Shown here piece after piece: positions 1 through 64,000 of a stretch of DNA of 64,000 nt. The translations under genes were made by a program, and so were the position numbers. The DNA comes from a virus (taxonomy: Duplodnaviria > Heunggongvirae > Uroviricota > Caudoviricetes). Positions within the stretch are counted from its first letter, which is position 1, and each line of letters starts with the position of its first letter. The stretch lies in IMG/VR virus record IMGVR_UViG_2802428878_000002; one strand, written 5' to 3'. The notes beneath the pieces are model-generated. The model worked only from the letters and a program-made list of their open reading frames with translations. It made no database searches and was not told the origin of the DNA.

Positions 1-14
1 ATTGCGTCAAGGGG

Positions 15-833
15 CTATCCACGGGCTGTTCGACCCGGTGGCAGGCCCCGCGTGGCGGCGGCGTCCCGGTACATCTGCGCTTGGGCCTCTAGCGCATCCT
101 CCAAACTCATCATGCCGTCGCCAGTCGGTGCGTCGTAGCGATTAGGCGCGGCGACTACGCCCTCACGGTCGGCGCGGAATGGCCCCGTCTGACCGGCCAG
201 CGTCGCGTACGGCTGGCGCTGAGCGTCATCGTGGCTCATTGGTTGGCCCTGCGATCTGACATTGCCTGATTCGTCGTTGGAAAATTCCACGTCAATTGGC
301 GAAAAAGAATCAGTGGACGCCAGGGCGGGTGGGGTGGTGTCATCGGTGATGCCCTGTGATCTGCGGTAGTCGGCGCGCGAGCCTGCTTCGACCGCTCCAT
401 CGAAAATCGCCTCAAAGTGTGGCGCTGTTGAAATCTCTACTCCCACAGTGGTTTTCGACGTCACGGATGCACGGTCCAGCGCTTCGGTGATGGCTTTCAG
501 TTTCACGGCATCGGCCACGTTCGGGTCGGTCGCCATCTTGAGCAACTGCTGTGCCATCGTCTCGGCAGCTTCCCCGAGCCGTCTACGTGCGGCAGCAATA
601 GCTGCCGGTGCGCGTCCTCCGTGATGCCCGCATACCTTCTGACCAGCGTATGCGGCACGTTGGCACCGATTCCCGTTCTTGCGGTGGGCAGTACAGCGCT
701 GTGATTTCGGTGAAGCAACCGTCGCCCACCACTCGTCTGACAGCCGTTTTGGCTTGTCATCACGCGAAATCTCTTCTGAATGGTTTTGTTCCGAAAGGTC
801 AGAACTATTCCCAGTTTCGTTAATATCGCCCAT
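15..833 (-). CDS. hypothetical protein with Cys/His zinc-ribbon-like motif (CTAHRKNGNRCQRAAYAGQKVCGHHGG); acidic low-complexity C-terminus
   Basis: Complete 272-aa ORF; the C-x8-C-x12-C-x-HH motif is typical of small zinc-binding proteins in actinobacterial plasmids and ICEs. No domain beyond that is recognisable. Confidence 0.5.
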   Translation of the reverse strand: MGDINETGNSSDLSEQNHSEEISRDDKPKRLSDEWWATVASPKSQRCTAHRKNGNRCQRAAYAGQKVCGHHGGRAPAAIAAARRRLGEAAETMAQQLLKMATDPNVADAVKLKAITEALDRASVTSKTTVGVEISTAPHFEAIFDGAVEAGSRADYRRSQGITDDTTPPALASTDSFSPIDVEFSNDESGNVRSQGQPMSHDDAQRQPYATLAGQTGPFRADREGVVAAPNRYDAPTGDGMMSLEDALEAQAQMYRDAAATRGLPPGRTARG

Positions 834-1140
834 TTTCGTTATCCTCCAAATCCTCTAAATCTTCGTCGTCAAAAGCTTCTTCAATCTCCCCCACAAATTC
901 AGCATTTTTCACCCACGGATTATCCTTGTCCAACCCCAGACAGTCGCACACTTTGGAATAACATTCTCGGCACAAGTATTTTCTGAACACGTATCCGTGT
1001 CCCAATCCCAGGATTACAAAATGGTCGGTTAAATCCTTGGCCCGATGCCTCGTATTTTGTTCATTCAAAATCACGTCCTCACATGCCCCGCATTTTCGGA
1101 GCACAACAGGCTGGACGGCGGGGCTATACATGGAAAACAC
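820..1140 (-). CDS. small Cys-rich hypothetical protein (106 aa) with an acidic C-terminal tail
   Basis: ORF in a low-GC segment with CxxC pairs (CGAC...CREC...CDC). The coding call is weak. Confidence 0.4.
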   Translation of the reverse strand: MFSMYSPAVQPVVLRKCGACEDVILNEQNTRHRAKDLTDHFVILGLGHGYVFRKYLCRECYSKVCDCLGLDKDNPWVKNAEFVGEIEEAFDDEDLEDLEDNENGRY

Positions 1141-1229
1141 CCCTGAACTGGCACTTTACCTGTAGCCGGGTCGGGCGTTCCCCCGTTGCCATGTGCAAAA
1201 GCAGCTCAAAAACATCCTCTGACCTGTGC

Positions 1230-1374
1230 GTAGGCAGGTAGTCAGGTAGGCAGGTCGGAAAAGAGTTTAGTTTTCTGTTTTCTACGCTCTGTCTGCCTCC
1301 CCCTCTCTCTTTATATATACTTCTTCTTCTTTCTTAGAAAAGAGAGAGGCAACCCGACTACCTTGCCTACCTGC
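1230..1374. repeat. Nested inverted repeats rich in CAGGTAGG, with a perfect 11-bp IR (CCTCTCTCTTT / AAAGAGAGAGG, 1302-1312 and 1339-1349) around an AT-rich 26-bp core
   Basis: Read directly from the sequence. Outer arms are gtaggcaggtagtcaggtaggcaggtcgg (1230-1258) and ccgactaccttgcctacctgc (1354-1374). The segment is low-GC intergenic, immediately downstream of the PrimPol gene. Confidence 0.45.
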
Positions 1375-1451
1375 ATGTCAACGGCCATTTTCCACCTGCC
1401 TATTCACTCGGCTACTCACGTCTACCAACTCGCCTACCGATTCACCTGCGC

Positions 1452-3929
1452 TCATCTGTCCTCCGCTTCCGTGTCCCCTCGCAGCCGGATACCCGTGCCC
1501 CCGATCAACGCCATCGGACTACCGTCCGGCCTCCGGAGCCGGATACCGCCATAGGAGCGCACCTGTTCGCCTCGTCCGCCGACCCGCGCGTCCGTGTCGA
1601 TCTGGTCGCCGAACGCAGCGCGGAGCTTCTTGCTCAGACTCACCTTGGACCCTGGCGTGTGCCCGTTGTCCTGGCACCACGCCCGCCACGCCTCATACAG
1701 CCGGTCTTTTGACGCGCTCGCTTCCGGCGACAGAACGCATTTCTCATCTACAAATTGAGAAATCGGGCTAGAGCCTTCATCCAGCATGCCCAATAGGCCC
1801 GAATCAACCTCCGTGAATTTTTGATTTTTCGAGAGCCGATCTAAACCGTCCAACGCCCACAATAAAATTCCCGGTAGCTCATTTTTCAAATCCTCTAGTA
1901 GTCCGATGTCTTCCTTCTGGAAGAAAGAGTTTTTGATTTCTAGCACGATCAATCGTTTGATGATTGCCCGTGAGGCATCCGGCAGTGATGGCACCTCATT
2001 GGACATGAGCATGAGGCGAGTCGGTAATCGCATGGACACAGTGCCTTTATATTTCTCGGCTACCGAGACCTCATCCTCACCGATGATCTGAATAGCCTGC
2101 TCTACAAACTGCTTGCCGTTCGCGGCCATTCTTTCATCCGAGAACACAGCCAGGCTTTTAGTTTTCAAAGCTGCCATACCGAATGGTGACGTAAATTCCC
2201 GTGCCGTCATGCCCATATGATTATCCGCGCCTATCAGGCAGGTAATTATCTTGTCAATGGTGCCCTTACCGGAACGCGGAGGGCCAATCAACATGAGCAT
2301 TTTCTGTAGGTCAGTTCGCCCCGACAGCAGATAACCGAACCATTCCTGTAGCGCGGCGATAGAATTGATTGCTTCGGCGTCGGTTCCGAAAATCTCTGTC
2401 AGAAATCGCAGCCATCGGTGCGCTGTTTTAGGGTTTGGGCTGTAGTCGAATTCCAGTGCCAACGTATTGAAGTAGCGCGCCGTATGCGGCAGTAGCGTCC
2501 TGTCCCCTACGCTCAAAAGCCCGTTTCCACAGGCTATTACGACATCCGCGCCGGTGGCACGCGTCGAATCCAAGCCGGGGACCGCCTCGGCGTCCAACCA
2601 GCTTGGCATTGTTTTCACGTTAATTCGGGCCTTAGCTTTCAAGGCATCAATAACCCCGTCGATGCGGCTTTTATTGGGGTTCCACGGAACGCGTTTATCG
2701 CCCTTCATGTAGAAGGCGGCACCATCTAACAATTGGTATAGATATCTCCGTATTTCTTCATCGTCTAGCGGGCGGTAGCACACGCCGTCAAATCGCATCC
2801 ATTGTTTGCGCCAGTAAACGACGGGTTTTCTGGTCTCGTCATCGCCTTCATTCGCGCGAGCAAGAATCCGATCCGCCACCTTCACCGGAGAATTCGGAGA
2901 CGGCCACAGATCACGATGCGCGCGCTCCCACAGTTGTTCGGGCGTGCCGTCAGCGTCGGCAGCGGCAATAGCGTCGCGCACCATGCGATCAAATTCATCG
3001 GTATCCCCGTCGCGGGACTCACCACCAATAGCTTTGCACCACAACGCTTTTAGCTCATCGACGGCATCCTTGGCCGGAAAGCACCCGGCTTTAGCTTCTC
3101 GGGCTGCCCAGCACAGGCAATCGAACATGGACGCGTGCCGCCCACCGGCTGCCGTCTCGAAACTGGCCGTGATCGCCTCTAGAGCGTCGGCATCCTTCGC
3201 CTTGTCGTAGGTGGCGAGAAAAACTTCAGCGGCTTTAGCCCTGTCCGAATCGCTAGGGATCACAGCTGAACCTGGTGCCGCAGAGAGCTTTTCGGCTATC
3301 GCGTCGGGCAGGTAGGCGACATCGCCTCCCACAGGTGAGTAACGCCCCTCGGGACGGGCATGCTCAGTGGGAGCCGCAACGACAAAACCCGACTCGGATT
3401 TGATGTCACCAATATTTCCCGCTTTGGGCATCTTGATTGCGCCCCACGAATTACCGAACCGCTGTCCGTCACGCAGCGCGAAAAAGTAATGCCCGTGCGT
3501 CGGATCAAGGGTATCTGAGCAGCGGAAAACCGTAGAATCTAAATGCTTTTGTAGCCACGCGGGGACGCCACGTTCGGCGTGGTCGATATCGACCACCAGT
3601 AGGCCCGACTGTCCCGGCACGATGCCCACACCAGCATCAGGCCACCTGTCCCACCAGTACGCGATTTGATCTGGATCGGTCGTTGCACGGTGCTGCCATG
3701 CACCGCCGATGCGAGCGGGTGATTTCGTTCCGCGACTCACTGGAATTACGCGGATACCGGCCTGTGCGTACGCCAGCGCAGCCTCCCGGCAGTTCATGCC
3801 GGTCACATCAGGCAGAGAACGCGCCGGGGCTTGGGGTGTGGTCGCACTGCTGGTTTTGCGTCGGGTGAGTTTCTTGGTCTGGCCGTTGTCGGCGGATTGC
3901 GTTACCATGGTCCTCGGTATGCCTTTCAA
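1452..3929 (-). CDS. Bifunctional primase-polymerase: AEP-superfamily PrimPol N-terminal domain fused to a P4-family primase C-terminal / SF3-type NTPase domain
   Basis: N-terminus has the PrimPol signature (GIRVIPV...VGIVPGQSGLLVVDID). C-terminus has Walker A GPPRSGKGT and a D5_N-like region. 825 aa. Confidence 0.85.
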   Translation of the reverse strand: MKGIPRTMVTQSADNGQTKKLTRRKTSSATTPQAPARSLPDVTGMNCREAALAYAQAGIRVIPVSRGTKSPARIGGAWQHRATTDPDQIAYWWDRWPDAGVGIVPGQSGLLVVDIDHAERGVPAWLQKHLDSTVFRCSDTLDPTHGHYFFALRDGQRFGNSWGAIKMPKAGNIGDIKSESGFVVAAPTEHARPEGRYSPVGGDVAYLPDAIAEKLSAAPGSAVIPSDSDRAKAAEVFLATYDKAKDADALEAITASFETAAGGRHASMFDCLCWAAREAKAGCFPAKDAVDELKALWCKAIGGESRDGDTDEFDRMVRDAIAAADADGTPEQLWERAHRDLWPSPNSPVKVADRILARANEGDDETRKPVVYWRKQWMRFDGVCYRPLDDEEIRRYLYQLLDGAAFYMKGDKRVPWNPNKSRIDGVIDALKAKARINVKTMPSWLDAEAVPGLDSTRATGADVVIACGNGLLSVGDRTLLPHTARYFNTLALEFDYSPNPKTAHRWLRFLTEIFGTDAEAINSIAALQEWFGYLLSGRTDLQKMLMLIGPPRSGKGTIDKIITCLIGADNHMGMTAREFTSPFGMAALKTKSLAVFSDERMAANGKQFVEQAIQIIGEDEVSVAEKYKGTVSMRLPTRLMLMSNEVPSLPDASRAIIKRLIVLEIKNSFFQKEDIGLLEDLKNELPGILLWALDGLDRLSKNQKFTEVDSGLLGMLDEGSSPISQFVDEKCVLSPEASASKDRLYEAWRAWCQDNGHTPGSKVSLSKKLRAAFGDQIDTDARVGGRGEQVRSYGGIRLRRPDGSPMALIGGTGIRLRGDTEAEDR

Positions 3930-4031
3930 ATACCTAACAGAGCCATCCTCAACAAACCCCCCCGTTGGCGAGGATGGCTCTGTTTTTGCGCAAAATCGGA
4001 ATCAATTCTCGTGCGGGTAAATAAGCCTGGC

Positions 4032-4721
4032 TCAGCCAGGGGTTAATCCAGTTCCCAATGAAGCCGAAATTTGATAACTGTCTACGTAGTCTCGCCAGCA
4101 CATTGAGCAGACTTTGAAAAACACAACTTTGTCCCACGGGCACGCGAACGGTATGACGTTGATATGGGTCGCAAGCATGCCTTTACATGCTGGTGACAGC
4201 GGCCAATCGCAACCGGGGCCGTCGAAGTTGTTTCCCGCGCCTGCGATTCTGGCGACCGTCTCGCGAAACATCATGTCGTAAATGCGCTGGTAGTCGCGAT
4301 ATCCCTGGATCACCCATCGGTGTTGGGGGTATCCGGCCAACACCGCGAATCCTGTGGCCGTGCGTACGTCCTGGTGCAGCTCATCCAACCCGTCACGGGC
4401 ACAGGTGTCAGCCAGTTTTTCGTAGGTTGTTTTTCCTCGGACAAGCAGGTCAAGAAAATCGCTCGGAAGTCTGCCCATATTTAGGTAGTGACCTACTGGT
4501 GGTTCACCTTCTGGCGCCGACATGAAGTATTTTCGGTTCGATTCTATTGCACGATCAACCATTGTGGGAATAATGCCCATCGGTTCACGCTTGGTGTGGA
4601 GTATGTGGGCGATTTCTGTCGCCGGATTTTCGTGCGCTTTTTGTGTCACAAATCGTTTGATATCGTCTACCTGCTTTAGGTAGCGGTCACTTGATGCGGT
4701 TAATTTTGGTACGTCGAACAT
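4032..4721 (-). CDS. hypothetical protein (229 aa)
   Basis: Long ORF in a lower-GC segment with no recognisable motif. Confidence 0.5.
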   Translation of the reverse strand: MFDVPKLTASSDRYLKQVDDIKRFVTQKAHENPATEIAHILHTKREPMGIIPTMVDRAIESNRKYFMSAPEGEPPVGHYLNMGRLPSDFLDLLVRGKTTYEKLADTCARDGLDELHQDVRTATGFAVLAGYPQHRWVIQGYRDYQRIYDMMFRETVARIAGAGNNFDGPGCDWPLSPACKGMLATHINVIPFACPWDKVVFFKVCSMCWRDYVDSYQISASLGTGLTPG

Positions 4722-4753
4722 CGGCCTGCCTTTCCAGTTGGTTTGACTATTAA

Positions 4754-5050
4754 TTATCCCGCCTGTGTCAGATGACGGTATTTCTTAGCGAGCGCCCAAG
4801 CAGCCAAGTCGTATTCAGATGCAAGCGCCGCACCACTCACCAAAGCAGTAGGAATCTCCCCCGATTCATATGCGCGGAATACTGCATTGTTTTTGAAGGG
4901 TGTTCCAAGCCTCTCATTTAGCCAGATCACACCATCGGGTTTCCGCATCGTTGGCACGACCGAAAAATTCTGTGCATCCAACCATTTTTGATCTGCGGGT
5001 AATAGCTCTACATTTCCAGTTGACACAACTGTCCCAGGATTCGCACTCAT
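4754..5050 (-). CDS. hypothetical protein (98 aa)
   Basis: ORF with plausible, non-R/S-biased composition. Confidence 0.4.
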   Translation of the reverse strand: MSANPGTVVSTGNVELLPADQKWLDAQNFSVVPTMRKPDGVIWLNERLGTPFKNNAVFRAYESGEIPTALVSGAALASEYDLAAWALAKKYRHLTQAG

Positions 5051-5405
5051 AATTAGTTTCTCATTTCTATGAGAGAAATGACCCGAAAAGCTCGGGTACT
5101 GCGGTCACCACTGACGTTACGCACAGGCCACCGCCTTTGTCTAGCAATAGGTGCAAATTAGTCCGCACAATTCTGGCGATAGCCATTACCGCAGGCCAGA
5201 GAGCCAAATAAGGAACTATTTCAATTTATATGCATTTTCCAAGGCCGGTGTGGTGCGGTATTTAGAGAAAACAAATTCGGCCTGACTTCTATTGCATTCT
5301 TCCTACAGGATATAGAAATGTTGGATGTCGCCCCGGGAAAGATTGTGGCCGCGTTTCGTCACGTGACGGCGCTGACCGGCGTGTCGCCTAGGGGCCGAAA
5401 TCCCG

Positions 5406-5505
5406 CCCAGATTCAGCGATACCTCGCACATGTCCGTTCTCACGGATGTTGGGGCATTCTCATTGAATCTGGGGTAACCGCGTGTCTTTCTCATTGAATC
5501 TGGGG
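5406..5505. repeat. Left-end transposase-binding-site-like repeats: CCCAGATTCAGCGATA at 5406-5421, and TTCTCATTGAATCTGGGG at 5457-5474 and 5488-5505
   Basis: Read directly. Two identical 18-mers lie 31 bp apart, immediately upstream of the tnsA-like gene. Confidence 0.55.
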
Positions 5506-5526
5506 CACGGTGCTTAACCTTTAGAT

Positions 5527-6267
5527 GTGCTGACGTCGGTAGTGTCGGCTTGGCCTGTTGGTGCGGGTGTCGTTGAACTGGAGTTCGACACGCGTGATGG
5601 CAGCTTGTGCCTCCCGCTAGCCCGGTGCGCGACGTTCCCGTTTGAGCTTGACTGTTTACCGGTGCGGAATTTTCCTTCGTACCGTGGTCAACGCAATTTC
5701 CCGGGTTTGTGGTGGTTTTCCCGTACTGGTATTCATGTTGGCCATGAGTCGTGGCTGGAACGTGATCAGTTGATGGCGCTGGATGCTGACCCGGACGTGA
5801 TTGGCGTTGTATCACAACCATTTTGGTTCCGTTGGGCAGATGGTGTAAGTCATGCTCCGGACTATTTCGTGCGGCGCCGGGATGGTTCAGCGCTCGTGCT
5901 CGATGTTCGCGATGATGGCCGGATCGAGGCAGCGGATCAGGAGAAATTTGACCGTTCGGCTGCTGAGTGCGCGGCAGTTGGCTGGGATTGCCGCCGGGTC
6001 GGGGTGCTTGATCCGGTGCTGCGGGCCAATCTTCGGTGGCTCTCTGGATATCGGCATCCACGCGTGTTTCGGCCTGGTTTGGCCGATGATCTGATGTCGG
6101 CGTTCGGTCGGGCTCGGCCCTTGATGGCCGGTGTATTGGCGGTGGGCACTCCCCTGGTGGTGCTGCCTGTCCTGTTTCACCTGCTCTGGCATCGCAAATT
6201 GAGCGTCGACCTTGCGGCGACAACATTGACCGATGACACGATCGTCAGTCCAAGTACAGGCTGGTGA
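5527..6267 (+). CDS. tnsA: TnsA-like endonuclease subunit of a heteromeric Tn7-like transposase
   Basis: Sits immediately upstream of the DDE transposase and is translationally coupled to it. Motifs HESWLERDQLMALDADPDVIGVVSQPF and APDYFVRRRDG...VLDVRDDG resemble the TnsA N-terminal PD-(D/E)xK endonuclease domain. Confidence 0.6.
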   Translation: MLTSVVSAWPVGAGVVELEFDTRDGSLCLPLARCATFPFELDCLPVRNFPSYRGQRNFPGLWWFSRTGIHVGHESWLERDQLMALDADPDVIGVVSQPFWFRWADGVSHAPDYFVRRRDGSALVLDVRDDGRIEAADQEKFDRSAAECAAVGWDCRRVGVLDPVLRANLRWLSGYRHPRVFRPGLADDLMSAFGRARPLMAGVLAVGTPLVVLPVLFHLLWHRKLSVDLAATTLTDDTIVSPSTGW

Positions 6268-6270
6268 GAG

Positions 6271-8349
6271 ATGAGAACGGGTGTCGTCCGTGAGGGAGAC
6301 GAAATCCGTTTATCGTCAGGGGTTTTCATGGTGGCAACGCTTTCTGGTGGTGCCGCTCGGCTCGTTGATGCGATCGGTCAACACGTTGTGATGCCGCTGC
6401 CGGAGCTGCTCGCTGACCCGGCGTTGGAGCTGGTATCGGGTTCGCGGCCGTCGTTGTGCTCTGAGGAGGCGCTTGCGGGACTACCGGAGACGGCAGTTGA
6501 GCGTGCTCGCTGGTGGGAGCGGCATATCGTGGAGATCCTGACCGGGCGGCCACCAGGGTCGGCTCCGGGAACGCGTCCACGGCCTGAGTTTGACCCAACC
6601 AGGCAGTCGCTGCGGCAGCGCGAACTGGCCAAGTTGGCTGAGCTACAGGCTGCCGGGCATGAGGTGAGCCGTAATGCGTTGCAGCGGCGCAGGTTCGCCT
6701 ACGAACGGGACGGCCTGCTGGGCGTCGTCGATGGGCGCCATAACCGGCGTCAGCCGGTGTTCGGCCGTGTCGATGAGCGGGTGGTCGCGGCGGTGCGTGA
6801 TGCGATCGACGGCGAGACTGATCTGTCGACAGGCACGGTACAGCGGTTACAGCGCAAGGTGGCCAAGGCGCTGGTGGCGGTCTATGGCCGCGATGATGCC
6901 CCGGCGATGCCGTCGCAGCCGACGTTTTATCGGCTGGTCAAACGCCTCGCAGAGGGGAGACACACGTTCGGGTCGGCGCGGACCCGCCGCTCGTTGTCCA
7001 AGCAACCCGATGGCCCATTCGGGGCGATTACGGTGGCGCGCCCGGGTGAGGTGGTCGAGATCGATTCCACGCCATTGGATGTGCGAGTCGTGCTCGATGA
7101 CGGTTTGGTTGACCGGGTGGAGCTGACCGCGATGGTCGACAACGCCACGCGCTCTATCGCCGCGGCGGTGTTGCGGCCCACTACCAAGGGGGTGGATGCG
7201 TCGTTGTTATTGGCGCGGGCGCTGACTCCTGAGCCGATGCGGCCAGGCTGGGCGGATGCGTTGCGGATGTCACGGTCGGTGCTTCCGCATCGCAGTTTGA
7301 CCAGTATCGATGAGCGGCTGGCTGATGCGGCGGCGCGGCCGGTGATCGCCCCGGAGACGATTGTGTGTGATCACGGCAAAGCCTATCTGTCGCAGACGTT
7401 TCGGCAGGCCTGTTGCACGCTGGGGATCAGTTTGCAGCCCGCGCACCCCGATACCCCGACCGACAAACCCAAGGTTGAGCGCACCTTGCAGTCGGTGGGC
7501 ACCTTGTTCGCCCAGCATGTGGCCGGATATGTGGGTTCCTCGGTGGAGCGGCGCGGCAAGCACGCTGAGCAGGGCGCCGTGTGGCCGATGGTGGAGCTGC
7601 AGGCGCTGCTGGATGAGTGGATCGTGGCGGTGTGGCAGAACCGGCCACACGAGGGTCTGCGTGATCCGGTGACGCCAGGAAAAGCGCTGACGCCCAATGA
7701 GAAATACGCTGCGCTGGTCGAGGTCGCCGGGTACGTGCCGGTGCCCTTGGGTGCTGATGACTACATCGAGCTGCTGCCTGCATGCTGGCGCACGATCAAC
7801 CAGTACGGCATCCGCGTCAATCACCGCACCTATGACGCTAAAGCACTCAACCCGTACCGCCGTCAGCATTCCGGTGTCGACGATCATGGCGGGCAGTGGG
7901 AAGTCCACTACGACCCCTACGACGTGTCGCGGATCTGGGTGCGCGATCACCACAACGAAGAAGGCTGGATTTCGGCGACCTGGACGCATCTGCGGACCTC
8001 CCCAGTGCCGTTCGGTGACGCCCTGTGGCGCCACGCTCATGCCCAGGTACGCGAAAATGGCGCCCACAAGGCCCGTGAGGCCGAGATCGCGGCGATAGCA
8101 GACGATCTGATGGACCGTGCCGCACAAGGACCTGTGGACCGCCCCAAGTCCGAACGCCGCCTGACTGGGCGCACTACAGCAGCTCTCCAAGACCGGAAGT
8201 GGCCACGACCTGCCGAGCCTGATACCCCGGAGCCTGAGGTGTGGGCGGAGGCCGCTGAGACAGACGAAGACGTAGATGACGATGTGGCGGATGTGATTCC
8301 GCTTCCGGTTTTCGATGCACGCAAGGAGGCTCAATCGTGGCGATTGTGA
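6271..8349 (+). CDS. tnsB: TnsB/TniA-like DDE transposase (Mu-transposase / rve integrase core)
   Basis: 692 aa. DDE triad context: EIDSTPLDV, IVCDHGKAY, KPKVERT. C-terminus is acidic. Confidence 0.9.
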   Translation: MRTGVVREGDEIRLSSGVFMVATLSGGAARLVDAIGQHVVMPLPELLADPALELVSGSRPSLCSEEALAGLPETAVERARWWERHIVEILTGRPPGSAPGTRPRPEFDPTRQSLRQRELAKLAELQAAGHEVSRNALQRRRFAYERDGLLGVVDGRHNRRQPVFGRVDERVVAAVRDAIDGETDLSTGTVQRLQRKVAKALVAVYGRDDAPAMPSQPTFYRLVKRLAEGRHTFGSARTRRSLSKQPDGPFGAITVARPGEVVEIDSTPLDVRVVLDDGLVDRVELTAMVDNATRSIAAAVLRPTTKGVDASLLLARALTPEPMRPGWADALRMSRSVLPHRSLTSIDERLADAAARPVIAPETIVCDHGKAYLSQTFRQACCTLGISLQPAHPDTPTDKPKVERTLQSVGTLFAQHVAGYVGSSVERRGKHAEQGAVWPMVELQALLDEWIVAVWQNRPHEGLRDPVTPGKALTPNEKYAALVEVAGYVPVPLGADDYIELLPACWRTINQYGIRVNHRTYDAKALNPYRRQHSGVDDHGGQWEVHYDPYDVSRIWVRDHHNEEGWISATWTHLRTSPVPFGDALWRHAHAQVRENGAHKAREAEIAAIADDLMDRAAQGPVDRPKSERRLTGRTTAALQDRKWPRPAEPDTPEPEVWAEAAETDEDVDDDVADVIPLPVFDARKEAQSWRL

Positions 8350-9371
8350 CCGAGTCGGAGATAGCGGCCGTCAACCAGTTAGAGGATCGTCGCCAGCCCA
8401 CCACCACGTTGGAGGGCTGGCGACGTTTCATTGAAGCCGATCCACCCGAGTTCGAGCTGCTCGATAACGCCTTCTGGGACGCCCTGGCCGACCGGGAACG
8501 CACCGCCTACAACGAAGCCCGCGTGGCCCACCACTCAGAGCTGGTGGTGGTCACCACCTCCTCCATTGAGGCGATCACCAACCAGGGCCGATTGTTAACG
8601 CTGCTCAACCAGCGCGAAATCGGTGCACGCCGGGGCCTGATCATCTCCGGCGCCGCAGCCACCGGCAAGACCACCGCCATCAAACAACTGGGCCGCTTCC
8701 ACGAACTACGCACGCGGGCACGCTTTCCCGGCGATGACAGCCGCATCCCCGTCGTCTACGTGACGGCACCGCCTAAAGGATCGCCCCGCAAGCTGGCGAT
8801 GGAATTCGCACGGTTTTTGGGCTTGCCGACCATCAACCCACGTATGAACGTCACCGACATCTCCGATGCGGTCTGCCAGGTCATGATCGATGCCCGCACC
8901 GATATCGTGGTGGTCGATGAGATCCACAACCTGAACTTGGATACTCGTGCCGGAGAAGAGCTTTCCGATCACCTGAAATACTTCACCGAGCATCTGCCGG
9001 CCACTTTCGTCTACGCTGGCATCGAGGTGGAGAAATCCGGGCTGTTCACCGGCACCCGCGGGCGCCAACTCGCCGGGCGCTGCGGGGTCATCCACACCAA
9101 CGCATTCCCCGACGCCAAAGAATGGCGCCAGCTCGTGGCAGCCATGGAAGGCACCTTGCGGCTGCATCGGCACAAACCGGGAACCCTCGTCGCCGAAGCC
9201 CGTTACCTGCATCTACGCACCCGCGGCATGATCGGCAGCCTCGCGCATCTCATCCGGGCCGCCGCGATCCAGTCCATGCTCGACGGCACCGAAAAAGTCA
9301 CCAGAGAACTCATGGACACCGTGCTCATCGACTACGCCGCCCACACCGCCGCCGCCCGCACCGCCTGCTGA
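8337..9371 (+). CDS. tnsC: TnsC/TniB-like AAA+ ATPase
   Basis: Walker A GLIISGAAATGKTT and Walker B VVVDEIHNL. Overlaps the tnsB stop. Confidence 0.85.
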   Translation: MAIVTESEIAAVNQLEDRRQPTTTLEGWRRFIEADPPEFELLDNAFWDALADRERTAYNEARVAHHSELVVVTTSSIEAITNQGRLLTLLNQREIGARRGLIISGAAATGKTTAIKQLGRFHELRTRARFPGDDSRIPVVYVTAPPKGSPRKLAMEFARFLGLPTINPRMNVTDISDAVCQVMIDARTDIVVVDEIHNLNLDTRAGEELSDHLKYFTEHLPATFVYAGIEVEKSGLFTGTRGRQLAGRCGVIHTNAFPDAKEWRQLVAAMEGTLRLHRHKPGTLVAEARYLHLRTRGMIGSLAHLIRAAAIQSMLDGTEKVTRELMDTVLIDYAAHTAAARTAC

Positions 9372-9372
9372 C

Positions 9373-10269
9373 ATGGCCCCGGTCCGCGCCTTCCCCCAAG
9401 GGCCGCAACGGCAGCTGCCGAAAACGGTGGCGCCGTTTCTCAACGAAACCGTGCTGTCATATGTCGCCAGGTTGGCCCACGCCAACCATCTGGCCACCGC
9501 CCAGCTGCGCCGCTACGTGGCCGGAACAGCCCACGGTCATCCACACCCGGATTGGCTTGCGGTGGCGGCTGGCCAGCCCGAACGGGTGCTGCGGGCACGG
9601 CTGCGGGGTTTTGCGGCCAACGAACGCACCTATCTGAACCAGACCACCAGTTTCCGGCCACTGTGCCGATTGTGCATGGCCCGCCGCGGCATTCACGAAC
9701 CCGTCTACTGCACCTTAGCGCCGCACATCACCGCATGCCAGCGCCACCAGCTCTGGATCGGGCCGCTCGTGCACACCCTGGACGACCAGAAATGCCTGCG
9801 CCACCAACCTCGCGTCCTCGCCGCGGCCCGTATCCACACTCAGCTAGTTCGCCGACACGGCGCGGCCGAAGTCCAGTCCACCGTGCGCCAAGTCCGCCAT
9901 TTCCTGAGCTACTGGGCCAATGCCGAACAATTGGCCATCAACCCATTCGAAGACAACAGTCTGTCGGCAAGTATCGCGGTGTATCCCGATCTCATTGAGA
10001 TCGCTGCGACACTGGCCATCCATCGTCAGCAGATTGCACAACATCCCATCAGGCGCCGAATCGCCTGGCCTCAGTTGCTTCTGCAGAAGATCAACGAACG
10101 CACCGGCCACGCCCACACCGACATCACCCCGATCGAACAGTGGGTGCACAATCAGCGGCTCACCGCAGCCATTCAGTCACCGACGGCAGATGGGATCAAG
10201 GACCGCGGGCAGTGCCGTCAGAACATCAGGTTCCGGACGATGAAAGACGTTCATTCCACGGCGATCTGA
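9373..10269 (+). CDS. tniQ: TniQ/TnsD-family target-selection protein
   Basis: N-terminal TniQ signature PFLNETVLSYVARLAHAN and a CxxC...C..H zinc motif. Follows tnsC directly. Confidence 0.75.
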   Translation: MAPVRAFPQGPQRQLPKTVAPFLNETVLSYVARLAHANHLATAQLRRYVAGTAHGHPHPDWLAVAAGQPERVLRARLRGFAANERTYLNQTTSFRPLCRLCMARRGIHEPVYCTLAPHITACQRHQLWIGPLVHTLDDQKCLRHQPRVLAAARIHTQLVRRHGAAEVQSTVRQVRHFLSYWANAEQLAINPFEDNSLSASIAVYPDLIEIAATLAIHRQQIAQHPIRRRIAWPQLLLQKINERTGHAHTDITPIEQWVHNQRLTAAIQSPTADGIKDRGQCRQNIRFRTMKDVHSTAI

Positions 10270-10573
10270 CCCATCAACACCGCGTTTACGCGGACCGAAT
10301 CCTATGGCTGGCTGGCGATTCGTCAGTTCAAAGGTCGGGCTCTCAGCCAAACCTAAGGGTCTGCTCGGCATGGTGAGGATCATGCACAATCCCGATGCCA
10401 GCAGAGTCACCTCGGCCGATCTTCGCCCCGGGGCGCCAACCATCGAGCACGACAGTTGGATGGTCGCCAAATCTGTGGTGTTCTGCGGCGCAGCGACCGC
10501 GATTGTCACTGCCATCGGCCTGATGGCCGAGGCATATCTGCTGTGACGTTGACTGGCGCTCAACGCGTTTGGG

Positions 10574-11383
10574 CTAGTCGCGGGCCAGCTCGTGGAGGTC
10601 TGGGTCGGGATTGTCCGTGGTGGTGGTGCGGGTCTTGCGGTATCCGAAGGCGATACCGATGACGAGGATCGCCAATAGTGCTGCCGAGGTGCCCCAGGTC
10701 CCCAGCGCTAGCCCTCCCTTGTCCAGTGGTTTGGACAGCAAGTCGCCCACGGTGGCCCCCAGGGGGCGGGTCAGGATGAATGCAGCCCAAAAGAGCAGGA
10801 CTCCGGAGATGTTGGTGAGATAGTGAGCGGCCAAGATGGTGGTCATCACGGCGGCGATTAGGGCTGCGCTGCCCCAGTAGCCCATCCCGGAGCTGTCGGC
10901 GAGGTAGTCGCCCAGGGAGGTGCCCAGGGTATTGGATAGCAGGATCGCCGCCCAGTAGAGGACTTCACCGCGCAAGGTGGTGATGTTGGCGACATCGAAA
11001 GTTTCCCGGGTCAGTTTCCAGATCGCAAACACGACAACGAGTCCGGTGATCAGAAGGACTGCGCCGGCTCCGTAGCCCAGGCCGTCGGCGGTGTCGGTGT
11101 CTGAGCCGGGGCCGCGGTTGATCAGATCGGACATGGTGGTGCCGGCGGTGCTGGTCGCGGCGATCACCGTCCAGTACAAGGCCGGATGGAACTGGCGGGC
11201 ACGCAGCTGTGCAAGAAGACTCACCACGAAGATCGCGATGAACAGGACTGAGGCTGCGGCGTAGCCCAGGCCCAAGGTTTGGGCGATCAGATCCCCGCCG
11301 GTTTCCCCGAGTGTGGTTGCGGCGATCTTCAAAACCCAGAACAGGGCTGTGACTTGGGGAAGTTTGTAATTCGATACGGCCAT
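10574..11383 (-). CDS. DUF347 / COG4705-like integral membrane protein with four tandem two-TM repeats, each carrying a conserved Trp
   Basis: Four internal repeats (LFWVLKIAATTLGETGGD; LYWTVIAATSTAG; LYWAAILLSNTLGTSLGD; LFWAAFILTRPLGATVGD) match the DUF347 repeat description. Confidence 0.7.
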   Translation of the reverse strand: MAVSNYKLPQVTALFWVLKIAATTLGETGGDLIAQTLGLGYAAASVLFIAIFVVSLLAQLRARQFHPALYWTVIAATSTAGTTMSDLINRGPGSDTDTADGLGYGAGAVLLITGLVVVFAIWKLTRETFDVANITTLRGEVLYWAAILLSNTLGTSLGDYLADSSGMGYWGSAALIAAVMTTILAAHYLTNISGVLLFWAAFILTRPLGATVGDLLSKPLDKGGLALGTWGTSAALLAILVIGIAFGYRKTRTTTTDNPDPDLHELARD

Positions 11384-11773
11384 GACCTGCCAAATCTGTT
11401 GTAGGTGTCAGCGATCTCGGCCGCACCTTAGTGGCGCGGGACTGAGGATTCGCTGAGAACCGGGGCGGTGTCGGCGCTCAGCGTTCTCACAGCGCTGCGA
11501 TGTCAACCTGATGGCATTCCCCGGGGCGATCGGCGCCCGGAGGCCAGCAGATACGCAGAAAGGCCCGATTATGACCACTGCCCGCCACGAGACAGCGATT
11601 CTGATCATCGGTGCTTTGATGTTGTTCGGTGCCGCGGCCACGGTGGCCGAGGCACAAGAGCGCGCACACGAACGTGCCGCGGTCTCGGTCAGTGAACCGG
11701 CACCAGTATTGGGTGCCGCGCATCCAGGGCTGTAAGACTGGACAGCGATCAAAGCTACACGGAAGGGCGCACG

Positions 11774-12451
11774 GTGCGGGTTCTGCTCGTTGAGGACGAA
11801 CCGCTGCTTGCCGACACGGTGACAGCCGGTCTGCGGGCCGAAGGATTTGTTGTGGTTACCGTCGGCGACGGGATCGACGGACTGTGGCAGGCCACCAACG
11901 AATCCTTCGACGTGATCGTCCTGGACATCATGTTGCCCGGGCTCAGCGGCTATGAGGTGCTCCGCAGAATGCGGGCCGCGCACGTGTGGACCCCGGTGTT
12001 GATGCTGACCGCCAAAGACGGCGACTACGACCAGACCGATGCCTTCGATTTGGGCGCCGATGACTATCTGACCAAACCGTTTTCGTTCATGGTGCTTACC
12101 GCACGCCTGCGCGCCTTGATACGCCGGGGCGCACCCAAACGTCCCGTCGTGCTCACCGCCGGCGAGATCTCACTAGATCCCACCCGCAGGGTCGTCGAAC
12201 GCGCCGGCAGCCCGGTGTCGTTGACACCGCGCGAATACGGTCTGCTCGAATACCTGTTACGTAACAAAGATGCCGCAGTCACCAAAACCGATATCCTGCA
12301 GAATGTTTGGGATAACCACTATGACGGCCCCGACAACGTCGTCGAAGTCTACGTCGGCTATCTTCGCCGCAAAATCGGCGCACACCTGATTATCACGGTC
12401 CGCGGCGTGGGCTACCGGCTTGAATCGGGCGAGTTCGCTTCCGACGGCTGA
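11774..12451 (+). CDS. OmpR/PhoB-family two-component response regulator
   Basis: Receiver domain (VEDEPLL...DVIVLDIMLPGLSG...LMLTAKD) followed by a winged-helix output domain (VEVYVGYLRRKI...RGVGYRL). Confidence 0.9.
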   Translation: MRVLLVEDEPLLADTVTAGLRAEGFVVVTVGDGIDGLWQATNESFDVIVLDIMLPGLSGYEVLRRMRAAHVWTPVLMLTAKDGDYDQTDAFDLGADDYLTKPFSFMVLTARLRALIRRGAPKRPVVLTAGEISLDPTRRVVERAGSPVSLTPREYGLLEYLLRNKDAAVTKTDILQNVWDNHYDGPDNVVEVYVGYLRRKIGAHLIITVRGVGYRLESGEFASDG

Positions 12452-12480
12452 CCACGTCCGCAGCGTTCGCCCCGCACGCG

Positions 12481-13908
12481 TTAGCGGCCTGAGTCGGCCG
12501 AGTTGACCAGCGGCAGCCGGACGGTCATCACCGTCCCACCGCCTGTACGGTCGCTGATATCTACCGTGCCCTTATGTGCGGCAACGATTTCGGCCACAAT
12601 GGCCAGACCCAGACCGCTGCCGCCGCCGTGCCGGGAACGGTCGGCATCCAGGCGCACAAACCGTTCAAACACACGCCCACGCTCGGTGACAGGGATTCCC
12701 GGACCGTCATCACAGACCTGCAGACATGTGCTGTCAGCGTCGGCACTGACCGCGATGGACACAGTAGTGCGGGCGTGCCGGGCCGCGTTGTCAGCCAGAT
12801 TACGCAGTACCCGTGCCAGCCCTAGCGCGTCTCCGGTGACTTTGACCGCCGCCAGATTCCCGGAAACCTGCAGCGACGTTTCTCGTTTAAGCCGCGCGAC
12901 TTCGGTGCTGGCCAGATCATCGAGATCGATCTCGGTGCGCCGCATCGGCAGCCCGTGCTCATCGGCTCTGGCAAGCAGCAGCAGATCTTCGACCAGGGAT
13001 TGCATTCGGTGAGCTTCGGGCAGCAAGGCCGTCTGCACGAGAGTCTTGTCGAACACCTCGGGATGGCTTTGAGCGATCTCTAAGGCCGAAATAACTGTTG
13101 CCAGTGGGCTTCTGAGCTCATGGGAGGCATCCCCGACGAACCGGCGCTGGGCGGTGTGCCCGGCTTCAATCCGTTCGAGCATCTTGTTCATCGTGGCCGC
13201 CAGCGCCGAAATCTCATCGGCGCGATCTGGCACGGGCACCCGCTCACTCAGATCGGAGGCGCTGATCTCCGAAACGCGGGAACGGATCGCATCGACCGAG
13301 CGCAGTGAGCGCCGCACCAGCAGATACGTCACCCCTGCGGCCACGACGGCCACAACAGGTGCGGTGATCGTCAGCATGGTGGCGACCGTCGAGGTCATCG
13401 ACTCGATCGGTTCAATACCGCCGCCCACCAACACCGTGTACCGGCCTTTGCGGCCATCCGCAGTCAGCGCAGCCACACGAATATCATCATCGGCAGTGGC
13501 AGAAACACCGACCTGGGAATTTCGGAAGTTATTGCCGCGCCACGATATTAGCGGCCCGTTGGGCGCCGAGTCCGAATGTCGCACGATCCGGCCTCTGGCA
13601 TCGATGACTTGGACAGCCACGATCCGCTGATCGGTGGCCAACAGCACCGACTCCAGTTCGTCAGGAGGTTCCTTCTTGAGCCGCTCGGCCACAGCCAACG
13701 CGCGCGAATTAGCCGCGTCATCAACATCGGCACACATCGACCGATACAGCAGCACCACCGATGCCGAGCCCACAACTACCAAGCTGGCCAGCACCACAAC
13801 GGCGGCCACCAGCGCCGAGCGAGTCGCGATCCCCCCACACCAGCGCCGCAAACGGGAGACCAACGCGCCAATGCGTACGCGGCCCTTCACCATCGGCTCC
13901 ACCCACAC
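12481..13908 (-). CDS. Sensor histidine kinase (two TM segments, HAMP, HisKA, HATPase_c)
   Basis: H-box FVGDASHELRSPLA, N-box LRNLADNAARHA, G-boxes DDGPGIP and GGSGLGLAIV. Convergent with the response regulator across a 30-bp gap. Confidence 0.9.
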   Translation of the reverse strand: MWVEPMVKGRVRIGALVSRLRRWCGGIATRSALVAAVVVLASLVVVGSASVVLLYRSMCADVDDAANSRALAVAERLKKEPPDELESVLLATDQRIVAVQVIDARGRIVRHSDSAPNGPLISWRGNNFRNSQVGVSATADDDIRVAALTADGRKGRYTVLVGGGIEPIESMTSTVATMLTITAPVVAVVAAGVTYLLVRRSLRSVDAIRSRVSEISASDLSERVPVPDRADEISALAATMNKMLERIEAGHTAQRRFVGDASHELRSPLATVISALEIAQSHPEVFDKTLVQTALLPEAHRMQSLVEDLLLLARADEHGLPMRRTEIDLDDLASTEVARLKRETSLQVSGNLAAVKVTGDALGLARVLRNLADNAARHARTTVSIAVSADADSTCLQVCDDGPGIPVTERGRVFERFVRLDADRSRHGGGSGLGLAIVAEIVAAHKGTVDISDRTGGGTVMTVRLPLVNSADSGR

Positions 13909-13967
13909 ATCACAGCCATTGGGTACCGCCTCACGGATGGCAACGACATCCCATAATCATTGCAGTC

Positions 13968-14429
13968 CTACGACCGCCCGGAGGCCGTCGGCGCAGGGAC
14001 AGGCGCAGCCGAGGACGGGGCGGGCGCCTGAGTACGTTCAGTACCCGGACGTACCCGCTGACCATCGCTTGACTTGCCCTCATCATCGCCGGCACGTCCG
14101 CCGTCGGCGGCCTCTCGACCTGCTCCACGCTCATCGATCTCGTCATCATCGTCGGCGTCATACCCATGCGATCGAGACTCGCTATGTCCGCGACCGTCTC
14201 GGCCATACTCATCACCAAACTCACTCCCAGCCCACACACCGGCACCGAACGTCAGACCTAGCACCGCCACCACAGCAGCTGCTGCACCAGCAATGGCCGC
14301 CGCCCGGGTAAACAGAGCCCACCTGGCTCTTTCCGGTACCCGGCCAGCATTCGGACTCAGTTCAGCGCCCTCAACATTCGCATCCTCGGGTGGTTCAGGG
14401 GACTCATTCGTGTCATCAATGTTCGACAT
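13968..14429 (-). CDS. small acidic membrane-anchored hypothetical protein upstream of the histidine kinase
   Basis: One hydrophobic segment (AAAIAGAAAAVVAVLGLTF). The opposite-strand His/Arg-rich ORF 13634-14311 was rejected. Confidence 0.4.
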   Translation of the reverse strand: MSNIDDTNESPEPPEDANVEGAELSPNAGRVPERARWALFTRAAAIAGAAAAVVAVLGLTFGAGVWAGSEFGDEYGRDGRGHSESRSHGYDADDDDEIDERGAGREAADGGRAGDDEGKSSDGQRVRPGTERTQAPAPSSAAPVPAPTASGRS

Positions 14430-14664
14430 GCCCCGACAATGCCCATCAGGCGCTGAGACTTCGCTGAGAACAAAGGCCCGTTACACCAAGCGCCAACCAC
14501 ATGACCGGCGCGTCACGTCGGCCATTGTTCGCACATACGTTCCATACTGAGAAGGCAAGAGAACAAGACGCCATGGTGCTCGGTCAGAGGAGCCCACTTA
14601 ATCGCTCCCGCCGCTCCCATAAGACCGACACGCCGCGACGATCCGTGTCGCATTCGGATGAGAC

Positions 14665-14892
14665 ATGTCTATAAAAGTAAGGAACGCAATAGGATTCAAG
14701 ATGAACCCAAAGTTTCAACGCGAGATCGACCGCGAGGTTCAAAGAAAGCTCGACAAGCTGGCCCGCAAATACGCACACCGGCCAGTCACAGAAATCGAAG
14801 CCGCCCTCAAATGCGAGGGAATCGATGAAACCCAAGCCAAAGTCCTGGCAGTAGCCATCAGCGAAGGCCGAACAATCAAGGTCGGTCAGTAA
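14665..14892 (+). CDS. small hypothetical protein (75 aa)
   Basis: ATG preceded by AAGGAA. Lies inside the transposon right-end region. Confidence 0.35.
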   Translation: MSIKVRNAIGFKMNPKFQREIDREVQRKLDKLARKYAHRPVTEIEAALKCEGIDETQAKVLAVAISEGRTIKVGQ

Positions 14893-15055
14893 CAAGACTG
14901 CGCCCGCACCCAGCCCCACCTGTGCGGTTCCCGGACCTACCCCACCGGACCGCGAAACCTGGAACCCAGGCAAACCGGGCTATCACGCTTGTGTCCACAG
15001 TTGATGAATCGCGGGATCGCGTACCGGTTTTCGCCCTGGGCAAGGCGCCGACTTA

Positions 15056-15161
15056 CCCCAGATTCAGTGAGAAAACGCCCGGATCAAATTCTCATCGAAT
15101 CTGGGGCACCGCAGGTCGGACCTCACCTCATGCCCCAGATCGGATGAGAATGGACAGCACA
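15056..15161. repeat. Right-end repeats: CCCCAGATTCAGTGAGAA (15056-15073), TTCTCATCGAATCTGGGG (15089-15106), CCCCAGATCGGATGAGAA (15133-15150), then the terminal ACA
   Basis: Read directly. These are inverted or direct copies of the left-end 18-mer. Confidence 0.55.
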
Positions 15162-15340
15162 ACCACACCTCGCCTTGGCGTATAGGTAAGGAATAGTTTC
15201 CCATCTAAATATTCGTCTGCGCAAACGCCCCTCAGCGCCGTGGGAATCGTGGATTTTCGGCGTACTCTGAGGTCAACGGAACCGCGCGTATGTTCAATTA
15301 CTCGGTGGAAAATCGTAAAAAATGATTTGAGGTTTTAAAA

Positions 15341-16459
15341 ATGGCTCGACAAGGTATTCAATCTGGCGGGGACGTACTTGTTAATTCCCTCGCAGACGGC
15401 ACAGATATTAATCTTGTCTGGGAAGAATTAATTACGGCGTTTTCGCTCTACAACGAGGAACGCACAACCATCGCGTCATTGTTGTCGTTTAAAACTACTA
15501 ACGCATCCGACGTTGTGGCACAAAGTATCGGGACCTCTTCTTTTGAGCGTGCGACAGAGCATGGTTTACCGAAGTCTGCCGGTACTCCCGCTGACGCGTT
15601 GCTTTTAGGCTACACGTTTGACGATTTCGATTTAAGAACAGCTTTTACTTGGAAATTTTTGCGCAGCGCCGACCGTCGTCAAGTTGACGCAGTAATTAAC
15701 GGCGTGATGGAGTCGGACAATAAGCTAGTCACCGGGACCATTCTTCGTCGCCTTTTCGATCCCACCGAGGGCACAAATGAATTCGGCGCGCGCGTTTTCG
15801 GTTTATATACGGGAAATGATGGAATTACGCCGCCAAATTTTCTAGGGAATCAGTTCCCCAGCAATACCAACCACTATCTGCCGACGCAGAACGCCACCAT
15901 TGATTCGCAGGACATCGAAGATGCGATGAACCTGATTCGCATCAAGGGGTACGGTCTGGATTCGTTGTCTCAGTTGCTCATCATCGCCAATCCTGTTGAA
16001 TCAGAACTGATTCAGACGTGGCGCTCCGGTAAGGAATCGCGTTCGGGTGGCCCAACCGCGAAACACGATTTCATCCCGTCCGTGAAAGCCCCGCCCTATC
16101 TCCAGCCTGAAAACATTGTGGGACAACCTATTTCGGGTGATTACTACGGTCGTGAGGTACTTGGGAGCTACGGCCCCGCCTGGCTGCTCGAAACCTCCTT
16201 CGTGCCTGCCGGTTACGTCGCAGTCGTCGCTTCCGGTGGACCGAACTCCGAGCGCAACGTAGTTGGTATGCGTGAGCTGCCGAACACCGCGTACCAGGGG
16301 TTGCGGACCATCCCCGGTAATTTTGCCGGCTATCCGCTCATTGACGCCTTCTACCAGCGCTCATTCGGCGTAGGTGTGCGCCAGCGTGGCGCAGCGGTGT
16401 GTTTGCAGGTCACCGCTGGCAGCACCTACACTGCGCCAACCGCGCTCATTCCGGTGTAG
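15341..16459 (+). CDS. hypothetical protein (372 aa); possibly a phage-type structural (capsid-like) protein
   Basis: Lower-GC gene with ATG preceded by GAGG. Composition is mixed alpha/beta, with no enzymatic motifs. The structural assignment is only an impression. Confidence 0.5.
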   Translation: MARQGIQSGGDVLVNSLADGTDINLVWEELITAFSLYNEERTTIASLLSFKTTNASDVVAQSIGTSSFERATEHGLPKSAGTPADALLLGYTFDDFDLRTAFTWKFLRSADRRQVDAVINGVMESDNKLVTGTILRRLFDPTEGTNEFGARVFGLYTGNDGITPPNFLGNQFPSNTNHYLPTQNATIDSQDIEDAMNLIRIKGYGLDSLSQLLIIANPVESELIQTWRSGKESRSGGPTAKHDFIPSVKAPPYLQPENIVGQPISGDYYGREVLGSYGPAWLLETSFVPAGYVAVVASGGPNSERNVVGMRELPNTAYQGLRTIPGNFAGYPLIDAFYQRSFGVGVRQRGAAVCLQVTAGSTYTAPTALIPV

Positions 16460-16679
16460 GCGGGTGTGTTGTGGCACAACATGATTCGGGTAACGTGCCG
16501 GTGGACTACACCGGCCCCCTACCTACCGGGGTCATACCCGCCAAGGCGAAGGATGCCAGTGAGTTCACCTACATGCCGGGGGAATGTCCCAGACGCTCCC
16601 CTGGTCGCTCGCCAGCGACCACCGACCGCACCGGCATTGCAGACGGCCCGCCCGGTCTGTACCCCGACAACGCTCCACG

Positions 16680-16994
16680 ATGACAGGACCGGCCATGAAG
16701 CGACGCACGTACAAGCGGGATCGGATAGGCCGATTCGCCAGCGCGGGAACCAAGGTGACCGGCGCAGCCCTCGGGGCTGGGATTGGTGTGGCTGTGGGGC
16801 CTAAGACGGCCCGGTCGGCGGTGCGTAAGGCCACTGTTCCCGGATCGGTGAAGGTCAATCGCACCTTGACCACCAGTCAGGCCGGGGTATCAGCGTCAGC
16901 GGCGTACGCGATAGGAGGTATCCGGGTCGATCTGGCTGGTAGCGCCACGATCACACGCCCGACGCCGACCGCTGGCCGAAAACGTGCCCGGTAG
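16680..16994 (+). CDS. small basic hypothetical protein (KRDRIGRFAS motif)
   Basis: Internal ATG of ORF 16584-16994. Gly/Ala-rich. Confidence 0.35.
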   Translation: MTGPAMKRRTYKRDRIGRFASAGTKVTGAALGAGIGVAVGPKTARSAVRKATVPGSVKVNRTLTTSQAGVSASAAYAIGGIRVDLAGSATITRPTPTAGRKRAR

Positions 16995-17093
16995 AGGGAT
17001 GCCCTTCTCTATCGGCACCCTGCGTCGCCGGGTCGAGCACTAAGCGGAGTCCTCCGCCTCCAACTGTGCTCCCCGGCGACGTTTCACATTCCG

Positions 17094-17594
17094 CTAATTC
17101 GCGAAGGAAACAGGCGTCCAATGCGCCATAAATTGAATGAAATCCAAATCAAGTGTACGTGATTGCAACGGCTGTGCTGGACATTGTTCTTCCACGTTTA
17201 GCTCTAGACGCCAAACTCTATGTTCTTTTGTGAGTCCTGTAATTATTTTCGTGCCCTGCTCACCTTTATCGTCCACCGATTTAAGAACATATTGACATCC
17301 TGCGCCTGGCATGGCTGCCCGCACGGTCTCATCTTGTTGCCGCTGCGTGGCTAGTTCTCTTGCGTCCGTCGTGTTGTTTCCGCGCACCACGTAAACCTTC
17401 GATACGTCGTGGGTGTTCAGGCCATCGACTATGAGTTGTGCCTTTTTCTGCTGTTGATCAGCCGGAAACGTTTTCAGAGACGTTGGGTCATCCTCGGGAA
17501 TGAAAAAGAAAAAGATGACCGCACCAGCAATGACAGCGAGAATGATCGCGACCAATGCGCCTAATGTCCATCGCAGCCTGCGTGTTTTGTTCAA
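17094..17594 (-). CDS. membrane-anchored hypothetical protein (N-terminal TM)
   Basis: N-terminal hydrophobic helix LGALVAIILAVIAGAVIFFFFI. Low-GC gene. Confidence 0.5.
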   Translation of the reverse strand: MNKTRRLRWTLGALVAIILAVIAGAVIFFFFIPEDDPTSLKTFPADQQQKKAQLIVDGLNTHDVSKVYVVRGNNTTDARELATQRQQDETVRAAMPGAGCQYVLKSVDDKGEQGTKIITGLTKEHRVWRLELNVEEQCPAQPLQSRTLDLDFIQFMAHWTPVSFAN

Positions 17595-17596
17595 TT

Positions 17597-18778
17597 CTAT
17601 TCACCCGGATATTTCACGTGTACAAATTCGACTTGTGCAGGTCCGCCCCAGAAATCGTCGGTATTCGGCCACCAATCATCGTGAACATTCCTCGGGTCGG
17701 CATGTTGATCAACCACATCGACACCGTTCATATTGCCCACGTACATTGCAACGTGATCAATTTTCCCCTCGTTGGTTCTGTAGTAAATCAAATCGCCTGG
17801 AGTCAAGCCAGCCTTAGAGGGGGCCAGCGGGTCATACCCGGTTGGCCCGGAAGTGGGGACAACGCCTTTTGTTTCTCCAAGTCCTGAATGCTGAGTGAAA
17901 TAGTCGTGGTTCGCGGCCGCGTTGTACCAAGTCTCAGACTCAACATTTTTGGGATTTAATGTGTTGTTATTGTAGTACCAATCATCAGGGTCGCCGTGAT
18001 GCCAATCGTCCAAGCCGTCCCCAACGTCTTTAAATCCACCGGCCCTCAACGCTTGCGAAACGAAATTCGTGCAATCTTGTTCATATTGCCGATAATCGCC
18101 GTTATAGCCATCGGCGAAAGCCTCGGCATAAATGATTGCCTTTTTTCGTTCTTCCGATAACCCCGGAGGAAATTGCAAACCGCCCGGAACTCTATCTCTT
18201 GAAAATCCGTCGTTACCTAACATTTGCGCGCCGCCCCGACTGAGCTTACGACCCTGCAACCCCGCAGCCTCGCCTTGGAGTTCACCCGCCACCTTGGCAG
18301 CAGTAGATGCCAAACCCTTTGCGTGCCAACGCATAAACTCGGTGAGTTGTTGAGCCTCGGCCTTGCGTGTGGCGCGCTGGCTATCCGATCCGCCCTGGTG
18401 GGTGTCGGTGGCCAGCAAGTCCTCGGAGACGGTATACCCTTTGCCCTCGGCCTCCTGTATGGCGTTCACCGTGGCTTCTTTGGCTCCCCGGATTTCCCCG
18501 GCCCCACGGCGGGCGATGGACGCGCATTCCCGATAGATCGACGCCTGTACCCGCACTGTGTCTTGCGCCTCGCGCGCGTCGTCATACGCCGACGTGGCAG
18601 CCTTGCCGGTCCAATCAGTGCCACCCGGTGCGGAAATGTTCGCTACATGCTGCGAAAAGGCCGTTTCGGATTGTCCTGCGGCCTTTTCCCATTGCGTAGC
18701 CGCGTCATCTAAATGTGTTGTGGACCAATTCAATATCTCAGACTTTGTCGGCATGGAGGCCGGAGCGATAGCCGCCAT
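17597..18778 (-). CDS. Putative secreted cell-wall amidase: WXG-like N-terminal helical domain fused to a PF12671-like putative amidase domain
   Basis: N-terminus contains GTDWTGKAATSAYDDA (a WxG motif). C-terminus contains CTNFVSQALRAGGF...WYNAAANHDYF...IDHVAMYVG (Cys-His amidase motifs). Confidence 0.65.
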   Translation of the reverse strand: MAAIAPASMPTKSEILNWSTTHLDDAATQWEKAAGQSETAFSQHVANISAPGGTDWTGKAATSAYDDAREAQDTVRVQASIYRECASIARRGAGEIRGAKEATVNAIQEAEGKGYTVSEDLLATDTHQGGSDSQRATRKAEAQQLTEFMRWHAKGLASTAAKVAGELQGEAAGLQGRKLSRGGAQMLGNDGFSRDRVPGGLQFPPGLSEERKKAIIYAEAFADGYNGDYRQYEQDCTNFVSQALRAGGFKDVGDGLDDWHHGDPDDWYYNNNTLNPKNVESETWYNAAANHDYFTQHSGLGETKGVVPTSGPTGYDPLAPSKAGLTPGDLIYYRTNEGKIDHVAMYVGNMNGVDVVDQHADPRNVHDDWWPNTDDFWGGPAQVEFVHVKYPGE

Positions 18779-19060
18779 TACGCCGTCCCACTGATTTTGC
18801 CAGCACTGCCCTTGTCGGTATCTTCGTACGCCGAGGCATCCGAGGCCAACGTTTGTGCACGTCCCGACAGATAGGCCGCGTGGTCGGCACGGGCGGCGTC
18901 AATGAGCGCTGAAACTGCTTGCACTGCACCTACAGTCGGATCGCTACTCGATCCACTGGCGGCGACGCTCGGCCCAACCAGCTCAGCGGCCAGACTCTCA
19001 CTGCGCGCCCCCGCCAGCCGTAGGCCGTCAGCATCGACGCTCAACCCGGACACCGCGCAC
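18778..19060 (-). CDS. EspC-like (PF10824-type) small ESX secretion-associated protein; start codon uncertain
   Basis: Motif xLSVDADGLRLAGARSESLAAEL...ALIDAARADHAAYL matches the EspC family pattern. Sits immediately upstream of, and overlapping, the WXG-amidase gene. Confidence 0.45.
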
Positions 19061-19141
19061 CCCCTCACGTTGATACAGCGACCCAAACCGCTGCTAGAGC
19101 GACTATACGCGATAGCCGGTGAACGGTGCGCGTGAGATGTT

Positions 19142-20086
19142 CTACGAATCTGGTTCATCCTGTGAGCGCTCAGCATTCCGCGCTTGCGCCTCACGGATGC
19201 GTTGAAGTCTCAGTTCGCGCTGCTCTTTTAATTGTGCCCGGTAATGGACCCAATATTGACGTTCGGCCTCGGCATCGGATGGATATACCCAGATCCCTTT
19301 ATGCTCTTTTGAGAAATCATTTAATGCGCCCGCTATGTTAGCGATCTGTTCCGTCTGCTTTTCGACACGGTTCGTCAGATCGTGCAGGGTGTATGTTTTG
19401 ATAAACTGGGTGTCTCGTAGGATATCAAAATCAAGGGTTGACGCAACTTTATATTTTTTTCCGTGGCTATCTTCATAGCGAACTACGACTTCATGTCGTG
19501 ACCTTAGCTCCAGTGCCGCAAATTTGGCAGAATCTATTGTTTTCTGATCGCGGTTCTCCCGAAGCGCATCCATGTATTCTTCACGCTCGACCGCATAGTC
19601 CCACAAAGTGCGAATTTCCTGGTTAGGTGCAAGTATCGAAATTTCAGAGAATTTGACCACGCTCGGACTGCCCTCATTCTGATCATCGGGCGTCCGCCTT
19701 ATTTCTGGAAATGCTTCGATTGTCACGTTATAGGCGGGGGTTGAACCAAAATTCCGTATGACAATATCTAGAAATTGCATATGTTGTGGAGTCGATTCAG
19801 CGAATGCCACGACGTTAGGCTGGGCTTGTTCTTCACGTGTCTGCCGCGCAACTCTAACCTGAAAGTACGCGAAACCAGCCGCGATAGCTGCGACTAGGAA
19901 GGTCGCCCAGGCTGCGATGGCCGACCATGCTCCCGATGTGAGCAGGGTTGCCTGATGCCATAGCCAGCACCCCACTCCACTGAACCATAAGCCCAACACG
20001 GCAATTGCGCCGATGACTGCTATACCTGTAGCCCATCGCCGGACGTTACCTACTCGCGCCATAGATCCCCCTCTGCCGGAAGCCAA
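19142..20086 (-). CDS. membrane protein, hypothetical (two N-terminal TM segments, C-terminal coiled region)
   Basis: Hydrophobic segments IAVIGAIAVLGLWF and FLVAAIAAGFAYF. 314 aa. Confidence 0.55.
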   Translation of the reverse strand: MASGRGGSMARVGNVRRWATGIAVIGAIAVLGLWFSGVGCWLWHQATLLTSGAWSAIAAWATFLVAAIAAGFAYFQVRVARQTREEQAQPNVVAFAESTPQHMQFLDIVIRNFGSTPAYNVTIEAFPEIRRTPDDQNEGSPSVVKFSEISILAPNQEIRTLWDYAVEREEYMDALRENRDQKTIDSAKFAALELRSRHEVVVRYEDSHGKKYKVASTLDFDILRDTQFIKTYTLHDLTNRVEKQTEQIANIAGALNDFSKEHKGIWVYPSDAEAERQYWVHYRAQLKEQRELRLQRIREAQARNAERSQDEPDS

Positions 20087-20148
20087 CTCACGTGGGCCAT
20101 GATCGTACGCGGCATGGATGACGCTACTGAGGGGAATCGCCGAAATTA

Positions 20149-20328
20149 TCAGCGGCCAAGACTCTTGATAATCTCGTCTAATTCGATTCTGTCAAATTTC
20201 AACAGCCGCGTTCCGACGCGATGTGCGGGGATTATCTTCTTGGCGACGTAGCTACGAAGCGTGTTCTTAGAGACGCCGATATATTCGGCAGCTTCGGCTG
20301 TAGACAAATAACGTGTGGGAATAGACAT
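20149..20328 (-). CDS. Excisionase/AlpA-like HTH_17 DNA-binding protein
   Basis: LSTAEAAEYIGVSKNTLRSYVAKKIIPAHRVGTRLLKFDRIELDEII is a classic Xis/MerR-type HTH. Confidence 0.7.
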   Translation of the reverse strand: MSIPTRYLSTAEAAEYIGVSKNTLRSYVAKKIIPAHRVGTRLLKFDRIELDEIIKSLGR

Positions 20329-20644
20329 AAAACGAAACCTTTTTATTCTCAGCGCACCGCGCCCTGGTGCATGGGTTCCGTTTCCCACCAATGAGATTAA
20401 CGCAATTGGTGCCTAAAGGCCATTAATGGGCTTCGATGTGACGCGCCTCTCCCCTACTGCGCTAGCCGAGCCGTGTTGGTGCCTTTGGCACCCGTTGGCG
20501 GAGCGATGCAACCCAGACGACGCCAGGGCGGTGGGGGCCGCTTGGCGATGACAGCAACCCGAGCAACGAACTCGACATAGCCACTGGATAGCCCAAAAGG
20601 CTTGAAAATCAGGGCAATTAGCCCTCTGATCTGCGAAAACAAGG

Positions 20645-20690
20645 TGTGGTCCCGGCTGGGTTCGAACCAGCGACCCCTCGCGTGTGAGGC
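20645..20690 (-). other. tRNA 3'-end-like fragment (T-arm GCTGG-TTCGAAC-CCAGC plus 7-nt acceptor 3' strand): candidate att-site remnant
   Basis: Minus-strand sequence reads ...GCGAGGGGTCGCTGGTTCGAACCCAGCCGGGACCACA. No complementary 5' acceptor strand (GGTCCCG) lies upstream, so this is not a complete tRNA. Confidence 0.4.
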
Positions 20691-20967
20691 GCCTCGTGGC
20701 TCGTCTACGCTCGTCCATTCCGAACGTGCTGGTACAAAGCGTATCACCATTTGTCCAGGTAGAACAGGTTTGTCTAACCCTTACGGGTCATCGGCGGGTC
20801 AACGACGCTGGCGCGCGGATTCTCCAGCCATGAGTCGCGAACGAGAGCTTCCCGGCTGCCGACTCAAACCTGAGTCACTGAGAACACCAAGATCCGAATC
20901 AGCTGTTTCTCGGCGTGTCGGAACCGCTCACTGGAGACCACCACACTCGCCCTAGACGATCAGAGTC

Positions 20968-21264
20968 ATGAGCAACAACGACCCCATTTCCGAGGCGCTA
21001 GGTACTTTGATGCGCTCGGCCTCGCCTGAACAGGTTGAGCAGCTGGCGGCAATATTCCCCACAGCCAACGCGGCACAAGCTGTGTCGGCCACCGATCGTC
21101 CGAAGCTGTATCGCGTGGAAGAAGCAGCCAAACAGCTTTGCATCAGCCGAGCCCATCTCTATGCATTGATTCGGTCAGGGGAAGTTAACGCGGTGAAACT
21201 CGGACGATCCCGACGAATCCCCACGGCTGAAGTTGAACGGCTCCTTAAAGGCAACGCGGCATAA
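20968..21264 (+). CDS. HTH_17 (excisionase/MerR-like) DNA-binding protein
   Basis: LYRVEEAAKQLCISRAHLYALIRSGEVNAVKLGRSRRIPTAEVERLL. Confidence 0.65.
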   Translation: MSNNDPISEALGTLMRSASPEQVEQLAAIFPTANAAQAVSATDRPKLYRVEEAAKQLCISRAHLYALIRSGEVNAVKLGRSRRIPTAEVERLLKGNAA

Positions 21265-21404
21265 CGGGCAATCGTCAGCGCTAATCCGCGCCGCCTTTCC
21301 ACTCAAGAGCCGCACGCCGGCGCTCAGATCCGAGTTCCACCGCTGTATCGGCGTGTCGTCTCGGTCGCGGAGAGCGTAGGGCTGATCACTCCAATACTAC
21401 TGTC

Positions 21405-22397
21405 ATGACGATCCGAGATGGCGTCCAAAGTCGGCGCACAGCAGGCGAATCTGCCTCCCTGGCAGCATCGACCGGAGCTACCTCCGTCGTGATCGCGTTC
21501 CGCGGTATCGGATCGCGCCGCGGATACGCCTATAGCGCGAAGTCAGCCACCGGAATTTGGTCGGGGATCGCAAAGTCCCCGAATCTGCAGACAGCGCTGT
21601 TCGATGTCATCGCGACTGTACGGGCTGCGCAGCCGGCCCTAGCTCACTTACAGGTGCTGGCCTCCACTCGGGTCGTATGGGCGGCTCGGACACAACTGAA
21701 CGCCATCCAGTCGGCGTTGAACGTCACCATAATCAGCGGCGCCGAGGGGTACGTGAGACTGCTGATGGGCGAGGCCGCCCAGGTGCTCGACGAAATCGCC
21801 CCCGTTGCGCCTGAAAAGAAGAAATCCCCCAAACCACGCCCACCTGAGACCTTGCTACCGCCGGTCACAGTGGCCACCGATGGGTCGGTCCGCAAAACGT
21901 CCCTCGGTTGTGGATGGTTGGCAGACAGCGGCGCTTTCGGGTTGCGCGGATTCCAGCATTCGAATCGTATGCATGGAGGATCGAAAGTCTTGATATCGGA
22001 GCTTCGTGGAATCGATGAGGCGTTGCGGCGTCTGGGACGACATGAGCACATCACGCTGTTCACCGACTGCCAAGCAGCGATCACGATGGCCAAGGCCTGG
22101 CAGAGAGGAGAGCAGGTAATGCCTGGCGGCTACATCACCGAGCTTGGAGAAGGCGAAGAGGCGGAACTAGTCTCAGCGTTTCGACGTATCCACCGACTCC
22201 GGGAACGCGTCGAGATCCGTTGGGTGCGCTCTCACAGCGGGGAACCACTGAACGAAGGTGCTGATGCGTTGGCGCGCCTTGCTTCCCGGTATATGCGTGG
22301 AGACAGCGGACTGTCTCGACAGGAATACCGCCAGCGCGCCGCGGCGTTGGCCGAAGCCTTCGCCGGCGCATTCTGTGCCACGACCGCCGCAGCCTGA
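21405..22397 (+). CDS. RNase H-like (ribonuclease HI type) domain protein with an N-terminal domain of unknown function
   Basis: C-terminal half has the RNase H motifs TVATDGS...GCGWL...SELRGIDEAL...LFTDCQAAI...HSGEPLNEGADALA (the D-E-D-D/H series). Confidence 0.7.
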   Translation: MTIRDGVQSRRTAGESASLAASTGATSVVIAFRGIGSRRGYAYSAKSATGIWSGIAKSPNLQTALFDVIATVRAAQPALAHLQVLASTRVVWAARTQLNAIQSALNVTIISGAEGYVRLLMGEAAQVLDEIAPVAPEKKKSPKPRPPETLLPPVTVATDGSVRKTSLGCGWLADSGAFGLRGFQHSNRMHGGSKVLISELRGIDEALRRLGRHEHITLFTDCQAAITMAKAWQRGEQVMPGGYITELGEGEEAELVSAFRRIHRLRERVEIRWVRSHSGEPLNEGADALARLASRYMRGDSGLSRQEYRQRAAALAEAFAGAFCATTAAA

Positions 22398-22409
22398 AAG
22401 GACCCACGC

Positions 22410-23012
22410 ATGAGCATCAAGACCCACGAGATCTCCAATCGACTCCGACAGCTCGGCGATGCTCCGATCCGAAAGCTGGTGCCAGCAGCCACGGCGGTAG
22501 CCGTGTTCTCTCTCGGCGCGATTAGCGGTGCGGCCTACATGCAGCTCCGTGATGACCGTGTCGCGCATTCGTCATCGGCCACGAGCACGGTGTCAGATGG
22601 GGAATTGAAATACGCATTTCTGGTGAATGGGTTGCGGAGCCGTGATCTTGGTGAGAAGCGCGATCGGGCAGTGACCAATCTGCGCGCGGCTCGCACACAG
22701 ACATCGAAATCGCTCTCCGCTGCCTGCCGCGATCCACGCGCGCTACAAGAGCCAGTCACCGGGACCACCACCGCGACAGAGAGCGCGCTGTACGACGTCG
22801 AACGCTACGACGCGGCTCTGCATGAATACGGCACGCCGGCAGACCCTCTGATGACCTACCGCCCGGTAGGTCTATACACCCGTGACGGTGCGAAGCTGGC
22901 CTACTTCACCGACGGATCCGGCCGAGTACAACGAGATCCTGCACTCGACGGAAAAACGTCGCTATACCAACTGGATTGGTGCCGGTCCCTGCGCGACTTC
23001 AACGCGGGATAG
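22410..23012 (+). CDS. membrane-anchored hypothetical protein
   Basis: N-terminal TM (AATAVAVFSLGAISGAAYM). 200 aa. Confidence 0.5.
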   Translation: MSIKTHEISNRLRQLGDAPIRKLVPAATAVAVFSLGAISGAAYMQLRDDRVAHSSSATSTVSDGELKYAFLVNGLRSRDLGEKRDRAVTNLRAARTQTSKSLSAACRDPRALQEPVTGTTTATESALYDVERYDAALHEYGTPADPLMTYRPVGLYTRDGAKLAYFTDGSGRVQRDPALDGKTSLYQLDWCRSLRDFNAG

Positions 23013-23114
23013 TTCGATCCCTACTGCTGGCTCTGACCTCTGACCTGATTACCGACAAACAGCGGAACCTCCTGGCGAATATGGTTTACCGCGACCTCGA
23101 TAAGCGCCTGAATG

Positions 23115-23738
23115 TCACGCCCCTCTCCGCTGCATCGACGTCCAGTAGCTCGCCGGAACCATCTTGGCTGAGGCCACTGCCTTCAACAGAACAGTGCGGT
23201 GTTTGGCGGGATCGAAGTCGGACTCGCCGATCACGACGTCGTTAGGCCCCAGCGCCTGAGTGCCAGCAATGCGCACCCGGATCACGCGCAGACCACGTCG
23301 CGCATAGAACCGGTTGCGCATGATGTCCTCTGCGACTTTCTCCGGCGCTCCATGCCAGTGCGCCGGATCGACTTCTACCACCGCGAACGGCTTGCGCAGC
23401 AAGATGTCCGGCGTGAAAAAGCGGTTCTTGCCGGCGCTGTCACGTCCCATACACATCAGCGTCCCCTGCGGATAGGTGCGATACCCGGCATTTTCGAGCA
23501 CCTTGCGCACACGCATCTCGGTCTTGGATGTCGCCGTGGAGCCGCCAAGCGAAAGGTCACCCGGGCGCGCATTGACGCGGTCCATCTTCGGCAGAACCGG
23601 CGGCGTTTTGCGCTGGTGCCACCACATCATCGTCCACACCGCCAGCAGGGCCATCGGCACCACCGGGTGCAGCAGAAACTCTTTCATGACCGAGACCGTA
23701 GGAAGACCCAGCACACACGGGCCGACCGCGGCGCGCAC
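23115..23738 (-). CDS. DUF559/Vsr-like PD-(D/E)xK endonuclease-domain protein with an N-terminal TM
   Basis: C-terminal region MRVRKVLENAGYR...FFTPDILLRKPFAVVEVDPAHWHG resembles the DUF559 endonuclease-like domain. Confidence 0.45.
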   Translation of the reverse strand: MRAAVGPCVLGLPTVSVMKEFLLHPVVPMALLAVWTMMWWHQRKTPPVLPKMDRVNARPGDLSLGGSTATSKTEMRVRKVLENAGYRTYPQGTLMCMGRDSAGKNRFFTPDILLRKPFAVVEVDPAHWHGAPEKVAEDIMRNRFYARRGLRVIRVRIAGTQALGPNDVVIGESDFDPAKHRTVLLKAVASAKMVPASYWTSMQRRGA

Positions 23739-24244
23739 ACGCCTTGTGGTCGTGCGGCCTAACTGAGCATCGAGCTGTCTCGACTACAGAGCGTGGCGAG
23801 CTTGTCCGGCACATATCACCAGGGAGGAGCCGTCTCAATGCACCGGCGAGAAGTCCGAATTCACTCCACCAGTCAGTACGAGCGCCACTGCCGCGCACTC
23901 GGATACAAACCAGCCGAGATCACCTTGCTCGTGATCGGATTCCACACCGGATGGGAACAGGGGTTTGCGACAAGTCAGAGTGAATTGCCGACATCGCAAC
24001 TAGGTACCGCAGACCACTAGCGCGCGGTTCACCAGTACTCCCCTCGTGCGTCCTCCCGATCCCCGCACATTCCCAAATCCGAATCGGGGTGCATAGGGGC
24101 ACGGTCCATCTCGGACATCGAAGCTCGAGCTGCTCGCGCCTCTTCGCGCTCAGCGGCATACGGGTCGTCCATCTTGTTCTCCTGTTGTTCGGTCGAATTG
24201 CGGTCGTTGAGCCGCAGCGTCTCGGCGTTTGGGGCGCGTTCGGG

Positions 24245-24481
24245 TTATCCCCCACCTCCGGCCTCATAAGCGAGGCCGAGAGCCTTAAGCGCAGTGAGCG
24301 CTTGACCTTCGTCTTTCACTACGAAGTCCTCAAGATGTTCAGCGATACCGTGCGACCGAACACGCCACCCTTCCGATCCGCCTACGACGGTTTCACCCTT
24401 GGCATACGCCAGGCAGTCGGTGCCGGAACCCGCAACATAGAGGCGATACTCGTTGTCCGCCTGGGTGATGAGGTGACTCAT
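24245..24481 (-). CDS. small hypothetical protein; second gene of a two-gene operon (possible toxin-antitoxin-like pair)
   Basis: Overlaps the upstream gene by 4 bp. 78 aa. Confidence 0.4.
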   Translation of the reverse strand: MSHLITQADNEYRLYVAGSGTDCLAYAKGETVVGGSEGWRVRSHGIAEHLEDFVVKDEGQALTALKALGLAYEAGGGG

Positions 24482-24660
24482 GCCGCACCGGCCTGTTCAG
24501 TGCGGAGCTGACGCTGAAGGCGCATCAGCGACCTGGTCGTGTCATACACAGACTCTGGGTAGCCGCGCTCGTCCACCAACTTGCCCGCGATGGAAACGAC
24601 CTCTCGCGGTGTCGAGGTCGCGGTGAAGCCAAGTTCGACAGCGTTCTCACAAAGTTCCAT
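24478..24660 (-). CDS. small hypothetical protein; first gene of the two-gene operon, with the palindromic motif 17 bp upstream
   Basis: ATG at 24658-24660 preceded by AAGGTGGGG. 60 aa. Confidence 0.4.
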   Translation of the reverse strand: MELCENAVELGFTATSTPREVVSIAGKLVDERGYPESVYDTTRSLMRLQRQLRTEQAGAA

Positions 24661-24677
24661 TACCCCACCTTTTCGAT

Positions 24678-24695
24678 TTCTCTATTTTAGAGAAT
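24678..24695. promoter_or_regulatory. Palindromic 18-bp motif TTCTCTATTTTAGAGAAT, copy 1 of 4, upstream of the 24660 gene
   Basis: Read directly. The half-sites TTCTCTA / TAGAGAA are perfectly inverted. Confidence 0.5.
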
Positions 24696-24973
24696 AGATG
24701 ATTGGGGTGACATGCCGTCCAGGGGCACGCGACACGCCGAGAGTCGTCAGTTCATCCGATTAGGTCCGATCGCAATTTGGAAGTACCTTCCCAACGGGGC
24801 CAGAACTGCTCCCGCGCCTGGACTCTCGACCAGCTCCGCTCCCCGGCGGCGGCTGACGAGAATCCGCAAGGGCCGAAGAACCTCGTGAAGGTCGCGTTCT
24901 GCGTTGCTCTCCCCTTTTCGTGGCGGGCGCGGGCCGGGGACGCACCGCTCGACGGAAAGGGAGGTCTCCTCTC

Positions 24974-26329
24974 ATGGCATCTGCCACCAATCGCACCGAA
25001 ATGCTGGCCAAGGCGCTCATGCGTGCTCGGCTGGATTTCACGCTGCACAACGCCCGTGTCTTCGCTCGTGCCGTTATCGACGCTCCGGAAAGCGTGTTCG
25101 GCGCCAAGCCGTTGCGGTTCCTACCGAACGACACCGACGGTGATGGCCCCGTCCGGCTCGTACTGGACGAGTTCGCGCAATCCGCGATCCCGCATCGGGA
25201 TGTCTTCGGTGCTGAAGTTCTGGGCACGGTACCTCAACCTGCGCCGCGGCCGCTGCCAGATCCTTTGGGAGATTGGGCCACCAGGCAACGCGAGTTCAAT
25301 CGCCACTGCATACCGGTCCCCGCCGGCGCAGCATTCTTTCGGAACGTTGAAGACGTGCCCGGGTCACTCGCCCCTGTTTCTCCAGCCGAGGCGAAGCCGG
25401 GCGACATCGTCACGGTCCTGGGCGGTGGCCACGGACTCTATGTCGGCAACGGCCAGATGCAGGTGCCCTCCACTGCACCAACGAAGTCAACCGCGGCCGA
25501 ATACGACCCGTCGAAGCCCAACCATTTCTTCGTTGACGCGCTCGGCGACCCGGACACCTGCCGCGGGAATCACAACCACCTCGAGCAGACCAACGAAACC
25601 CACATCAGCATCGCGGTCCAGTTGGAATGCGAGATGAAACTTCTCTCGCCACCTTCACCGCATCCGTTGCCCACCGCTACCCCTAGTGCGCGCGAGCGCG
25701 CGGCGTTTCCACTCGGGGTGGGTGCTACCGGTGAGCCAGTCACCTACAGCCCCGCCGCGGATGGCCACTTGCTGGTATTCGGCGGCGCAGGCCGCGGTAA
25801 ATCGATGTTGGTTCGAGGGTTGGTCCGGGACGCGCTAGCCACTAACTGGTGGGGTGCCAGACACCTTAATTCGCGGAAAGATCCGGACGCGGTTCTCGAC
25901 CAAATCAGGGGAATTCACGCAGAGATAGAGATACGCCGTGCCAGTCCGAAGCTCCACAAGCCCGAGCTTTTGGCGCTTGACGACGCACTGTGGGCTTACT
26001 TCGATGCGGCACAACGCGAGGAGCTACACGCCCTAGTCACAGAACTGCTGTCCACTGGCCGCGAACTGGGTCTCCACCTGGTGCTGGTCACCCTGACACT
26101 GGACAACGAGGAGAGATTCCCGTCTCGGTGGCTCGACTTGTGCTCGACGGTGCTGCTGACCTCCAAGCCAACCCACGACGACGCGGTAACGGTCATGGGC
26201 GATGATGCGGCTCAGCTTCCGCCATCGGGATGGGACGGCTCTGGAAAGATGCTGCTGGCTCGCCGCTTGACCGGTGTATCGAGACCGCTACGCGCGTACA
26301 CGCAAGCCGACAAGTACGAGGGGTACTGA
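24974..26329 (+). CDS. Two-domain protein: divergent NlpC/P60-like region fused to a FtsK/SpoIIIE/TraB-like P-loop ATPase
   Basis: PGDIVTVLGGGHGLYVGNGQMQV resembles NlpC/P60 (GDLVFF..HVGIYxGNGQMIHA). C-terminal Walker A LVFGGAGRGKSM and Walker B LHLVLVTLTLD. Start chosen at the ATG after AAGGGAGG. Confidence 0.6.
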   Translation: MASATNRTEMLAKALMRARLDFTLHNARVFARAVIDAPESVFGAKPLRFLPNDTDGDGPVRLVLDEFAQSAIPHRDVFGAEVLGTVPQPAPRPLPDPLGDWATRQREFNRHCIPVPAGAAFFRNVEDVPGSLAPVSPAEAKPGDIVTVLGGGHGLYVGNGQMQVPSTAPTKSTAAEYDPSKPNHFFVDALGDPDTCRGNHNHLEQTNETHISIAVQLECEMKLLSPPSPHPLPTATPSARERAAFPLGVGATGEPVTYSPAADGHLLVFGGAGRGKSMLVRGLVRDALATNWWGARHLNSRKDPDAVLDQIRGIHAEIEIRRASPKLHKPELLALDDALWAYFDAAQREELHALVTELLSTGRELGLHLVLVTLTLDNEERFPSRWLDLCSTVLLTSKPTHDDAVTVMGDDAAQLPPSGWDGSGKMLLARRLTGVSRPLRAYTQADKYEGY

Positions 26330-26357
26330 CCCTGAGGGGCGACGTCATGTCCCCGGG

Positions 26358-27155
26358 CTAGAGCTCCTTGACGATCCTGATCTCGCCGGGAAGTGGTTCG
26401 GAGTCGACCAGCCGTGTGTCCAGCATGATCGCTACAGAGGCGTTCTGTCGGCGCAGAGCTTCAGCCCTGTGCTGTCCGTTGCCAAAGCGTGGCGGCTCAT
26501 CCGGCTCAACAATGAGTCGGATGGGCTTGCGCCAAAACGACTGTGCGGCTTTCGCGAGGTCGCCCGGAACATGTGCTGGAAGGTCGGGCGGGAACTTCGA
26601 TCCGGACGACAGACACTCCGCAGCCAGGGACACTGCGGCCGCCCAGTCAACGGCCATGAACTTGTTCATATCGCGGAACAGATCGCCCTCCGGGAGTTCA
26701 CACACTGCGACCTTCCGAAGAACCTCCAAGTGCGTGACTGGCGGATCTTGCAACGGAACGAAGCCAATCCCTTCATCCCATTCGGCTCCGAGCTGATTCA
26801 GCACAATGAGGTCGTGCTGGGAAATGTCGGTGAGACCCAGATACCTTCCGTCAGTGTCGAACTCAGTGATGATTACTTCCCGCTCCGCATCGAACGCCGC
26901 CTTCGAACCTAACAGGTTGAAGATCACGACGGGTGGATGATGTGCATCTGAGAAGAACTCTCGCCATGCGGCCGAGCGATACTCCGCGGCGGCGAAGTCG
27001 GGGCTCGCGTCGACGTCCCCATCGCGGAGCGTGATCAACGCGATGTCGCGCCCTTCCCGATCGCGGAAAGTCTGAATACGCGCAGTGCCGCTGCCGTATT
27101 GATGGCTAGTCACCCACATGTGTACGTCGGCGCGTCGACCCGGTGCGATGTCCAT
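26358..27155 (-). CDS. hypothetical protein with a C-terminal ParB/DGQHR-like motif (FGNGQHRAEALRRQ)
   Basis: Last gene of a three-gene minus-strand operon. The motif resembles the ParB GxRR / DGQHR box. Confidence 0.5.
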   Translation of the reverse strand: MDIAPGRRADVHMWVTSHQYGSGTARIQTFRDREGRDIALITLRDGDVDASPDFAAAEYRSAAWREFFSDAHHPPVVIFNLLGSKAAFDAEREVIITEFDTDGRYLGLTDISQHDLIVLNQLGAEWDEGIGFVPLQDPPVTHLEVLRKVAVCELPEGDLFRDMNKFMAVDWAAAVSLAAECLSSGSKFPPDLPAHVPGDLAKAAQSFWRKPIRLIVEPDEPPRFGNGQHRAEALRRQNASVAIMLDTRLVDSEPLPGEIRIVKEL

Positions 27156-27232
27156 GAATCAAGCTCAACACGGAACCGTGCCGGATTGTGCGTCATCGAC
27201 CGCCGGCGTGGCGGATCGACGCAGAAGTCCGA

Positions 27233-27805
27233 CTAGCCCGAGCCAGAACGAAACAACCGGCGCAATCGCTGCTGCCATGACCTGCGGCGCTCTTCTGTTC
27301 TCGCCGCATCCATCGTCAGGCCCTGCCGCGGAGGTATGCGAAAGCGCGAAGCATGATCATCGCCCACAGCCAGGAGTTGATCCATCGGAGAGTCGTACCT
27401 ACTGATGATCACCATCGGATCCGACGCGCCGGCGCGGCTAGCCATCTCCTCGGCCATTCGGTGCACGTCATCAATGAATTGGCGCATAGCCGACTCAGGA
27501 TCGTCCACGGGTGGGCCCGCAGCAAAGGTGCTCGGAATGACCTGCATCGGGCCGTGACTCGCGCGCAACTCGTAGTGCTCGTCGATGTAAATCTCTCCGG
27601 CGGGTTCCTCCGATGGTTCGCGTTCCCCTACCGCGTGGCTTCCAGGGCAGCCGCCGCGGGGCAGGCCATGCCAGGGCGCACCACATCGGCATGCCGGTAC
27701 ACGCCCCGGCCTAGTCTCGCCCGCGGCTAGCTGACTGTCGATCAAATCGTCGGCTTCCAGCGCGTTGATCTCGGCGATCACAGCGTCTTCAGGTTTTCCT
27801 TTCAA
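27233..27805 (-). CDS. hypothetical protein (190 aa)
   Basis: Middle gene of the operon. Its start overlaps the upstream gene's stop. Confidence 0.5.
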   Translation of the reverse strand: MKGKPEDAVIAEINALEADDLIDSQLAAGETRPGRVPACRCGAPWHGLPRGGCPGSHAVGEREPSEEPAGEIYIDEHYELRASHGPMQVIPSTFAAGPPVDDPESAMRQFIDDVHRMAEEMASRAGASDPMVIISRYDSPMDQLLAVGDDHASRFRIPPRQGLTMDAARTEERRRSWQQRLRRLFRSGSG

Positions 27806-28515
27806 CGGCGCGCATCTCCCGCGTCGGCGCGCTCAATCACCGTGATCTTCGGCCGCTGCAACACGGTCTGCAACTGGCCTCGGTACATGCCGGTTCCGCA
27901 CACTGTTCCGGTGAGCTTCACACGATCGCCGCGACCGACGTCGTACAGGCAGCCGGCGGTTCCCTTGCACATGAGCACCTGACCAGACTCCAGCATGAAC
28001 ACCACGATCTTCACGTACTCGGTATGGCCGCTGTACCCGGTGCGTTCGAAGCCGGCCGAAACAGTCACGGAGGCCTCCAGGTCGCGCAAGCGTTGCCCTT
28101 CCGATCCGGCTGGAGTGTTGTTCAGGACGGCGCGACGCTCCTGCTCGGCATGCGCTGCTTCCCACGCCCAGTCGAATTCGGCGGCACGTCTCGCGGTTTC
28201 AGCCGCCTGTGCAGCCGCCGCTGCTTCGTCGGCCAGCTGCTGTCCGTGCTCACGGAACAGCGCCTCCACCCTAGCCTCCCGTCGGAACATGGACACGGCA
28301 CGGCTACGTAGAAGGCGTCCGGCTCCGTCGCAGCCGAAGCAGGTTCCACCCGCCTGGCCGGTGCTGGTCCACCAGGTGAAGATTCCGCTACCGCCGCACC
28401 GGCCACATGTCTCGGTCCAGCAGATGCGATCTGTCGCCGCCTTGCCCGGGTAGGGGTCGACATAGGTTTCCACCGTGAATCGGCGCCCCTGGTGAGTGAC
28501 GACAGCAGTACTCAT
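27802..28515 (-). CDS. hypothetical zinc-ribbon protein (CGRCGGSG...CFGCDGAG) with a coiled middle region; first gene of a motif-preceded operon
   Basis: ATG at 28513-28515 lies 14 bp downstream of motif copy 2. Two CxxC pairs. Confidence 0.55.
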   Translation of the reverse strand: MSTAVVTHQGRRFTVETYVDPYPGKAATDRICWTETCGRCGGSGIFTWWTSTGQAGGTCFGCDGAGRLLRSRAVSMFRREARVEALFREHGQQLADEAAAAAQAAETARRAAEFDWAWEAAHAEQERRAVLNNTPAGSEGQRLRDLEASVTVSAGFERTGYSGHTEYVKIVVFMLESGQVLMCKGTAGCLYDVGRGDRVKLTGTVCGTGMYRGQLQTVLQRPKITVIERADAGDARR

Positions 28516-28528
28516 ACGTCTCACTCTA

Positions 28529-28546
28529 TTCTCTATTTTAGAGAAT
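28529..28546. promoter_or_regulatory. Palindromic motif TTCTCTATTTTAGAGAAT, copy 2
   Basis: Read directly. Confidence 0.5.
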
Positions 28547-28627
28547 TTCAATGGAGAAGGGCGCGACCCCGTGTCATCACCTATCGAGATGAGCACCACG
28601 CGCACCCGTTGGGCGTACACATCGGAG

Positions 28628-48496: not shown

Positions 48497-49651
48497 ATGT
48501 CTGCACCAGCAGCCGTTCCCGCACTCAGTGACATCACACACCCGCCCGCCGCCGCTGTCGCACCGCCTGTTGTCGCTCCGGTGGCCGCTCCCGTTGCGCC
48601 CGTTGCACCGCCGGCAGCTCCGGCCACACCAACGGTCAGCCCGGTTGCGCCCGTTGCGCCGGTCGTACCCTTGAACACCGCGGCGCCGATTGTTCCGGCT
48701 CCCACAGCCGTTCTAGATGCCCCGGTTACTTCGTCTGAGCCGGTCCCCGTACCTGCGCCAGCCGCTCCTGCCGTCACTCCAGTGACCGTGGCTGCCGTCG
48801 AGCCGGCACCCTCGACTTCCCCGATCGCCGGAATCGCTCCGGTCACACCGCCTCCGGTCGCGCCATCTGTCACCCCTCCGGTGGCCCCGATCTCTGCACC
48901 AGCTGCGGCTGCTCAACCGGCACAGACCGCAGAACCCGCGCCGGCGCCTGAACCGGTCTATGCCCAGGGCACGGTCGTTGGCGCCGTTGATGTGGCACCA
49001 GTGGTTGCACCGGTTGTCGCAGCACCGAGTGTCGAATCGGTAGCTGCGCAAGCTGTCTCGGTGCCGGTGTCGGACAGCGTGCGGGCATTCGCAGCCCGGC
49101 ACAACATCGACCTATCGACCGTGACAGGAACCGGCAGTCGCGGGCGTATCACCCGCAAGGATCTCGAAGCGATCGTCGCAGCAGCTGCGGCACTTAGCTC
49201 CGAGGCCCCTGTCGCAGAGCCCGAAGTCGCCGCAGCGCCGGTAGCCGAGCCTGTTGCGCCTCCGGTGGTTCCTGCGCCCTCCCCCGCCTCGGTGGCGCCG
49301 GTTATCGTTGAGCCCACCACCACACCGGTGGAACCGGCTCCCGCACCTGCTTTCTCGGCGCCGATCGTCGCCGCCCCGAGCGCCACAGAGGAGCCCGCAC
49401 CTTCGGCTCTTACACCGGCAGCACCCGTTGACTCATCCCCGTCCCAGGTGGTCAGTGGCGGACTCAATCTGCGCGTGCCGATCGACCTGAGTGCCGGGAA
49501 CAAATTCGCGTTCGATGCCGGAACCGACTTGGTAGCGCTTGCTCGCGATGTCCTGCCCGCTCTGAACGTGCTGTCGGCGTTCGTCGAGCTCACCGTCGAA
49601 GGTCCTGCACTTGTGGTCACCGTGGCCGCGACGACGGCGGTCAGCTTGTGA
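48497..49651 (+). CDS. Pro/Ala/Val-rich low-complexity protein containing a peripheral-subunit (E3)-binding-domain-like segment
   Basis: VSDSVRAFAARHNIDLSTVTGTGSRGRITRKDLEAIV (about 49067-49177) matches the PSBD pattern sPlaRklA..gidl..v.GtG..GRItk.Dv. Confidence 0.6.
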   Translation: MSAPAAVPALSDITHPPAAAVAPPVVAPVAAPVAPVAPPAAPATPTVSPVAPVAPVVPLNTAAPIVPAPTAVLDAPVTSSEPVPVPAPAAPAVTPVTVAAVEPAPSTSPIAGIAPVTPPPVAPSVTPPVAPISAPAAAAQPAQTAEPAPAPEPVYAQGTVVGAVDVAPVVAPVVAAPSVESVAAQAVSVPVSDSVRAFAARHNIDLSTVTGTGSRGRITRKDLEAIVAAAAALSSEAPVAEPEVAAAPVAEPVAPPVVPAPSPASVAPVIVEPTTTPVEPAPAPAFSAPIVAAPSATEEPAPSALTPAAPVDSSPSQVVSGGLNLRVPIDLSAGNKFAFDAGTDLVALARDVLPALNVLSAFVELTVEGPALVVTVAATTAVSL

Positions 49652-50445
49652 CCGCTGTACCTTCAGACATCCTCGACAGCCAGGCACTGGGTGCGCAAGC
49701 ACCCGGTGCGCAGCCGATCCTGTTGCCTCGCCCGGTATCTGGCCGCAGCGATGGCCTGATCCCTGTACGTGTTGCTCCCCTGGTCTCGCACGATTCCGAA
49801 GAGTCGGGCGCTGCTGCTGAGAAAGTCACCGAGACTGTCATGGACATGCAGCTGATCGTGGATTACACGAACGCGTTGGCCAAGCGAACAGCCGCCAATA
49901 TCCAGGCCGACAACATCACTGAACTCGCGCAAGCACACGAACACCCGCAGCAGGGTGCCGCGTGCCTGCGGTGCTCGATTCTTGGTTCCTCGCGCAACCT
50001 GACACTGGGAACCACGCTGCTGGAAATTCTCGCGCGCACCAATGCCGACGAAGAGTGGAACCACAGCCAGGAGTGCACGGACACCAAAATCATCTCGCGG
50101 CTGAAGCGATTGGTAGTCAGCGCTACATCCCTGAAAGACATCTACGGCCCCCACTGGGGTCCAGTGATGCTCACATGCCTGCGTATCGAGGCTGCTGATT
50201 TCGCACTGCTGCACCATCTCACGCAGAAATACCAACACAGCAAGGTGCTGACCGTGCACACGCGCGAAGCACTGGCGGCGTACCACCTCGCCATGGTGAC
50301 TTGCCCATTCACGAGCACTGTGCGCGGTACGGCCAATCCGATGCTTCGCAGCGCGGTAGCCGTGCGTCTGGCCACCGCAACCGCAATGGTCGCCGTCGGC
50401 AAGCCACCGGTCTGGCTTGATCACCTGCCTGCCCCGGTTCTGTGA
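49648..50445 (+). CDS. hypothetical protein (265 aa)
   Basis: Translationally coupled (ATGA) to the next gene. Confidence 0.5.
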   Translation: MTAVPSDILDSQALGAQAPGAQPILLPRPVSGRSDGLIPVRVAPLVSHDSEESGAAAEKVTETVMDMQLIVDYTNALAKRTAANIQADNITELAQAHEHPQQGAACLRCSILGSSRNLTLGTTLLEILARTNADEEWNHSQECTDTKIISRLKRLVVSATSLKDIYGPHWGPVMLTCLRIEAADFALLHHLTQKYQHSKVLTVHTREALAAYHLAMVTCPFTSTVRGTANPMLRSAVAVRLATATAMVAVGKPPVWLDHLPAPVL

Positions 50446-51212
50446 ACACTCACGCACAGCCGCTCGACACGGCGATACCGACCCCTGACGGATTCCGCCG
50501 GCTGGACGATCTCGTCCACGGCGACACGGTGTTTGGTTCCGATGGAACCCCGATACCGGTTCTTGCCGTCAACGACATCGGATCCGTTTCGATGGCGCGT
50601 CTGCATTTCGATGACGGCGCCAAGACCGACGTAGCCGCGGAAACTCTGTGGCAGGCTCGTGACGGCGCCACCGGCGCGATCGGCATCTATCGCACCGCTG
50701 ATATCTGCGCCAATCTGGTGCTGCCGGGAGGTGCACCGCGTTGGACGATCCCGACTGCGGCAGCCGTTGCGTTCCCGGAGGCCGCTGGTCTCCCGGTCGA
50801 CCCCCTAACCTTCGGGTCCGAACTGCGCAGCGGCGAGGCTACTGACGCAGGCCTTCTTTGGCGGTACCTCACCGCGGACGTCTCACAGCGGCGCGAAACG
50901 CTCGCCGGTGTACTGGGCACGCGGTCCAGCATCGGAGCGTCGGCTCCCTCCATGGCGCTGGCCGCCGCCGGCTCTCTGATCCGTTCACTGGGCGGACTGC
51001 CCACATGGGTTCGGCACGGAGCCGGATACAGCCTCGTGCCGTTGTGGGGGCGCGACGATGAACTGCGCCGCGAAATCGTTTCGTTCGAGCAGGTTCCCGA
51101 TCAGCCTTGCCGCGCAATCACGGTGGCCGCAGCTGACGGGCTGTACGTCACTGGCGGTGACTTCGTTCTCACGCTCGGCGCCGCGATCGCCGAACAGCGA
51201 GGCGCTGCATGA
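50442..51212 (+). CDS. Free-standing degenerate intein-like (Hint) protein with LAGLIDADG-like remnants
   Basis: N-terminus LDTAIPTPDGFRRLDDLVHGDTVFGSDG is an intein block A lacking Cys1. C-terminus DGLYVTGGDFVLT is an intein block F/G with VLT in place of VHN. Middle region has LAGVLGTRSSIG. Confidence 0.5.
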   Translation: MNTHAQPLDTAIPTPDGFRRLDDLVHGDTVFGSDGTPIPVLAVNDIGSVSMARLHFDDGAKTDVAAETLWQARDGATGAIGIYRTADICANLVLPGGAPRWTIPTAAAVAFPEAAGLPVDPLTFGSELRSGEATDAGLLWRYLTADVSQRRETLAGVLGTRSSIGASAPSMALAAAGSLIRSLGGLPTWVRHGAGYSLVPLWGRDDELRREIVSFEQVPDQPCRAITVAAADGLYVTGGDFVLTLGAAIAEQRGAA

Positions 51213-53182
51213 CAGTCACCGACTTGGCTCCCGCCGCAGATCAAGAGCAGATGGCTTTCCCTGTCGCAGCCCCTGCAACCAACGAGCCACGTGCACTGCG
51301 CGAGTTTCAGATCGAAGCCGCCGATGCGGTATGCGCTGCCTACAACCGTGGCGTCGTGGGACCGGCGGTCGTGCTGCCGACCGGGACGGGAAAAACGACC
51401 GTCATCGCAGAGCTGGCGCGCCGTGAGGTGACCAACAGCGGCCGGGTGCTGCTGATGGCACACCGCGACGAATTGATCAAGCAGATGGCCATTGCCGTCT
51501 CAGCGGTGAACCCGGCCGGCCCCGTCCCCTCGCTGATCGGAGGAGACAATCGCGATGACCCGACTGCTCAGATTGTCTCGGCCACAGTGCAATCACTACA
51601 GACTGAGACAGCCCTAGCCAGAATCGGGCACCGCGACCTCGTCATCGTCGACGAGGCCCACCACGCGCCCGCCCGGACCTACCGCAAGGTGCTCGACCAC
51701 TTCACTGCTCTGGGCGCGCGCCGCGCCGGATTCACCGCGACGATGATCCGTCACGCCCCGAGCAGGGACGAGCCCGCCTTGAGGACCATCTGGGAAGAAG
51801 TGGTTTTCGAGCGGGACATCAACTGGGCCATCGAAAACGGCTTCTTGATCGCGCCAGAAGGCGTGACCGTTGAACTCCCGGAACTTGATGTCTCGAAGCT
51901 GTCCTCCGGTAGTGGCGGAGACATCTCCGACGAGGTCGCTGAAGAGGCGATGATGCGAGAGACCACGCTAAACGCCACTGTCGAGGCGGTGTTGACGCGC
52001 ACCGAGGGCCGCTCATCCATCGTCTTTGGCGCTTCGTTGTTGCACTGCGAGCAACTAGCCAAGTCCCTTGTCGAACAGGGTGTTTCCGCCGAAGTGGTTG
52101 TCGGAGAGACCAAAACCCGCGTCCGTAACGGCATTTACAACCGATTCCGACACGGGAGCACCCAGGTGCTGGTGACGGTCGACGTGCTCACCGAGGGAGC
52201 AGACTTCCCTCGCTGCGAAGCGGTCGTGCTGGCCAGACCGACGCGCAGCCAGTCCAGGCTTGTCCAATGTGTAGGGCGCGCTCTGCGGCCACACACCTTC
52301 GAAGACGGAACCGTCAAAGACACCGCTCTCGTCGTGGACCTCGTGGGCGCCGGATCCCTCGGGCTGATCGTCAAGACCCGCCTGGACCCCGAACACCGCG
52401 AGAAGCCGGAGAGCGACGAAGACGGGTTCGGTTGCTTCTGCCAGCAGCCCTGCACAAGTGACGAGTGCGACTTCTCCTGCACCGGAATAGGTTGTGAATG
52501 CAACTGCACGTGTGCGAACGAGTCGTCTGAGTCAGGTCCAGCCAGCGACCCCGTGTCCAGTGTCCCCTGCACATGCACATGCACGCTGACCTTCGGACTG
52601 TGCCGTTGCGGTTGTGAATGCGACTTGCACCGGGTAGATCCGCTGTGGACTTTCGATCCGGTTACCGGCGACGTCCTAGCCGCCGGAAAACAGCGGCGAG
52701 GCGACTCCAGCTGGTCGCAGCGCACCTCCACGATCCGCTGGGTACACCACCCCCGCGGCCTCGTGCGCTCGGTGTACCGCGCCAACGGCCACAAAGGCGT
52801 ACTGATGCTCGCCGATATGCGTGGTGTCGCCGGGACCGTCGCGGGCCGTGATTGGGCCTTCGGATTCTTCGACAGCACGGTGCACCGCATGTTCTGGGTC
52901 GGCCTCGATGGGCAGTGGACCGAACCGGGTCCCCGGTGCTACCTGCAAGGGCTGAGCCTGGCAGAGGCAGACGCGCTGGCGCAGAATATCTTTCCCGATC
53001 ACATGCGTGATCTCCCCCGCGCAAAGTCCTCCGATGCGCAGATCGACTTCGCGTCGCAATTGGGAGTCCCCGACGCCGGCCAGCTCGACCGCCGTGACCT
53101 CGGTGACCTGATCGCACTCGCCCAAGCCGAGAAGTGGCTCCCGGCCTTCCAGCGCCCCGGCGCCGTTGAAACCGCAGCTTGA
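51209..53182 (+). CDS. SF2 DEAD/DEAH-box helicase with an inserted Cys-rich (about 24 Cys) metallothionein-like cluster and a C-terminal domain of unknown function
   Basis: Walker A LPTGTGKT, DEAH box VIVDEAHH, motifs III and VI (TAT; QCVGRALR). Cys cluster CFCQQPCTSDECDFSCTGIGCECNCTC...PCTCTCTLTFGLCRCGCEC at 52433-52621. Confidence 0.85.
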   Translation: MTVTDLAPAADQEQMAFPVAAPATNEPRALREFQIEAADAVCAAYNRGVVGPAVVLPTGTGKTTVIAELARREVTNSGRVLLMAHRDELIKQMAIAVSAVNPAGPVPSLIGGDNRDDPTAQIVSATVQSLQTETALARIGHRDLVIVDEAHHAPARTYRKVLDHFTALGARRAGFTATMIRHAPSRDEPALRTIWEEVVFERDINWAIENGFLIAPEGVTVELPELDVSKLSSGSGGDISDEVAEEAMMRETTLNATVEAVLTRTEGRSSIVFGASLLHCEQLAKSLVEQGVSAEVVVGETKTRVRNGIYNRFRHGSTQVLVTVDVLTEGADFPRCEAVVLARPTRSQSRLVQCVGRALRPHTFEDGTVKDTALVVDLVGAGSLGLIVKTRLDPEHREKPESDEDGFGCFCQQPCTSDECDFSCTGIGCECNCTCANESSESGPASDPVSSVPCTCTCTLTFGLCRCGCECDLHRVDPLWTFDPVTGDVLAAGKQRRGDSSWSQRTSTIRWVHHPRGLVRSVYRANGHKGVLMLADMRGVAGTVAGRDWAFGFFDSTVHRMFWVGLDGQWTEPGPRCYLQGLSLAEADALAQNIFPDHMRDLPRAKSSDAQIDFASQLGVPDAGQLDRRDLGDLIALAQAEKWLPAFQRPGAVETAA

Positions 53183-53214
53183 CAGACCGACCACGAAACG
53201 CAGGAGGAGGACCG

Positions 53215-54210
53215 ATGTCGATGACGCAGGAAGTGCGTGACGAGTTGAGTCGCGCCACATCAATACACCAGGGGTGCAGGCGTGTTCAGGTCGCAGCTAT
53301 CGTCCGACTCGCTGGTGAGCTTCGTGTCTCCCGTACCGGGCTGACGGTGCACATCGAGGTCGGCACCGGTGCCGTCGCGCGGTACCTGCGCCGGGAAATC
53401 GCAGCGCTGTATGGCCACAAAGCAGTAGTGATCGTGAACAGCGAAACCGGATTGCGCCGTGGTGCCCGTTACACGGTGCGCGTGAGCGAAGGTGGGCGTG
53501 ATCTCGCCCTACAGACTGGTCTCATCGACCTGCGCGGCCGGCCCGTCACCGGGCTACCCGCGATGGTGGTCGGCGGATCACCGGGCGAGGTCGCCGCAGC
53601 CTGGCGCGGCGCCTTCATGGTCGCTGGATCATTGATCGGACCGAGCCGATCCAGCGCGCTGGAGATCAGCTGCCCCAACCCCGAGGTGGCCTTCGCGCTG
53701 ACCAGCTGCGCGCGCCGGCTGGGTGTTCAGTCGATGGTGCGCACGGCTCGTGGCATCGACCGTGTCGTGATTCACGACCATGACAGCATCGGAACGCTCT
53801 TGACCCGAATCGGTGCAGACGAGTCGCGCATCTCCTGGGAGCGGCGAATCGCTCAGCGCGCAATGCAGTCGACCGCAATCCGGCTGGTCAACCTCGATGA
53901 CGCCAACGCGCGTAGATCAGCACGAGCAGCGGCAGCCACGGCGGCCAAGGTGAAGCAGGCACTAGCGATTTTGGGGGCAGAAGCACCCGAGCACCTGGTG
54001 CACACCGGACAGCTTCGCCTGGATCACCGCGAGGCATCTCTGGAAGAGCTTGGGCAGCTCGCCCAGCCGCCCATCACCAAAGACGCTGTCGCAGGCCGGT
54101 TGCGGCGGTTGCTCATCATGGCCGACCGCCGCGCCGCCGGAGAAGAGCAGGACGAGTTCGATTCAGAGCGCCCCGACGGTGGGGCCGTCCGACTCCTGGC
54201 AGGTGCGTAA
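53215..54210 (+). CDS. whiA: WhiA-like DNA-binding protein (LAGLIDADG-derived domains plus C-terminal HTH): paralog 1
   Basis: Aligns by eye along its length with mycobacterial WhiA (VRDELSR...GLPAMVVGGSPGEVAAAWRGAFMVAGSL...RSSALEISCP...NLDDANARRSARAA...PITKDAVAGRLRRLLIMADR). RBS AGGAGGAGG before the ATG at 53215. Confidence 0.85.
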   Translation: MSMTQEVRDELSRATSIHQGCRRVQVAAIVRLAGELRVSRTGLTVHIEVGTGAVARYLRREIAALYGHKAVVIVNSETGLRRGARYTVRVSEGGRDLALQTGLIDLRGRPVTGLPAMVVGGSPGEVAAAWRGAFMVAGSLIGPSRSSALEISCPNPEVAFALTSCARRLGVQSMVRTARGIDRVVIHDHDSIGTLLTRIGADESRISWERRIAQRAMQSTAIRLVNLDDANARRSARAAAATAAKVKQALAILGAEAPEHLVHTGQLRLDHREASLEELGQLAQPPITKDAVAGRLRRLLIMADRRAAGEEQDEFDSERPDGGAVRLLAGA

Positions 54211-54213
54211 TCC

Positions 54214-54456
54214 ATGGATACCACCGATGTGTGCACCTGCCCTGATGGCCGCAATCACGTGGACTGCCAAGAACATCGGTGTAGCGACATTCGCCAAGCC
54301 CTGGACACTCCCATCTGGATTGAGCTCGCCTGGGAGATGGACCTCAACTGGGCGGGCAATGCCGGTGAGTTGTTCTGGCAGCACGGCCGGATCGAGCTGT
54401 GGACGTTCGACCAGCCCCCAACCGAGAAAGCACAGGAGACTAAGCATGTTGAGTGA
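54214..54456 (+). CDS. small Cys/His-containing hypothetical protein (80 aa)
   Basis: ORF directly after whiA-like 1. Confidence 0.4.
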   Translation: MDTTDVCTCPDGRNHVDCQEHRCSDIRQALDTPIWIELAWEMDLNWAGNAGELFWQHGRIELWTFDQPPTEKAQETKHVE

Positions 54457-54715
54457 CTGGGAACCCCACAACATTCCACCTTTCAAGTTGCCTGATATGA
54501 GCCCGCGGCATGCGCCAGAGACCTTGTTTCGGCCGCACACGGTGAACGTTCAGCGCGATCAGGACGCAGAAGTCGTGATCGTCAGCATTTCCGGCAATCG
54601 ACTGTTCAACGGAACACCGCATTTCGGCTGGCTCGATACGTGGGAATGGGATCGCGATCGTGACCCTCGGGAGCCATGGATCGACGACCTTATCGCCGAG
54701 GTGGTGAATCGATGA
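54446..54715 (+). CDS. small hypothetical protein (89 aa)
   Basis: ATG overlaps the previous stop. Confidence 0.4.
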   Translation: MLSDWEPHNIPPFKLPDMSPRHAPETLFRPHTVNVQRDQDAEVVIVSISGNRLFNGTPHFGWLDTWEWDRDRDPREPWIDDLIAEVVNR

Positions 54716-55050
54716 GTCCACGAAGATGGCCCATTGCGGCCGCACTGGCAGTCGTGCTCACCGCCTGCGGGAATGGACCAGCTGAAGGAAAGGTCGTAGA
54801 CACCGAGTACAGCCCCGCGTGGACCCAGTACGTGCCGGGCACCCCGGGATCAACGACATGCAGTGGGAGCCCGCCACGCTGCAACACATATCCCGGCACG
54901 CCGCCACAGTGGATCCCCCACTCGGAATCTTGGCGCCTGAGATTGGACAACGGGAAAGAGATCGGCTGGCGCGAGGTCAGTCGGGAGGAATACGAGGCGT
55001 GCACGCGCGATCAGCACTACCCCGAATGCGCGAAGGGCGAGACTCGATGA
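54712..55050 (+). CDS. putative lipoprotein (lipobox LTAC)
   Basis: Signal peptide MSPRRWPIAAALAVVLTAC|GNG. ATGA overlap with the upstream gene. Confidence 0.5.
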   Translation: MSPRRWPIAAALAVVLTACGNGPAEGKVVDTEYSPAWTQYVPGTPGSTTCSGSPPRCNTYPGTPPQWIPHSESWRLRLDNGKEIGWREVSREEYEACTRDQHYPECAKGETR

Positions 55051-55361
55051 GCTGCCGATACGCGACGAAGCGCCTGTTTCCGACAAGCGAACTCGCCCAG
55101 GCAGGCGCACAGGATATCCGCGCGACAGTGGAATCCGCGGGCCGCACTTTCCAGACGCTCCACCCATACAAGTGCCCCGACGACGCGGGGCACTGGCACC
55201 TTTCGCACTACCCGCAGGGCTTTGCCACCTGCTCATGGTGCCGACGTCGCGCGGAGGCCTGGTACGGCGGGAAGTTCTGGGTGATGGCCGCACACACCAC
55301 CGACGGCGGGCCTTGCCTGGGCGTTGGCGGCATGGGCAGCGACGGAGGTGACTCCCTGTGA
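55047..55361 (+). CDS. hypothetical protein with the Cys/His domain CPDxxHWHLS..PQG.A.C.WCRRR.EAWYGG..WVMAAH: paralog A
   Basis: Shares the N-terminal CRY... motif and the Cys/His block with the 60650-61609 protein. Confidence 0.5.
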   Translation: MSCRYATKRLFPTSELAQAGAQDIRATVESAGRTFQTLHPYKCPDDAGHWHLSHYPQGFATCSWCRRRAEAWYGGKFWVMAAHTTDGGPCLGVGGMGSDGGDSL

Positions 55362-55445
55362 GCGATGCGCCGATGCCCCACCAGACCCTGTGCACGGGTC
55401 GCTTTCCTGCCTCGGGTCGTCAGCAGCCTGAGAGGAGCAAATGAT

Positions 55446-55703
55446 ATGGGGCGAACCCCGTACCTGGCCACGCTGACCGAGAATGGCACCCAGATCGAGC
55501 ATTCCGACGCCTATGCACACAACTCGGCTGTCCGTAAGTCTGAAGCTCTGGTACGCAAACACGCCCGCACCCGTGGGATCACATTGACCGGTGACAAGCC
55601 GACTCGTGACGGCACCGTGTACACCCGCCGCTGGCACGCATCAACCTGCGAAGTGATAGTCACAGTACGGCCGAAGTCGCCTGTACCCGAGGAAACCCCA
55701 TGA
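55446..55703 (+). CDS. small hypothetical protein (86 aa)
   Basis: ATG after GGAGCA. Confidence 0.4.
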   Translation: MGRTPYLATLTENGTQIEHSDAYAHNSAVRKSEALVRKHARTRGITLTGDKPTRDGTVYTRRWHASTCEVIVTVRPKSPVPEETP

Positions 55704-56017
55704 GCGCCGCCGAGGTGCCCACGAGCATCGCCCAGCAGTACCCAGCGCGCACCGACACCAACGGAAACACCTGGTACCGGCCAGTGCGTCCCAAGGGATT
55801 TGACTTCGATCAGTGGGGCTGGACGTCCGACCCCGCGCAGGCTGATCCGAGCTACGCAGCCGATGCGGCGTCCTGCACCTTGACGGCGCCGGGCACTTCG
55901 TTGACGCCGGAGGACCGCGCTGCTGTCTTGGAGTTTCGGCAGTACCTCGCCGGTCTGCCCCTCCCATACGTGCCGGTTCTCGTCGACGTTCCCAGCCACA
56001 CCACTGATCAGGGATAG
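55700..56017 (+). CDS. hypothetical protein (105 aa)
   Basis: Coupled ORF. Confidence 0.4.
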   Translation: MSAAEVPTSIAQQYPARTDTNGNTWYRPVRPKGFDFDQWGWTSDPAQADPSYAADAASCTLTAPGTSLTPEDRAAVLEFRQYLAGLPLPYVPVLVDVPSHTTDQG

Positions 56018-56026
56018 GAGTATCCG

Positions 56027-56980
56027 GTGAATCCACTGACGCAACAGGTCAAATACGAACTGAATCGGGTACTTCCGTCTCCCTGCGACAAGCCTTCGAC
56101 CAGACGTGCGCAGGTCTCAGCGATGCTGCGCTTCGGCGGCGGGTTTTTCAGTGAGGGCCGCCGCTGCTGGATCGACGTCGAGCTCGATACGCTCGAAGCC
56201 GCGGTGTTCTTGCGCGACGAGATCACCAAGCTCTTCGACGCGGCGCCGCGCGCGTTCGAGCTCTCGGCGGGAACCTTCAAGGTGCGCCAGATACATCGCG
56301 CCCACAACCTAGCGGTGCAGGTGGGCCTGCTCAGCCCGTCGGGTCGACCGGTGGTAGGGATGGCGCCGACGGTGGTCGCCGGCACACGCGCTGACGCGGC
56401 AGCCGCACTTCGCGGTGCGTTCTTGGCACGCGGACAGATCATCACCCACGAGCTCCGCCGACCTCGCCTCGAGGTTGTGTGCCCGACTGCCCCAGCGGCG
56501 ATGGCACTCGGTGGGTTCGCCCGCCGCCACGGAGTACAGAGTCAGATGCGCGAATACACCCGCGACGGAGTATCTGTCGACGTATTCGAGATTCGCAAGA
56601 CCCCGGAGATGGGGAGATTCCTCATAGCCGTGGGAGCACCTGAAGCTGCGCACACCCTCATGAGCACGCACCGCGAATCGATGCGCGTCGAGAACCTCGA
56701 GGCTGCCAACAGCTCCAGGTTCATCCAGGCGGCACACGACCAAGCCGAATCAGTGGGGCGTGCGCTCCGAATCCTCGGCGATGACGTGCCACCACAGCTG
56801 GCAGAGGCGGCGCGACTACGCCTGGAGAACCCGGAAGCCCGAATGAGCGAGCTTGCAGCCAACGCCGATCCACCGATCACCAAGGACGCCTACGCCGGCC
56901 GAATCTGGCGCCTGCTGCAGCGCGCAGAAGAGCGCGCGAGGGACTCGGCAGCAGATTCCGACAATGCCGCCGCTCGATAG
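56027..56980 (+). CDS. WhiA-like protein: divergent paralog 2
   Basis: Same block order as WhiA (VKYELNRV...; AAALRGAFLARGQI; ENLEAANSSRFIQAA; PPITKDAYAGRIWRLLQRAEER). Confidence 0.7.
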   Translation: MNPLTQQVKYELNRVLPSPCDKPSTRRAQVSAMLRFGGGFFSEGRRCWIDVELDTLEAAVFLRDEITKLFDAAPRAFELSAGTFKVRQIHRAHNLAVQVGLLSPSGRPVVGMAPTVVAGTRADAAAALRGAFLARGQIITHELRRPRLEVVCPTAPAAMALGGFARRHGVQSQMREYTRDGVSVDVFEIRKTPEMGRFLIAVGAPEAAHTLMSTHRESMRVENLEAANSSRFIQAAHDQAESVGRALRILGDDVPPQLAEAARLRLENPEARMSELAANADPPITKDAYAGRIWRLLQRAEERARDSAADSDNAAAR

Positions 56981-57002
56981 ACCGCAACCATCACTAGTGA
57001 TA

Positions 57003-57020
57003 TTCTCTATTTTAGAGAAT
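57003..57020. promoter_or_regulatory. Palindromic motif TTCTCTATTTTAGAGAAT, copy 4, abutting the start of the 57021 gene
   Basis: Read directly. Confidence 0.5.
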
Positions 57021-57878
57021 ATGGAAGGGCTCGTTATGCCAGCATTCACCCCTCGACTCGGGCCGTTGACACCGGCAGCTCAGGCTGTCGCTGACAGCGT
57101 CTCCGCAAGATTCGCGGGAAGCCCGACCCGGTTCTACCCGTCGATCGAGCGTGACCCCCAAGAACCATACTCGGCGGTCATCGCACAGAGCTCAGATCTG
57201 ACCTGGCGCAAAGGTCGTGGAAAGTCCCGTAAGGGGTTCGGTCTCTGGATTCGCCCCAGGACCACACCCGCGGTGAAAGCCGTGCCTACCCGCATCCGCG
57301 AGAACATCGCTGCCTGCGCCGCACTTGGACTGAGCTACTGGAGCGAAGCGCCGGATCATGGGGCGTTGTGGGCGTTGGACACCGAGACCGTCATTCACAT
57401 GGTGATGATCACTCGTCATTCGAATACCGCGAAGCACATCTGCGGCACCGACAAGGCGCTGCGCTACGGGGACACTCGCAGGCGTTGCACCGGTACTGGC
57501 GAAAACGCCGAGTACGCGGCTACACCTGACGACGAAGGATTGTGGGCGCTCGCCGATTTTCGCCCCACCCCAGGTGCCTTCGTTGGCACGGTCGACACAC
57601 CCGCACAACGGGACCCACGGAAGGCGGTGAGACTCAAGATCGACCAACAGTTGCTGCTGTTCGTTGCTGCTCAGATCCGCGAAAACAACAGCGCCATCAC
57701 CACCCTTGATGCGGAGATACTTGCCGCTCTGTACTCGACCCGTCAGTATTCGAGCTCCTTAACACTCAGCGTCTCGGTCGCACGCGACCTCATGCCACTC
57801 ATCGAAGCTGAGATCAAGCGCCGAGCCGAGGCCGCCAATGAATGCGCCACCAACATGCGAGAGGCCGCCATAGCATGA
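57021..57878 (+). CDS. hypothetical protein (start at 57021 or 57036)
   Basis: ATG immediately after the motif; a second ATG at 57036 has RBS GGAAGGG. Confidence 0.55.
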   Translation: MEGLVMPAFTPRLGPLTPAAQAVADSVSARFAGSPTRFYPSIERDPQEPYSAVIAQSSDLTWRKGRGKSRKGFGLWIRPRTTPAVKAVPTRIRENIAACAALGLSYWSEAPDHGALWALDTETVIHMVMITRHSNTAKHICGTDKALRYGDTRRRCTGTGENAEYAATPDDEGLWALADFRPTPGAFVGTVDTPAQRDPRKAVRLKIDQQLLLFVAAQIRENNSAITTLDAEILAALYSTRQYSSSLTLSVSVARDLMPLIEAEIKRRAEAANECATNMREAAIA

Positions 57879-58507
57879 GCTACTATCCCGATCGAATGAA
57901 ACTGCGCCCCTTAGAGAATTGGCCCGGAACGTTTCCAAGCCTGCACATCCGTTCCCCTTTCTCGGCGCCACTGCGGACGACACTCGAAGAGCTCGACCGT
58001 GAGTTATCGTTCCTCGGATCGGACGGCTCGAACGCCCCGTCCGTACTCGAGGTCGCCCTCCGAGAGCGCGATTTCCGGCTCGACGGCCTGCCACGAGCCG
58101 ATGCGCGGGTGCAGCACCCTGGCGTGATCTTGCATATCGAATCCCGCGTCGGCCCGCTGTCGTACCCCGCGGCGAAATTCAATACGTGGCAGGACAATTT
58201 GCGTGCCATCACGCTAGGACTCAACGGATTGCGTCGTCTCGACCGATACGGGATCACCCCGGGAAGCGAGCAGTACACCGGGTGGAAACAGCTTCCGTCA
58301 GCGGGACAGTCCGGCGTGGTTGCGACCGCTGATGACGCAGAGCAGATCATCCGCCTGGCAGCTGGTGATCAGGATTCAGCGCTCGACAAGGCCTATCGCG
58401 CAGCACGGGGCAACTCGCATCCCGACCGCAACGACGGAGACCGCGCGAGATGGGACCTCGTCGAAGCAGCAGGCGATGTTCTTCGCCGCGCTGGCCGTCT
58501 GACGTAA
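57875..58507 (+). CDS. J-domain (DnaJ-like HPD motif) protein: N-terminal domain of unknown function plus C-terminal J-domain
   Basis: C-terminus KAYRAARGNSHPDRNDGD...WDLVEAAGDVL has the J-domain helix II-III HPD signature. Confidence 0.55.
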   Translation: MSYYPDRMKLRPLENWPGTFPSLHIRSPFSAPLRTTLEELDRELSFLGSDGSNAPSVLEVALRERDFRLDGLPRADARVQHPGVILHIESRVGPLSYPAAKFNTWQDNLRAITLGLNGLRRLDRYGITPGSEQYTGWKQLPSAGQSGVVATADDAEQIIRLAAGDQDSALDKAYRAARGNSHPDRNDGDRARWDLVEAAGDVLRRAGRLT

Positions 58508-58618
58508 ACGACTGCGACGACCTGTACCTATGTCCCACTACCCGCCCGATACCTGCTGATACTTACCCGCCGTCGACCCCTCGTTATCGCCAATCACATC
58601 GAAAGGACTCGAGCAGCC

Positions 58619-58960
58619 TTGAGCGACAAAGAGGCACTACCCGCTGGTACTGAAGTCGTCATCTACGGACAACCACTTTGGCTTGGCGTGATCGTGAGTG
58701 GTCCGGACGAGAACCTACTAGGCAACGTGTCTTATCGGATCCGTTGTGAGAACGGAGAAATCGTCAAACGGGCACCGTCGATTGTCGTGCGACGCACCGA
58801 CTTCGCCACCAGCTGGCATGTCTGGAAAGACGACCAGGTCATCGCCGGCGGCCCAGAAATCTCACGCGAACGAATGGACCAGTATGCCGCTGAGCACGGT
58901 GGAGAGGTCCTCTACGGCTGGCCAGAAGGTCATCCGGAAGCGCAGGCACCGGCGCAGTGA
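58619..58960 (+). CDS. hypothetical protein (113 aa)
   Basis: ORF with ATG start. Confidence 0.45.
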   Translation: MSDKEALPAGTEVVIYGQPLWLGVIVSGPDENLLGNVSYRIRCENGEIVKRAPSIVVRRTDFATSWHVWKDDQVIAGGPEISRERMDQYAAEHGGEVLYGWPEGHPEAQAPAQ

Positions 58961-58982
58961 ACTGAAAGGACTATGAACCACC

Positions 58983-59813
58983 GTGAGTGACAAGACCATT
59001 GCGCGCATCGCCGCGCTGCTGAACAAAGCGGACAACACCGACAACGAGCACGAGGCCGACGCGTTCCTCAAGGCCGCACAGCGCATCGCCACGCTCGAAT
59101 CGATCGACCTGGCCAAAGCACGGGCACACACTCGGTCCAAGGAATCGACGACGCCGGAGCAGCGGGAGATTGTCATAGGAGAGCGCCGCCAGCGAGGCTT
59201 GACCACACTCATCGAGCTGTTCTTGGAGATCGCCGCGGCCAACGATGTGCGCGTAGCCGTGGCACACAACAACACGCGGGTCTACGCCCACGGGTACCGC
59301 GATGACATCGACGTGGTGCAGGCCCTGTACGTTCGCCTGCTCCCACAGATGGCCGCGGCTAGCCGCGCGTTCCTGGCGCGCGGGGACTACCAGCGCGAGG
59401 AAGTGCCATATTCCGTTCGGGTTCGCGATCGTGGCACCGGCGCCCAGGTCTGGGAAACGCGCTACAAGCCGATGGCCACCATCACCGCGCGGCTGGAATT
59501 CCAAGCGGGTTTTGCACGGCGCATCGGCCGGCGGCTCTGGGAAGCCCGACGCGACGCCGAGGCTGAGTCTCGCGCGACCGATCCCATCGACCCTGGACAA
59601 GGTGCATCCACAGAGCTGGTTCTGGCAGACAAGCGCAAGGCAGTGGCGGACTACTACAAGAAGTACTCGAACACCGGTCGGCGAACGCACCGTGGATACC
59701 GACCCAACACCGTGAGCTTCGTCAGTCGCGACGCCGGCGACCGTGCTGGACAGCGCGCGAAGCTGGGTGCTGATACCGAGATCGCCCACGCCAAGGCCGC
59801 GTTGAGCGCCTGA
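58983..59813 (+). CDS. DUF2786-domain protein
   Basis: N-terminal IARIAALLNKADNTDNEHEADAFLKAAQRI is the DUF2786 signature, common in actinophages and plasmids. Confidence 0.65.
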   Translation: MSDKTIARIAALLNKADNTDNEHEADAFLKAAQRIATLESIDLAKARAHTRSKESTTPEQREIVIGERRQRGLTTLIELFLEIAAANDVRVAVAHNNTRVYAHGYRDDIDVVQALYVRLLPQMAAASRAFLARGDYQREEVPYSVRVRDRGTGAQVWETRYKPMATITARLEFQAGFARRIGRRLWEARRDAEAESRATDPIDPGQGASTELVLADKRKAVADYYKKYSNTGRRTHRGYRPNTVSFVSRDAGDRAGQRAKLGADTEIAHAKAALSA

Positions 59814-59814
59814 C

Positions 59815-60345
59815 ATGTCGACACGCGACTTTCAACGCCAGGCCGTGTACGACGCCGAAGTCATCGTGCGCCGACTGTTCGATAATGCCCGCACAGGGCA
59901 GAACCCCGTTGTCACGCTCGGGGGCGTCACCCTCACATTGCCGCCCGAAGCGTTGTTCGGTGACCTACAGAGCGCCGAGACGCATGCCAACCGAGTTCTG
60001 GCCCTGCCGCAGGTCCAAGAACGGTTCGGAGCCGCCAGAGCGGTGCGGGTGCGCCGCCGGAAAGGTCTGCATTTCGCGCACTACGAGCCACGAAGAGCTG
60101 TGATCGCGATACCCGATGAACATCATTGGGCGCTGCGTGAGCTCGTGCTGCTTCATGAGCTGGCGCATCATCTCGACCCGTCCCGGAAAGATGTGAGTCA
60201 CCGCATTCACGGGCCAGTGTTCGTCGACACCTACTTCACCCTCTTGGAACTGGTGATGGCACCCGAAGCCGCGCTAGCGGCACGGATCATCTTCCGCGAC
60301 AACGACATTGTCCACTCAACCCCTCGGAATTCGGAGGCGTCGTGA
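59815..60345 (+). CDS. putative zinc metallopeptidase-like protein (HExxH: LHELAHHLD)
   Basis: Single HELAHH motif in a 176-aa protein. Confidence 0.5.
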   Translation: MSTRDFQRQAVYDAEVIVRRLFDNARTGQNPVVTLGGVTLTLPPEALFGDLQSAETHANRVLALPQVQERFGAARAVRVRRRKGLHFAHYEPRRAVIAIPDEHHWALRELVLLHELAHHLDPSRKDVSHRIHGPVFVDTYFTLLELVMAPEAALAARIIFRDNDIVHSTPRNSEAS

Positions 60346-60653
60346 AGTATCCCGCAGATTTCGTGAGCGCCGATCTCGGCTGGTGCCGTATCCATCGTGG
60401 TCACGGTCTGGAAGTGAATGAACTACTGGCGGACCTGACAGAGTGCGGTGGGAGCGCGCGGCGCGACGGTGAGGAGACCATCGTCGAGCAAGTCCACCTG
60501 TACTACCAACCGCGCATCAAATGGTGCGGTCGCCACGGCGATCCGTGTGACAACGAAGGCGAATGGCACGGTCACTGGTTCGCGGCTCGTCCGAGCACCG
60601 ACACAGCGTTCACCCTGGTCTACTGGGGCAGACCAAAGGAGGCAGCCGCGTGA
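60342..60653 (+). CDS. small Cys/His-rich hypothetical protein
   Basis: Coupled ORF. Confidence 0.4.
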   Translation: MKYPADFVSADLGWCRIHRGHGLEVNELLADLTECGGSARRDGEETIVEQVHLYYQPRIKWCGRHGDPCDNEGEWHGHWFAARPSTDTAFTLVYWGRPKEAAA

Positions 60654-61609
60654 CATGCCGTTACAGCGCCGAGCCCGAATTCCCAACACGGAAGGCCGCA
60701 GACGCCGGCGCAGAGGCCCGCAAGCGCGAGCTGGAAGCGGAGTTTCAGGGTCGCATTCGGCAGCCGTGGTATCCCTTTCCCTGCCCAGACGGTAACCACT
60801 GGCACTTGGCCCTCTCTCCGCAAGGCCCTGCGATCTGCCCATGGTGCCGGCTTGTGAGGACTGCGTGGTACGGCGGCCTGGACCACGAGGCGTGGGTCAT
60901 GGCGGATCACCGCGGAGTTGACGGGCGGCTCTGCCCAGCTGTAACGCTCCCAGCGCTGCGCATGGTCCCTTTCACGGCCGCCCGTCCTGTCTGGATTCTC
61001 GGTTTTGAGGACGTGTTGAGCCGGCATCGCTCAGGCGCTCCGGGGGCCTCCTGTGAGATCGACTTGGCGACGCAGGGTGTAACTCGGTATCTGGAGCCTT
61101 GGAGTCAGCGTTGGTCACCGGAGCTCTGCAGCTTAATCTCCAAAGCGGTGAGCGTTGGAATCGATGTGCGCTGGCTGGTTCTGTCGCACCCCGGTGTCGC
61201 GGTCCTTCGAGCCTTTACCGACGCCTTGGCAGGTGACCTGCCAGACATCCCGATCCTCACTGAGCTCGATATGCCACGCGAGTATCGACTTCCCCGTCAC
61301 GGGTTCACCGGTACGGGCATTGAGCCGGGCTGGGAATCTGACGCTGTGATGGCGTTGGTTCCGCAAGCCTCTCCCCTGCTCTGGACTCCAAGCTTTCAAT
61401 GCGCCTGCGATTCGGAATTTGTGTGCGGCAGTGACCGCGTGGACCGCACCACGAAAAGCGTAGTGCGCCGGCGCGAAGGATCAACCACGGTGATCACTCC
61501 GAAATCCATCCGCGGCCGGATAACGTTCATGACCGATCACTGCATGAAGACGATCGCTAAATGGGTGCGCTGGAACGACCAGGAAGAAGGGGCAAGTGGG
61601 AGCTGTTGA
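60650..61609 (+). CDS. hypothetical protein, paralog B of the CPDxxHWHL...WCR..AWYGG domain, with an additional C-terminal region
   Basis: GTG start overlaps the upstream stop. FPCPDGNHWHLALSPQGPAICPWCRLVRTAWYGG...WVMADH. Confidence 0.5.
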   Translation: MTCRYSAEPEFPTRKAADAGAEARKRELEAEFQGRIRQPWYPFPCPDGNHWHLALSPQGPAICPWCRLVRTAWYGGLDHEAWVMADHRGVDGRLCPAVTLPALRMVPFTAARPVWILGFEDVLSRHRSGAPGASCEIDLATQGVTRYLEPWSQRWSPELCSLISKAVSVGIDVRWLVLSHPGVAVLRAFTDALAGDLPDIPILTELDMPREYRLPRHGFTGTGIEPGWESDAVMALVPQASPLLWTPSFQCACDSEFVCGSDRVDRTTKSVVRRREGSTTVITPKSIRGRITFMTDHCMKTIAKWVRWNDQEEGASGSC

Positions 61610-61883
61610 TCGTGCTGACGAAGGTCCTCCCAGTGAACTCGATGTCGTCAAACTACGACGCGAGCTCCGCGCCAAAGATGAACGTGATGAAGCCCTGGCA
61701 TACGCCGATTGTCGCGATGTGACTCTGCCCGCCGGGAGCATCGGAACGGTGCTCGTGATTACCGAGTTGCCCGGTAAACCTACCGGATACCTAGTCGAGT
61801 TCTCTGACGATGAAGGCGCAGCCATCGCGATGCCGTGGCTGACTGCCGACGACTTCGAAGTCGTCGAGCCACACCGTAAGTAG
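61596..61883 (+). CDS. small hypothetical protein (95 aa)
   Basis: ORF. Confidence 0.4.
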   Translation: MGAVDRADEGPPSELDVVKLRRELRAKDERDEALAYADCRDVTLPAGSIGTVLVITELPGKPTGYLVEFSDDEGAAIAMPWLTADDFEVVEPHRK

Positions 61884-61888
61884 CGGAC

Positions 61889-62806
61889 CTACATGCTGGG
61901 TAGCCCGGGCCAGCCAGGAATCGCTTTCTCAGCCTTCGGCTTGGTAACTGTCCACTGCGCTTTAGCTTTTCGAGCATCGGGACCATCGGGCATCGAGTCG
62001 CTGCACTGCTGGCGGCGGCGGCCAAACTCCGAAAAACTCTCCGAGTGATCGCTGCCGGCCAGATCCGGGTGAGATTCCCAGCCGCTGTCTGGATCGGCAC
62101 CGCGGATCCGCCATGGCGTGAACACGTTTTGTGCCGGCTGCGAAGCATCACCTTCCTGATCGCGGGCCGTCACTGCCCCTTCGGCGTCGCTGATCTCGAC
62201 GTGCCAGAGCCGAATGTCTTTGAGAGGCTCACTGGGTTGTCCTTCCCAGCCGGGCAGGGTCGTCACCGGGCTGTATCTATCGCCGTCATCACGAAACATC
62301 TTGTACAACCCATCGCACACGTAGGCCTGCCATCCTCCGGGAACTTTCTTCAACGACTGGATGTGGAGTAACTCATTGCCGTAGAAGCGTTTTGAGGTGT
62401 ATCGCTGTCGATCACTTCGATAGATATCGCCGTAGGATTCGTCCAATGTCGGCCGTGTGCTGGTCAGCATGTACGGCGGGACCTCGCGGGGCTGTATGAA
62501 ATTTTCGTAGGTGAGCTCTTGGTTCTCCGGAACTGCCGCCTCAAATCCCGGGTATGCCGCACCCATGTTCGACTCCATCAGCACAACGCGCCAGGACTCC
62601 ACATACGCACGTAACGGCACCGCGGGCCCGGACACAAGGTCTATCCCCGGCTCGGCTGTCCACCGGAATTGGAAATCGGCCAGATTCGCCCGCCAGTCCA
62701 ACGGCGTATCGGGTAGCTGTCCAGGCGTTCGCCACAGCGGCACGCTCCCCACCAGAGCGGCGGCCAGCAGCGCAGCTGCCGCACCTCCAAACACCGTCCT
62801 GATCAT
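61889..62806 (-). CDS. secreted hypothetical protein (N-terminal signal peptide)
   Basis: MIRTVFGGAAAALLAAALVGS signal-like N-terminus. Confidence 0.55.
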   Translation of the reverse strand: MIRTVFGGAAAALLAAALVGSVPLWRTPGQLPDTPLDWRANLADFQFRWTAEPGIDLVSGPAVPLRAYVESWRVVLMESNMGAAYPGFEAAVPENQELTYENFIQPREVPPYMLTSTRPTLDESYGDIYRSDRQRYTSKRFYGNELLHIQSLKKVPGGWQAYVCDGLYKMFRDDGDRYSPVTTLPGWEGQPSEPLKDIRLWHVEISDAEGAVTARDQEGDASQPAQNVFTPWRIRGADPDSGWESHPDLAGSDHSESFSEFGRRRQQCSDSMPDGPDARKAKAQWTVTKPKAEKAIPGWPGLPSM

Positions 62807-63097
62807 GCACTCCCCCTCTACGCATTGGGAATGGCCCCTAATACCCGCCCCAAACCGCTCGCGCTGATCCTATCCTCGCCTCCACGACGCAGAACAGGGC
62901 CACTCAGCGCCCGGTCTTCCTCTAGTCGGTGACCAGTCGGAGGTGCCGGCCGTCACGCCCCTCACAACGCGCAAGCAGCGCGATCGTGCCGCCGCGGAGG
63001 CTGCGGCCAACCGGCGACAGCAGGCGTGGATCGCGCGCGGCAAGGCGCCGAGCTGACGCGAGCATTTGCGCCTCCAGCCAATGTGCGTCCTTGGCAC

Positions 63098-63664
63098 TCA
63101 CGTCAGCTCCTGCGCTCCGGGATGCCCTTCCCCGGCTTCAGCCTCCTGGTTTAGATCCTTGGCGATCCGGGCAGCTGCACGTAGACCCATCACGGAGTAG
63201 GCGATCACCGACAACCCCCACAGGACCAGCATCGCGTACCGGATTGGGTCGAGGTACTCAGGGCCTGGCGTCGGGATCATCAGTGCTAGCGCGCCGATGG
63301 CGGCATATAGCGCAAACGCCAACCCGCGGGAGGTGCGCAGCCATTGCCGACTTGCGAGGAATGGTCCGGCCAGCAGCCCGATACCGAATGCGAAGACGAA
63401 GGTGGTCCAGCCGAGCACAGCTGAGAAATCATGAATCATGTCGTAGCTCGACATACCGAAGCGATCACAACCCACACGCCGCGGATCGTCGTACTCAAGT
63501 GCGCATAAGAACTCGCTTGTTCGTGTGCGCACTAACCAGCGCAGAGCCATGAACAGCCCAGTCACCGCACTGAACACCAGCGATGCGATGGCCAGGTCCG
63601 ACGCGGCGGGATCTCGTCCTTCGCCGCTGGATCCGCTTGGAACAACAATGGGAATCGGAATCAT
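63098..63664 (-). CDS. integral membrane hypothetical protein (about 5 TM)
   Basis: Multiple hydrophobic helices. The opposite-strand R/S-rich ORF was rejected. Confidence 0.5.
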   Translation of the reverse strand: MIPIPIVVPSGSSGEGRDPAASDLAIASLVFSAVTGLFMALRWLVRTRTSEFLCALEYDDPRRVGCDRFGMSSYDMIHDFSAVLGWTTFVFAFGIGLLAGPFLASRQWLRTSRGLAFALYAAIGALALMIPTPGPEYLDPIRYAMLVLWGLSVIAYSVMGLRAAARIAKDLNQEAEAGEGHPGAQELT

Positions 63665-63972
63665 TGGGTCTGCCTGCTTTCGTGTTTGGTGTAGGTGTAT
63701 GGGCCAGCGCCAGAATCGACGATCACAGGTATTCCCGCGGCGTCCGCCCGCCTGACGCAGTCCCAGGTACCGCGAGAATCCGCGTCAGGAAAAGCAAGGC
63801 AGACGTCGGCACCAAGGTCGACCATCTCTTGGTTTCGCAAGGGGCCAGCGGCTTTACCGTGTACTTGCCACGCCGCTGGATGAGGTTCGACCACGAACCC
63901 AAGCCTGTCGCCAATCGCGGCTGCGATGATGTCCGCCCCGCCATAGGGGCATGCACCATGCACCACCGTCAC
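63661..63972 (-). CDS. SLOG/DUF2493-like (DprA/LOG-fold) protein; may extend past the window end
   Basis: GACPYGGADIIAA...AWQVHGKAAGPLRNQEMV...CLAFPD pattern. Confidence 0.45.
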   Translation of the reverse strand: MTVVHGACPYGGADIIAAAIGDRLGFVVEPHPAAWQVHGKAAGPLRNQEMVDLGADVCLAFPDADSRGTWDCVRRADAAGIPVIVDSGAGPYTYTKHESRQTQ

Positions 63973-64000
63973 CGTTCTCGGGTGGAGATCGGCTGCAGTT

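Follow-up and report, generated by a model that had tools for sequence, protein, structure and literature searches.

The window analyzed here, a stretch of 64,000 nucleotides (64 kb), contains a 9726-bp element at positions 5431-15156 with the termini TGT...ACA. Its co-linear transposition genes follow the order tnsA-like, tnsB, tnsC, and tniQ, and all four open reading frames (ORFs) were found as the initial annotation had described them. The tnsA-like gene (5527-6267, + strand; 246 aa) encodes an endonuclease-fold subunit with a C-terminal winged-helix-like domain. The ORF had no match of its own in a Pfam search; instead, it was a clear member of NCBIfam NF033179 (277 bits against a cut-off of 110), with 2164 homologues, and 18 of 30 aligned members of the TnsA-like family matched Pfam TnsA_N. 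In a Foldseek search of the PDB with its AlphaFold2 model (pLDDT 88), the best four matches were all Tn7 TnsA (E 1e-7 to 2e-6). Residues E78, D112, D126, and R128 were invariant among the 30 diverse members; however, the position of the catalytic Lys is occupied by an invariant Arg, so that nuclease activity of the protein, as judged from its alignment, is uncertain. The tnsB gene (6271-8349, +; 692 aa) encodes a DDE/RNase-H-fold transposase with a Mu-transposase C-terminal domain (Mu-transpos_C, PF09299, E 1e-8) and a weak Pfam rve match; its sequence matches in the PDB included TnsB of Tn6677 (E 2e-9) and of ShCAST. The start of tnsC/tniB (8337-9371, +; 344 aa) overlaps tnsB by 13 nt, and its product is a short AAA+ regulator (Pfam TniB, E 9e-17, and AAA_22) that matched ShCAST TnsC (E 2.5e-7) and VchTnsC in the PDB. 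TniQ, the presumed target selector (9373-10269, +; 298 aa), consists of an N-terminal TniQ domain with the invariant residues C98, C101, C122, and H125 and a C-terminal helical domain, and matched Pfam TniQ under the gathering score (E 4e-4). The HMM searches that the initial annotation had proposed were thus clear for TniB, weak for rve, and sub-threshold for TniQ, and NF033179 took the place of TnsA_N. As had been supposed, the element has no CRISPR partner: neither an array (array search) nor cas domains (Pfam) were found in it.

Ends, cargo, and mobility of the element

Both borders were set by comparison with seven 100%-identical copies elsewhere, in which the match ceased exactly at 5431 and 15156. 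The earlier boundaries, 5406-15161, were slightly too wide: on the left they took in 25 bp of target DNA, and on the right the 5-bp duplication. The target-site duplication GCACA was read directly at 5426-5430, and its second copy (15157-15161) was identified by sequence reading and comparison with other copies and the empty site, which holds GCACA once. The terminal inverted repeats comprise about 27 nt (TGTCC[G/A]TTCTCA...GGGGCAT), and each end carries three copies of an 18-nt repeat. Five copies of TTCTCATYGAATCTGGGG were detected at ≤3 mismatches (0.07 expected), located at 5457 and 5488 (+), 15056 and 15133 (-), and 15089 (+). The tnsA-proximal ("right") end (5431-5508, +) starts with TGTCCGTT and contains three 18-21-nt direct repeats, two at 5457 and 5488 and a sixth, degenerate, terminal copy at 5437; these three are presumed to be TnsB-binding sites. 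The tnsA-distal ("left") end (15053-15156, -) contains a terminal repeat (15133-15150) and a second repeat (15056-15073), both oriented inward, and, flipped relative to these neighbors, a middle repeat (15089-15106); it terminates in ...GAGAATGGACA. Related elements of L012 and L013 have this arrangement of three sites as well, with the middle one flipped. The repeat clusters by which the element had initially been delimited exist, with three copies per end, and recur at other loci and in sister elements. The G+C content was 62-66% inside the element versus 49-55% in its flanks.

Downstream of tniQ lies an 80-aa ORF (10304-10546, +) that was called as a gene in all copies and had no Pfam match. 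The cargo is a self-contained signaling module, with each of the components originally listed: a DUF347 membrane protein with four repeats (10574-11383, -; PF03988, E 8e-57), an OmpR/PhoB-type response regulator of 225 aa (11774-12451, +; Pfam Response_reg and Trans_reg_C), a convergent sensor histidine kinase (12481-13908, -; Pfam HAMP, HisKA, and HATPase_c), and an acidic 153-aa protein whose translation has one predicted membrane segment (13968-14429, -), located upstream of the kinase in the same direction and lacking a match in Pfam or NCBIfam. Gene callers place the kinase start at 13893 (470 aa). Two further gene calls had no Pfam match, namely, a 54-aa ORF with one hydrophobic segment directly upstream of the regulator (11571-11735, +; 15301-15465 of L002 maps here) and a 63-aa ORF (14701-14892, +), extendable to 14665. 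The best NCBIfam matches of the regulator and the kinase were the heavy-metal regulator subfamily TIGR01387 (193 bits) and the heavy-metal sensor kinase TIGR01386 (211 bits), both under the cut-off. The same module of membrane protein, regulator, and kinase adjoins a zinc permease on an M. rufum plasmid, and sister elements carry metal-resistance genes. The cargo may most plausibly act as an envelope or metal-stress sensor (see also PMC4531530).

The element lies within a prophage and ends 185 bp upstream of its major-capsid gene; the "phage/plasmid-like gene" noted earlier on its right is this gene (15341-16459; phage major head protein, PHROG 3990, E 2e-94). The prophage DNA has a G+C content of 50-55% within a high-G+C host. 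The empty site sought in relatives was found in a Mycobacterium abscessus isolate (GCA_900141315.1, L233) that harbors the same prophage without the element, and its sequence corresponds to window positions 4401-5430 joined to 15162-16200 (2069/2069 identical). Identical 9726-bp copies, with the same exact ends, occupied at least six further sites, each with a different 5-bp duplication (GCACA, CTTGG, GCAAT, and ATGGG were read at several loci), and sister elements likewise had recurring ends and duplications. The exact TnsB protein appeared in 288 blocks of the assembly collection. The many identical copies with differing duplications indicate a mobile element rather than a remnant. It is almost certainly a complete and recently mobile Tn7-like transposon of M. 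abscessus, and the initial description of its four genes, repeat-bearing ends, and two-component cargo withstood every test available.

Palindrome at insertion sites and its relation to dif

A candidate recognition site, the palindrome CGTCACGTGACG (5357-5368), lies outside the element, 62 bp from the tnsA-proximal end. It was already present in the empty site, and only one other match to CGTCA-N2-3-TGACG exists in the window. A palindrome of the form CGTCAC-N0-1-GTGACG between A/T-rich flanks was located 35-103 bp outside 27 of 42 independent tnsA-proximal (R-end) flanks (21 strict and 6 relaxed; median 57 bp, interquartile range about 53-67 bp), which belong to this element, to three sister elements in M. 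abscessus, to an M. avium-complex plasmid element, and to other species. None of the 12 tnsA-distal (L-end) flanks contained it; the difference between R and L ends (Fisher p = 5e-5) and the excess over the local background (binomial, 1.6e-52) overstate independence, because many of the 27 sites reuse two chromosomal palindromes, leaving approximately 15 strict and 6 relaxed independent targets. At each of the seven sites of this element and at the two sites of its closest relative, the tnsA-proximal end faced the palindrome. Among the relatives, insertions were found to both sides of a single palindrome, with the R end toward it (L100-102 versus L002/L003). The core of 12-13 nt was the same at about 15 unrelated loci, whereas the outer arms and flanks varied; some palindromes form long hairpins, including a 37-nt perfect palindrome at L230 and one with long arms at L021. 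Fifteen of the 42 R-end flanks had no palindrome within 130 bp, and the strict form had no match in 1.1 Mb of non-mycobacterial loci with the same transposon family. Two loci without it (L108 and L109) hold the sister element of M. abscessus that is most divergent (TnsA 56% identical), at the usual positions but in the opposite orientation. The spacing of 35-103 bp is broad beside that of Tn7 at attTn7.

The palindrome occurs twice beside the chromosomal dif, and also in prophages, on plasmids near ParA/ParB and toxin-antitoxin genes, and just ahead of an integrase gene (L002, 1318). A dif-like sequence, GCCGATAA-N6-TTATGTCAAGT, lies 255-320 bp from the palindrome in seven mycobacterial species (M. 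abscessus, L103, L012, L013, L021, L023, and L024), in which this spacing is kept although the sequence between is not conserved. These sites match the published actinobacterial dif (PMC3025954). In complete genomes, the locus is at about 2.6 of 5.0-5.25 Mb, and a dif-like site was located within 20 kb at 9 of 80 species loci (p about 1e-11). No dif-like core was detected in the 26-64 kb around the plasmid and prophage targets (the window and L001), in which the palindrome is present.

Target selection

What the targets have in common is a palindrome that recurs at several places, which suggests targeting to a reiterated palindrome rather than to one unique attachment site. An active Tn7-like transposon whose insertion is directed to this palindrome is the preferred reading, with a probability of about 0.7. 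The initial annotation had proposed TniQ-directed insertion at a dedicated attachment site; TniQ does appear to direct insertion, but there is no single site, and insertion positions are spread. Whether TniQ itself reads the palindrome directly is an even bet, and the association between them is correlative and confounded with taxonomy. TnsB would bind the three repeats of each end and join the 3' ends to the target at positions 5 bp apart, and the TnsA-like protein would cut the 5' strands; if its Lys-to-Arg active site were inactive, transposition would proceed through cointegrates. Two ways for TniQ to mark the palindrome are envisaged: a TniQ dimer may sit on the two-fold symmetric sequence, or TniQ may dock on another protein that occupies it. 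The short TnsC may assemble next to TniQ and set the orientation and the distance of about 57 bp. With the palindrome near dif in seven species and also on plasmids and prophages, a single selector would open up mobile vehicles as well as a harmless chromosomal site.

A rival reading is indirect targeting like that of the Tn5053 family, "res-site hunters" that insert at res sites; here, TniQ/TnsC would recognize a nucleoprotein complex and not a DNA sequence. The palindrome would then be bound by a protein of the host or of a mobile element, such as an accessory factor of terminus or dimer resolution, a partition protein, or a repressor. Its conserved distance from dif and its occurrence on plasmids, before an integrase gene, and in a prophage suggest that the palindrome has a function of its own, and the scatter of insertions across about 70 bp, with a largely constant orientation, is similar to that of Tn5053, which reportedly enters res sites at scattered positions and mostly in one orientation. 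However, no candidate palindrome-binding protein was identified, the targeted replicons and species are so different that the partner would need to be universally present, and in characterized systems, direct DNA binding is seen for small TniQ proteins with Zn-ribbon and helical domains. Indirect targeting is considered unlikely, at roughly one chance in four.

It is still less probable that a sequence-specific selector is absent and that the palindrome only marks a preference for the terminus/dif region, intergenic hairpins or terminators, or A/T-rich DNA. The hot spot at the terminus beside dif also gathers an integrase island and other Tn7-like elements, and besides the palindromes with long hairpins, a Nonomuraea relative is inserted about 45 bp beyond an unrelated terminator hairpin and a relative in a Mycobacteriales MAG about 50 bp from dif itself. 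On the other hand, the constant core amid differing arms, the targets with a palindrome but without a dif-like core, the empty L-end control, and a palindrome distance tighter than that to dif (about 330 to >1500 bp) all argue against it. The decayed, immobile tniABQ remnant that had been offered as an alternative, to which the TnsA-like ORF without a Pfam match, the sub-threshold TniQ score, and the Arg in place of the catalytic Lys might point, is excluded by the 100%-identical copies at no fewer than seven sites, whose duplications differ, and by the exact empty site, together with four intact genes in consecutive, abutting or overlapping frames, an Arg whose invariance indicates selection and not decay, and both TnsA homology and flanking repeats that recur elsewhere.

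Comparison with known systems

The element shares its protein family and gene set (tnsA/tnsB/tniB-tnsC/tniQ) with the Actinobacteria-dominated Tn7-like clade of Benler et al. (2021; PMC8649781), with NF033179 ("TnsA_like_Actin"), and with Tn7706 of Rhodococcus erythropolis (PMC12915292); like them, it is multicopy and found on plasmids and chromosomes of Actinomycetota. At least 549 related loci were found in species-representative genomes. The family is already curated but experimentally unstudied, no member having been characterized experimentally according to Benler et al. (PMC8649781). No description of the M. abscessus element, its two-component cargo, or the target of its family and clade was found in the literature. 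The proposed target goes beyond the initial annotation.

Type V-K CRISPR-associated transposons (ShCAST) differ in having Cas12k, a CRISPR array, and a guide RNA, and in lacking TnsA. Precedents for transposons that home on the neighborhood of dif or on a reiterated short sequence, often a palindrome, include cyanobacterial Tn7-like elements, described in PMC11837452 as targeting CRISPR repeats, and IS1202-family insertion sequences, which target dif/pdif according to work cited in PMC11014353. Their hosts, proteins, and target sequences differ from those of the present element, whose target has the core CGTCAC-N0-1-GTGACG and which does not insert at dif itself.

The Tn5053/Tn402 family (TniA-TniB-TniQ-TniR) likewise has a short TniB-type ATPase, a small TniQ, and a 5-bp duplication, and it also inserts at scattered positions next to a plasmid site that binds proteins and serves recombination or maintenance, a habit suited to spreading on mobile elements. 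In contrast, the present element contains a TnsA-like gene without a resolvase or res site, and a chromosomal locus beside dif is among its targets.

Tn7 of E. coli (TnsABC+D, attTn7 downstream of glmS) has the same heteromeric TnsA and TnsB, AAA+ TnsC, and TniQ-domain selector. In Tn7 too, the genes are arranged A-B-C-selector beside the right end, the termini are TGT...ACA, each end carries several TnsB-type repeats, and the insertion is flanked by a 5-bp duplication; in both, the right end is oriented toward the recognized sequence, and the insertion point lies tens of bp away from it. The present TnsA-like protein has D-V-R where Tn7, judging from motif spacing, has Q-V-K, the TnsC of the element comprises 344 aa versus 555 aa, and its selector is a 298-aa TniQ versus a TnsD of about 500 aa, without TnsE. 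Whereas Tn7 uses one site inside a conserved gene, the element studied here has a left end with one flipped repeat and inserts, with looser spacing, beside a short palindrome that occurs at several loci and is usable from both sides.

Definition and recent mobility of the element

The Tn7-like element occupied 9726 bp of the window (5431-15156), starting with TGTCC at 5431 and finishing with GGACA at 15156 in terminal inverted repeats of ~27 nt that were read from the sequence. It was flanked on either side by GCACA, a 5-bp target duplication, and 5-bp duplications also flanked the sister elements (other, related Tn7-like elements). An 18-nt repeat (TTCTCATYGAATCTGGGG) occurred five times, compared to an expectation of 0.07, and each end contained three repeat sites, counting one degenerate terminal copy. 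One repeat of the left end was flipped, and this layout was kept in relatives. Termini of the TGT...ACA type, several internal repeats per end, and a 5-bp duplication are all features of Tn7-like elements. The G+C content of the element block was 62-66%, whereas that of its flanks was 49-55%.

An exact-protein look-up of the assembly collection returned TnsB from 288 blocks; those assemblies that were read are NCBI records, and their sources name the element's proteins Mycobacteroides abscessus. Seven fetched copies were 100% identical across 9726 bp, their identity ended exactly at 5431 and 15156, and the four sites for which both flanks were available each had a duplication of their own (GCACA, CTTGG, GCAAT, and ATGGG). 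The exact ends and target duplication that the initial annotation had expected from other loci were thereby obtained. The empty site that it had expected in relatives was provided by an isolate carrying the same prophage without the element (GCA_900141315.1), which was located via exact look-up of the neighbouring capsid protein. Window positions 4401-5430 joined to 15162-16200, with a single GCACA, matched this isolate at 2069 of 2069 positions. BLAST searches of plasmid and phage collections with the flanks and the reconstructed empty site returned no match. Because identical copies with sharp ends and an empty site were found, the element is a defined and recently mobile transposon. The alternative of a decayed remnant, which had also been raised, was excluded by the identical copies at several sites, their own duplications, and the exact empty site.

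The host DNA in the window was prophage-like, with a G+C content of 50-60% and genes at, for example, 1452-3929, 15341-16459, 17597-18778, and 44175-46970. The prophage encoded a Prim-Pol/D5 primase-helicase, a major head protein (PHROG 3990), an NlpC/P60 amidase, FtsK-like ATPases, a DNA polymerase A, and a helicase. Expression of the capsid gene may be disturbed by the transposon, which was located 185 bp upstream of this gene.

Three irregularities were observed around element ends. The sequence CCGCCCAGATTCAGCGA, 12 bp outside the element (window 5404-5419), looks like the end repeat of the element itself in inverse (CCCCAGATTCAGTGAGAA); it was not made by the insertion because it is already in the empty site, and it may be a relic of the left end of an earlier related element, or a chance occurrence. 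In isolate GCA_900139215.1 (L007, 9161 and 18886), the two flanks differed, the left one (...TTGGC) lying by an ESX/WXG100 region and the right one (TTTGG...) in the dif hot spot. Possible causes are a cointegrate, recombination between two copies, and a short-read misjoin over the 9.7-kb repeat; similar end exchanges were reported for Tn7706 (PMC12915292). In another mycobacterial locus (L024, 9802-9903), the right end was tandemly duplicated around an N in that assembly, which looks like a scaffolding artefact at the repeated element.

Transposition proteins and cargo

Four transposition genes were co-linear on the plus strand according to the ORF listing and domain searches, namely, tnsA-like (5527-6267, 246 aa), tnsB (6271-8349), tnsC (8337-9371), and tniQ (9373-10269). 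The TnsA-like assignment made in the initial annotation was borne out by a score of 277 bits (cut-off 110) against NCBIfam NF033179, entitled 'TnsA-like heteromeric transposase endonuclease subunit', and by the AlphaFold (AF2) model (pLDDT 88), whose four best PDB matches were Tn7 TnsA, at a probability of 1.0 and over both domains. The identity of this protein follows from these two results, which place a gene for a TnsA-type subunit with a restriction-endonuclease fold beside tnsB. The ORF itself matched nothing in Pfam, and neither it nor its family profile retrieved anything beyond noise from PDB sequences. The protein had 2164 homologues, and Pfam TnsA_N was matched by 18 of 30 aligned family members. 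In the other three ORFs, Mu-transpos_C (TnsB) scored above threshold and rve was weak and below it, TniB/AAA_22 matched TnsC (TniB E 9e-17), and Pfam TniQ (E 4e-4) was under the gathering score.

The catalytic residues of Tn7 TnsA are E63, D114, and K132. Residues E78, D112, D126, and R128 of the TnsA-like protein were invariant in the 30 aligned members, and the position expected to hold the lysine was an invariant arginine (D126-V-R128) in 30 of 30, as judged from motif spacing. The residue correspondence is putative because an hhalign comparison of the family profile with Tn7 TnsA covered no more than 29 C-terminal columns (2.8% probability). The catalytic lysine appears to be replaced by a conserved arginine, and DNA cutting by this protein is putative.

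The best solved relatives of TnsB in a PDB sequence search were TnsB of Tn6677 and of ShCAST, indicating a DDE transposase of the Mu/retroviral-integrase type at the level of domains and homology. TnsC, the AAA+ regulator of the TnsC/TniB type, was closest to the short TnsC of ShCAST and also to Vch TnsC among PDB entries. The presumed target selector carried a TniQ domain; a Foldseek search of its model against the PDB gave no match below E = 1, and its family profile matched no PDB sequence. An ORF antisense to tnsA (5303-6226, minus strand, 307 aa) runs into the flank, has no domain match, and was called at a different length at each insertion site; it was rejected as almost certainly a high-G+C artefact. 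Further long ORFs that overlap tnsB were set aside as high-G+C artefacts too.

Domain searches recovered the two-component cargo that had been described from the sequence, which comprised a four-repeat DUF347 membrane protein (10574-11383, minus strand), an OmpR-type regulator (11774-12451, plus strand), a convergent HAMP/HisKA/HATPase kinase (12481-13908, minus strand), and an acidic single-pass membrane protein of 153 aa (13968-14429, minus strand). Three small ORFs were also present, and gene callers reported them in other copies as well. The kinase and the regulator scored best against heavy-metal CopS/CopR-type subfamilies, under the cut-offs of those subfamilies. A module of DUF347 protein, regulator, and kinase also adjoined a zinc permease on a M. 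rufum plasmid, and the cargo of sister elements included genes for ArsR/SmtB regulators, P-type ATPases, arsM, CcdA, TlpA, and sulfocyanin. In Frankia, a metal-transport function has been proposed for DUF347 (PMC4531530). A role of the cargo in metal or envelope stress is plausible but weakly supported; as a complete signalling module, it could alter stress or metal responses.

A candidate target palindrome and its dif neighbourhood

The copies in four M. abscessus loci (L002, L003, L007, and L008) were inserted no more than ~30 bp apart in a single intergenic region of the chromosome and in the same orientation, and a fifth copy (L005) was located 256 bp further on in this region. At every site of the identical copies, including the window, CGTCA-N2-3-TGACG was found 47-103 bp outside the right (tnsA-proximal) end; the window palindrome (5357-5368) was one of only two matches in 64 kb. 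Extra insertions were drawn from species-representative genomes, three M. abscessus sister elements, a M. avium-complex plasmid element, and another M. intracellulare relative. The strict core CGTCAC-N0-1-GTGACG occurred in 21 of 42 unique right-end flanks and, with one or two mismatches, in 6 more; many of these sites reuse the same two chromosomal palindromes, leaving ~15 strict and 6 relaxed independent target sequences. The distance from palindrome to right end was 35-103 bp (median 57, half between 53 and 67) in these 27 flanks, whereas none of 12 left-end control flanks contained the palindrome in that range (Fisher p = 5e-5); a binomial test against the local background rate gave ~1e-52. 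Outside mycobacteria, loci of this transposon family totalling 1.1 Mb contained no strict palindrome. Insertion was statistically linked to the palindrome, with the preference for orientation and for an offset from the recognized sequence that is typical of Tn7-like elements. The motif was absent from a third of the right-end flanks, and the most distant sister element had two insertions in the opposite orientation.

The flanks of the core were A/T-rich and themselves roughly palindromic. One chromosomal palindrome had insertions on both sides, with the right end facing it each time, which is the pattern expected of a two-fold symmetric recognition site. The other window match (15677-15689, CGTCAAGTTGACG) was inside the major-capsid gene, 520 bp past the distal end, and the empty site contained two palindromes ~590 bp apart. 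Pairs of palindromes were also seen in the chromosomal hot spot, at a spacing of 287 bp, and in two other mycobacterial loci (L013 and L021). On a M. chimaera plasmid (L230, 5066-5102), the core was inside a 37-nt perfect palindrome, and on a M. avium plasmid (L231, 5082-5094) it came directly after a RelE/ParE toxin gene stop codon, an arrangement also seen in L022. A scan of viral contigs yielded at least 120 matching stretches, which were taken to be mostly chance. Full-text searches for the palindrome sequence returned only papers on eukaryotic oestrogen- and antioxidant-response elements. The palindrome is probably not a parS, matS, CRP, or LexA-type operator site, as its half-site order and spacing fit none of these.

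In M. abscessus, a 28-bp sequence (AACGCCGATAAGACACATTATGTCAGTT) 272 bp from the first palindrome of the chromosomal hot spot matched the actinobacterial dif consensus, CACGCCGATAATGCACATTATGTCAAGT (PMC3025954), and the dif-like sites of other species matched it likewise. Both sequence (28 bp, with XerC arm, 6-bp spacer, and XerD arm) and terminus position, at ~2.6 of 5.0-5.25 Mb (~51%) in complete chromosomes, identify this site as dif. Six more mycobacterial species or loci (L103, L012, L013, L021, L023, and L024) had this arrangement, each with dif and, on the side of its XerC arm, the palindrome after 255-320 bp of unconserved sequence. A dif-like site was present within the fetched 20 kb in 9 of 80 species loci (p ~1e-11). 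The window prophage and plasmid pJCM15296 contained the palindrome, and no dif-like core was found in either. The palindrome rather than dif is therefore taken as the insertion determinant, because the distance to the palindrome was far tighter than that to dif and because these targets had no dif-like core. The dif-palindrome region matched nothing in Rfam at E <= 1.

Other mobile DNA was observed at dif. In one M. abscessus chromosome (L003, 8640-8730), the left end of a different Tn7-like element, with repeats CCGCCAGATTCACTGAGAA... and terminus ...CGAGACAGGACA, was ~45 bp from the XerD arm; upstream type I restriction-modification and KAP NTPase genes may be its cargo. This second left end indicates several Tn7-like elements in tandem around dif. 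In another (L002, 1011-8860), a 7.85-kb island encoding a tyrosine integrase, HTH_26, and AAA_16 proteins was directly beside dif, replacing 37 bp. The island had its own palindrome copy 50 bp before the integrase gene, recreating the order dif, 307 bp, palindrome. The palindrome was considered as a possible att core of the dif-adjacent integrase islands, but those of L093-L098 lacked such a copy. In a Mycobacteriales MAG (L058, 3481-3560), the right end of a related element was ~50 bp from a near-perfect dif (GGCCGATAATGTACATTATGTAAAGT), and in M. franklinii (L028, 9824-9878) a degenerate dif-like sequence was ~30 bp from the element end. Some relatives may read dif itself.

By analogy with Tn7 and CAST biochemistry, TnsB would bind the end repeats and perform 3' strand transfer with a 5-bp stagger, and the TnsA-like protein, if active, would cut the 5' strands. 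TniQ would mark the target, and TnsC would link TniQ to the transposase and set the offset. Tentatively, at a probability of roughly 0.3, the palindrome (CGTCAC-N0-1-GTGACG between A/T-rich flanks) is a functional mycobacterial cis-element not described before, probably a site for terminus, dimer-resolution, or maintenance proteins, which the small TniQ of this clade reads from either side. The main rival to the Tn7-type mechanism above, itself rather doubtful, is indirect recognition via a protein bound at the palindrome, as in the 'res hunting' of Tn5053. A preference for a region or a structure alone is less likely still, because the core sequence was constant whereas its arms and contexts varied. 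If TniQ does read the palindrome as such a cis-element, these elements would lead to a part of chromosome-terminus biology that is unstudied in mycobacteria, and their four genes would form a compact system for guide-free integration at specific sites in these bacteria.

Significance and comparison with known systems

M. abscessus is a hard-to-treat pathogen. Given the number of assembly blocks with its exact TnsB, this element is common and still moves between prophages, plasmid-like DNA, and the terminus of the chromosome. An experimentally uncharacterized, Actinobacteria-dominated clade now has a member whose ends are exactly defined, for which an empty site is known, and whose candidate target has a preferred offset; therefore, a transposition assay and a TniQ-DNA binding test are simple to design. 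The retention of the palindrome beside dif in several species may reflect new terminus biology, and mycobacterial genetics would gain a useful tool in four-protein integration ~57 bp from a 13-bp motif.

The element clearly belongs to the Tn7-like clade in which Actinobacteria dominate; Benler et al. catalogued this clade and noted that no member had been experimentally characterized (PMC8649781). Its TnsA is also covered by NCBI's curated TnsA-like model, and Tn7706 of Rhodococcus is a named relative (PMC12915292). A literature search found no paper on the M. abscessus element or on a target determinant for the clade. Members of the Tn5053/Tn402 family lack TnsA and carry the serine resolvase TniR and an internal res site. 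In contrast, the present element has a TnsA-like gene, and no resolvase domain was found in any of its ORFs. It also differs from CRISPR-associated transposons; in agreement with the initial annotation, which had noted no CRISPR partner, its ORFs contained no cas domain and no CRISPR array was found, the only tandem repeat in the array check being a 31-bp stretch inside tnsC. The transposon is ordinary in kind, and variant features set it apart: the putative substitution of an invariant arginine for the catalytic lysine of Tn7 TnsA (D-V-R vs. Q-V-K, by motif spacing), a short TnsC together with a TnsA, one flipped left-end repeat that relatives share, and a target that is a reiterated palindrome, conserved beside dif and present on mobile elements.

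Follow-up and report, generated by a model that had tools for sequence, protein, structure and literature searches.

A palindrome repeated at operon starts of a large integrated Mycobacteroides abscessus mobile element, a probable operator of an XRE-type repressor

Palindromic operators in described systems

Repressors of the Cro/CI (XRE) type, such as those of lambda, 434 and P22 (C2) and ImmR of ICEBs1, are small element-encoded HTH proteins whose operators are short palindromes with half-sites one helical turn apart, overlapping the −35 and −10 elements and lying also on the regulator's own promoter. P22 C2, the 434 repressor and ClgR are dimeric binders of short palindromes, and ClgR, known as an activator, has boxes in which a 5-nt centre separates two short arms. 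The Streptomyces phage phiC31 reportedly has a repressor and conserved inverted repeats (CIRs), a single operator placed in many intergenic regions at early promoters and used also in the autoregulation of the repressor gene. The stoperators of mycobacteriophage L5 and cluster A are asymmetric 13–14-bp sites that point in the direction of transcription and affect elongation, and the IncP plasmids have global regulons under KorA and KorB, the latter belonging to the ParB family and able to act at a distance too.

The window analysed here, a stretch of 64,000 nucleotides, belongs to a large mobile element integrated in Mycobacteroides abscessus that is syntenic with an element of Tsukamurella, in a family whose gene content includes PolA, a helicase, WhiA, an FtsK-like protein, an SPFH protein and ESX/EccB-EccC. 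The palindrome repeated in it resembles Cro/CI-type operators in its length (within ~14–20 bp), in half-sites about one helical turn apart, in overlapping predicted −35 and −10 elements, and in its presence before genes for small element-encoded XRE proteins; it differs in being scattered among many operons across more than 100 kb instead of being clustered at one immunity region, and in the occurrence of two paralogous XRE genes. One inverted repeat recurring between the genes of an actinobacterial mobile element, the putative regulator's own among them, recalls the phiC31 CIRs, but the sequence and the repressor family differ (the families were compared without a homology test), and the host is no phage but an integrated, plasmid-like element of very large size. 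With the ClgR operator it shares a palindrome of short arms around a 5-nt centre, although the arms are TCTCT/AGAGA as opposed to CGC/GCG, and the position of the site relative to the predicted promoter argues for repression, whereas ClgR activates. As with KorA/KorB, one palindromic operator recurs at the promoters of several operons of a single element, for replication, maintenance and transfer, yet the only ParB-like genes here are putative members of the regulon. A first-pass annotation of this DNA had invoked both stoperators and operators. Like the L5 stoperators, the site has many copies in a mycobacterial mobile element, most of them placed in short gaps between genes, but it is symmetric, has no orientation relative to the gene and overlaps predicted promoters; since it is a perfect palindrome whose centre, read in gene orientation, is TAAAAT at 13 sites and TATTTT at 12, an L5-type stoperator was rejected, and it is the classical operator that provides the apt comparison.

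Copies, symmetry and conservation of the site

The 18-mer of the first-pass annotation is found exactly at 24678-24695, 28529-28546 and 57003-57020, and as TTCTCTGTTTTAGAGAAG, with two mismatches, at 32492-32509. It is palindromic as annotated, its full length being 19 nt, ATTCTCTA-TTT-TAGAGAAT (8+3+8), and growing to 23 nt at the fourth copy (c1 to c4, Table 1); two extra matches on the minus strand are the palindrome matching itself. At three or fewer mismatches, 100 dinucleotide shuffles yielded 0.01 +/- 0.10 matches against the four copies seen, which bears out the view that chance is not the cause, and the pattern of the arms alone, TCTCYN5RGAGA, returned the same four sites and no others (0.19 expected). 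The G+C content of the window is ~0.62, below the 66% first given. All four copies are intergenic and just upstream of first genes, and the centres of the arms lie 11 bp apart, one helical turn, which is compatible with the dimeric HTH protein that had been proposed.

Table 1. Operator copies, predicted promoters and associated genes in the window
Feature	Position	Strand	Remarks
Operator copy c1, TTTCTCTATTTTAGAGAAT	24677..24695		divergent region: 60-aa gene (-) vs leader and FtsK-like gene (+)
c1 predicted sigma-A-type promoter	24684..24713	-	-35 ATGTCA, 18-nt spacer, -10 TAAAAT = palindrome centre
Two small genes after c1	24245..24660	-	60 aa (24478-24660), 78 aa (24245-24481)
Highly conserved non-coding leader	24793..24973	+	between c1 and FtsK-like gene
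FtsK/SpoIIIE-like ATPase gene	24974..26329	+	revised start ATG 24974, SD GGAAAGGGAGG
Operator copy c2, perfect 19-mer	28528..28546
c2 predicted promoter	28523..28551	-	-35 TTGAAA, 17-nt spacer = palindrome, -10 TAGAGT
c2 operon, three genes	26358..28515	-	237 aa (27802-28515), 190 aa (27233-27805), 265 aa (26358-27155)
Operator copy c3, ATTCTCTGTTTTAGAGAAG	32491..32509		centre variant, internal -10 destroyed
c3 predicted promoter	32486..32513	-	-35 TTGACT, 16-nt spacer = palindrome, -10 TACGAT
c3 operon	28867..32434	-	SPFH/Band-7 gene (31499-32434), then four or five genes to 28867
Operator copy c4, perfect 19-mer	57002..57020		inside 23-nt palindrome ATATTCTCTATTTTAGAGAATAT
c4 operon	57036..61883	+	DUF7457 (57036-57878); 221 aa; 113 aa; DUF2786/DUF7168; TIGR04338 HExxH metallohydrolase (59815-60345); 348 aa; DUF4926

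A wider pattern search, at two or fewer mismatches to the core, found 18 copies in Tsukamurella NZ_LR134455.1, every one of them past the integrase in the interval from 123 to 260 kb, whereas the 120 kb of housekeeping chromosome flanking the element had no copy; in IMG/VR, no high-GC contig carrying the motif was found. By the annotation, all 18 Tsukamurella copies are intergenic, and 17 precede a gene start on either strand (by 16–190 nt in the copies measured), the odd one, at 123014, being placed between two convergent genes; all examined sites but one have a start codon 13–190 nt downstream. Those ahead of the SPFH, Zn-finger and FtsK-like genes and after whiA keep their positions across Mycobacteroides, Mycobacterium, Mycolicibacterium and/or Tsukamurella, and the intergenic DNA around them has diverged. 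Thus c1 is conserved in M. abscessus (L090/L091), in Mycobacterium sp. D16Q14 (L092) and in Tsukamurella (L082:31378), with orthologues of its two small genes also following the motif in L090 and L092, and the position of c4 is occupied in L099:7203 and in Tsukamurella L081:42972. In M. abscessus, D16Q14 and M. conceptionense 58 nt separate the site from the SPFH gene downstream, and in Tsukamurella ~55 nt. The idea of a small regulon defined by a promoter-associated palindrome has therefore held up, all copies being just upstream of first genes at positions kept in relatives.

That the motif belongs to a dispersed repeat (MITE or REP), or else an RNA hairpin or terminator, is extremely unlikely, even though the 23–26-mer folds as RNA to a 10-bp hairpin (−9.5 to −10.9 kcal/mol) and the same 18-mer sits within a long repeat in Niallia. 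The flanks of the four window copies do not align with one another, and in a set of 45 distinct sites from 20 loci the information content drops to ~0 more than 3 nt away from the 15-nt core on both sides, i.e., ~21 bp are informative; a MITE, which had been named as the finding that would overturn the regulon, is effectively refuted by these unrelated flanks. An intrinsic terminator was rejected because the stem is A/T-rich and has no T-tract after it; the terminator scan was empty at the sites, which lie upstream of genes and not at operon ends, with the exception of c4, itself 15 nt before the next start. Also rejected was a parS-like plasmid centromere, as the sites are dispersed over more than 100 kb, one per promoter, and no ParB homologue was detected in the window.

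It is the arms that are conserved and not the centre. The operators of the XRE2 genes (see below) read TCTCC-ACATT-AGAGA, TCTCT-GCGAT-AGAGA and TCTCT-GTATT-GGAGA, and the SPFH site has kept its arms with a mutated internal −10. The TTT of the centre has one genomic orientation at 19 of 25 element sites, whatever the direction of the gene, and this constancy is left unexplained by a purely symmetric dimer model.

Overlap with predicted promoters

An independent consensus scan of 24400-32800 returned only three sigma-70-like promoters, all of them on motif copies and on the strand of the downstream genes, and among 46 sites scanned those with a downstream TANNNT matched the −35 consensus at 4.6 of 6 positions on average. 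The palindrome overlaps the predicted core promoters in two layouts. In class A (c2, c3) the operator would fill the 16–17-bp spacer from a TTGnnn −35 to a TANNNT −10, and in class B (c1, probably c4) its A/T-rich centre (TAAAAT or TATTTT) would itself be the −10. At c1, c2 and c3 the site either has promoter-like hexamers on its sides or forms part of one, an arrangement that orthologues share, and the transcription starts are predictions; for c4 no −35 can be recognised. An embedded −10, as first proposed, thus fits c1 and perhaps c4, but not c2 and c3, where the −10 abuts the palindrome.

The first genes had been placed 0–60 bp from the motif, and the distances are 17, 13, 57 and 15 nt, with the genes of c1 to c3 on the minus strand and the start of the c4 gene at ATG 57036. 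The leader predicted for the c1 transcript, ~17 nt up to ATG 24660, has an SD (AAAGGTGGGG) inside. At c2 the predicted −10 is only 7 nt from ATG 28515, so that a leaderless transcript is predicted, and TANNGT, exactly 7 nt and a start codon are conserved at this site in L090, L091 and L092. The c3 palindrome, ~57–58 nt ahead of GTG 32434, has lost the internal TANNNT of the SPFH-coding strand through a substitution at its centre in six of six compared sequences, the exact base varying, whereas the TTG and the T-A-C-n-n-T around it are invariant in six aligned sequences from four genera; TTG, palindrome and TACnnT form the sole conserved island of the SPFH upstream region. Copy c4 follows the stop of WhiA paralogue 2 (56980) and precedes the DUF7457 gene, whose orthologue in L099 starts at the equivalent ATG.

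As for the products, a family search gave no assignment for the 60-aa and 78-aa genes, and the c2 operon proteins have no significant Pfam family, although the 237-aa one has CxxCxGxG zinc-finger motifs; the DnaJ match of the 221-aa c4-operon protein is sub-threshold. The earlier labels of a TA-like pair, a ParB-like operon and a J-domain gene lack significant Pfam support. The leader before the FtsK-like gene is a candidate structured RNA, for which there was no Rfam match.

The motif could be merely a strong symmetric bidirectional promoter element for host sigma-A RNA polymerase without a dedicated regulator, since the two strands of its centre read TATTTT and TAAAAT, its outer arm gives TATTCT, and genes in either direction follow it. 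This is quite unlikely, as the palindrome lies in the spacer at c2 and c3 and in their orthologues, where polymerase does not read sequence-specifically, yet it is the most conserved block; the XRE2 and SPFH sites lose the −10-like centre and retain the arms, and perfect two-fold symmetry over 19–23 bp is not a promoter property. Similarly improbable is an activator site by which element operons would be turned on, in the manner of ClgR and the clp promoters. No solved protein is closer to the XRE family considered below than ClgR, and several class B sites are without a good −35, but an activator centred at about −22 (class A) or over −10/+1 (class B) would clash with polymerase, and the near-consensus hexamers and 16–17-bp spacers of class A imply that no activation is needed. 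Activation of the MerR type requires a spacer of 19–20 bp, which those of class A do not provide.

Candidate regulators

Two WhiA paralogues and an HTH_17 protein (20968-21264), all encoded in the window, were put forward in the first pass as the regulator. An operator for one of these, or for a ParB-N/KorB-like protein, is unlikely. A gene with a ParB N-terminal domain does follow an operator in Tsukamurella and M. conceptionense, and in M. frederiksbergense (L018) an HTH_17 homologue is 3.5 kb from a motif copy. The HTH_17 gene, however, has no upstream operator, and its Tsukamurella homologue adjoins the tyrosine integrase, an excisionase-like place; the WhiA genes are upstream of c4 and downstream of no copy, and share only ~36% identity between the M. 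abscessus and Tsukamurella elements despite an identical operator core; a search of the window for a ParB-N homologue was negative; and in the Leucobacter and Mycolicibacterium loci it is XRE genes, and none of these three, that are found next to the motif.

The best candidate binder, on the strength of gene neighbourhoods and profile matches, is a small ClgR/Cro-like XRE protein. All 11 XRE genes examined in seven genomes have the operator or a variant of it 23–45 nt before the start (Tsukamurella, two; M. abscessus, two; D16Q14, two; M. conceptionense; M. austroafricanum; a Leucobacter MAG, two), and XRE genes with operators on their own promoters were present in all related elements whose relevant region was readable. 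There are two paralogues, XRE1, which adjoins eccB, and XRE2; in M. abscessus they lie ~16–20 kb to the right of the window on the contig of the WhiA/DUF7457 block. Because no XRE homologue is found within the 64 kb, the link to the four copies depends on the orthologous elements, and an operator ahead of the XRE genes marks membership of the regulon, not the identity of the binder.

The closest solved relatives of the family are ClgR (3f51, E = 2e-7; 5woq), P22 C2 and the 434 repressor, and its profile also matches the ICEBs1 Xre regulator. With NCBIfam ClgR scores of 16–22 bits, far below the equivalog cut-off of 170, the proteins were ruled out as ClgR orthologues, the likeness being that of the general XRE fold. 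They are 91–99 aa long, with no RecA-cleavable C-terminal domain evident, and no ImmA-type protease gene was found adjacent to their genes; the HExxH metallohydrolase of the c4 operon is the only lead for a conceivable route of induction (repressor cleavage or an anti-repressor).

We therefore regard the palindrome as probably, though by no means certainly, the operator of an XRE-type repressor encoded by the element, the sites together making up a repressor–operator regulon. A dimer of the Cro/CI-type protein would bind the two 8-bp arms and, because the operator overlaps the core promoter, would block RNA polymerase. One switch may thus govern four units of the window, namely the two-gene unit with the divergent FtsK-like gene, the three-gene Zn-finger operon, the SPFH operon and the operon from DUF7457 to DUF4926, and the operators on the promoters of XRE1 and XRE2 themselves imply autoregulation. 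This would be an operator–repressor switch of the ordinary kind, yet one undescribed for these elements.

A dispersed palindrome at the operon starts of an integrated element

The 18-mer TTCTCTATTTTAGAGAAT described in the first-pass annotation is present exactly at 24678, 28529 and 57003, and the fourth copy, described as a variant at 32492, is there with 2 substitutions. Four copies were taken to be beyond chance, and shuffled sequence indeed yields 0.01 matches at up to 3 mismatches; the arms-only pattern TCTCYN5RGAGA finds the same four window sites and nothing else, with 0.19 expected. The inverted repeat around TTT was borne out, but not its length of 18 bp, since the symmetric unit is of 19 nt, ATTCTCTA-TTT-TAGAGAAT, and at c4 (the four copies are called c1 to c4) the symmetry extends over 23 nt. 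The proposed position 0–60 bp upstream of the first genes of operons agrees with distances of 13–57 nt to the start codons. The G+C content, given as 66%, was measured at about 0.62, and the labels "TA-like" and "ParB-like" for two of the operons are unsupported, as Pfam at permissive thresholds gave nothing useful for the small proteins encoded after c1 and c2. The first gene of the c2 operon, for which no Pfam family match was found, carries two CxxCxGxG motifs (CGRCGGSG and CFGCDGAG) resembling a DnaJ zinc finger.

Coordinates of the operator copies and other features (window positions unless a locus is named; strand of the copies is that of the downstream gene)
Feature	Position	Strand	Start codon, distance	Predicted promoter (−35, spacer, −10)
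c1, before a 60-aa gene	24677-24695	minus	ATG 24660, 17 nt	ATGTCA-18-TAAAAT
c2, before a Zn-finger gene	28528-28546	minus	ATG 28515, 13 nt	TTGAAA-17-TAGAGT
c3, before the SPFH gene	32491-32509	minus	GTG 32434, 57 nt	TTGACT-16-TACGAT
c4, before the DUF7457 gene	57002-57020	plus	ATG 57036 (confirmed by M. abscessus orthologue L099), 15 nt
PrimPol/D5-type primase-helicase, 825 aa	1452-3929	minus
Tn7/Tn5053-like module	6271-13908
Conserved non-coding leader, ~180 nt	24793-24973	plus	ATG 24974 (true start of the FtsK-like gene)
First gene of the c2 operon	27802-28515	minus
PolA gene	44175-46970
PolA insertion, 283 aa	44916-45764	minus
12-bp palindrome ATCACTAGTGAT	56989-57000
TIGR04338 (HEXXH_Rv0185) metallohydrolase	59815-60345	plus
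Operators before XRE genes, Tsukamurella	L083:34850, L102:4245 (approximate)
Operators before XRE genes, M. abscessus	L094:5333, L094:9963
Operators before XRE genes, D16Q14	L096:7979, L096:9963
Operator before XRE gene	L097:9962
Operator before XRE gene, M. austroafricanum	L035:1480
Operators before XRE genes, Leucobacter MAG	L060:1029, L060:5255
XRE genes, M. abscessus	L094:5379-5678, L094:10001-10276

A longer dispersed repeat, set beforehand as the refuting alternative, was not found: the flanks of the four window copies, compared over 100 nt on each side, do not align, and in a matrix of 45 distinct sites, taken from 20 loci, no information remains more than about 3 nt away from the 15-nt core, so that this objection fails for these sites. 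What a dispersed repeat looks like can be seen in Niallia, where the identical 18-mer, unlike the window copies, lies inside a long repeat; it occurs at least nine times in one Niallia chromosome (N. tiangongensis), with a further locus in N. hominis, each time in a repeat near-identical across the 100 or more nt of flank compared. In so AT-rich a genome the match is a coincidence without relation to the element. A separate, perfect 12-bp palindrome, ATCACTAGTGAT, sits immediately upstream of c4, between it and the stop codon of WhiA-2 (the second WhiA paralogue), and is missing in the M. abscessus orthologue.

The proteins of the window are 97–100% identical to Mycobacteroides proteins (P0241, 100%, M. 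abscessus; P0001, 97%, M. saopaulense), and the matching proteins lie on contigs of up to 0.9–1.6 Mb, which makes the window part of an integrated element. Its genes encode FtsK/SpoIIIE-like ATPases, an SPFH protein, an SLT transglycosylase, a family-A DNA polymerase, a helicase, two WhiA paralogues, DUF7457, DUF2786/DUF7168 and DUF4926 proteins and a TIGR04338 metallohydrolase. Among annotated sequences the nearest relative is found in Tsukamurella tyrosinosolvens (NZ_LR134455.1), in a stretch that starts from a tyrosine integrase at 120.9 kb and has the same gene order, with EccB/EccC, mIHF, ParB-N, RNA ligases, cysS and Thg1 in addition. The element looks like the large plasmid-like or integrative type VII secretion elements of Mycobacteriaceae (PMC7478629, PMC12803027); these two papers make no mention of a promoter or repressor motif. 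A megablast of 20 kb of the window against plasmids and phages gave no phage match, the sole match being 548 bp in the Tsukamurella record. An exact scan of genome contigs with the 18-mer returned at least 80 loci, mostly chance matches in AT-rich genomes; 12 high-GC actinobacterial loci were among the matches listed, and their 8-kb neighbourhoods have no DNA and almost no protein similarity to the window. The corresponding scan of IMG/VR gave AT-rich chance matches only.

Three further features of the window were observed. The PolA insertion, seen against the Tsukamurella orthologue, in which the residues flanking the insertion point (RM|SA) are contiguous, has to judge by its residues the layout of an intein (Cys first, Asn last, Ser next), and no Pfam intein/Hint match was reported for it. 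The Tn7/Tn5053-like module occupies the left part, outside the motif-bearing block; its genes are those of a Mu-type transposase (rve), of TniB and of a TniQ-like protein, and after them come a DUF347 membrane protein and an OmpR-type two-component system. The primase-helicase region, where local G+C is lower (0.52–0.57), probably represents an island of its own next to the element.

The Tsukamurella record has 18 matches to the core TCTCTATTTTAGAGA (up to 2 mismatches) between 123,014 and 260,205, and the 120 kb of housekeeping genes before the integrase contain none at the same threshold. All 18 fall in DNA annotated as intergenic, a placement that we infer is not due to chance at a coding density of about 85–90%. 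A gene starts downstream of 17 of them, on either strand and at a distance of 16–190 nt for those measured, and the remaining one, at 123014, is between two convergent genes. The motif was absent from two other mobile elements with TIGR04338 genes that served as negative controls (L100, L101).

Conservation of the sites and their relation to promoters

The motif recurs at orthologous places in L090 and L091 (M. abscessus subsp. massiliense-type elements, 74–82% identical to the window in DNA), Mycobacterium sp. D16Q14, Mycolicibacterium conceptionense and Tsukamurella. Upstream of SPFH, six sequences from four genera share a single island, consisting of TTG, the palindrome and T-A-C-n-n-T, and at the c2 site four sequences share the palindrome, TA-n-n-G-T, exactly 7 nt and then ATG or GTG. 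The c1 site is kept in L090, L091, D16Q14 and Tsukamurella, in the last of which it stands before the FtsK-like gene, and the c4 site is found again right after whiA in M. abscessus L099 and Tsukamurella. At the M. conceptionense SPFH site the centre is inverted (GTTTT for AAAAC) with the arms unchanged, so that the centre need not have a fixed orientation towards the gene.

A consensus scan of 24400–32800 returned three sigma-70-like promoters, all on the motif and on the strand of the downstream genes; at c4 a recognisable −35 was not found. Promoter layout was surveyed at 46 sites, with all transcription starts being predictions. In class A, which includes c2, c3 and the Tsukamurella cysS, RNA ligase and SPFH sites, the palindrome forms the spacer, the −10 starts at its last base, and the −35 has a mean of 4.6 matches out of 6 to TTGACA. 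At c2 a gap of 7 nt separates the −10 from the start codon, so that the mRNA is predicted to be leaderless. By these models transcription would begin at about 24677 (c1), 28515 (c2, at the ATG), 32479 (c3, 7 nt after TACGAT) and 57020 (c4). Class B sites have no −10 after the palindrome, and its centre (TAAAAT or TATTTT) is likely the −10 itself; several have (T)TGTCA 17–18 nt upstream, and the leader, of 12–30 nt, includes a Shine-Dalgarno sequence. In Tsukamurella, TACTTT plus 7 nt leads to the first base (GTGG...) of the conserved leader that precedes the FtsK-like gene, and in the metagenomic contig L098 a different promoter, TAGGCT plus 7 nt, leads to the same base; this convergence supports the use of the internal hexamer as a −10. 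The −10-like TAnnnT that the first-pass annotation saw embedded in the motif is thus likely for class B, but not for class A.

A probable operator and its candidate repressor

The most conserved bases are those of the arms, even where the palindrome lies inside the spacer, which RNA polymerase does not read. Arms are retained at SPFH sites in which the internal −10 is spoiled, and sites before one group of candidate regulator genes (XRE2, below) keep TCTC(T/C)...(A/G)GAGA although their centres, among them ACATT, GCGAT, GTATT and ACTTT, are unrelated. A two-fold symmetric site whose half-site centres are 11 bp apart is characteristic of a dimeric HTH protein, and repression is favoured because the site, with its centre near −22 in class A and over −10/+1 in class B, would be expected to keep the polymerase off. 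We therefore favour the motif as an operator for a candidate repressor and not as a promoter alone. Membership tests rejected it as a stoperator, MITE, parS cluster or terminator. In 19 of 25 element sites the T-rich form of the centre (TATTTT) falls on one and the same genomic strand regardless of gene direction (window 4/4, Tsukamurella 13/17, further M. abscessus sites in the same frame 2/4), a bias that is not predicted by the symmetric dimer model.

The regulator had been sought among the HTH_17 protein and the WhiA paralogues, both of which fare worse than a family of XRE-type proteins. No operator precedes the HTH_17 gene, whose homologue adjoins an integrase in an excisionase-like position; the motif is not upstream of the WhiA genes, and these diverge strongly between elements with the same operator. 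The gene that follows the operator at 234,850 in Tsukamurella, by contrast, encodes an XRE-type protein with homologues in the motif-bearing loci of the Leucobacter MAG, M. austroafricanum and M. canariasense. The family (about 91–99 aa, with a common I-D-x-R-V-(L/F)-S-R-I-E-R-G-(E/D)-R) was found by profile search in M. abscessus, D16Q14, M. conceptionense, Tsukamurella and others, and for each of the 11 genes that were examined the operator, or a variant of it with the arms kept, ends 23–45 nt before the start codon. Its nearest solved relatives are ClgR (E = 2e-7), P22 C2 and the 434 repressor, and the cut-off of the ClgR equivalog is not reached.

The elements have two small paralogous XRE genes, as seen in M. 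abscessus, D16Q14, M. austroafricanum and the Leucobacter MAG; in Mycolicibacterium they are in tandem. XRE1 is beside eccB in M. abscessus and Tsukamurella and has a near-canonical operator, and XRE2 begins MP(V/I)HPQR, and its operator differs in the centre but not in the arms. In M. abscessus both are about 22.6 kb downstream of WhiA-2, on the contig of the WhiA–DUF7457 block, which for the window would place them about 16–20 kb past its right end; a search of the 64-kb window with the family HMM found no homologue. These placements show the XRE genes to be members of the regulon, the link between their proteins and the motif being one of association, and among the loci compared theirs is the sole DNA-binding family consistently tied to it.

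A conserved leader and a possible switch

The leader between c1 and the FtsK-like gene is 93–98% identical among the window, M. abscessus L090 and D16Q14, where coding DNA is 70–82% identical, and is recognisable also in Tsukamurella and L098. RNAalifold predicts 60–61 pairs, 9–10 of them with compensatory double changes (five sequences, three of them close), and the last predicted helix pairs the Shine-Dalgarno sequence in four of the five. An Rfam search gave zero matches, and a metagenome scan with the leader core added one sequence only. The leader is a candidate for a new cis-regulatory RNA or, alternatively, may be a DNA site such as clt; it is a lead, not a result.

The TIGR04338 metallohydrolase of the c4 operon has a HELAH motif. 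Its similarity to ImmA/IrrE-type peptidases is weak (E = 0.05), and an ImmA/IrrE identity was rejected on that match and on TIGR04338 being a family widespread in Mycobacteriales; as an anti-repressor candidate the protein is speculative. A scheme in which XRE1 and XRE2 form a CI/Cro-like bistable switch silencing the whole element, with the structured leader as a further layer and the metallohydrolase as anti-repressor, is conceivable and, taken whole, rather improbable. Such a switch would act via about 10–20 operators to keep a giant integrative plasmid-like element silent, including genes for replication, FtsK/ESX-type transfer, SPFH and tRNA repair, and the leader before the FtsK-like translocase gene would provide the second regulatory layer.

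The arrangement of the motif works like the operators of Cro/CI-type repressors, and its many dispersed copies resemble the conserved inverted repeats of the phiC31 repressor and the KorA/KorB regulons of IncP plasmids. A search for the motif string found no paper containing it in the literature covered. The design is familiar and conceptually unsurprising, and its value is practical. M. abscessus is an important drug-resistant pathogen, and catalogues exist of its large integrated and plasmid-like elements, which carry genes for type VII secretion and for transfer of the FtsK type. One 19-bp operator marks operon starts in Mycobacteroides, Mycolicibacterium, Mycobacterium, Tsukamurella and a Leucobacter MAG, and offers a simple sequence handle for delimiting these elements and predicting their transcription units, while removal of the XRE protein would be a testable way to switch them on for the study of excision and transfer.

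Follow-up and report, generated by a model that had tools for sequence, protein, structure and literature searches.

The two WhiA paralogs encoded in the analyzed region, here named WhiA-1 and WhiA-2, most likely act as dedicated regulators of the replication genes of the mobile element that carries them. We give this explanation in full, as read from the sequence, slightly better than even odds (about 0.55). The window, i.e. the whole stretch of 64,000 nucleotides that was analyzed, originates from Mycobacteroides abscessus. Since a known WhiA binding sequence precedes DNA-replication genes of the element itself, a private WhiA circuit is probably at work in it.

Table 1. Features of the element discussed in the text (positions in the window)
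Feature	Position	Strand	Remarks
att repeat, 46-bp partial 3' end of tRNA-Val(CAC)	20645..20691		element begins at ~20692
Candidate WhiA box	20910..20920	-	47 nt upstream of HTH_17 gene 20968-21264 (+), left end of element
Candidate WhiA box	21348..21358	-	46 nt upstream of RNase H-like gene 21405-22397 (+)
Palindrome copy	24676..24695		directly 5' of ribosome-binding site and ATG of 24660 (-) operon
Candidate WhiA box	24730..24740	+	69 nt upstream of small-gene operon starting at 24660 (-)
Palindrome copy	28527..28546		11 nt 5' of ATG 28515, gene 27802-28515 (-)
Palindrome copy, two changes	32490..32509		55 nt 5' of Band7/SPFH gene start 32434 (-)
One-mismatch box CGGCACGCCGA	32536..32546	-	divergent Band7 / FtsK-AAA intergenic region
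Candidate WhiA box	36024..36034	+	47 nt upstream of DEDD exonuclease gene 35278-35976 (-)
Family-A DNA polymerase (PolA)	44175..46970	-	3'-5' exonuclease domain; divergent from WhiA operon
PolA-WhiA operon gap	46971..47945		975 bp, non-coding
Candidate WhiA box CGACACGCCGA	47005..47015	+	46 nt 5' of PolA GTG; 34 nt from TTG 46970
One-mismatch box CGACACGCAGA	47823..47833	+	112 nt upstream of first gene of WhiA operon
WhiA operon	47946..56980	+	co-directional, tight: 166-aa ORF, E3_binding-domain protein, two hypotheticals, SF2 helicase, WhiA-1, six small ORFs, WhiA-2
ResIII/DEAD superfamily-2 helicase	51209..53182	+	ends 32 nt 5' of WhiA-1
WhiA-1	53215..54210	+	strong ribosome-binding site GGAGGAGGA 5 nt 5' of ATG
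Six small ORFs between whiA genes	54214..56017	+	content strain-variable
WhiA-2	56027..56980	+	last gene, closes replication operon
AT-rich palindrome TATTCTCTATTTTAGAGAAT	57001..57020		20 nt 3' of WhiA-2 stop; directly 5' of DUF7457 ribosome-binding site and start (57036)
Downstream unit	57036..59813	+	DUF7457 protein, 210-aa protein, 113-aa ORF, DUF2786/DUF7168 protein; starts at palindrome

Two WhiA proteins on an integrated element

Both proteins belong to the WhiA family and are intact. WhiA-1 (331 aa) and WhiA-2 (317 aa) exceeded the Pfam cut-offs for all three domains, with 70.7 and 26.3 bits for WhiA_N (cut-off 23.4), 68.0 and 30.2 bits for LAGLIDADG_WhiA (23.2) and 67.8 and 57.3 bits for HTH_WhiA (27), respectively. 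The NCBIfam equivalog TIGR00647 (cut-off 44.1) was matched with 268 and 136 bits. For both, the top solved structure was S. venezuelae WhiA in the RNAP-sigmaA-WhiB-WhiA complex (8DY7/8DY9), which was matched over the full length with E values of 2e-98 and 8e-48. WhiA-1 is the conservative paralog, sharing 58-60% identity with canonical Mycobacteriales WhiA and 56% with that of Mycolicibacterium hodleri. WhiA-2 is the divergent one, with 38% identity to the M. hodleri protein and 36% to WhiA-1 (E 1e-43). A previous sequence-only reading had described two diverged WhiA paralogs, the first matching mycobacterial WhiA block by block and the second keeping the block order at low identity. This was confirmed, with both ORFs present on the + strand at precisely the positions given there, and both descriptions are fair in view of the identities above. 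The whiA annotation of both genes already existed, and the identical WhiA-1 protein is found under the name WhiA on 391 M. abscessus contigs. A literature search found no paper on these element-borne genes.

An accessory mobile element, integrated at tRNA-Val(CAC), occupies the region from ~20692 rightward past the window end; on its left it adjoins a smaller satellite-like island in tandem. In the loci L019-L021 the att-repeat sequence runs on into an intact tRNA-Val(cac), and in L109-L111 the att core lies at the equivalent place, with a different island on the left in L109. The element was found in many M. abscessus isolates and differs from strain to strain. Furthermore, it shares synteny (SPFH, FtsK, SLT, PolA, E3_binding, helicase and WhiA) with the 264-kb circular Tsukamurella replicon NZ_LR134455.1. 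The att repeat, the strain variation and this synteny support the mobile-element location proposed before. Capsid, terminase and relaxase genes were not found in the 43 kb of the element seen, and no ORF of the window carried a WhiB-type cysteine motif, i.e. there was no Wbl gene.

WhiA is normally a single chromosomal regulator, as had been stated: one whiA, located in the uvrC cluster, is present in every surveyed actinobacterium including M. abscessus ATCC 19977 (PMC4255298). In M. abscessus, whiA is essential (PMC10470612). The WhiA family match alone would fit an ordinary chromosomal whiA locus. However, helicase and small ORFs are the neighbours here instead of uvrC, rapZ, yvcK and gap, the junction at tRNA-Val marks an insertion, and both proteins belong to clades separate from canonical WhiA. 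In a one-genome-per-species collection, M. abscessus was absent among the WhiA-1 matches, the sole close relative being Mycobacterium sp. D16Q14. The chromosomal locus was rejected on these grounds, its chance being negligible, in line with the sequence-only reading, which had already pointed to the absence of rapZ, yvcK and uvrC beside the whiA genes.

The replication module and maintenance of the pair

The replication module is a divergent pair with PolA on one strand and the WhiA operon on the opposite strand. Genes of the operon, defined by gene calls in syntenic loci and our own gene calls, overlap or are separated by 3-50 nt, with one exception of ~84 nt (55362-55445). Promoter- or terminator-like sites were not in excess within it. 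The helicase matched phrog_16 DNA helicase (E 8.6e-81) and shared 32-34% identity over 95% of its length with helicases of Rosebush-like mycobacteriophages. For the six small ORFs no Pfam match was on record. The sets of small ORFs between the whiA genes differ among L003-L008, and in the Logan contig L028 this segment is missing and the two whiA genes overlap. PolA, a product of 927 aa according to the gene callers, probably starts with the GTG at 46958. The helicase and PolA confirm the replication genes noted earlier, and the DUF2786 gene was confirmed at 58983-59813. The label of a J-domain gene did not hold, the DnaJ match of the 210-aa protein (18 bits) being below the cut-off of 27.8.

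The 975-bp gap contains a 119-nt imperfect inverted repeat (47160-47278 / 47434-47552) flanking an AT-rich core. We infer that this gap is a candidate replication origin.

The order of helicase, WhiA-1, WhiA-2, palindrome and DUF7457 recurs in two more divergent lineages, Mycobacterium sp. D16Q14 and L028. WhiA-1 and WhiA-2 form separate clades with bootstrap values of 100% and 99%, both outside the canonical Mycobacteriales clade. Both copies are under purifying selection (dN/dS 0.15-0.22 for WhiA-1 and 0.28-0.43 for WhiA-2). The great divergence of WhiA-2 and its strong variation between strains would be expected of functionless, decaying passengers taken from a host chromosome. This origin is most improbable, however, as both genes are intact in hundreds of genomes, the pair has been maintained across three lineages despite dS above 1.2, dN/dS is well below 1 and the clades are old.

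Candidate WhiA boxes, DNA-reading residues and palindromes

The consensus of M. tuberculosis WhiA is GACACGCC, and dnaE1 and dnaB are activated by WhiA/WhiB2 (PMC13473873). In the element, GACACGCC sits within an identical 11-mer, CGACACGCCGA, of which five copies were found, all intergenic and all in one shared orientation relative to the downstream gene. This five-fold identical 11-mer of the WhiA consensus is a new observation of this study. The distances, measured to predicted start codons, were 46-47 nt for four of the boxes and 69 nt for the fifth (36-71 nt overall). In total, 8 GACACGCC sites were present in 43.6 kb, five of them within the intergenic 10.4% (binomial P 5e-4), and at up to one mismatch the observed site count was matched in 0 of 100 shuffles. 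The 11-mer had no copy in 953 kb surrounding 79 canonical whiA loci, nor in 17 kb of M. abscessus flanking DNA.

All M. abscessus variants keep the PolA box, which is also perfectly conserved in Mycobacterium sp. D16Q14; the Tsukamurella polymerase carries it with one mismatch, 49 nt upstream. The DEDD exonuclease gene was assigned by RNase_T (PF00929, 34.2 bits) and phrog_192 matches. At the 24730..24740 box a palindrome copy sits between box and gene. The CGACACGCAGA box near the WhiA operon is oriented opposite to the five perfect boxes. Most GACACGCC sites of the Tsukamurella relative are intergenic as well, in mixed orientation. The five boxes before element genes lend real support to the earlier suggestion of dedicated regulators supplied by the element. 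The reader of the boxes could be host WhiA, either of the two element proteins or another factor.

WhiA reads an asymmetric GACAC site via one HTH (PMC10243135). We compared both proteins by alignment and conservation counts with the mutagenesis data of that study (S. venezuelae numbering). WhiA-1 retains R266, L274, K287, R293 and R295 and keeps all residues that mutagenesis has shown to read the GACAC motif. In WhiA-2, K287, R266 and R293 are retained, R295 and L274 are changed (R295W, L274M), and R177 and R181 are gone. Its long helix is shortened, with 7 of 28 canonical-invariant residues left; several DNA-clamp residues are missing, and a good part of the N-terminal domain is retained. 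Both proteins have lost Q115; in S. venezuelae, function is abolished when this residue is mutated together with two others of the beta'-dock.

The whiA genes close the replication operon, where they follow immediately upon the helicase and lie beside the candidate origin. With this placement the boxes could be read by host WhiA only and the element proteins be non-transcriptional, e.g. in partition, or in origin recognition or the loading of the helicase at the 975-bp gap, the homing-endonuclease-like fold and the HTH being used as a DNA clamp. We consider this unlikely, since GACAC-type repeats or iterons that match a WhiA site are not arrayed in the gap except for the PolA box and the CTD-HTH of WhiA-1 is strongly kept (34 of 38 canonical-invariant positions).

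The sequence-only reading had also offered the WhiA proteins as binders of the AT-rich palindrome. This is not supported: WhiA sites are asymmetric and read by a single HTH (PMC10243135), and the palindrome is unlikely to be one of them. It contains -10-like hexamers and lies shortly before the ribosome-binding sites and starts of four genes, and therefore looks like a separate promoter/operator, with a dimeric repressor as the expected binder. One of these starts, 28515, is confirmed by a full-length phrog_4095 match beginning at residue 1. The 17-bp core after WhiA-2 is 100% conserved in all M. abscessus variants, D16Q14 and L028, at dS above 1.2. The palindrome is absent from 79 canonical whiA loci. 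We also observed it to be invariably in physical linkage with the WhiA-2 3' end. As a whole, the earlier interpretation is partly supported: the paralogs do lie on a mobile element outside the chromosomal locus, and palindrome binding and the J-domain label found no support.

Proposed role and comparison with known systems

In the circuit that we propose, WhiA-1 would bind the 11-bp CGACACGCCGA boxes and, in concert with host WhiB2, sigma-A and RNA polymerase, activate the promoters of PolA, the DEDD exonuclease, the RNase H-like gene, the excisionase-type HTH gene and the fifth unit. This would provide the element with its own source of the factor by which the host turns on dnaE1 and dnaB. 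Host WhiA can probably act on the boxes too because they match the host consensus, which would couple replication of the element to the cell cycle of its host. WhiA-2 would represent the older, element-type copy common to Tsukamurella. With the recognition-helix lysine kept and the DNA-backbone contacts of the N-terminal domain and long helix gone, it would most likely be a modulator that binds DNA in an altered way or less strongly, or would compete for WhiB2 or the boxes. The AT-rich palindromes could form a second, independent control layer as promoter/operator sites for a dimeric repressor.

Alternatively, the paralogs might mainly target the host, competing with or mimicking host WhiA at GACACGCC promoters or titrating WhiB2. 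Host division and replication would then be reprogrammed (e.g. by delayed septation) in favour of element replication or transfer. Because WhiA-1 keeps host-type recognition residues, some cross-talk at the sites of host WhiA would be difficult to prevent. Additionally, WhiA-2 is decoy-like in having lost DNA-clamp residues while keeping much of the N-terminal domain, and the host regulon includes sepF, dnaB, dnaE1 and ribosomal genes. There is a parallel in mycobacteriophage TM4, which encodes a WhiB-like protein that, as Rybniker et al. in 2010 are said to have found, inhibits host WhiB2. However, five perfect, oriented boxes before element replication genes would be left unexplained, and we regard host targeting as the main function as possible but rather doubtful. 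It is compatible with the dedicated-regulator explanation.

Like canonical WhiA (S. venezuelae 8DY7/8DY9; M. tuberculosis Rv1423), the element proteins consist of two LAGLIDADG-like halves, a long helix and a C-terminal HTH, and the GACAC(GCC) motif precedes genes including a DNA polymerase, as with host dnaE1 and dnaB. Unlike canonical WhiA, they occur as two copies in a helicase operon of an integrated mobile element and not in the uvrC-rapZ-yvcK-whiA-gap cluster. Wbl proteins occur in actinobacteriophages (PMC13013590). As with such phage or plasmid Wbl (e.g. TM4 WhiB), a mobile element carries half of the WhiA/WhiB cell-division pair of the host; here, however, it is the WhiA half, without a Wbl gene in the window and with matching cis sites.

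No relatives of WhiA-1 or WhiA-2 were found in phage collections. WhiA homologues with 40-49% identity to WhiA-1 are present on large extrachromosomal Mycobacteriaceae replicons (M. avium pP3-3a NZ_CP085281.1, M. intracellulare NZ_CP012886.2, Mycobacterium sp. JS623 NC_019958.1). These fall outside the WhiA-1 clade and group weakly with WhiA-2 (54% bootstrap). In pP3-3a, the one locus inspected, a single whiA lies among kinase, FHA and peptidase genes, unlike in the element. The backbone order of the element is also that of 'plasmid 13' of Tsukamurella tyrosinosolvens NCTC13231 (NZ_LR134455.1), with SPFH, FtsK, SLT, large hypotheticals, PolA(-), E3_binding, helicase and a WhiA that groups with WhiA-2 (98% bootstrap). 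It differs in being a free circular 264-kb replicon that additionally carries eccB, EccC-like ATPases, DUF87, ParB and cysS, in having one WhiA, and in the absence of the AT-rich palindrome from the loci inspected. The stoperators of Cluster A and MabJ mycobacteriophages (PMC9934374) have another sequence and another binder, a small phage repressor. They block transcription, whereas the WhiA boxes of the element are expected to activate it.

Two WhiA paralogs outside the canonical locus

WhiA and WhiB2 are essential cell-cycle regulators of mycobacteria; as a rule, WhiA is a core gene present in one copy. The sequence-only reading had claimed two divergent WhiA paralogs, and the ORF listing placed both ORFs, here named WhiA-1 (331 aa) and WhiA-2 (317 aa), exactly where they had been described and on the + strand. 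Both proteins possess the three-domain architecture of WhiA (PF10298, PF14527 and PF02650) above the curated cut-offs and matched over their full length the structures 8DY7/8DY9, which are S. venezuelae WhiA within the RNAP-sigmaA-WhiB-WhiA promoter complex. They are 36% identical to each other (E 1e-43), and within the best 120 of 4417 matches the chromosomal 327-aa WhiA proteins of Mycobacteriales shared 58-60% identity with WhiA-1. The description as divergent paralogs was therefore correct.

The exact WhiA-1 sequence is present in GenBank as Mycobacteroides abscessus 'DNA-binding protein WhiA' on 391 contigs. The exact WhiA-2 sequence was found on 20 contigs and a 322-aa variant of it on 185. 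PHROGs contained no family for either protein.

Positions of the analyzed features in the window
Feature	Position	Strand	Associated gene or detail
Left island	1-20644		
Prim-Pol/D5 primase-helicase, left island	1452-3929	-	
TniABQ transposon	5431-15156		
TniA	6271-8349		
TniB	8337-9371		
TniQ-like	9373-10269		
Capsid-like protein, left island	15341-16459		phrog_3990, E 1.7e-94; 41% identical to phage Predator capsid
Amidase, left island	17597-18778	-	
tRNA-Val(CAC) 3' end, 46 bp	20645-20691		
Box	20910-20920		HTH_17 gene at 20968 (PF12728); 47 nt to start codon
Box	21348-21358		RNase H-like gene at 21405; 46 nt
Box	24730-24740		small-gene operon from 24660; 69 nt
Box	36024-36034		DEDD exonuclease from 35976 (PF00929, 34.2 bits; phrog_192); 47 nt
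Box	47005-47015		PolA, GTG start 46958; 46 nt
Palindrome	24676-24695		24660 operon (-)
Palindrome	28527-28546		gene starting 28515 (-); start confirmed by full-length phrog_4095 match
Palindrome	32490-32509		Band7 at 32434 (-)
Palindrome	57001-57020		DUF7457 at 57036 (+)
EccC/FtsK-EccA/CbbX fusion, 688 aa	32712-34778		
PolA-operon gap, 975 bp	46971-47945		
Arms of 119-nt inverted repeat	47160-47278 / 47434-47552		
AT-rich core between the arms	~47290-47410		
Operon with both whiA genes	47946-56980		
E3_binding gene	48497-49651		second gene of the operon
WhiA-1	53215-54210	+	
Inter-whiA segment	54214-56017		
Genes sharing a 53-nt stretch	55047-55361 and 60650-61609		stretch at 55191-55243 and 60797-60849
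Gap of ~84 nt	55362-55445		
WhiA-2	56027-56980	+	

In all surveyed actinobacteria except Acidimicrobium, with M. abscessus ATCC 19977 included in the survey, a single WhiA orthologue lies in a uvrC-rapZ-yvcK-whiA-gap cluster (PMC4255298), and whiA belongs to the essential genes of M. abscessus (PMC10470612). The uvrC - rapZ - yvcK - whiA - gap/pgk/tpi synteny was absent here; the neighbours were a helicase, small ORFs and DUF7457. Since these cluster neighbours are missing and both copies fall outside the canonical Mycobacteriales clade, the window is not the chromosomal whiA locus, as the sequence-only reading had argued. Neither the best 120 of 4417 matches nor the best 80 genome loci included the canonical whiA of M. 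abscessus. By sequence both proteins are members of the WhiA family, predicted to be WhiA-like in their working, yet they are not encoded at the canonical locus.

Relatives of WhiA-2 were rare, with only 36 proteins at E <=1e-10, two of which shared contigs with relatives of WhiA-1. In Mycobacterium sp. D16Q14, which carries both paralogs, a helicase is followed by WhiA-1 (73% identical), two small ORFs, WhiA-2 (48%), DUF7457 and a 211-aa gene. On the Logan contig L028 the genes of the pair (WhiA-1 67% and WhiA-2 42% identical) share an overlap of 4 nt. In a neighbour-joining tree with 200 bootstraps the WhiA-1 clade was supported at 100% and the WhiA-2 clade at 99%; both were separate from the canonical Mycobacteriales clade (99%), and WhiA-2 grouped with the single WhiA of the Tsukamurella element at 98%. 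Identity to canonical WhiA was 56% for WhiA-1 and 38% for WhiA-2, compared with 35% between the two. Each paralog is thus closer to canonical WhiA than to the other, which argues against a recent tandem duplication.

The dN/dS ratios were 0.15-0.22 for WhiA-1, 0.28-0.43 for WhiA-2 and 0.11 for the helicase, the long comparisons being saturated at synonymous sites; within the species WhiA-2 gave 0.28-0.37 (dS 0.075-0.44). We regard the pair as old and maintained. Among M. abscessus strains WhiA-1 is nearly invariant; WhiA-2 and the intervening small ORFs are highly variable. The inter-whiA segment is a hot spot of gene turnover with 0 to 6 differing small ORFs (compared with L003-L008 and L026-L028), and the variant in L027 carries an additional HTH_23 gene. 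WhiA-2 reached a dS of 0.44 between strains with nearly identical WhiA-1 genes, which suggests recombination within the WhiA module.

Function of S. venezuelae WhiA is lost with R266E, L274A and K287E and lowered with R293E and R295E; it is abolished in the mutant with R174, R177, R181 and R185 changed to Glu and in the K21E/Q98A/Q115A mutant of the beta'-dock contact (PMC10243135). All five HTH residues of GACAC recognition (R266, L274, K287, R293 and R295) were retained in WhiA-1. R174, R177, R181 and R185 form a basic patch of the N-terminal domain that clasps the DNA backbone. The long helix is shortened in WhiA-2. Because its recognition residues and most of the invariant positions are kept, WhiA-1 should be able to read the canonical site. 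Judged from the same residues, WhiA-2 has retained the recognition helix and its DNA clamp is different.

Family scores and functional residues of the two proteins (S. venezuelae numbering; invariant positions are those among 11 canonical actinobacterial WhiAs)
Property	WhiA-1	WhiA-2
Pfam WhiA_N, bits (cut-off 23.4)	70.7	26.3
Pfam LAGLIDADG_WhiA, bits (cut-off 23.2)	68.0	30.2
Pfam HTH_WhiA, bits (cut-off 27)	67.8	57.3
NCBIfam TIGR00647 (WhiA equivalog), bits (cut-off 44.1)	268	136
Best solved structure 8DY7/8DY9, E	2e-98	8e-48
R266, K287, R293	kept	kept
L274	kept	L274M
R295	kept	R295W; R or K in D16Q14 and L028 orthologues
R174	kept	kept
R177, R181	kept	gone throughout the WhiA-2 clade
R185	R185H	kept
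K21	K21R	K21R
Q98	kept	kept
Q115	Q115M	Q115T
Invariant positions, N-terminal domain	49/70	41/70
Invariant positions, long helix	18/28	7/28
Invariant positions, C-terminal HTH domain	34/38	28/38

WhiA boxes on replication genes and the AT-rich palindrome

The WhiA consensus of M. tuberculosis is GACACGCC, as determined by ChIP-seq and in vitro DNA-affinity sequencing, and in this species dnaE1 and dnaB are activated by WhiA and WhiB2 (PMC13473873). The element part of the window (43.6 kb) contained 8 sites with GACACGCC, five of them within the 10.4% that is intergenic (binomial P 5e-4). These five were identical over 11 bp, CGACACGCCGA, and are here referred to as boxes. With up to one mismatch the 11-mer had 12 matches in the window vs 4.0 expected, and none of 100 shuffles reached 12. 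It was found neither in 953 kb around 79 canonical whiA loci nor in 17 kb of M. abscessus chromosomal flank, where the 8-mer background was 1.4 per 43.6 kb. Plain GACAC was not enriched in intergenic DNA (12 of 106, P 0.42), and over the whole window GACACGCC was marginal (10 vs 5.2 expected). The signal of the boxes emerges only once both position and the 11-mer are taken into account.

All five boxes are antisense to the gene behind them, with the spacing to the predicted start codon given in the table of positions. The PolA box was found in every M. abscessus variant and is perfect in D16Q14. At the Tsukamurella polymerase a box with one mismatch is placed 49 nt upstream in the same orientation. 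The PolA box is conserved even though the helicase alone still aligns at the nucleotide level. A search of the window ORFs in six frames for the WhiB-type motif C-X(18-40)-C-X2-C-X5-C gave no hit, so that a partner would need to be host WhiB2.

The reading we favour, at a probability of roughly 0.55, is that the two proteins are regulators dedicated to the element which act on the promoters with WhiA boxes, probably together with host WhiB2. Here we infer the binder of the boxes, the position of the transcription start and activation as the effect. The element would thereby repeat the logic of WhiA/WhiB2 on dnaE1 and dnaB of M. tuberculosis on its own polymerase, exonuclease and RNase H-like gene. 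The main rival, which we consider unlikely as the leading explanation and which is compatible with dedicated regulators, is that the proteins interfere with the WhiA/WhiB2 regulon of the host.

A wider proposal is put forward tentatively: a family of large actinobacterial mobile elements may possess a private WhiA circuit that also perturbs the cell-cycle regulon of the host. WhiA-1 would be the activator and the diverged WhiA-2 its partner or antagonist, and host WhiB2, sigma-A and RNA polymerase would be borrowed for the WhiA-box promoters of replication genes. Such a circuit might in turn perturb the essential WhiA/WhiB2 regulon in hundreds of clinical M. abscessus carriers. With it, phage-encoded WhiB proteins would have a counterpart on the WhiA side.

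The sequence-only reading had also linked an AT-rich palindrome, TATTCTCTATTTTAGAGAAT, to WhiA. The window has four copies, each placed shortly before the ribosome-binding site and start codon of a gene. In the centre of the palindrome are -10-like hexamers, TATTTT on one strand and TAAAAT on the opposite one. The copy after WhiA-2 (17-bp core) is 100% conserved in all M. abscessus variants and in the very divergent relatives D16Q14 and L028, and the palindrome is constantly linked to the WhiA-2 end. Neither the 79 canonical whiA loci nor the Tsukamurella loci contained it. WhiA reads an asymmetric site through a single HTH (PMC10243135). Since a perfect palindrome in the -10 region rather suits a dimeric repressor, we did not assign it to WhiA, and WhiA as its binder is not supported. 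The palindrome is probably an operator/promoter for such a repressor.

That mobile DNA can carry extra WhiA genes is in itself already on record, because automatic annotation names both genes whiA in hundreds of genomes; large plasmids of M. avium, M. intracellulare and JS623 carry annotated whiA genes as well. In the literature on WhiA and the M. abscessus mobilome we found no paper discussing extra mobile whiA genes; one paper remarks that M. kansasii is without a whiA paralog. New are, above all, the identical WhiA boxes set on the replication genes of the element, and further the conserved module of two whiA genes, the two separate clades that these form and the integrative context at tRNA-Val.

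A common accessory element of the hard-to-treat pathogen M. abscessus thus carries two more WhiA copies and matching DNA sites. Should the proteins of the element act on the boxes, this would be a natural system for the evolution of WhiA specificity and WhiB partnership, a possible source of strain differences in division, replication control and drug tolerance, and another case of mobile DNA tapping this pathway, phage Wbl proteins being the first. As targets, the five identical boxes are short and directly testable.

Integration at tRNA-Val and the nature of the element

Contigs with these whiA genes include chromosomes of 4.6-5.3 Mb, e.g. CP012044.1 and CP065033.1; the genes are therefore chromosomally integrated and not located on a free plasmid. 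The WhiA element follows the tRNA-Val(CAC) 3' end within the window. In other strains the left island abuts an intact tRNA-Val(CAC), and the att core was found at the same place, including in locus L109 with a different island on the left. Based on this placement the element starts at ~20692 at tRNA-Val, in tandem with the islands. It runs beyond the right end of the window, and the att repeat was seen at its left end.

In a search of 185,579 species with one genome each, D16Q14 was the only close relative of WhiA-1 among the best 80 genome loci, and M. abscessus was not among these matches. Together with the tRNA-Val att repeat this supports the mobile element proposed by the sequence-only reading. 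Megablast of 25001-50000 and 51000-58000 against INPHARED gave no match, and scans of IMG/VR found no relative of either protein. With tblastn of WhiA-1 against phages we obtained no actinophage, low-identity Firmicutes-type whiA on phage-labelled contigs, and one 51% match on an unannotated faecal contig. Among 20 element proteins compared with PHROGs (~43 kb of the element visible) there was no capsid, terminase, portal or tail protein. A prophage, first suggested by the capsid gene, was set aside because this gene belongs to the neighbouring separate island.

Conjugation-related genes in the window are limited to FtsK/SpoIIIE-type ATPases, an SLT domain protein and a sub-cut-off EccC-like and EccA-like fusion. 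The latter is an unusual protein of 688 aa with an EccC/FtsK-type ATPase in the N-terminal half and an EccA/CbbX-type AAA in the C-terminal half, both below the type VII secretion equivalog cut-offs. With the circular T. tyrosinosolvens record NZ_LR134455.1 (264 kb) the element has in common the order SPFH, FtsK-type ATPase, SLT, two large hypothetical proteins, PolA (-), E3_binding protein, two hypothetical proteins, helicase and WhiA. This relative also carries eccB, EccC-like ATPases, DUF87, ParB and mihF. NCTC assemblies with several 'plasmids' are unreliable; we therefore dropped the label 'plasmid' as proof of mobility and relied on gene content and circularity of the record. We call the element an integrative element related to large actinobacterial replicons, whether ICE, integrated plasmid or unusual prophage.

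The next 10 kb to the right of the window contained YAcAr, NUDIX, NAMPT, phosphoribosyltransferase, Macro and GmrSD genes. In the compared loci L015-L018 (~1-6100) this is an NAD-salvage-like cluster including NUDIX, NAMPT/NAPRTase, RyR-domain, phosphoribosyltransferase, Macro and GmrSD_C. Comparable NAD-salvage sets in large phages counter NAD-depleting defence systems.

The whiA operon and the left island

Adjacent genes of the operon overlap or are 3-50 nt apart, with the ~84-nt gap as the exception. A strong ribosome-binding site, GGAGGAGGA, precedes the ATG of WhiA-1 by 5 nt. In a scan for consensus promoters and terminators from 46900 to 62000, sites were no more frequent than by chance. 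A candidate replication origin is the 975-bp gap that separates PolA from the helicase operon; it harbours an imperfect inverted repeat of 119 nt with 74% complementarity and an AT-rich core.

The second gene of the operon encodes an E3_binding (peripheral subunit-binding) domain flanked by Pro/Ala-rich repeats of the direct-repeat families D3, D7, D12 and D18. This gene is conserved in both relatives, Tsukamurella and D16Q14, and the domain is odd in a replication operon. Two further genes share a stretch of 53 nt (75% identical) encoding the Cys/His motif HWHLSHYPQGxxxCxWC, probably a small zinc-binding domain that is present twice. The longer gene matches phrog_10414.

The left island is a separate region of lower GC content (~12.5 kb, roughly 55% GC) found at tRNA-Val(CAC) in several chromosomal contexts. 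Its tyrosine integrase is located just beyond the left edge of the window (L020, L023), and it also carries HTH_17. There was no exact protein on record for the Prim-Pol gene. The island looks like a capsid-encoding M. abscessus phage satellite. It is interrupted by a Tn7/Mu-like TniABQ transposon with a DUF347 membrane protein and a response regulator/histidine kinase pair as cargo. The transposon matches part of prophage prophiGD05-1 (MW584169.1) at 100% identity and is missing from the same island in other strains, and has therefore moved recently between mobile elements.
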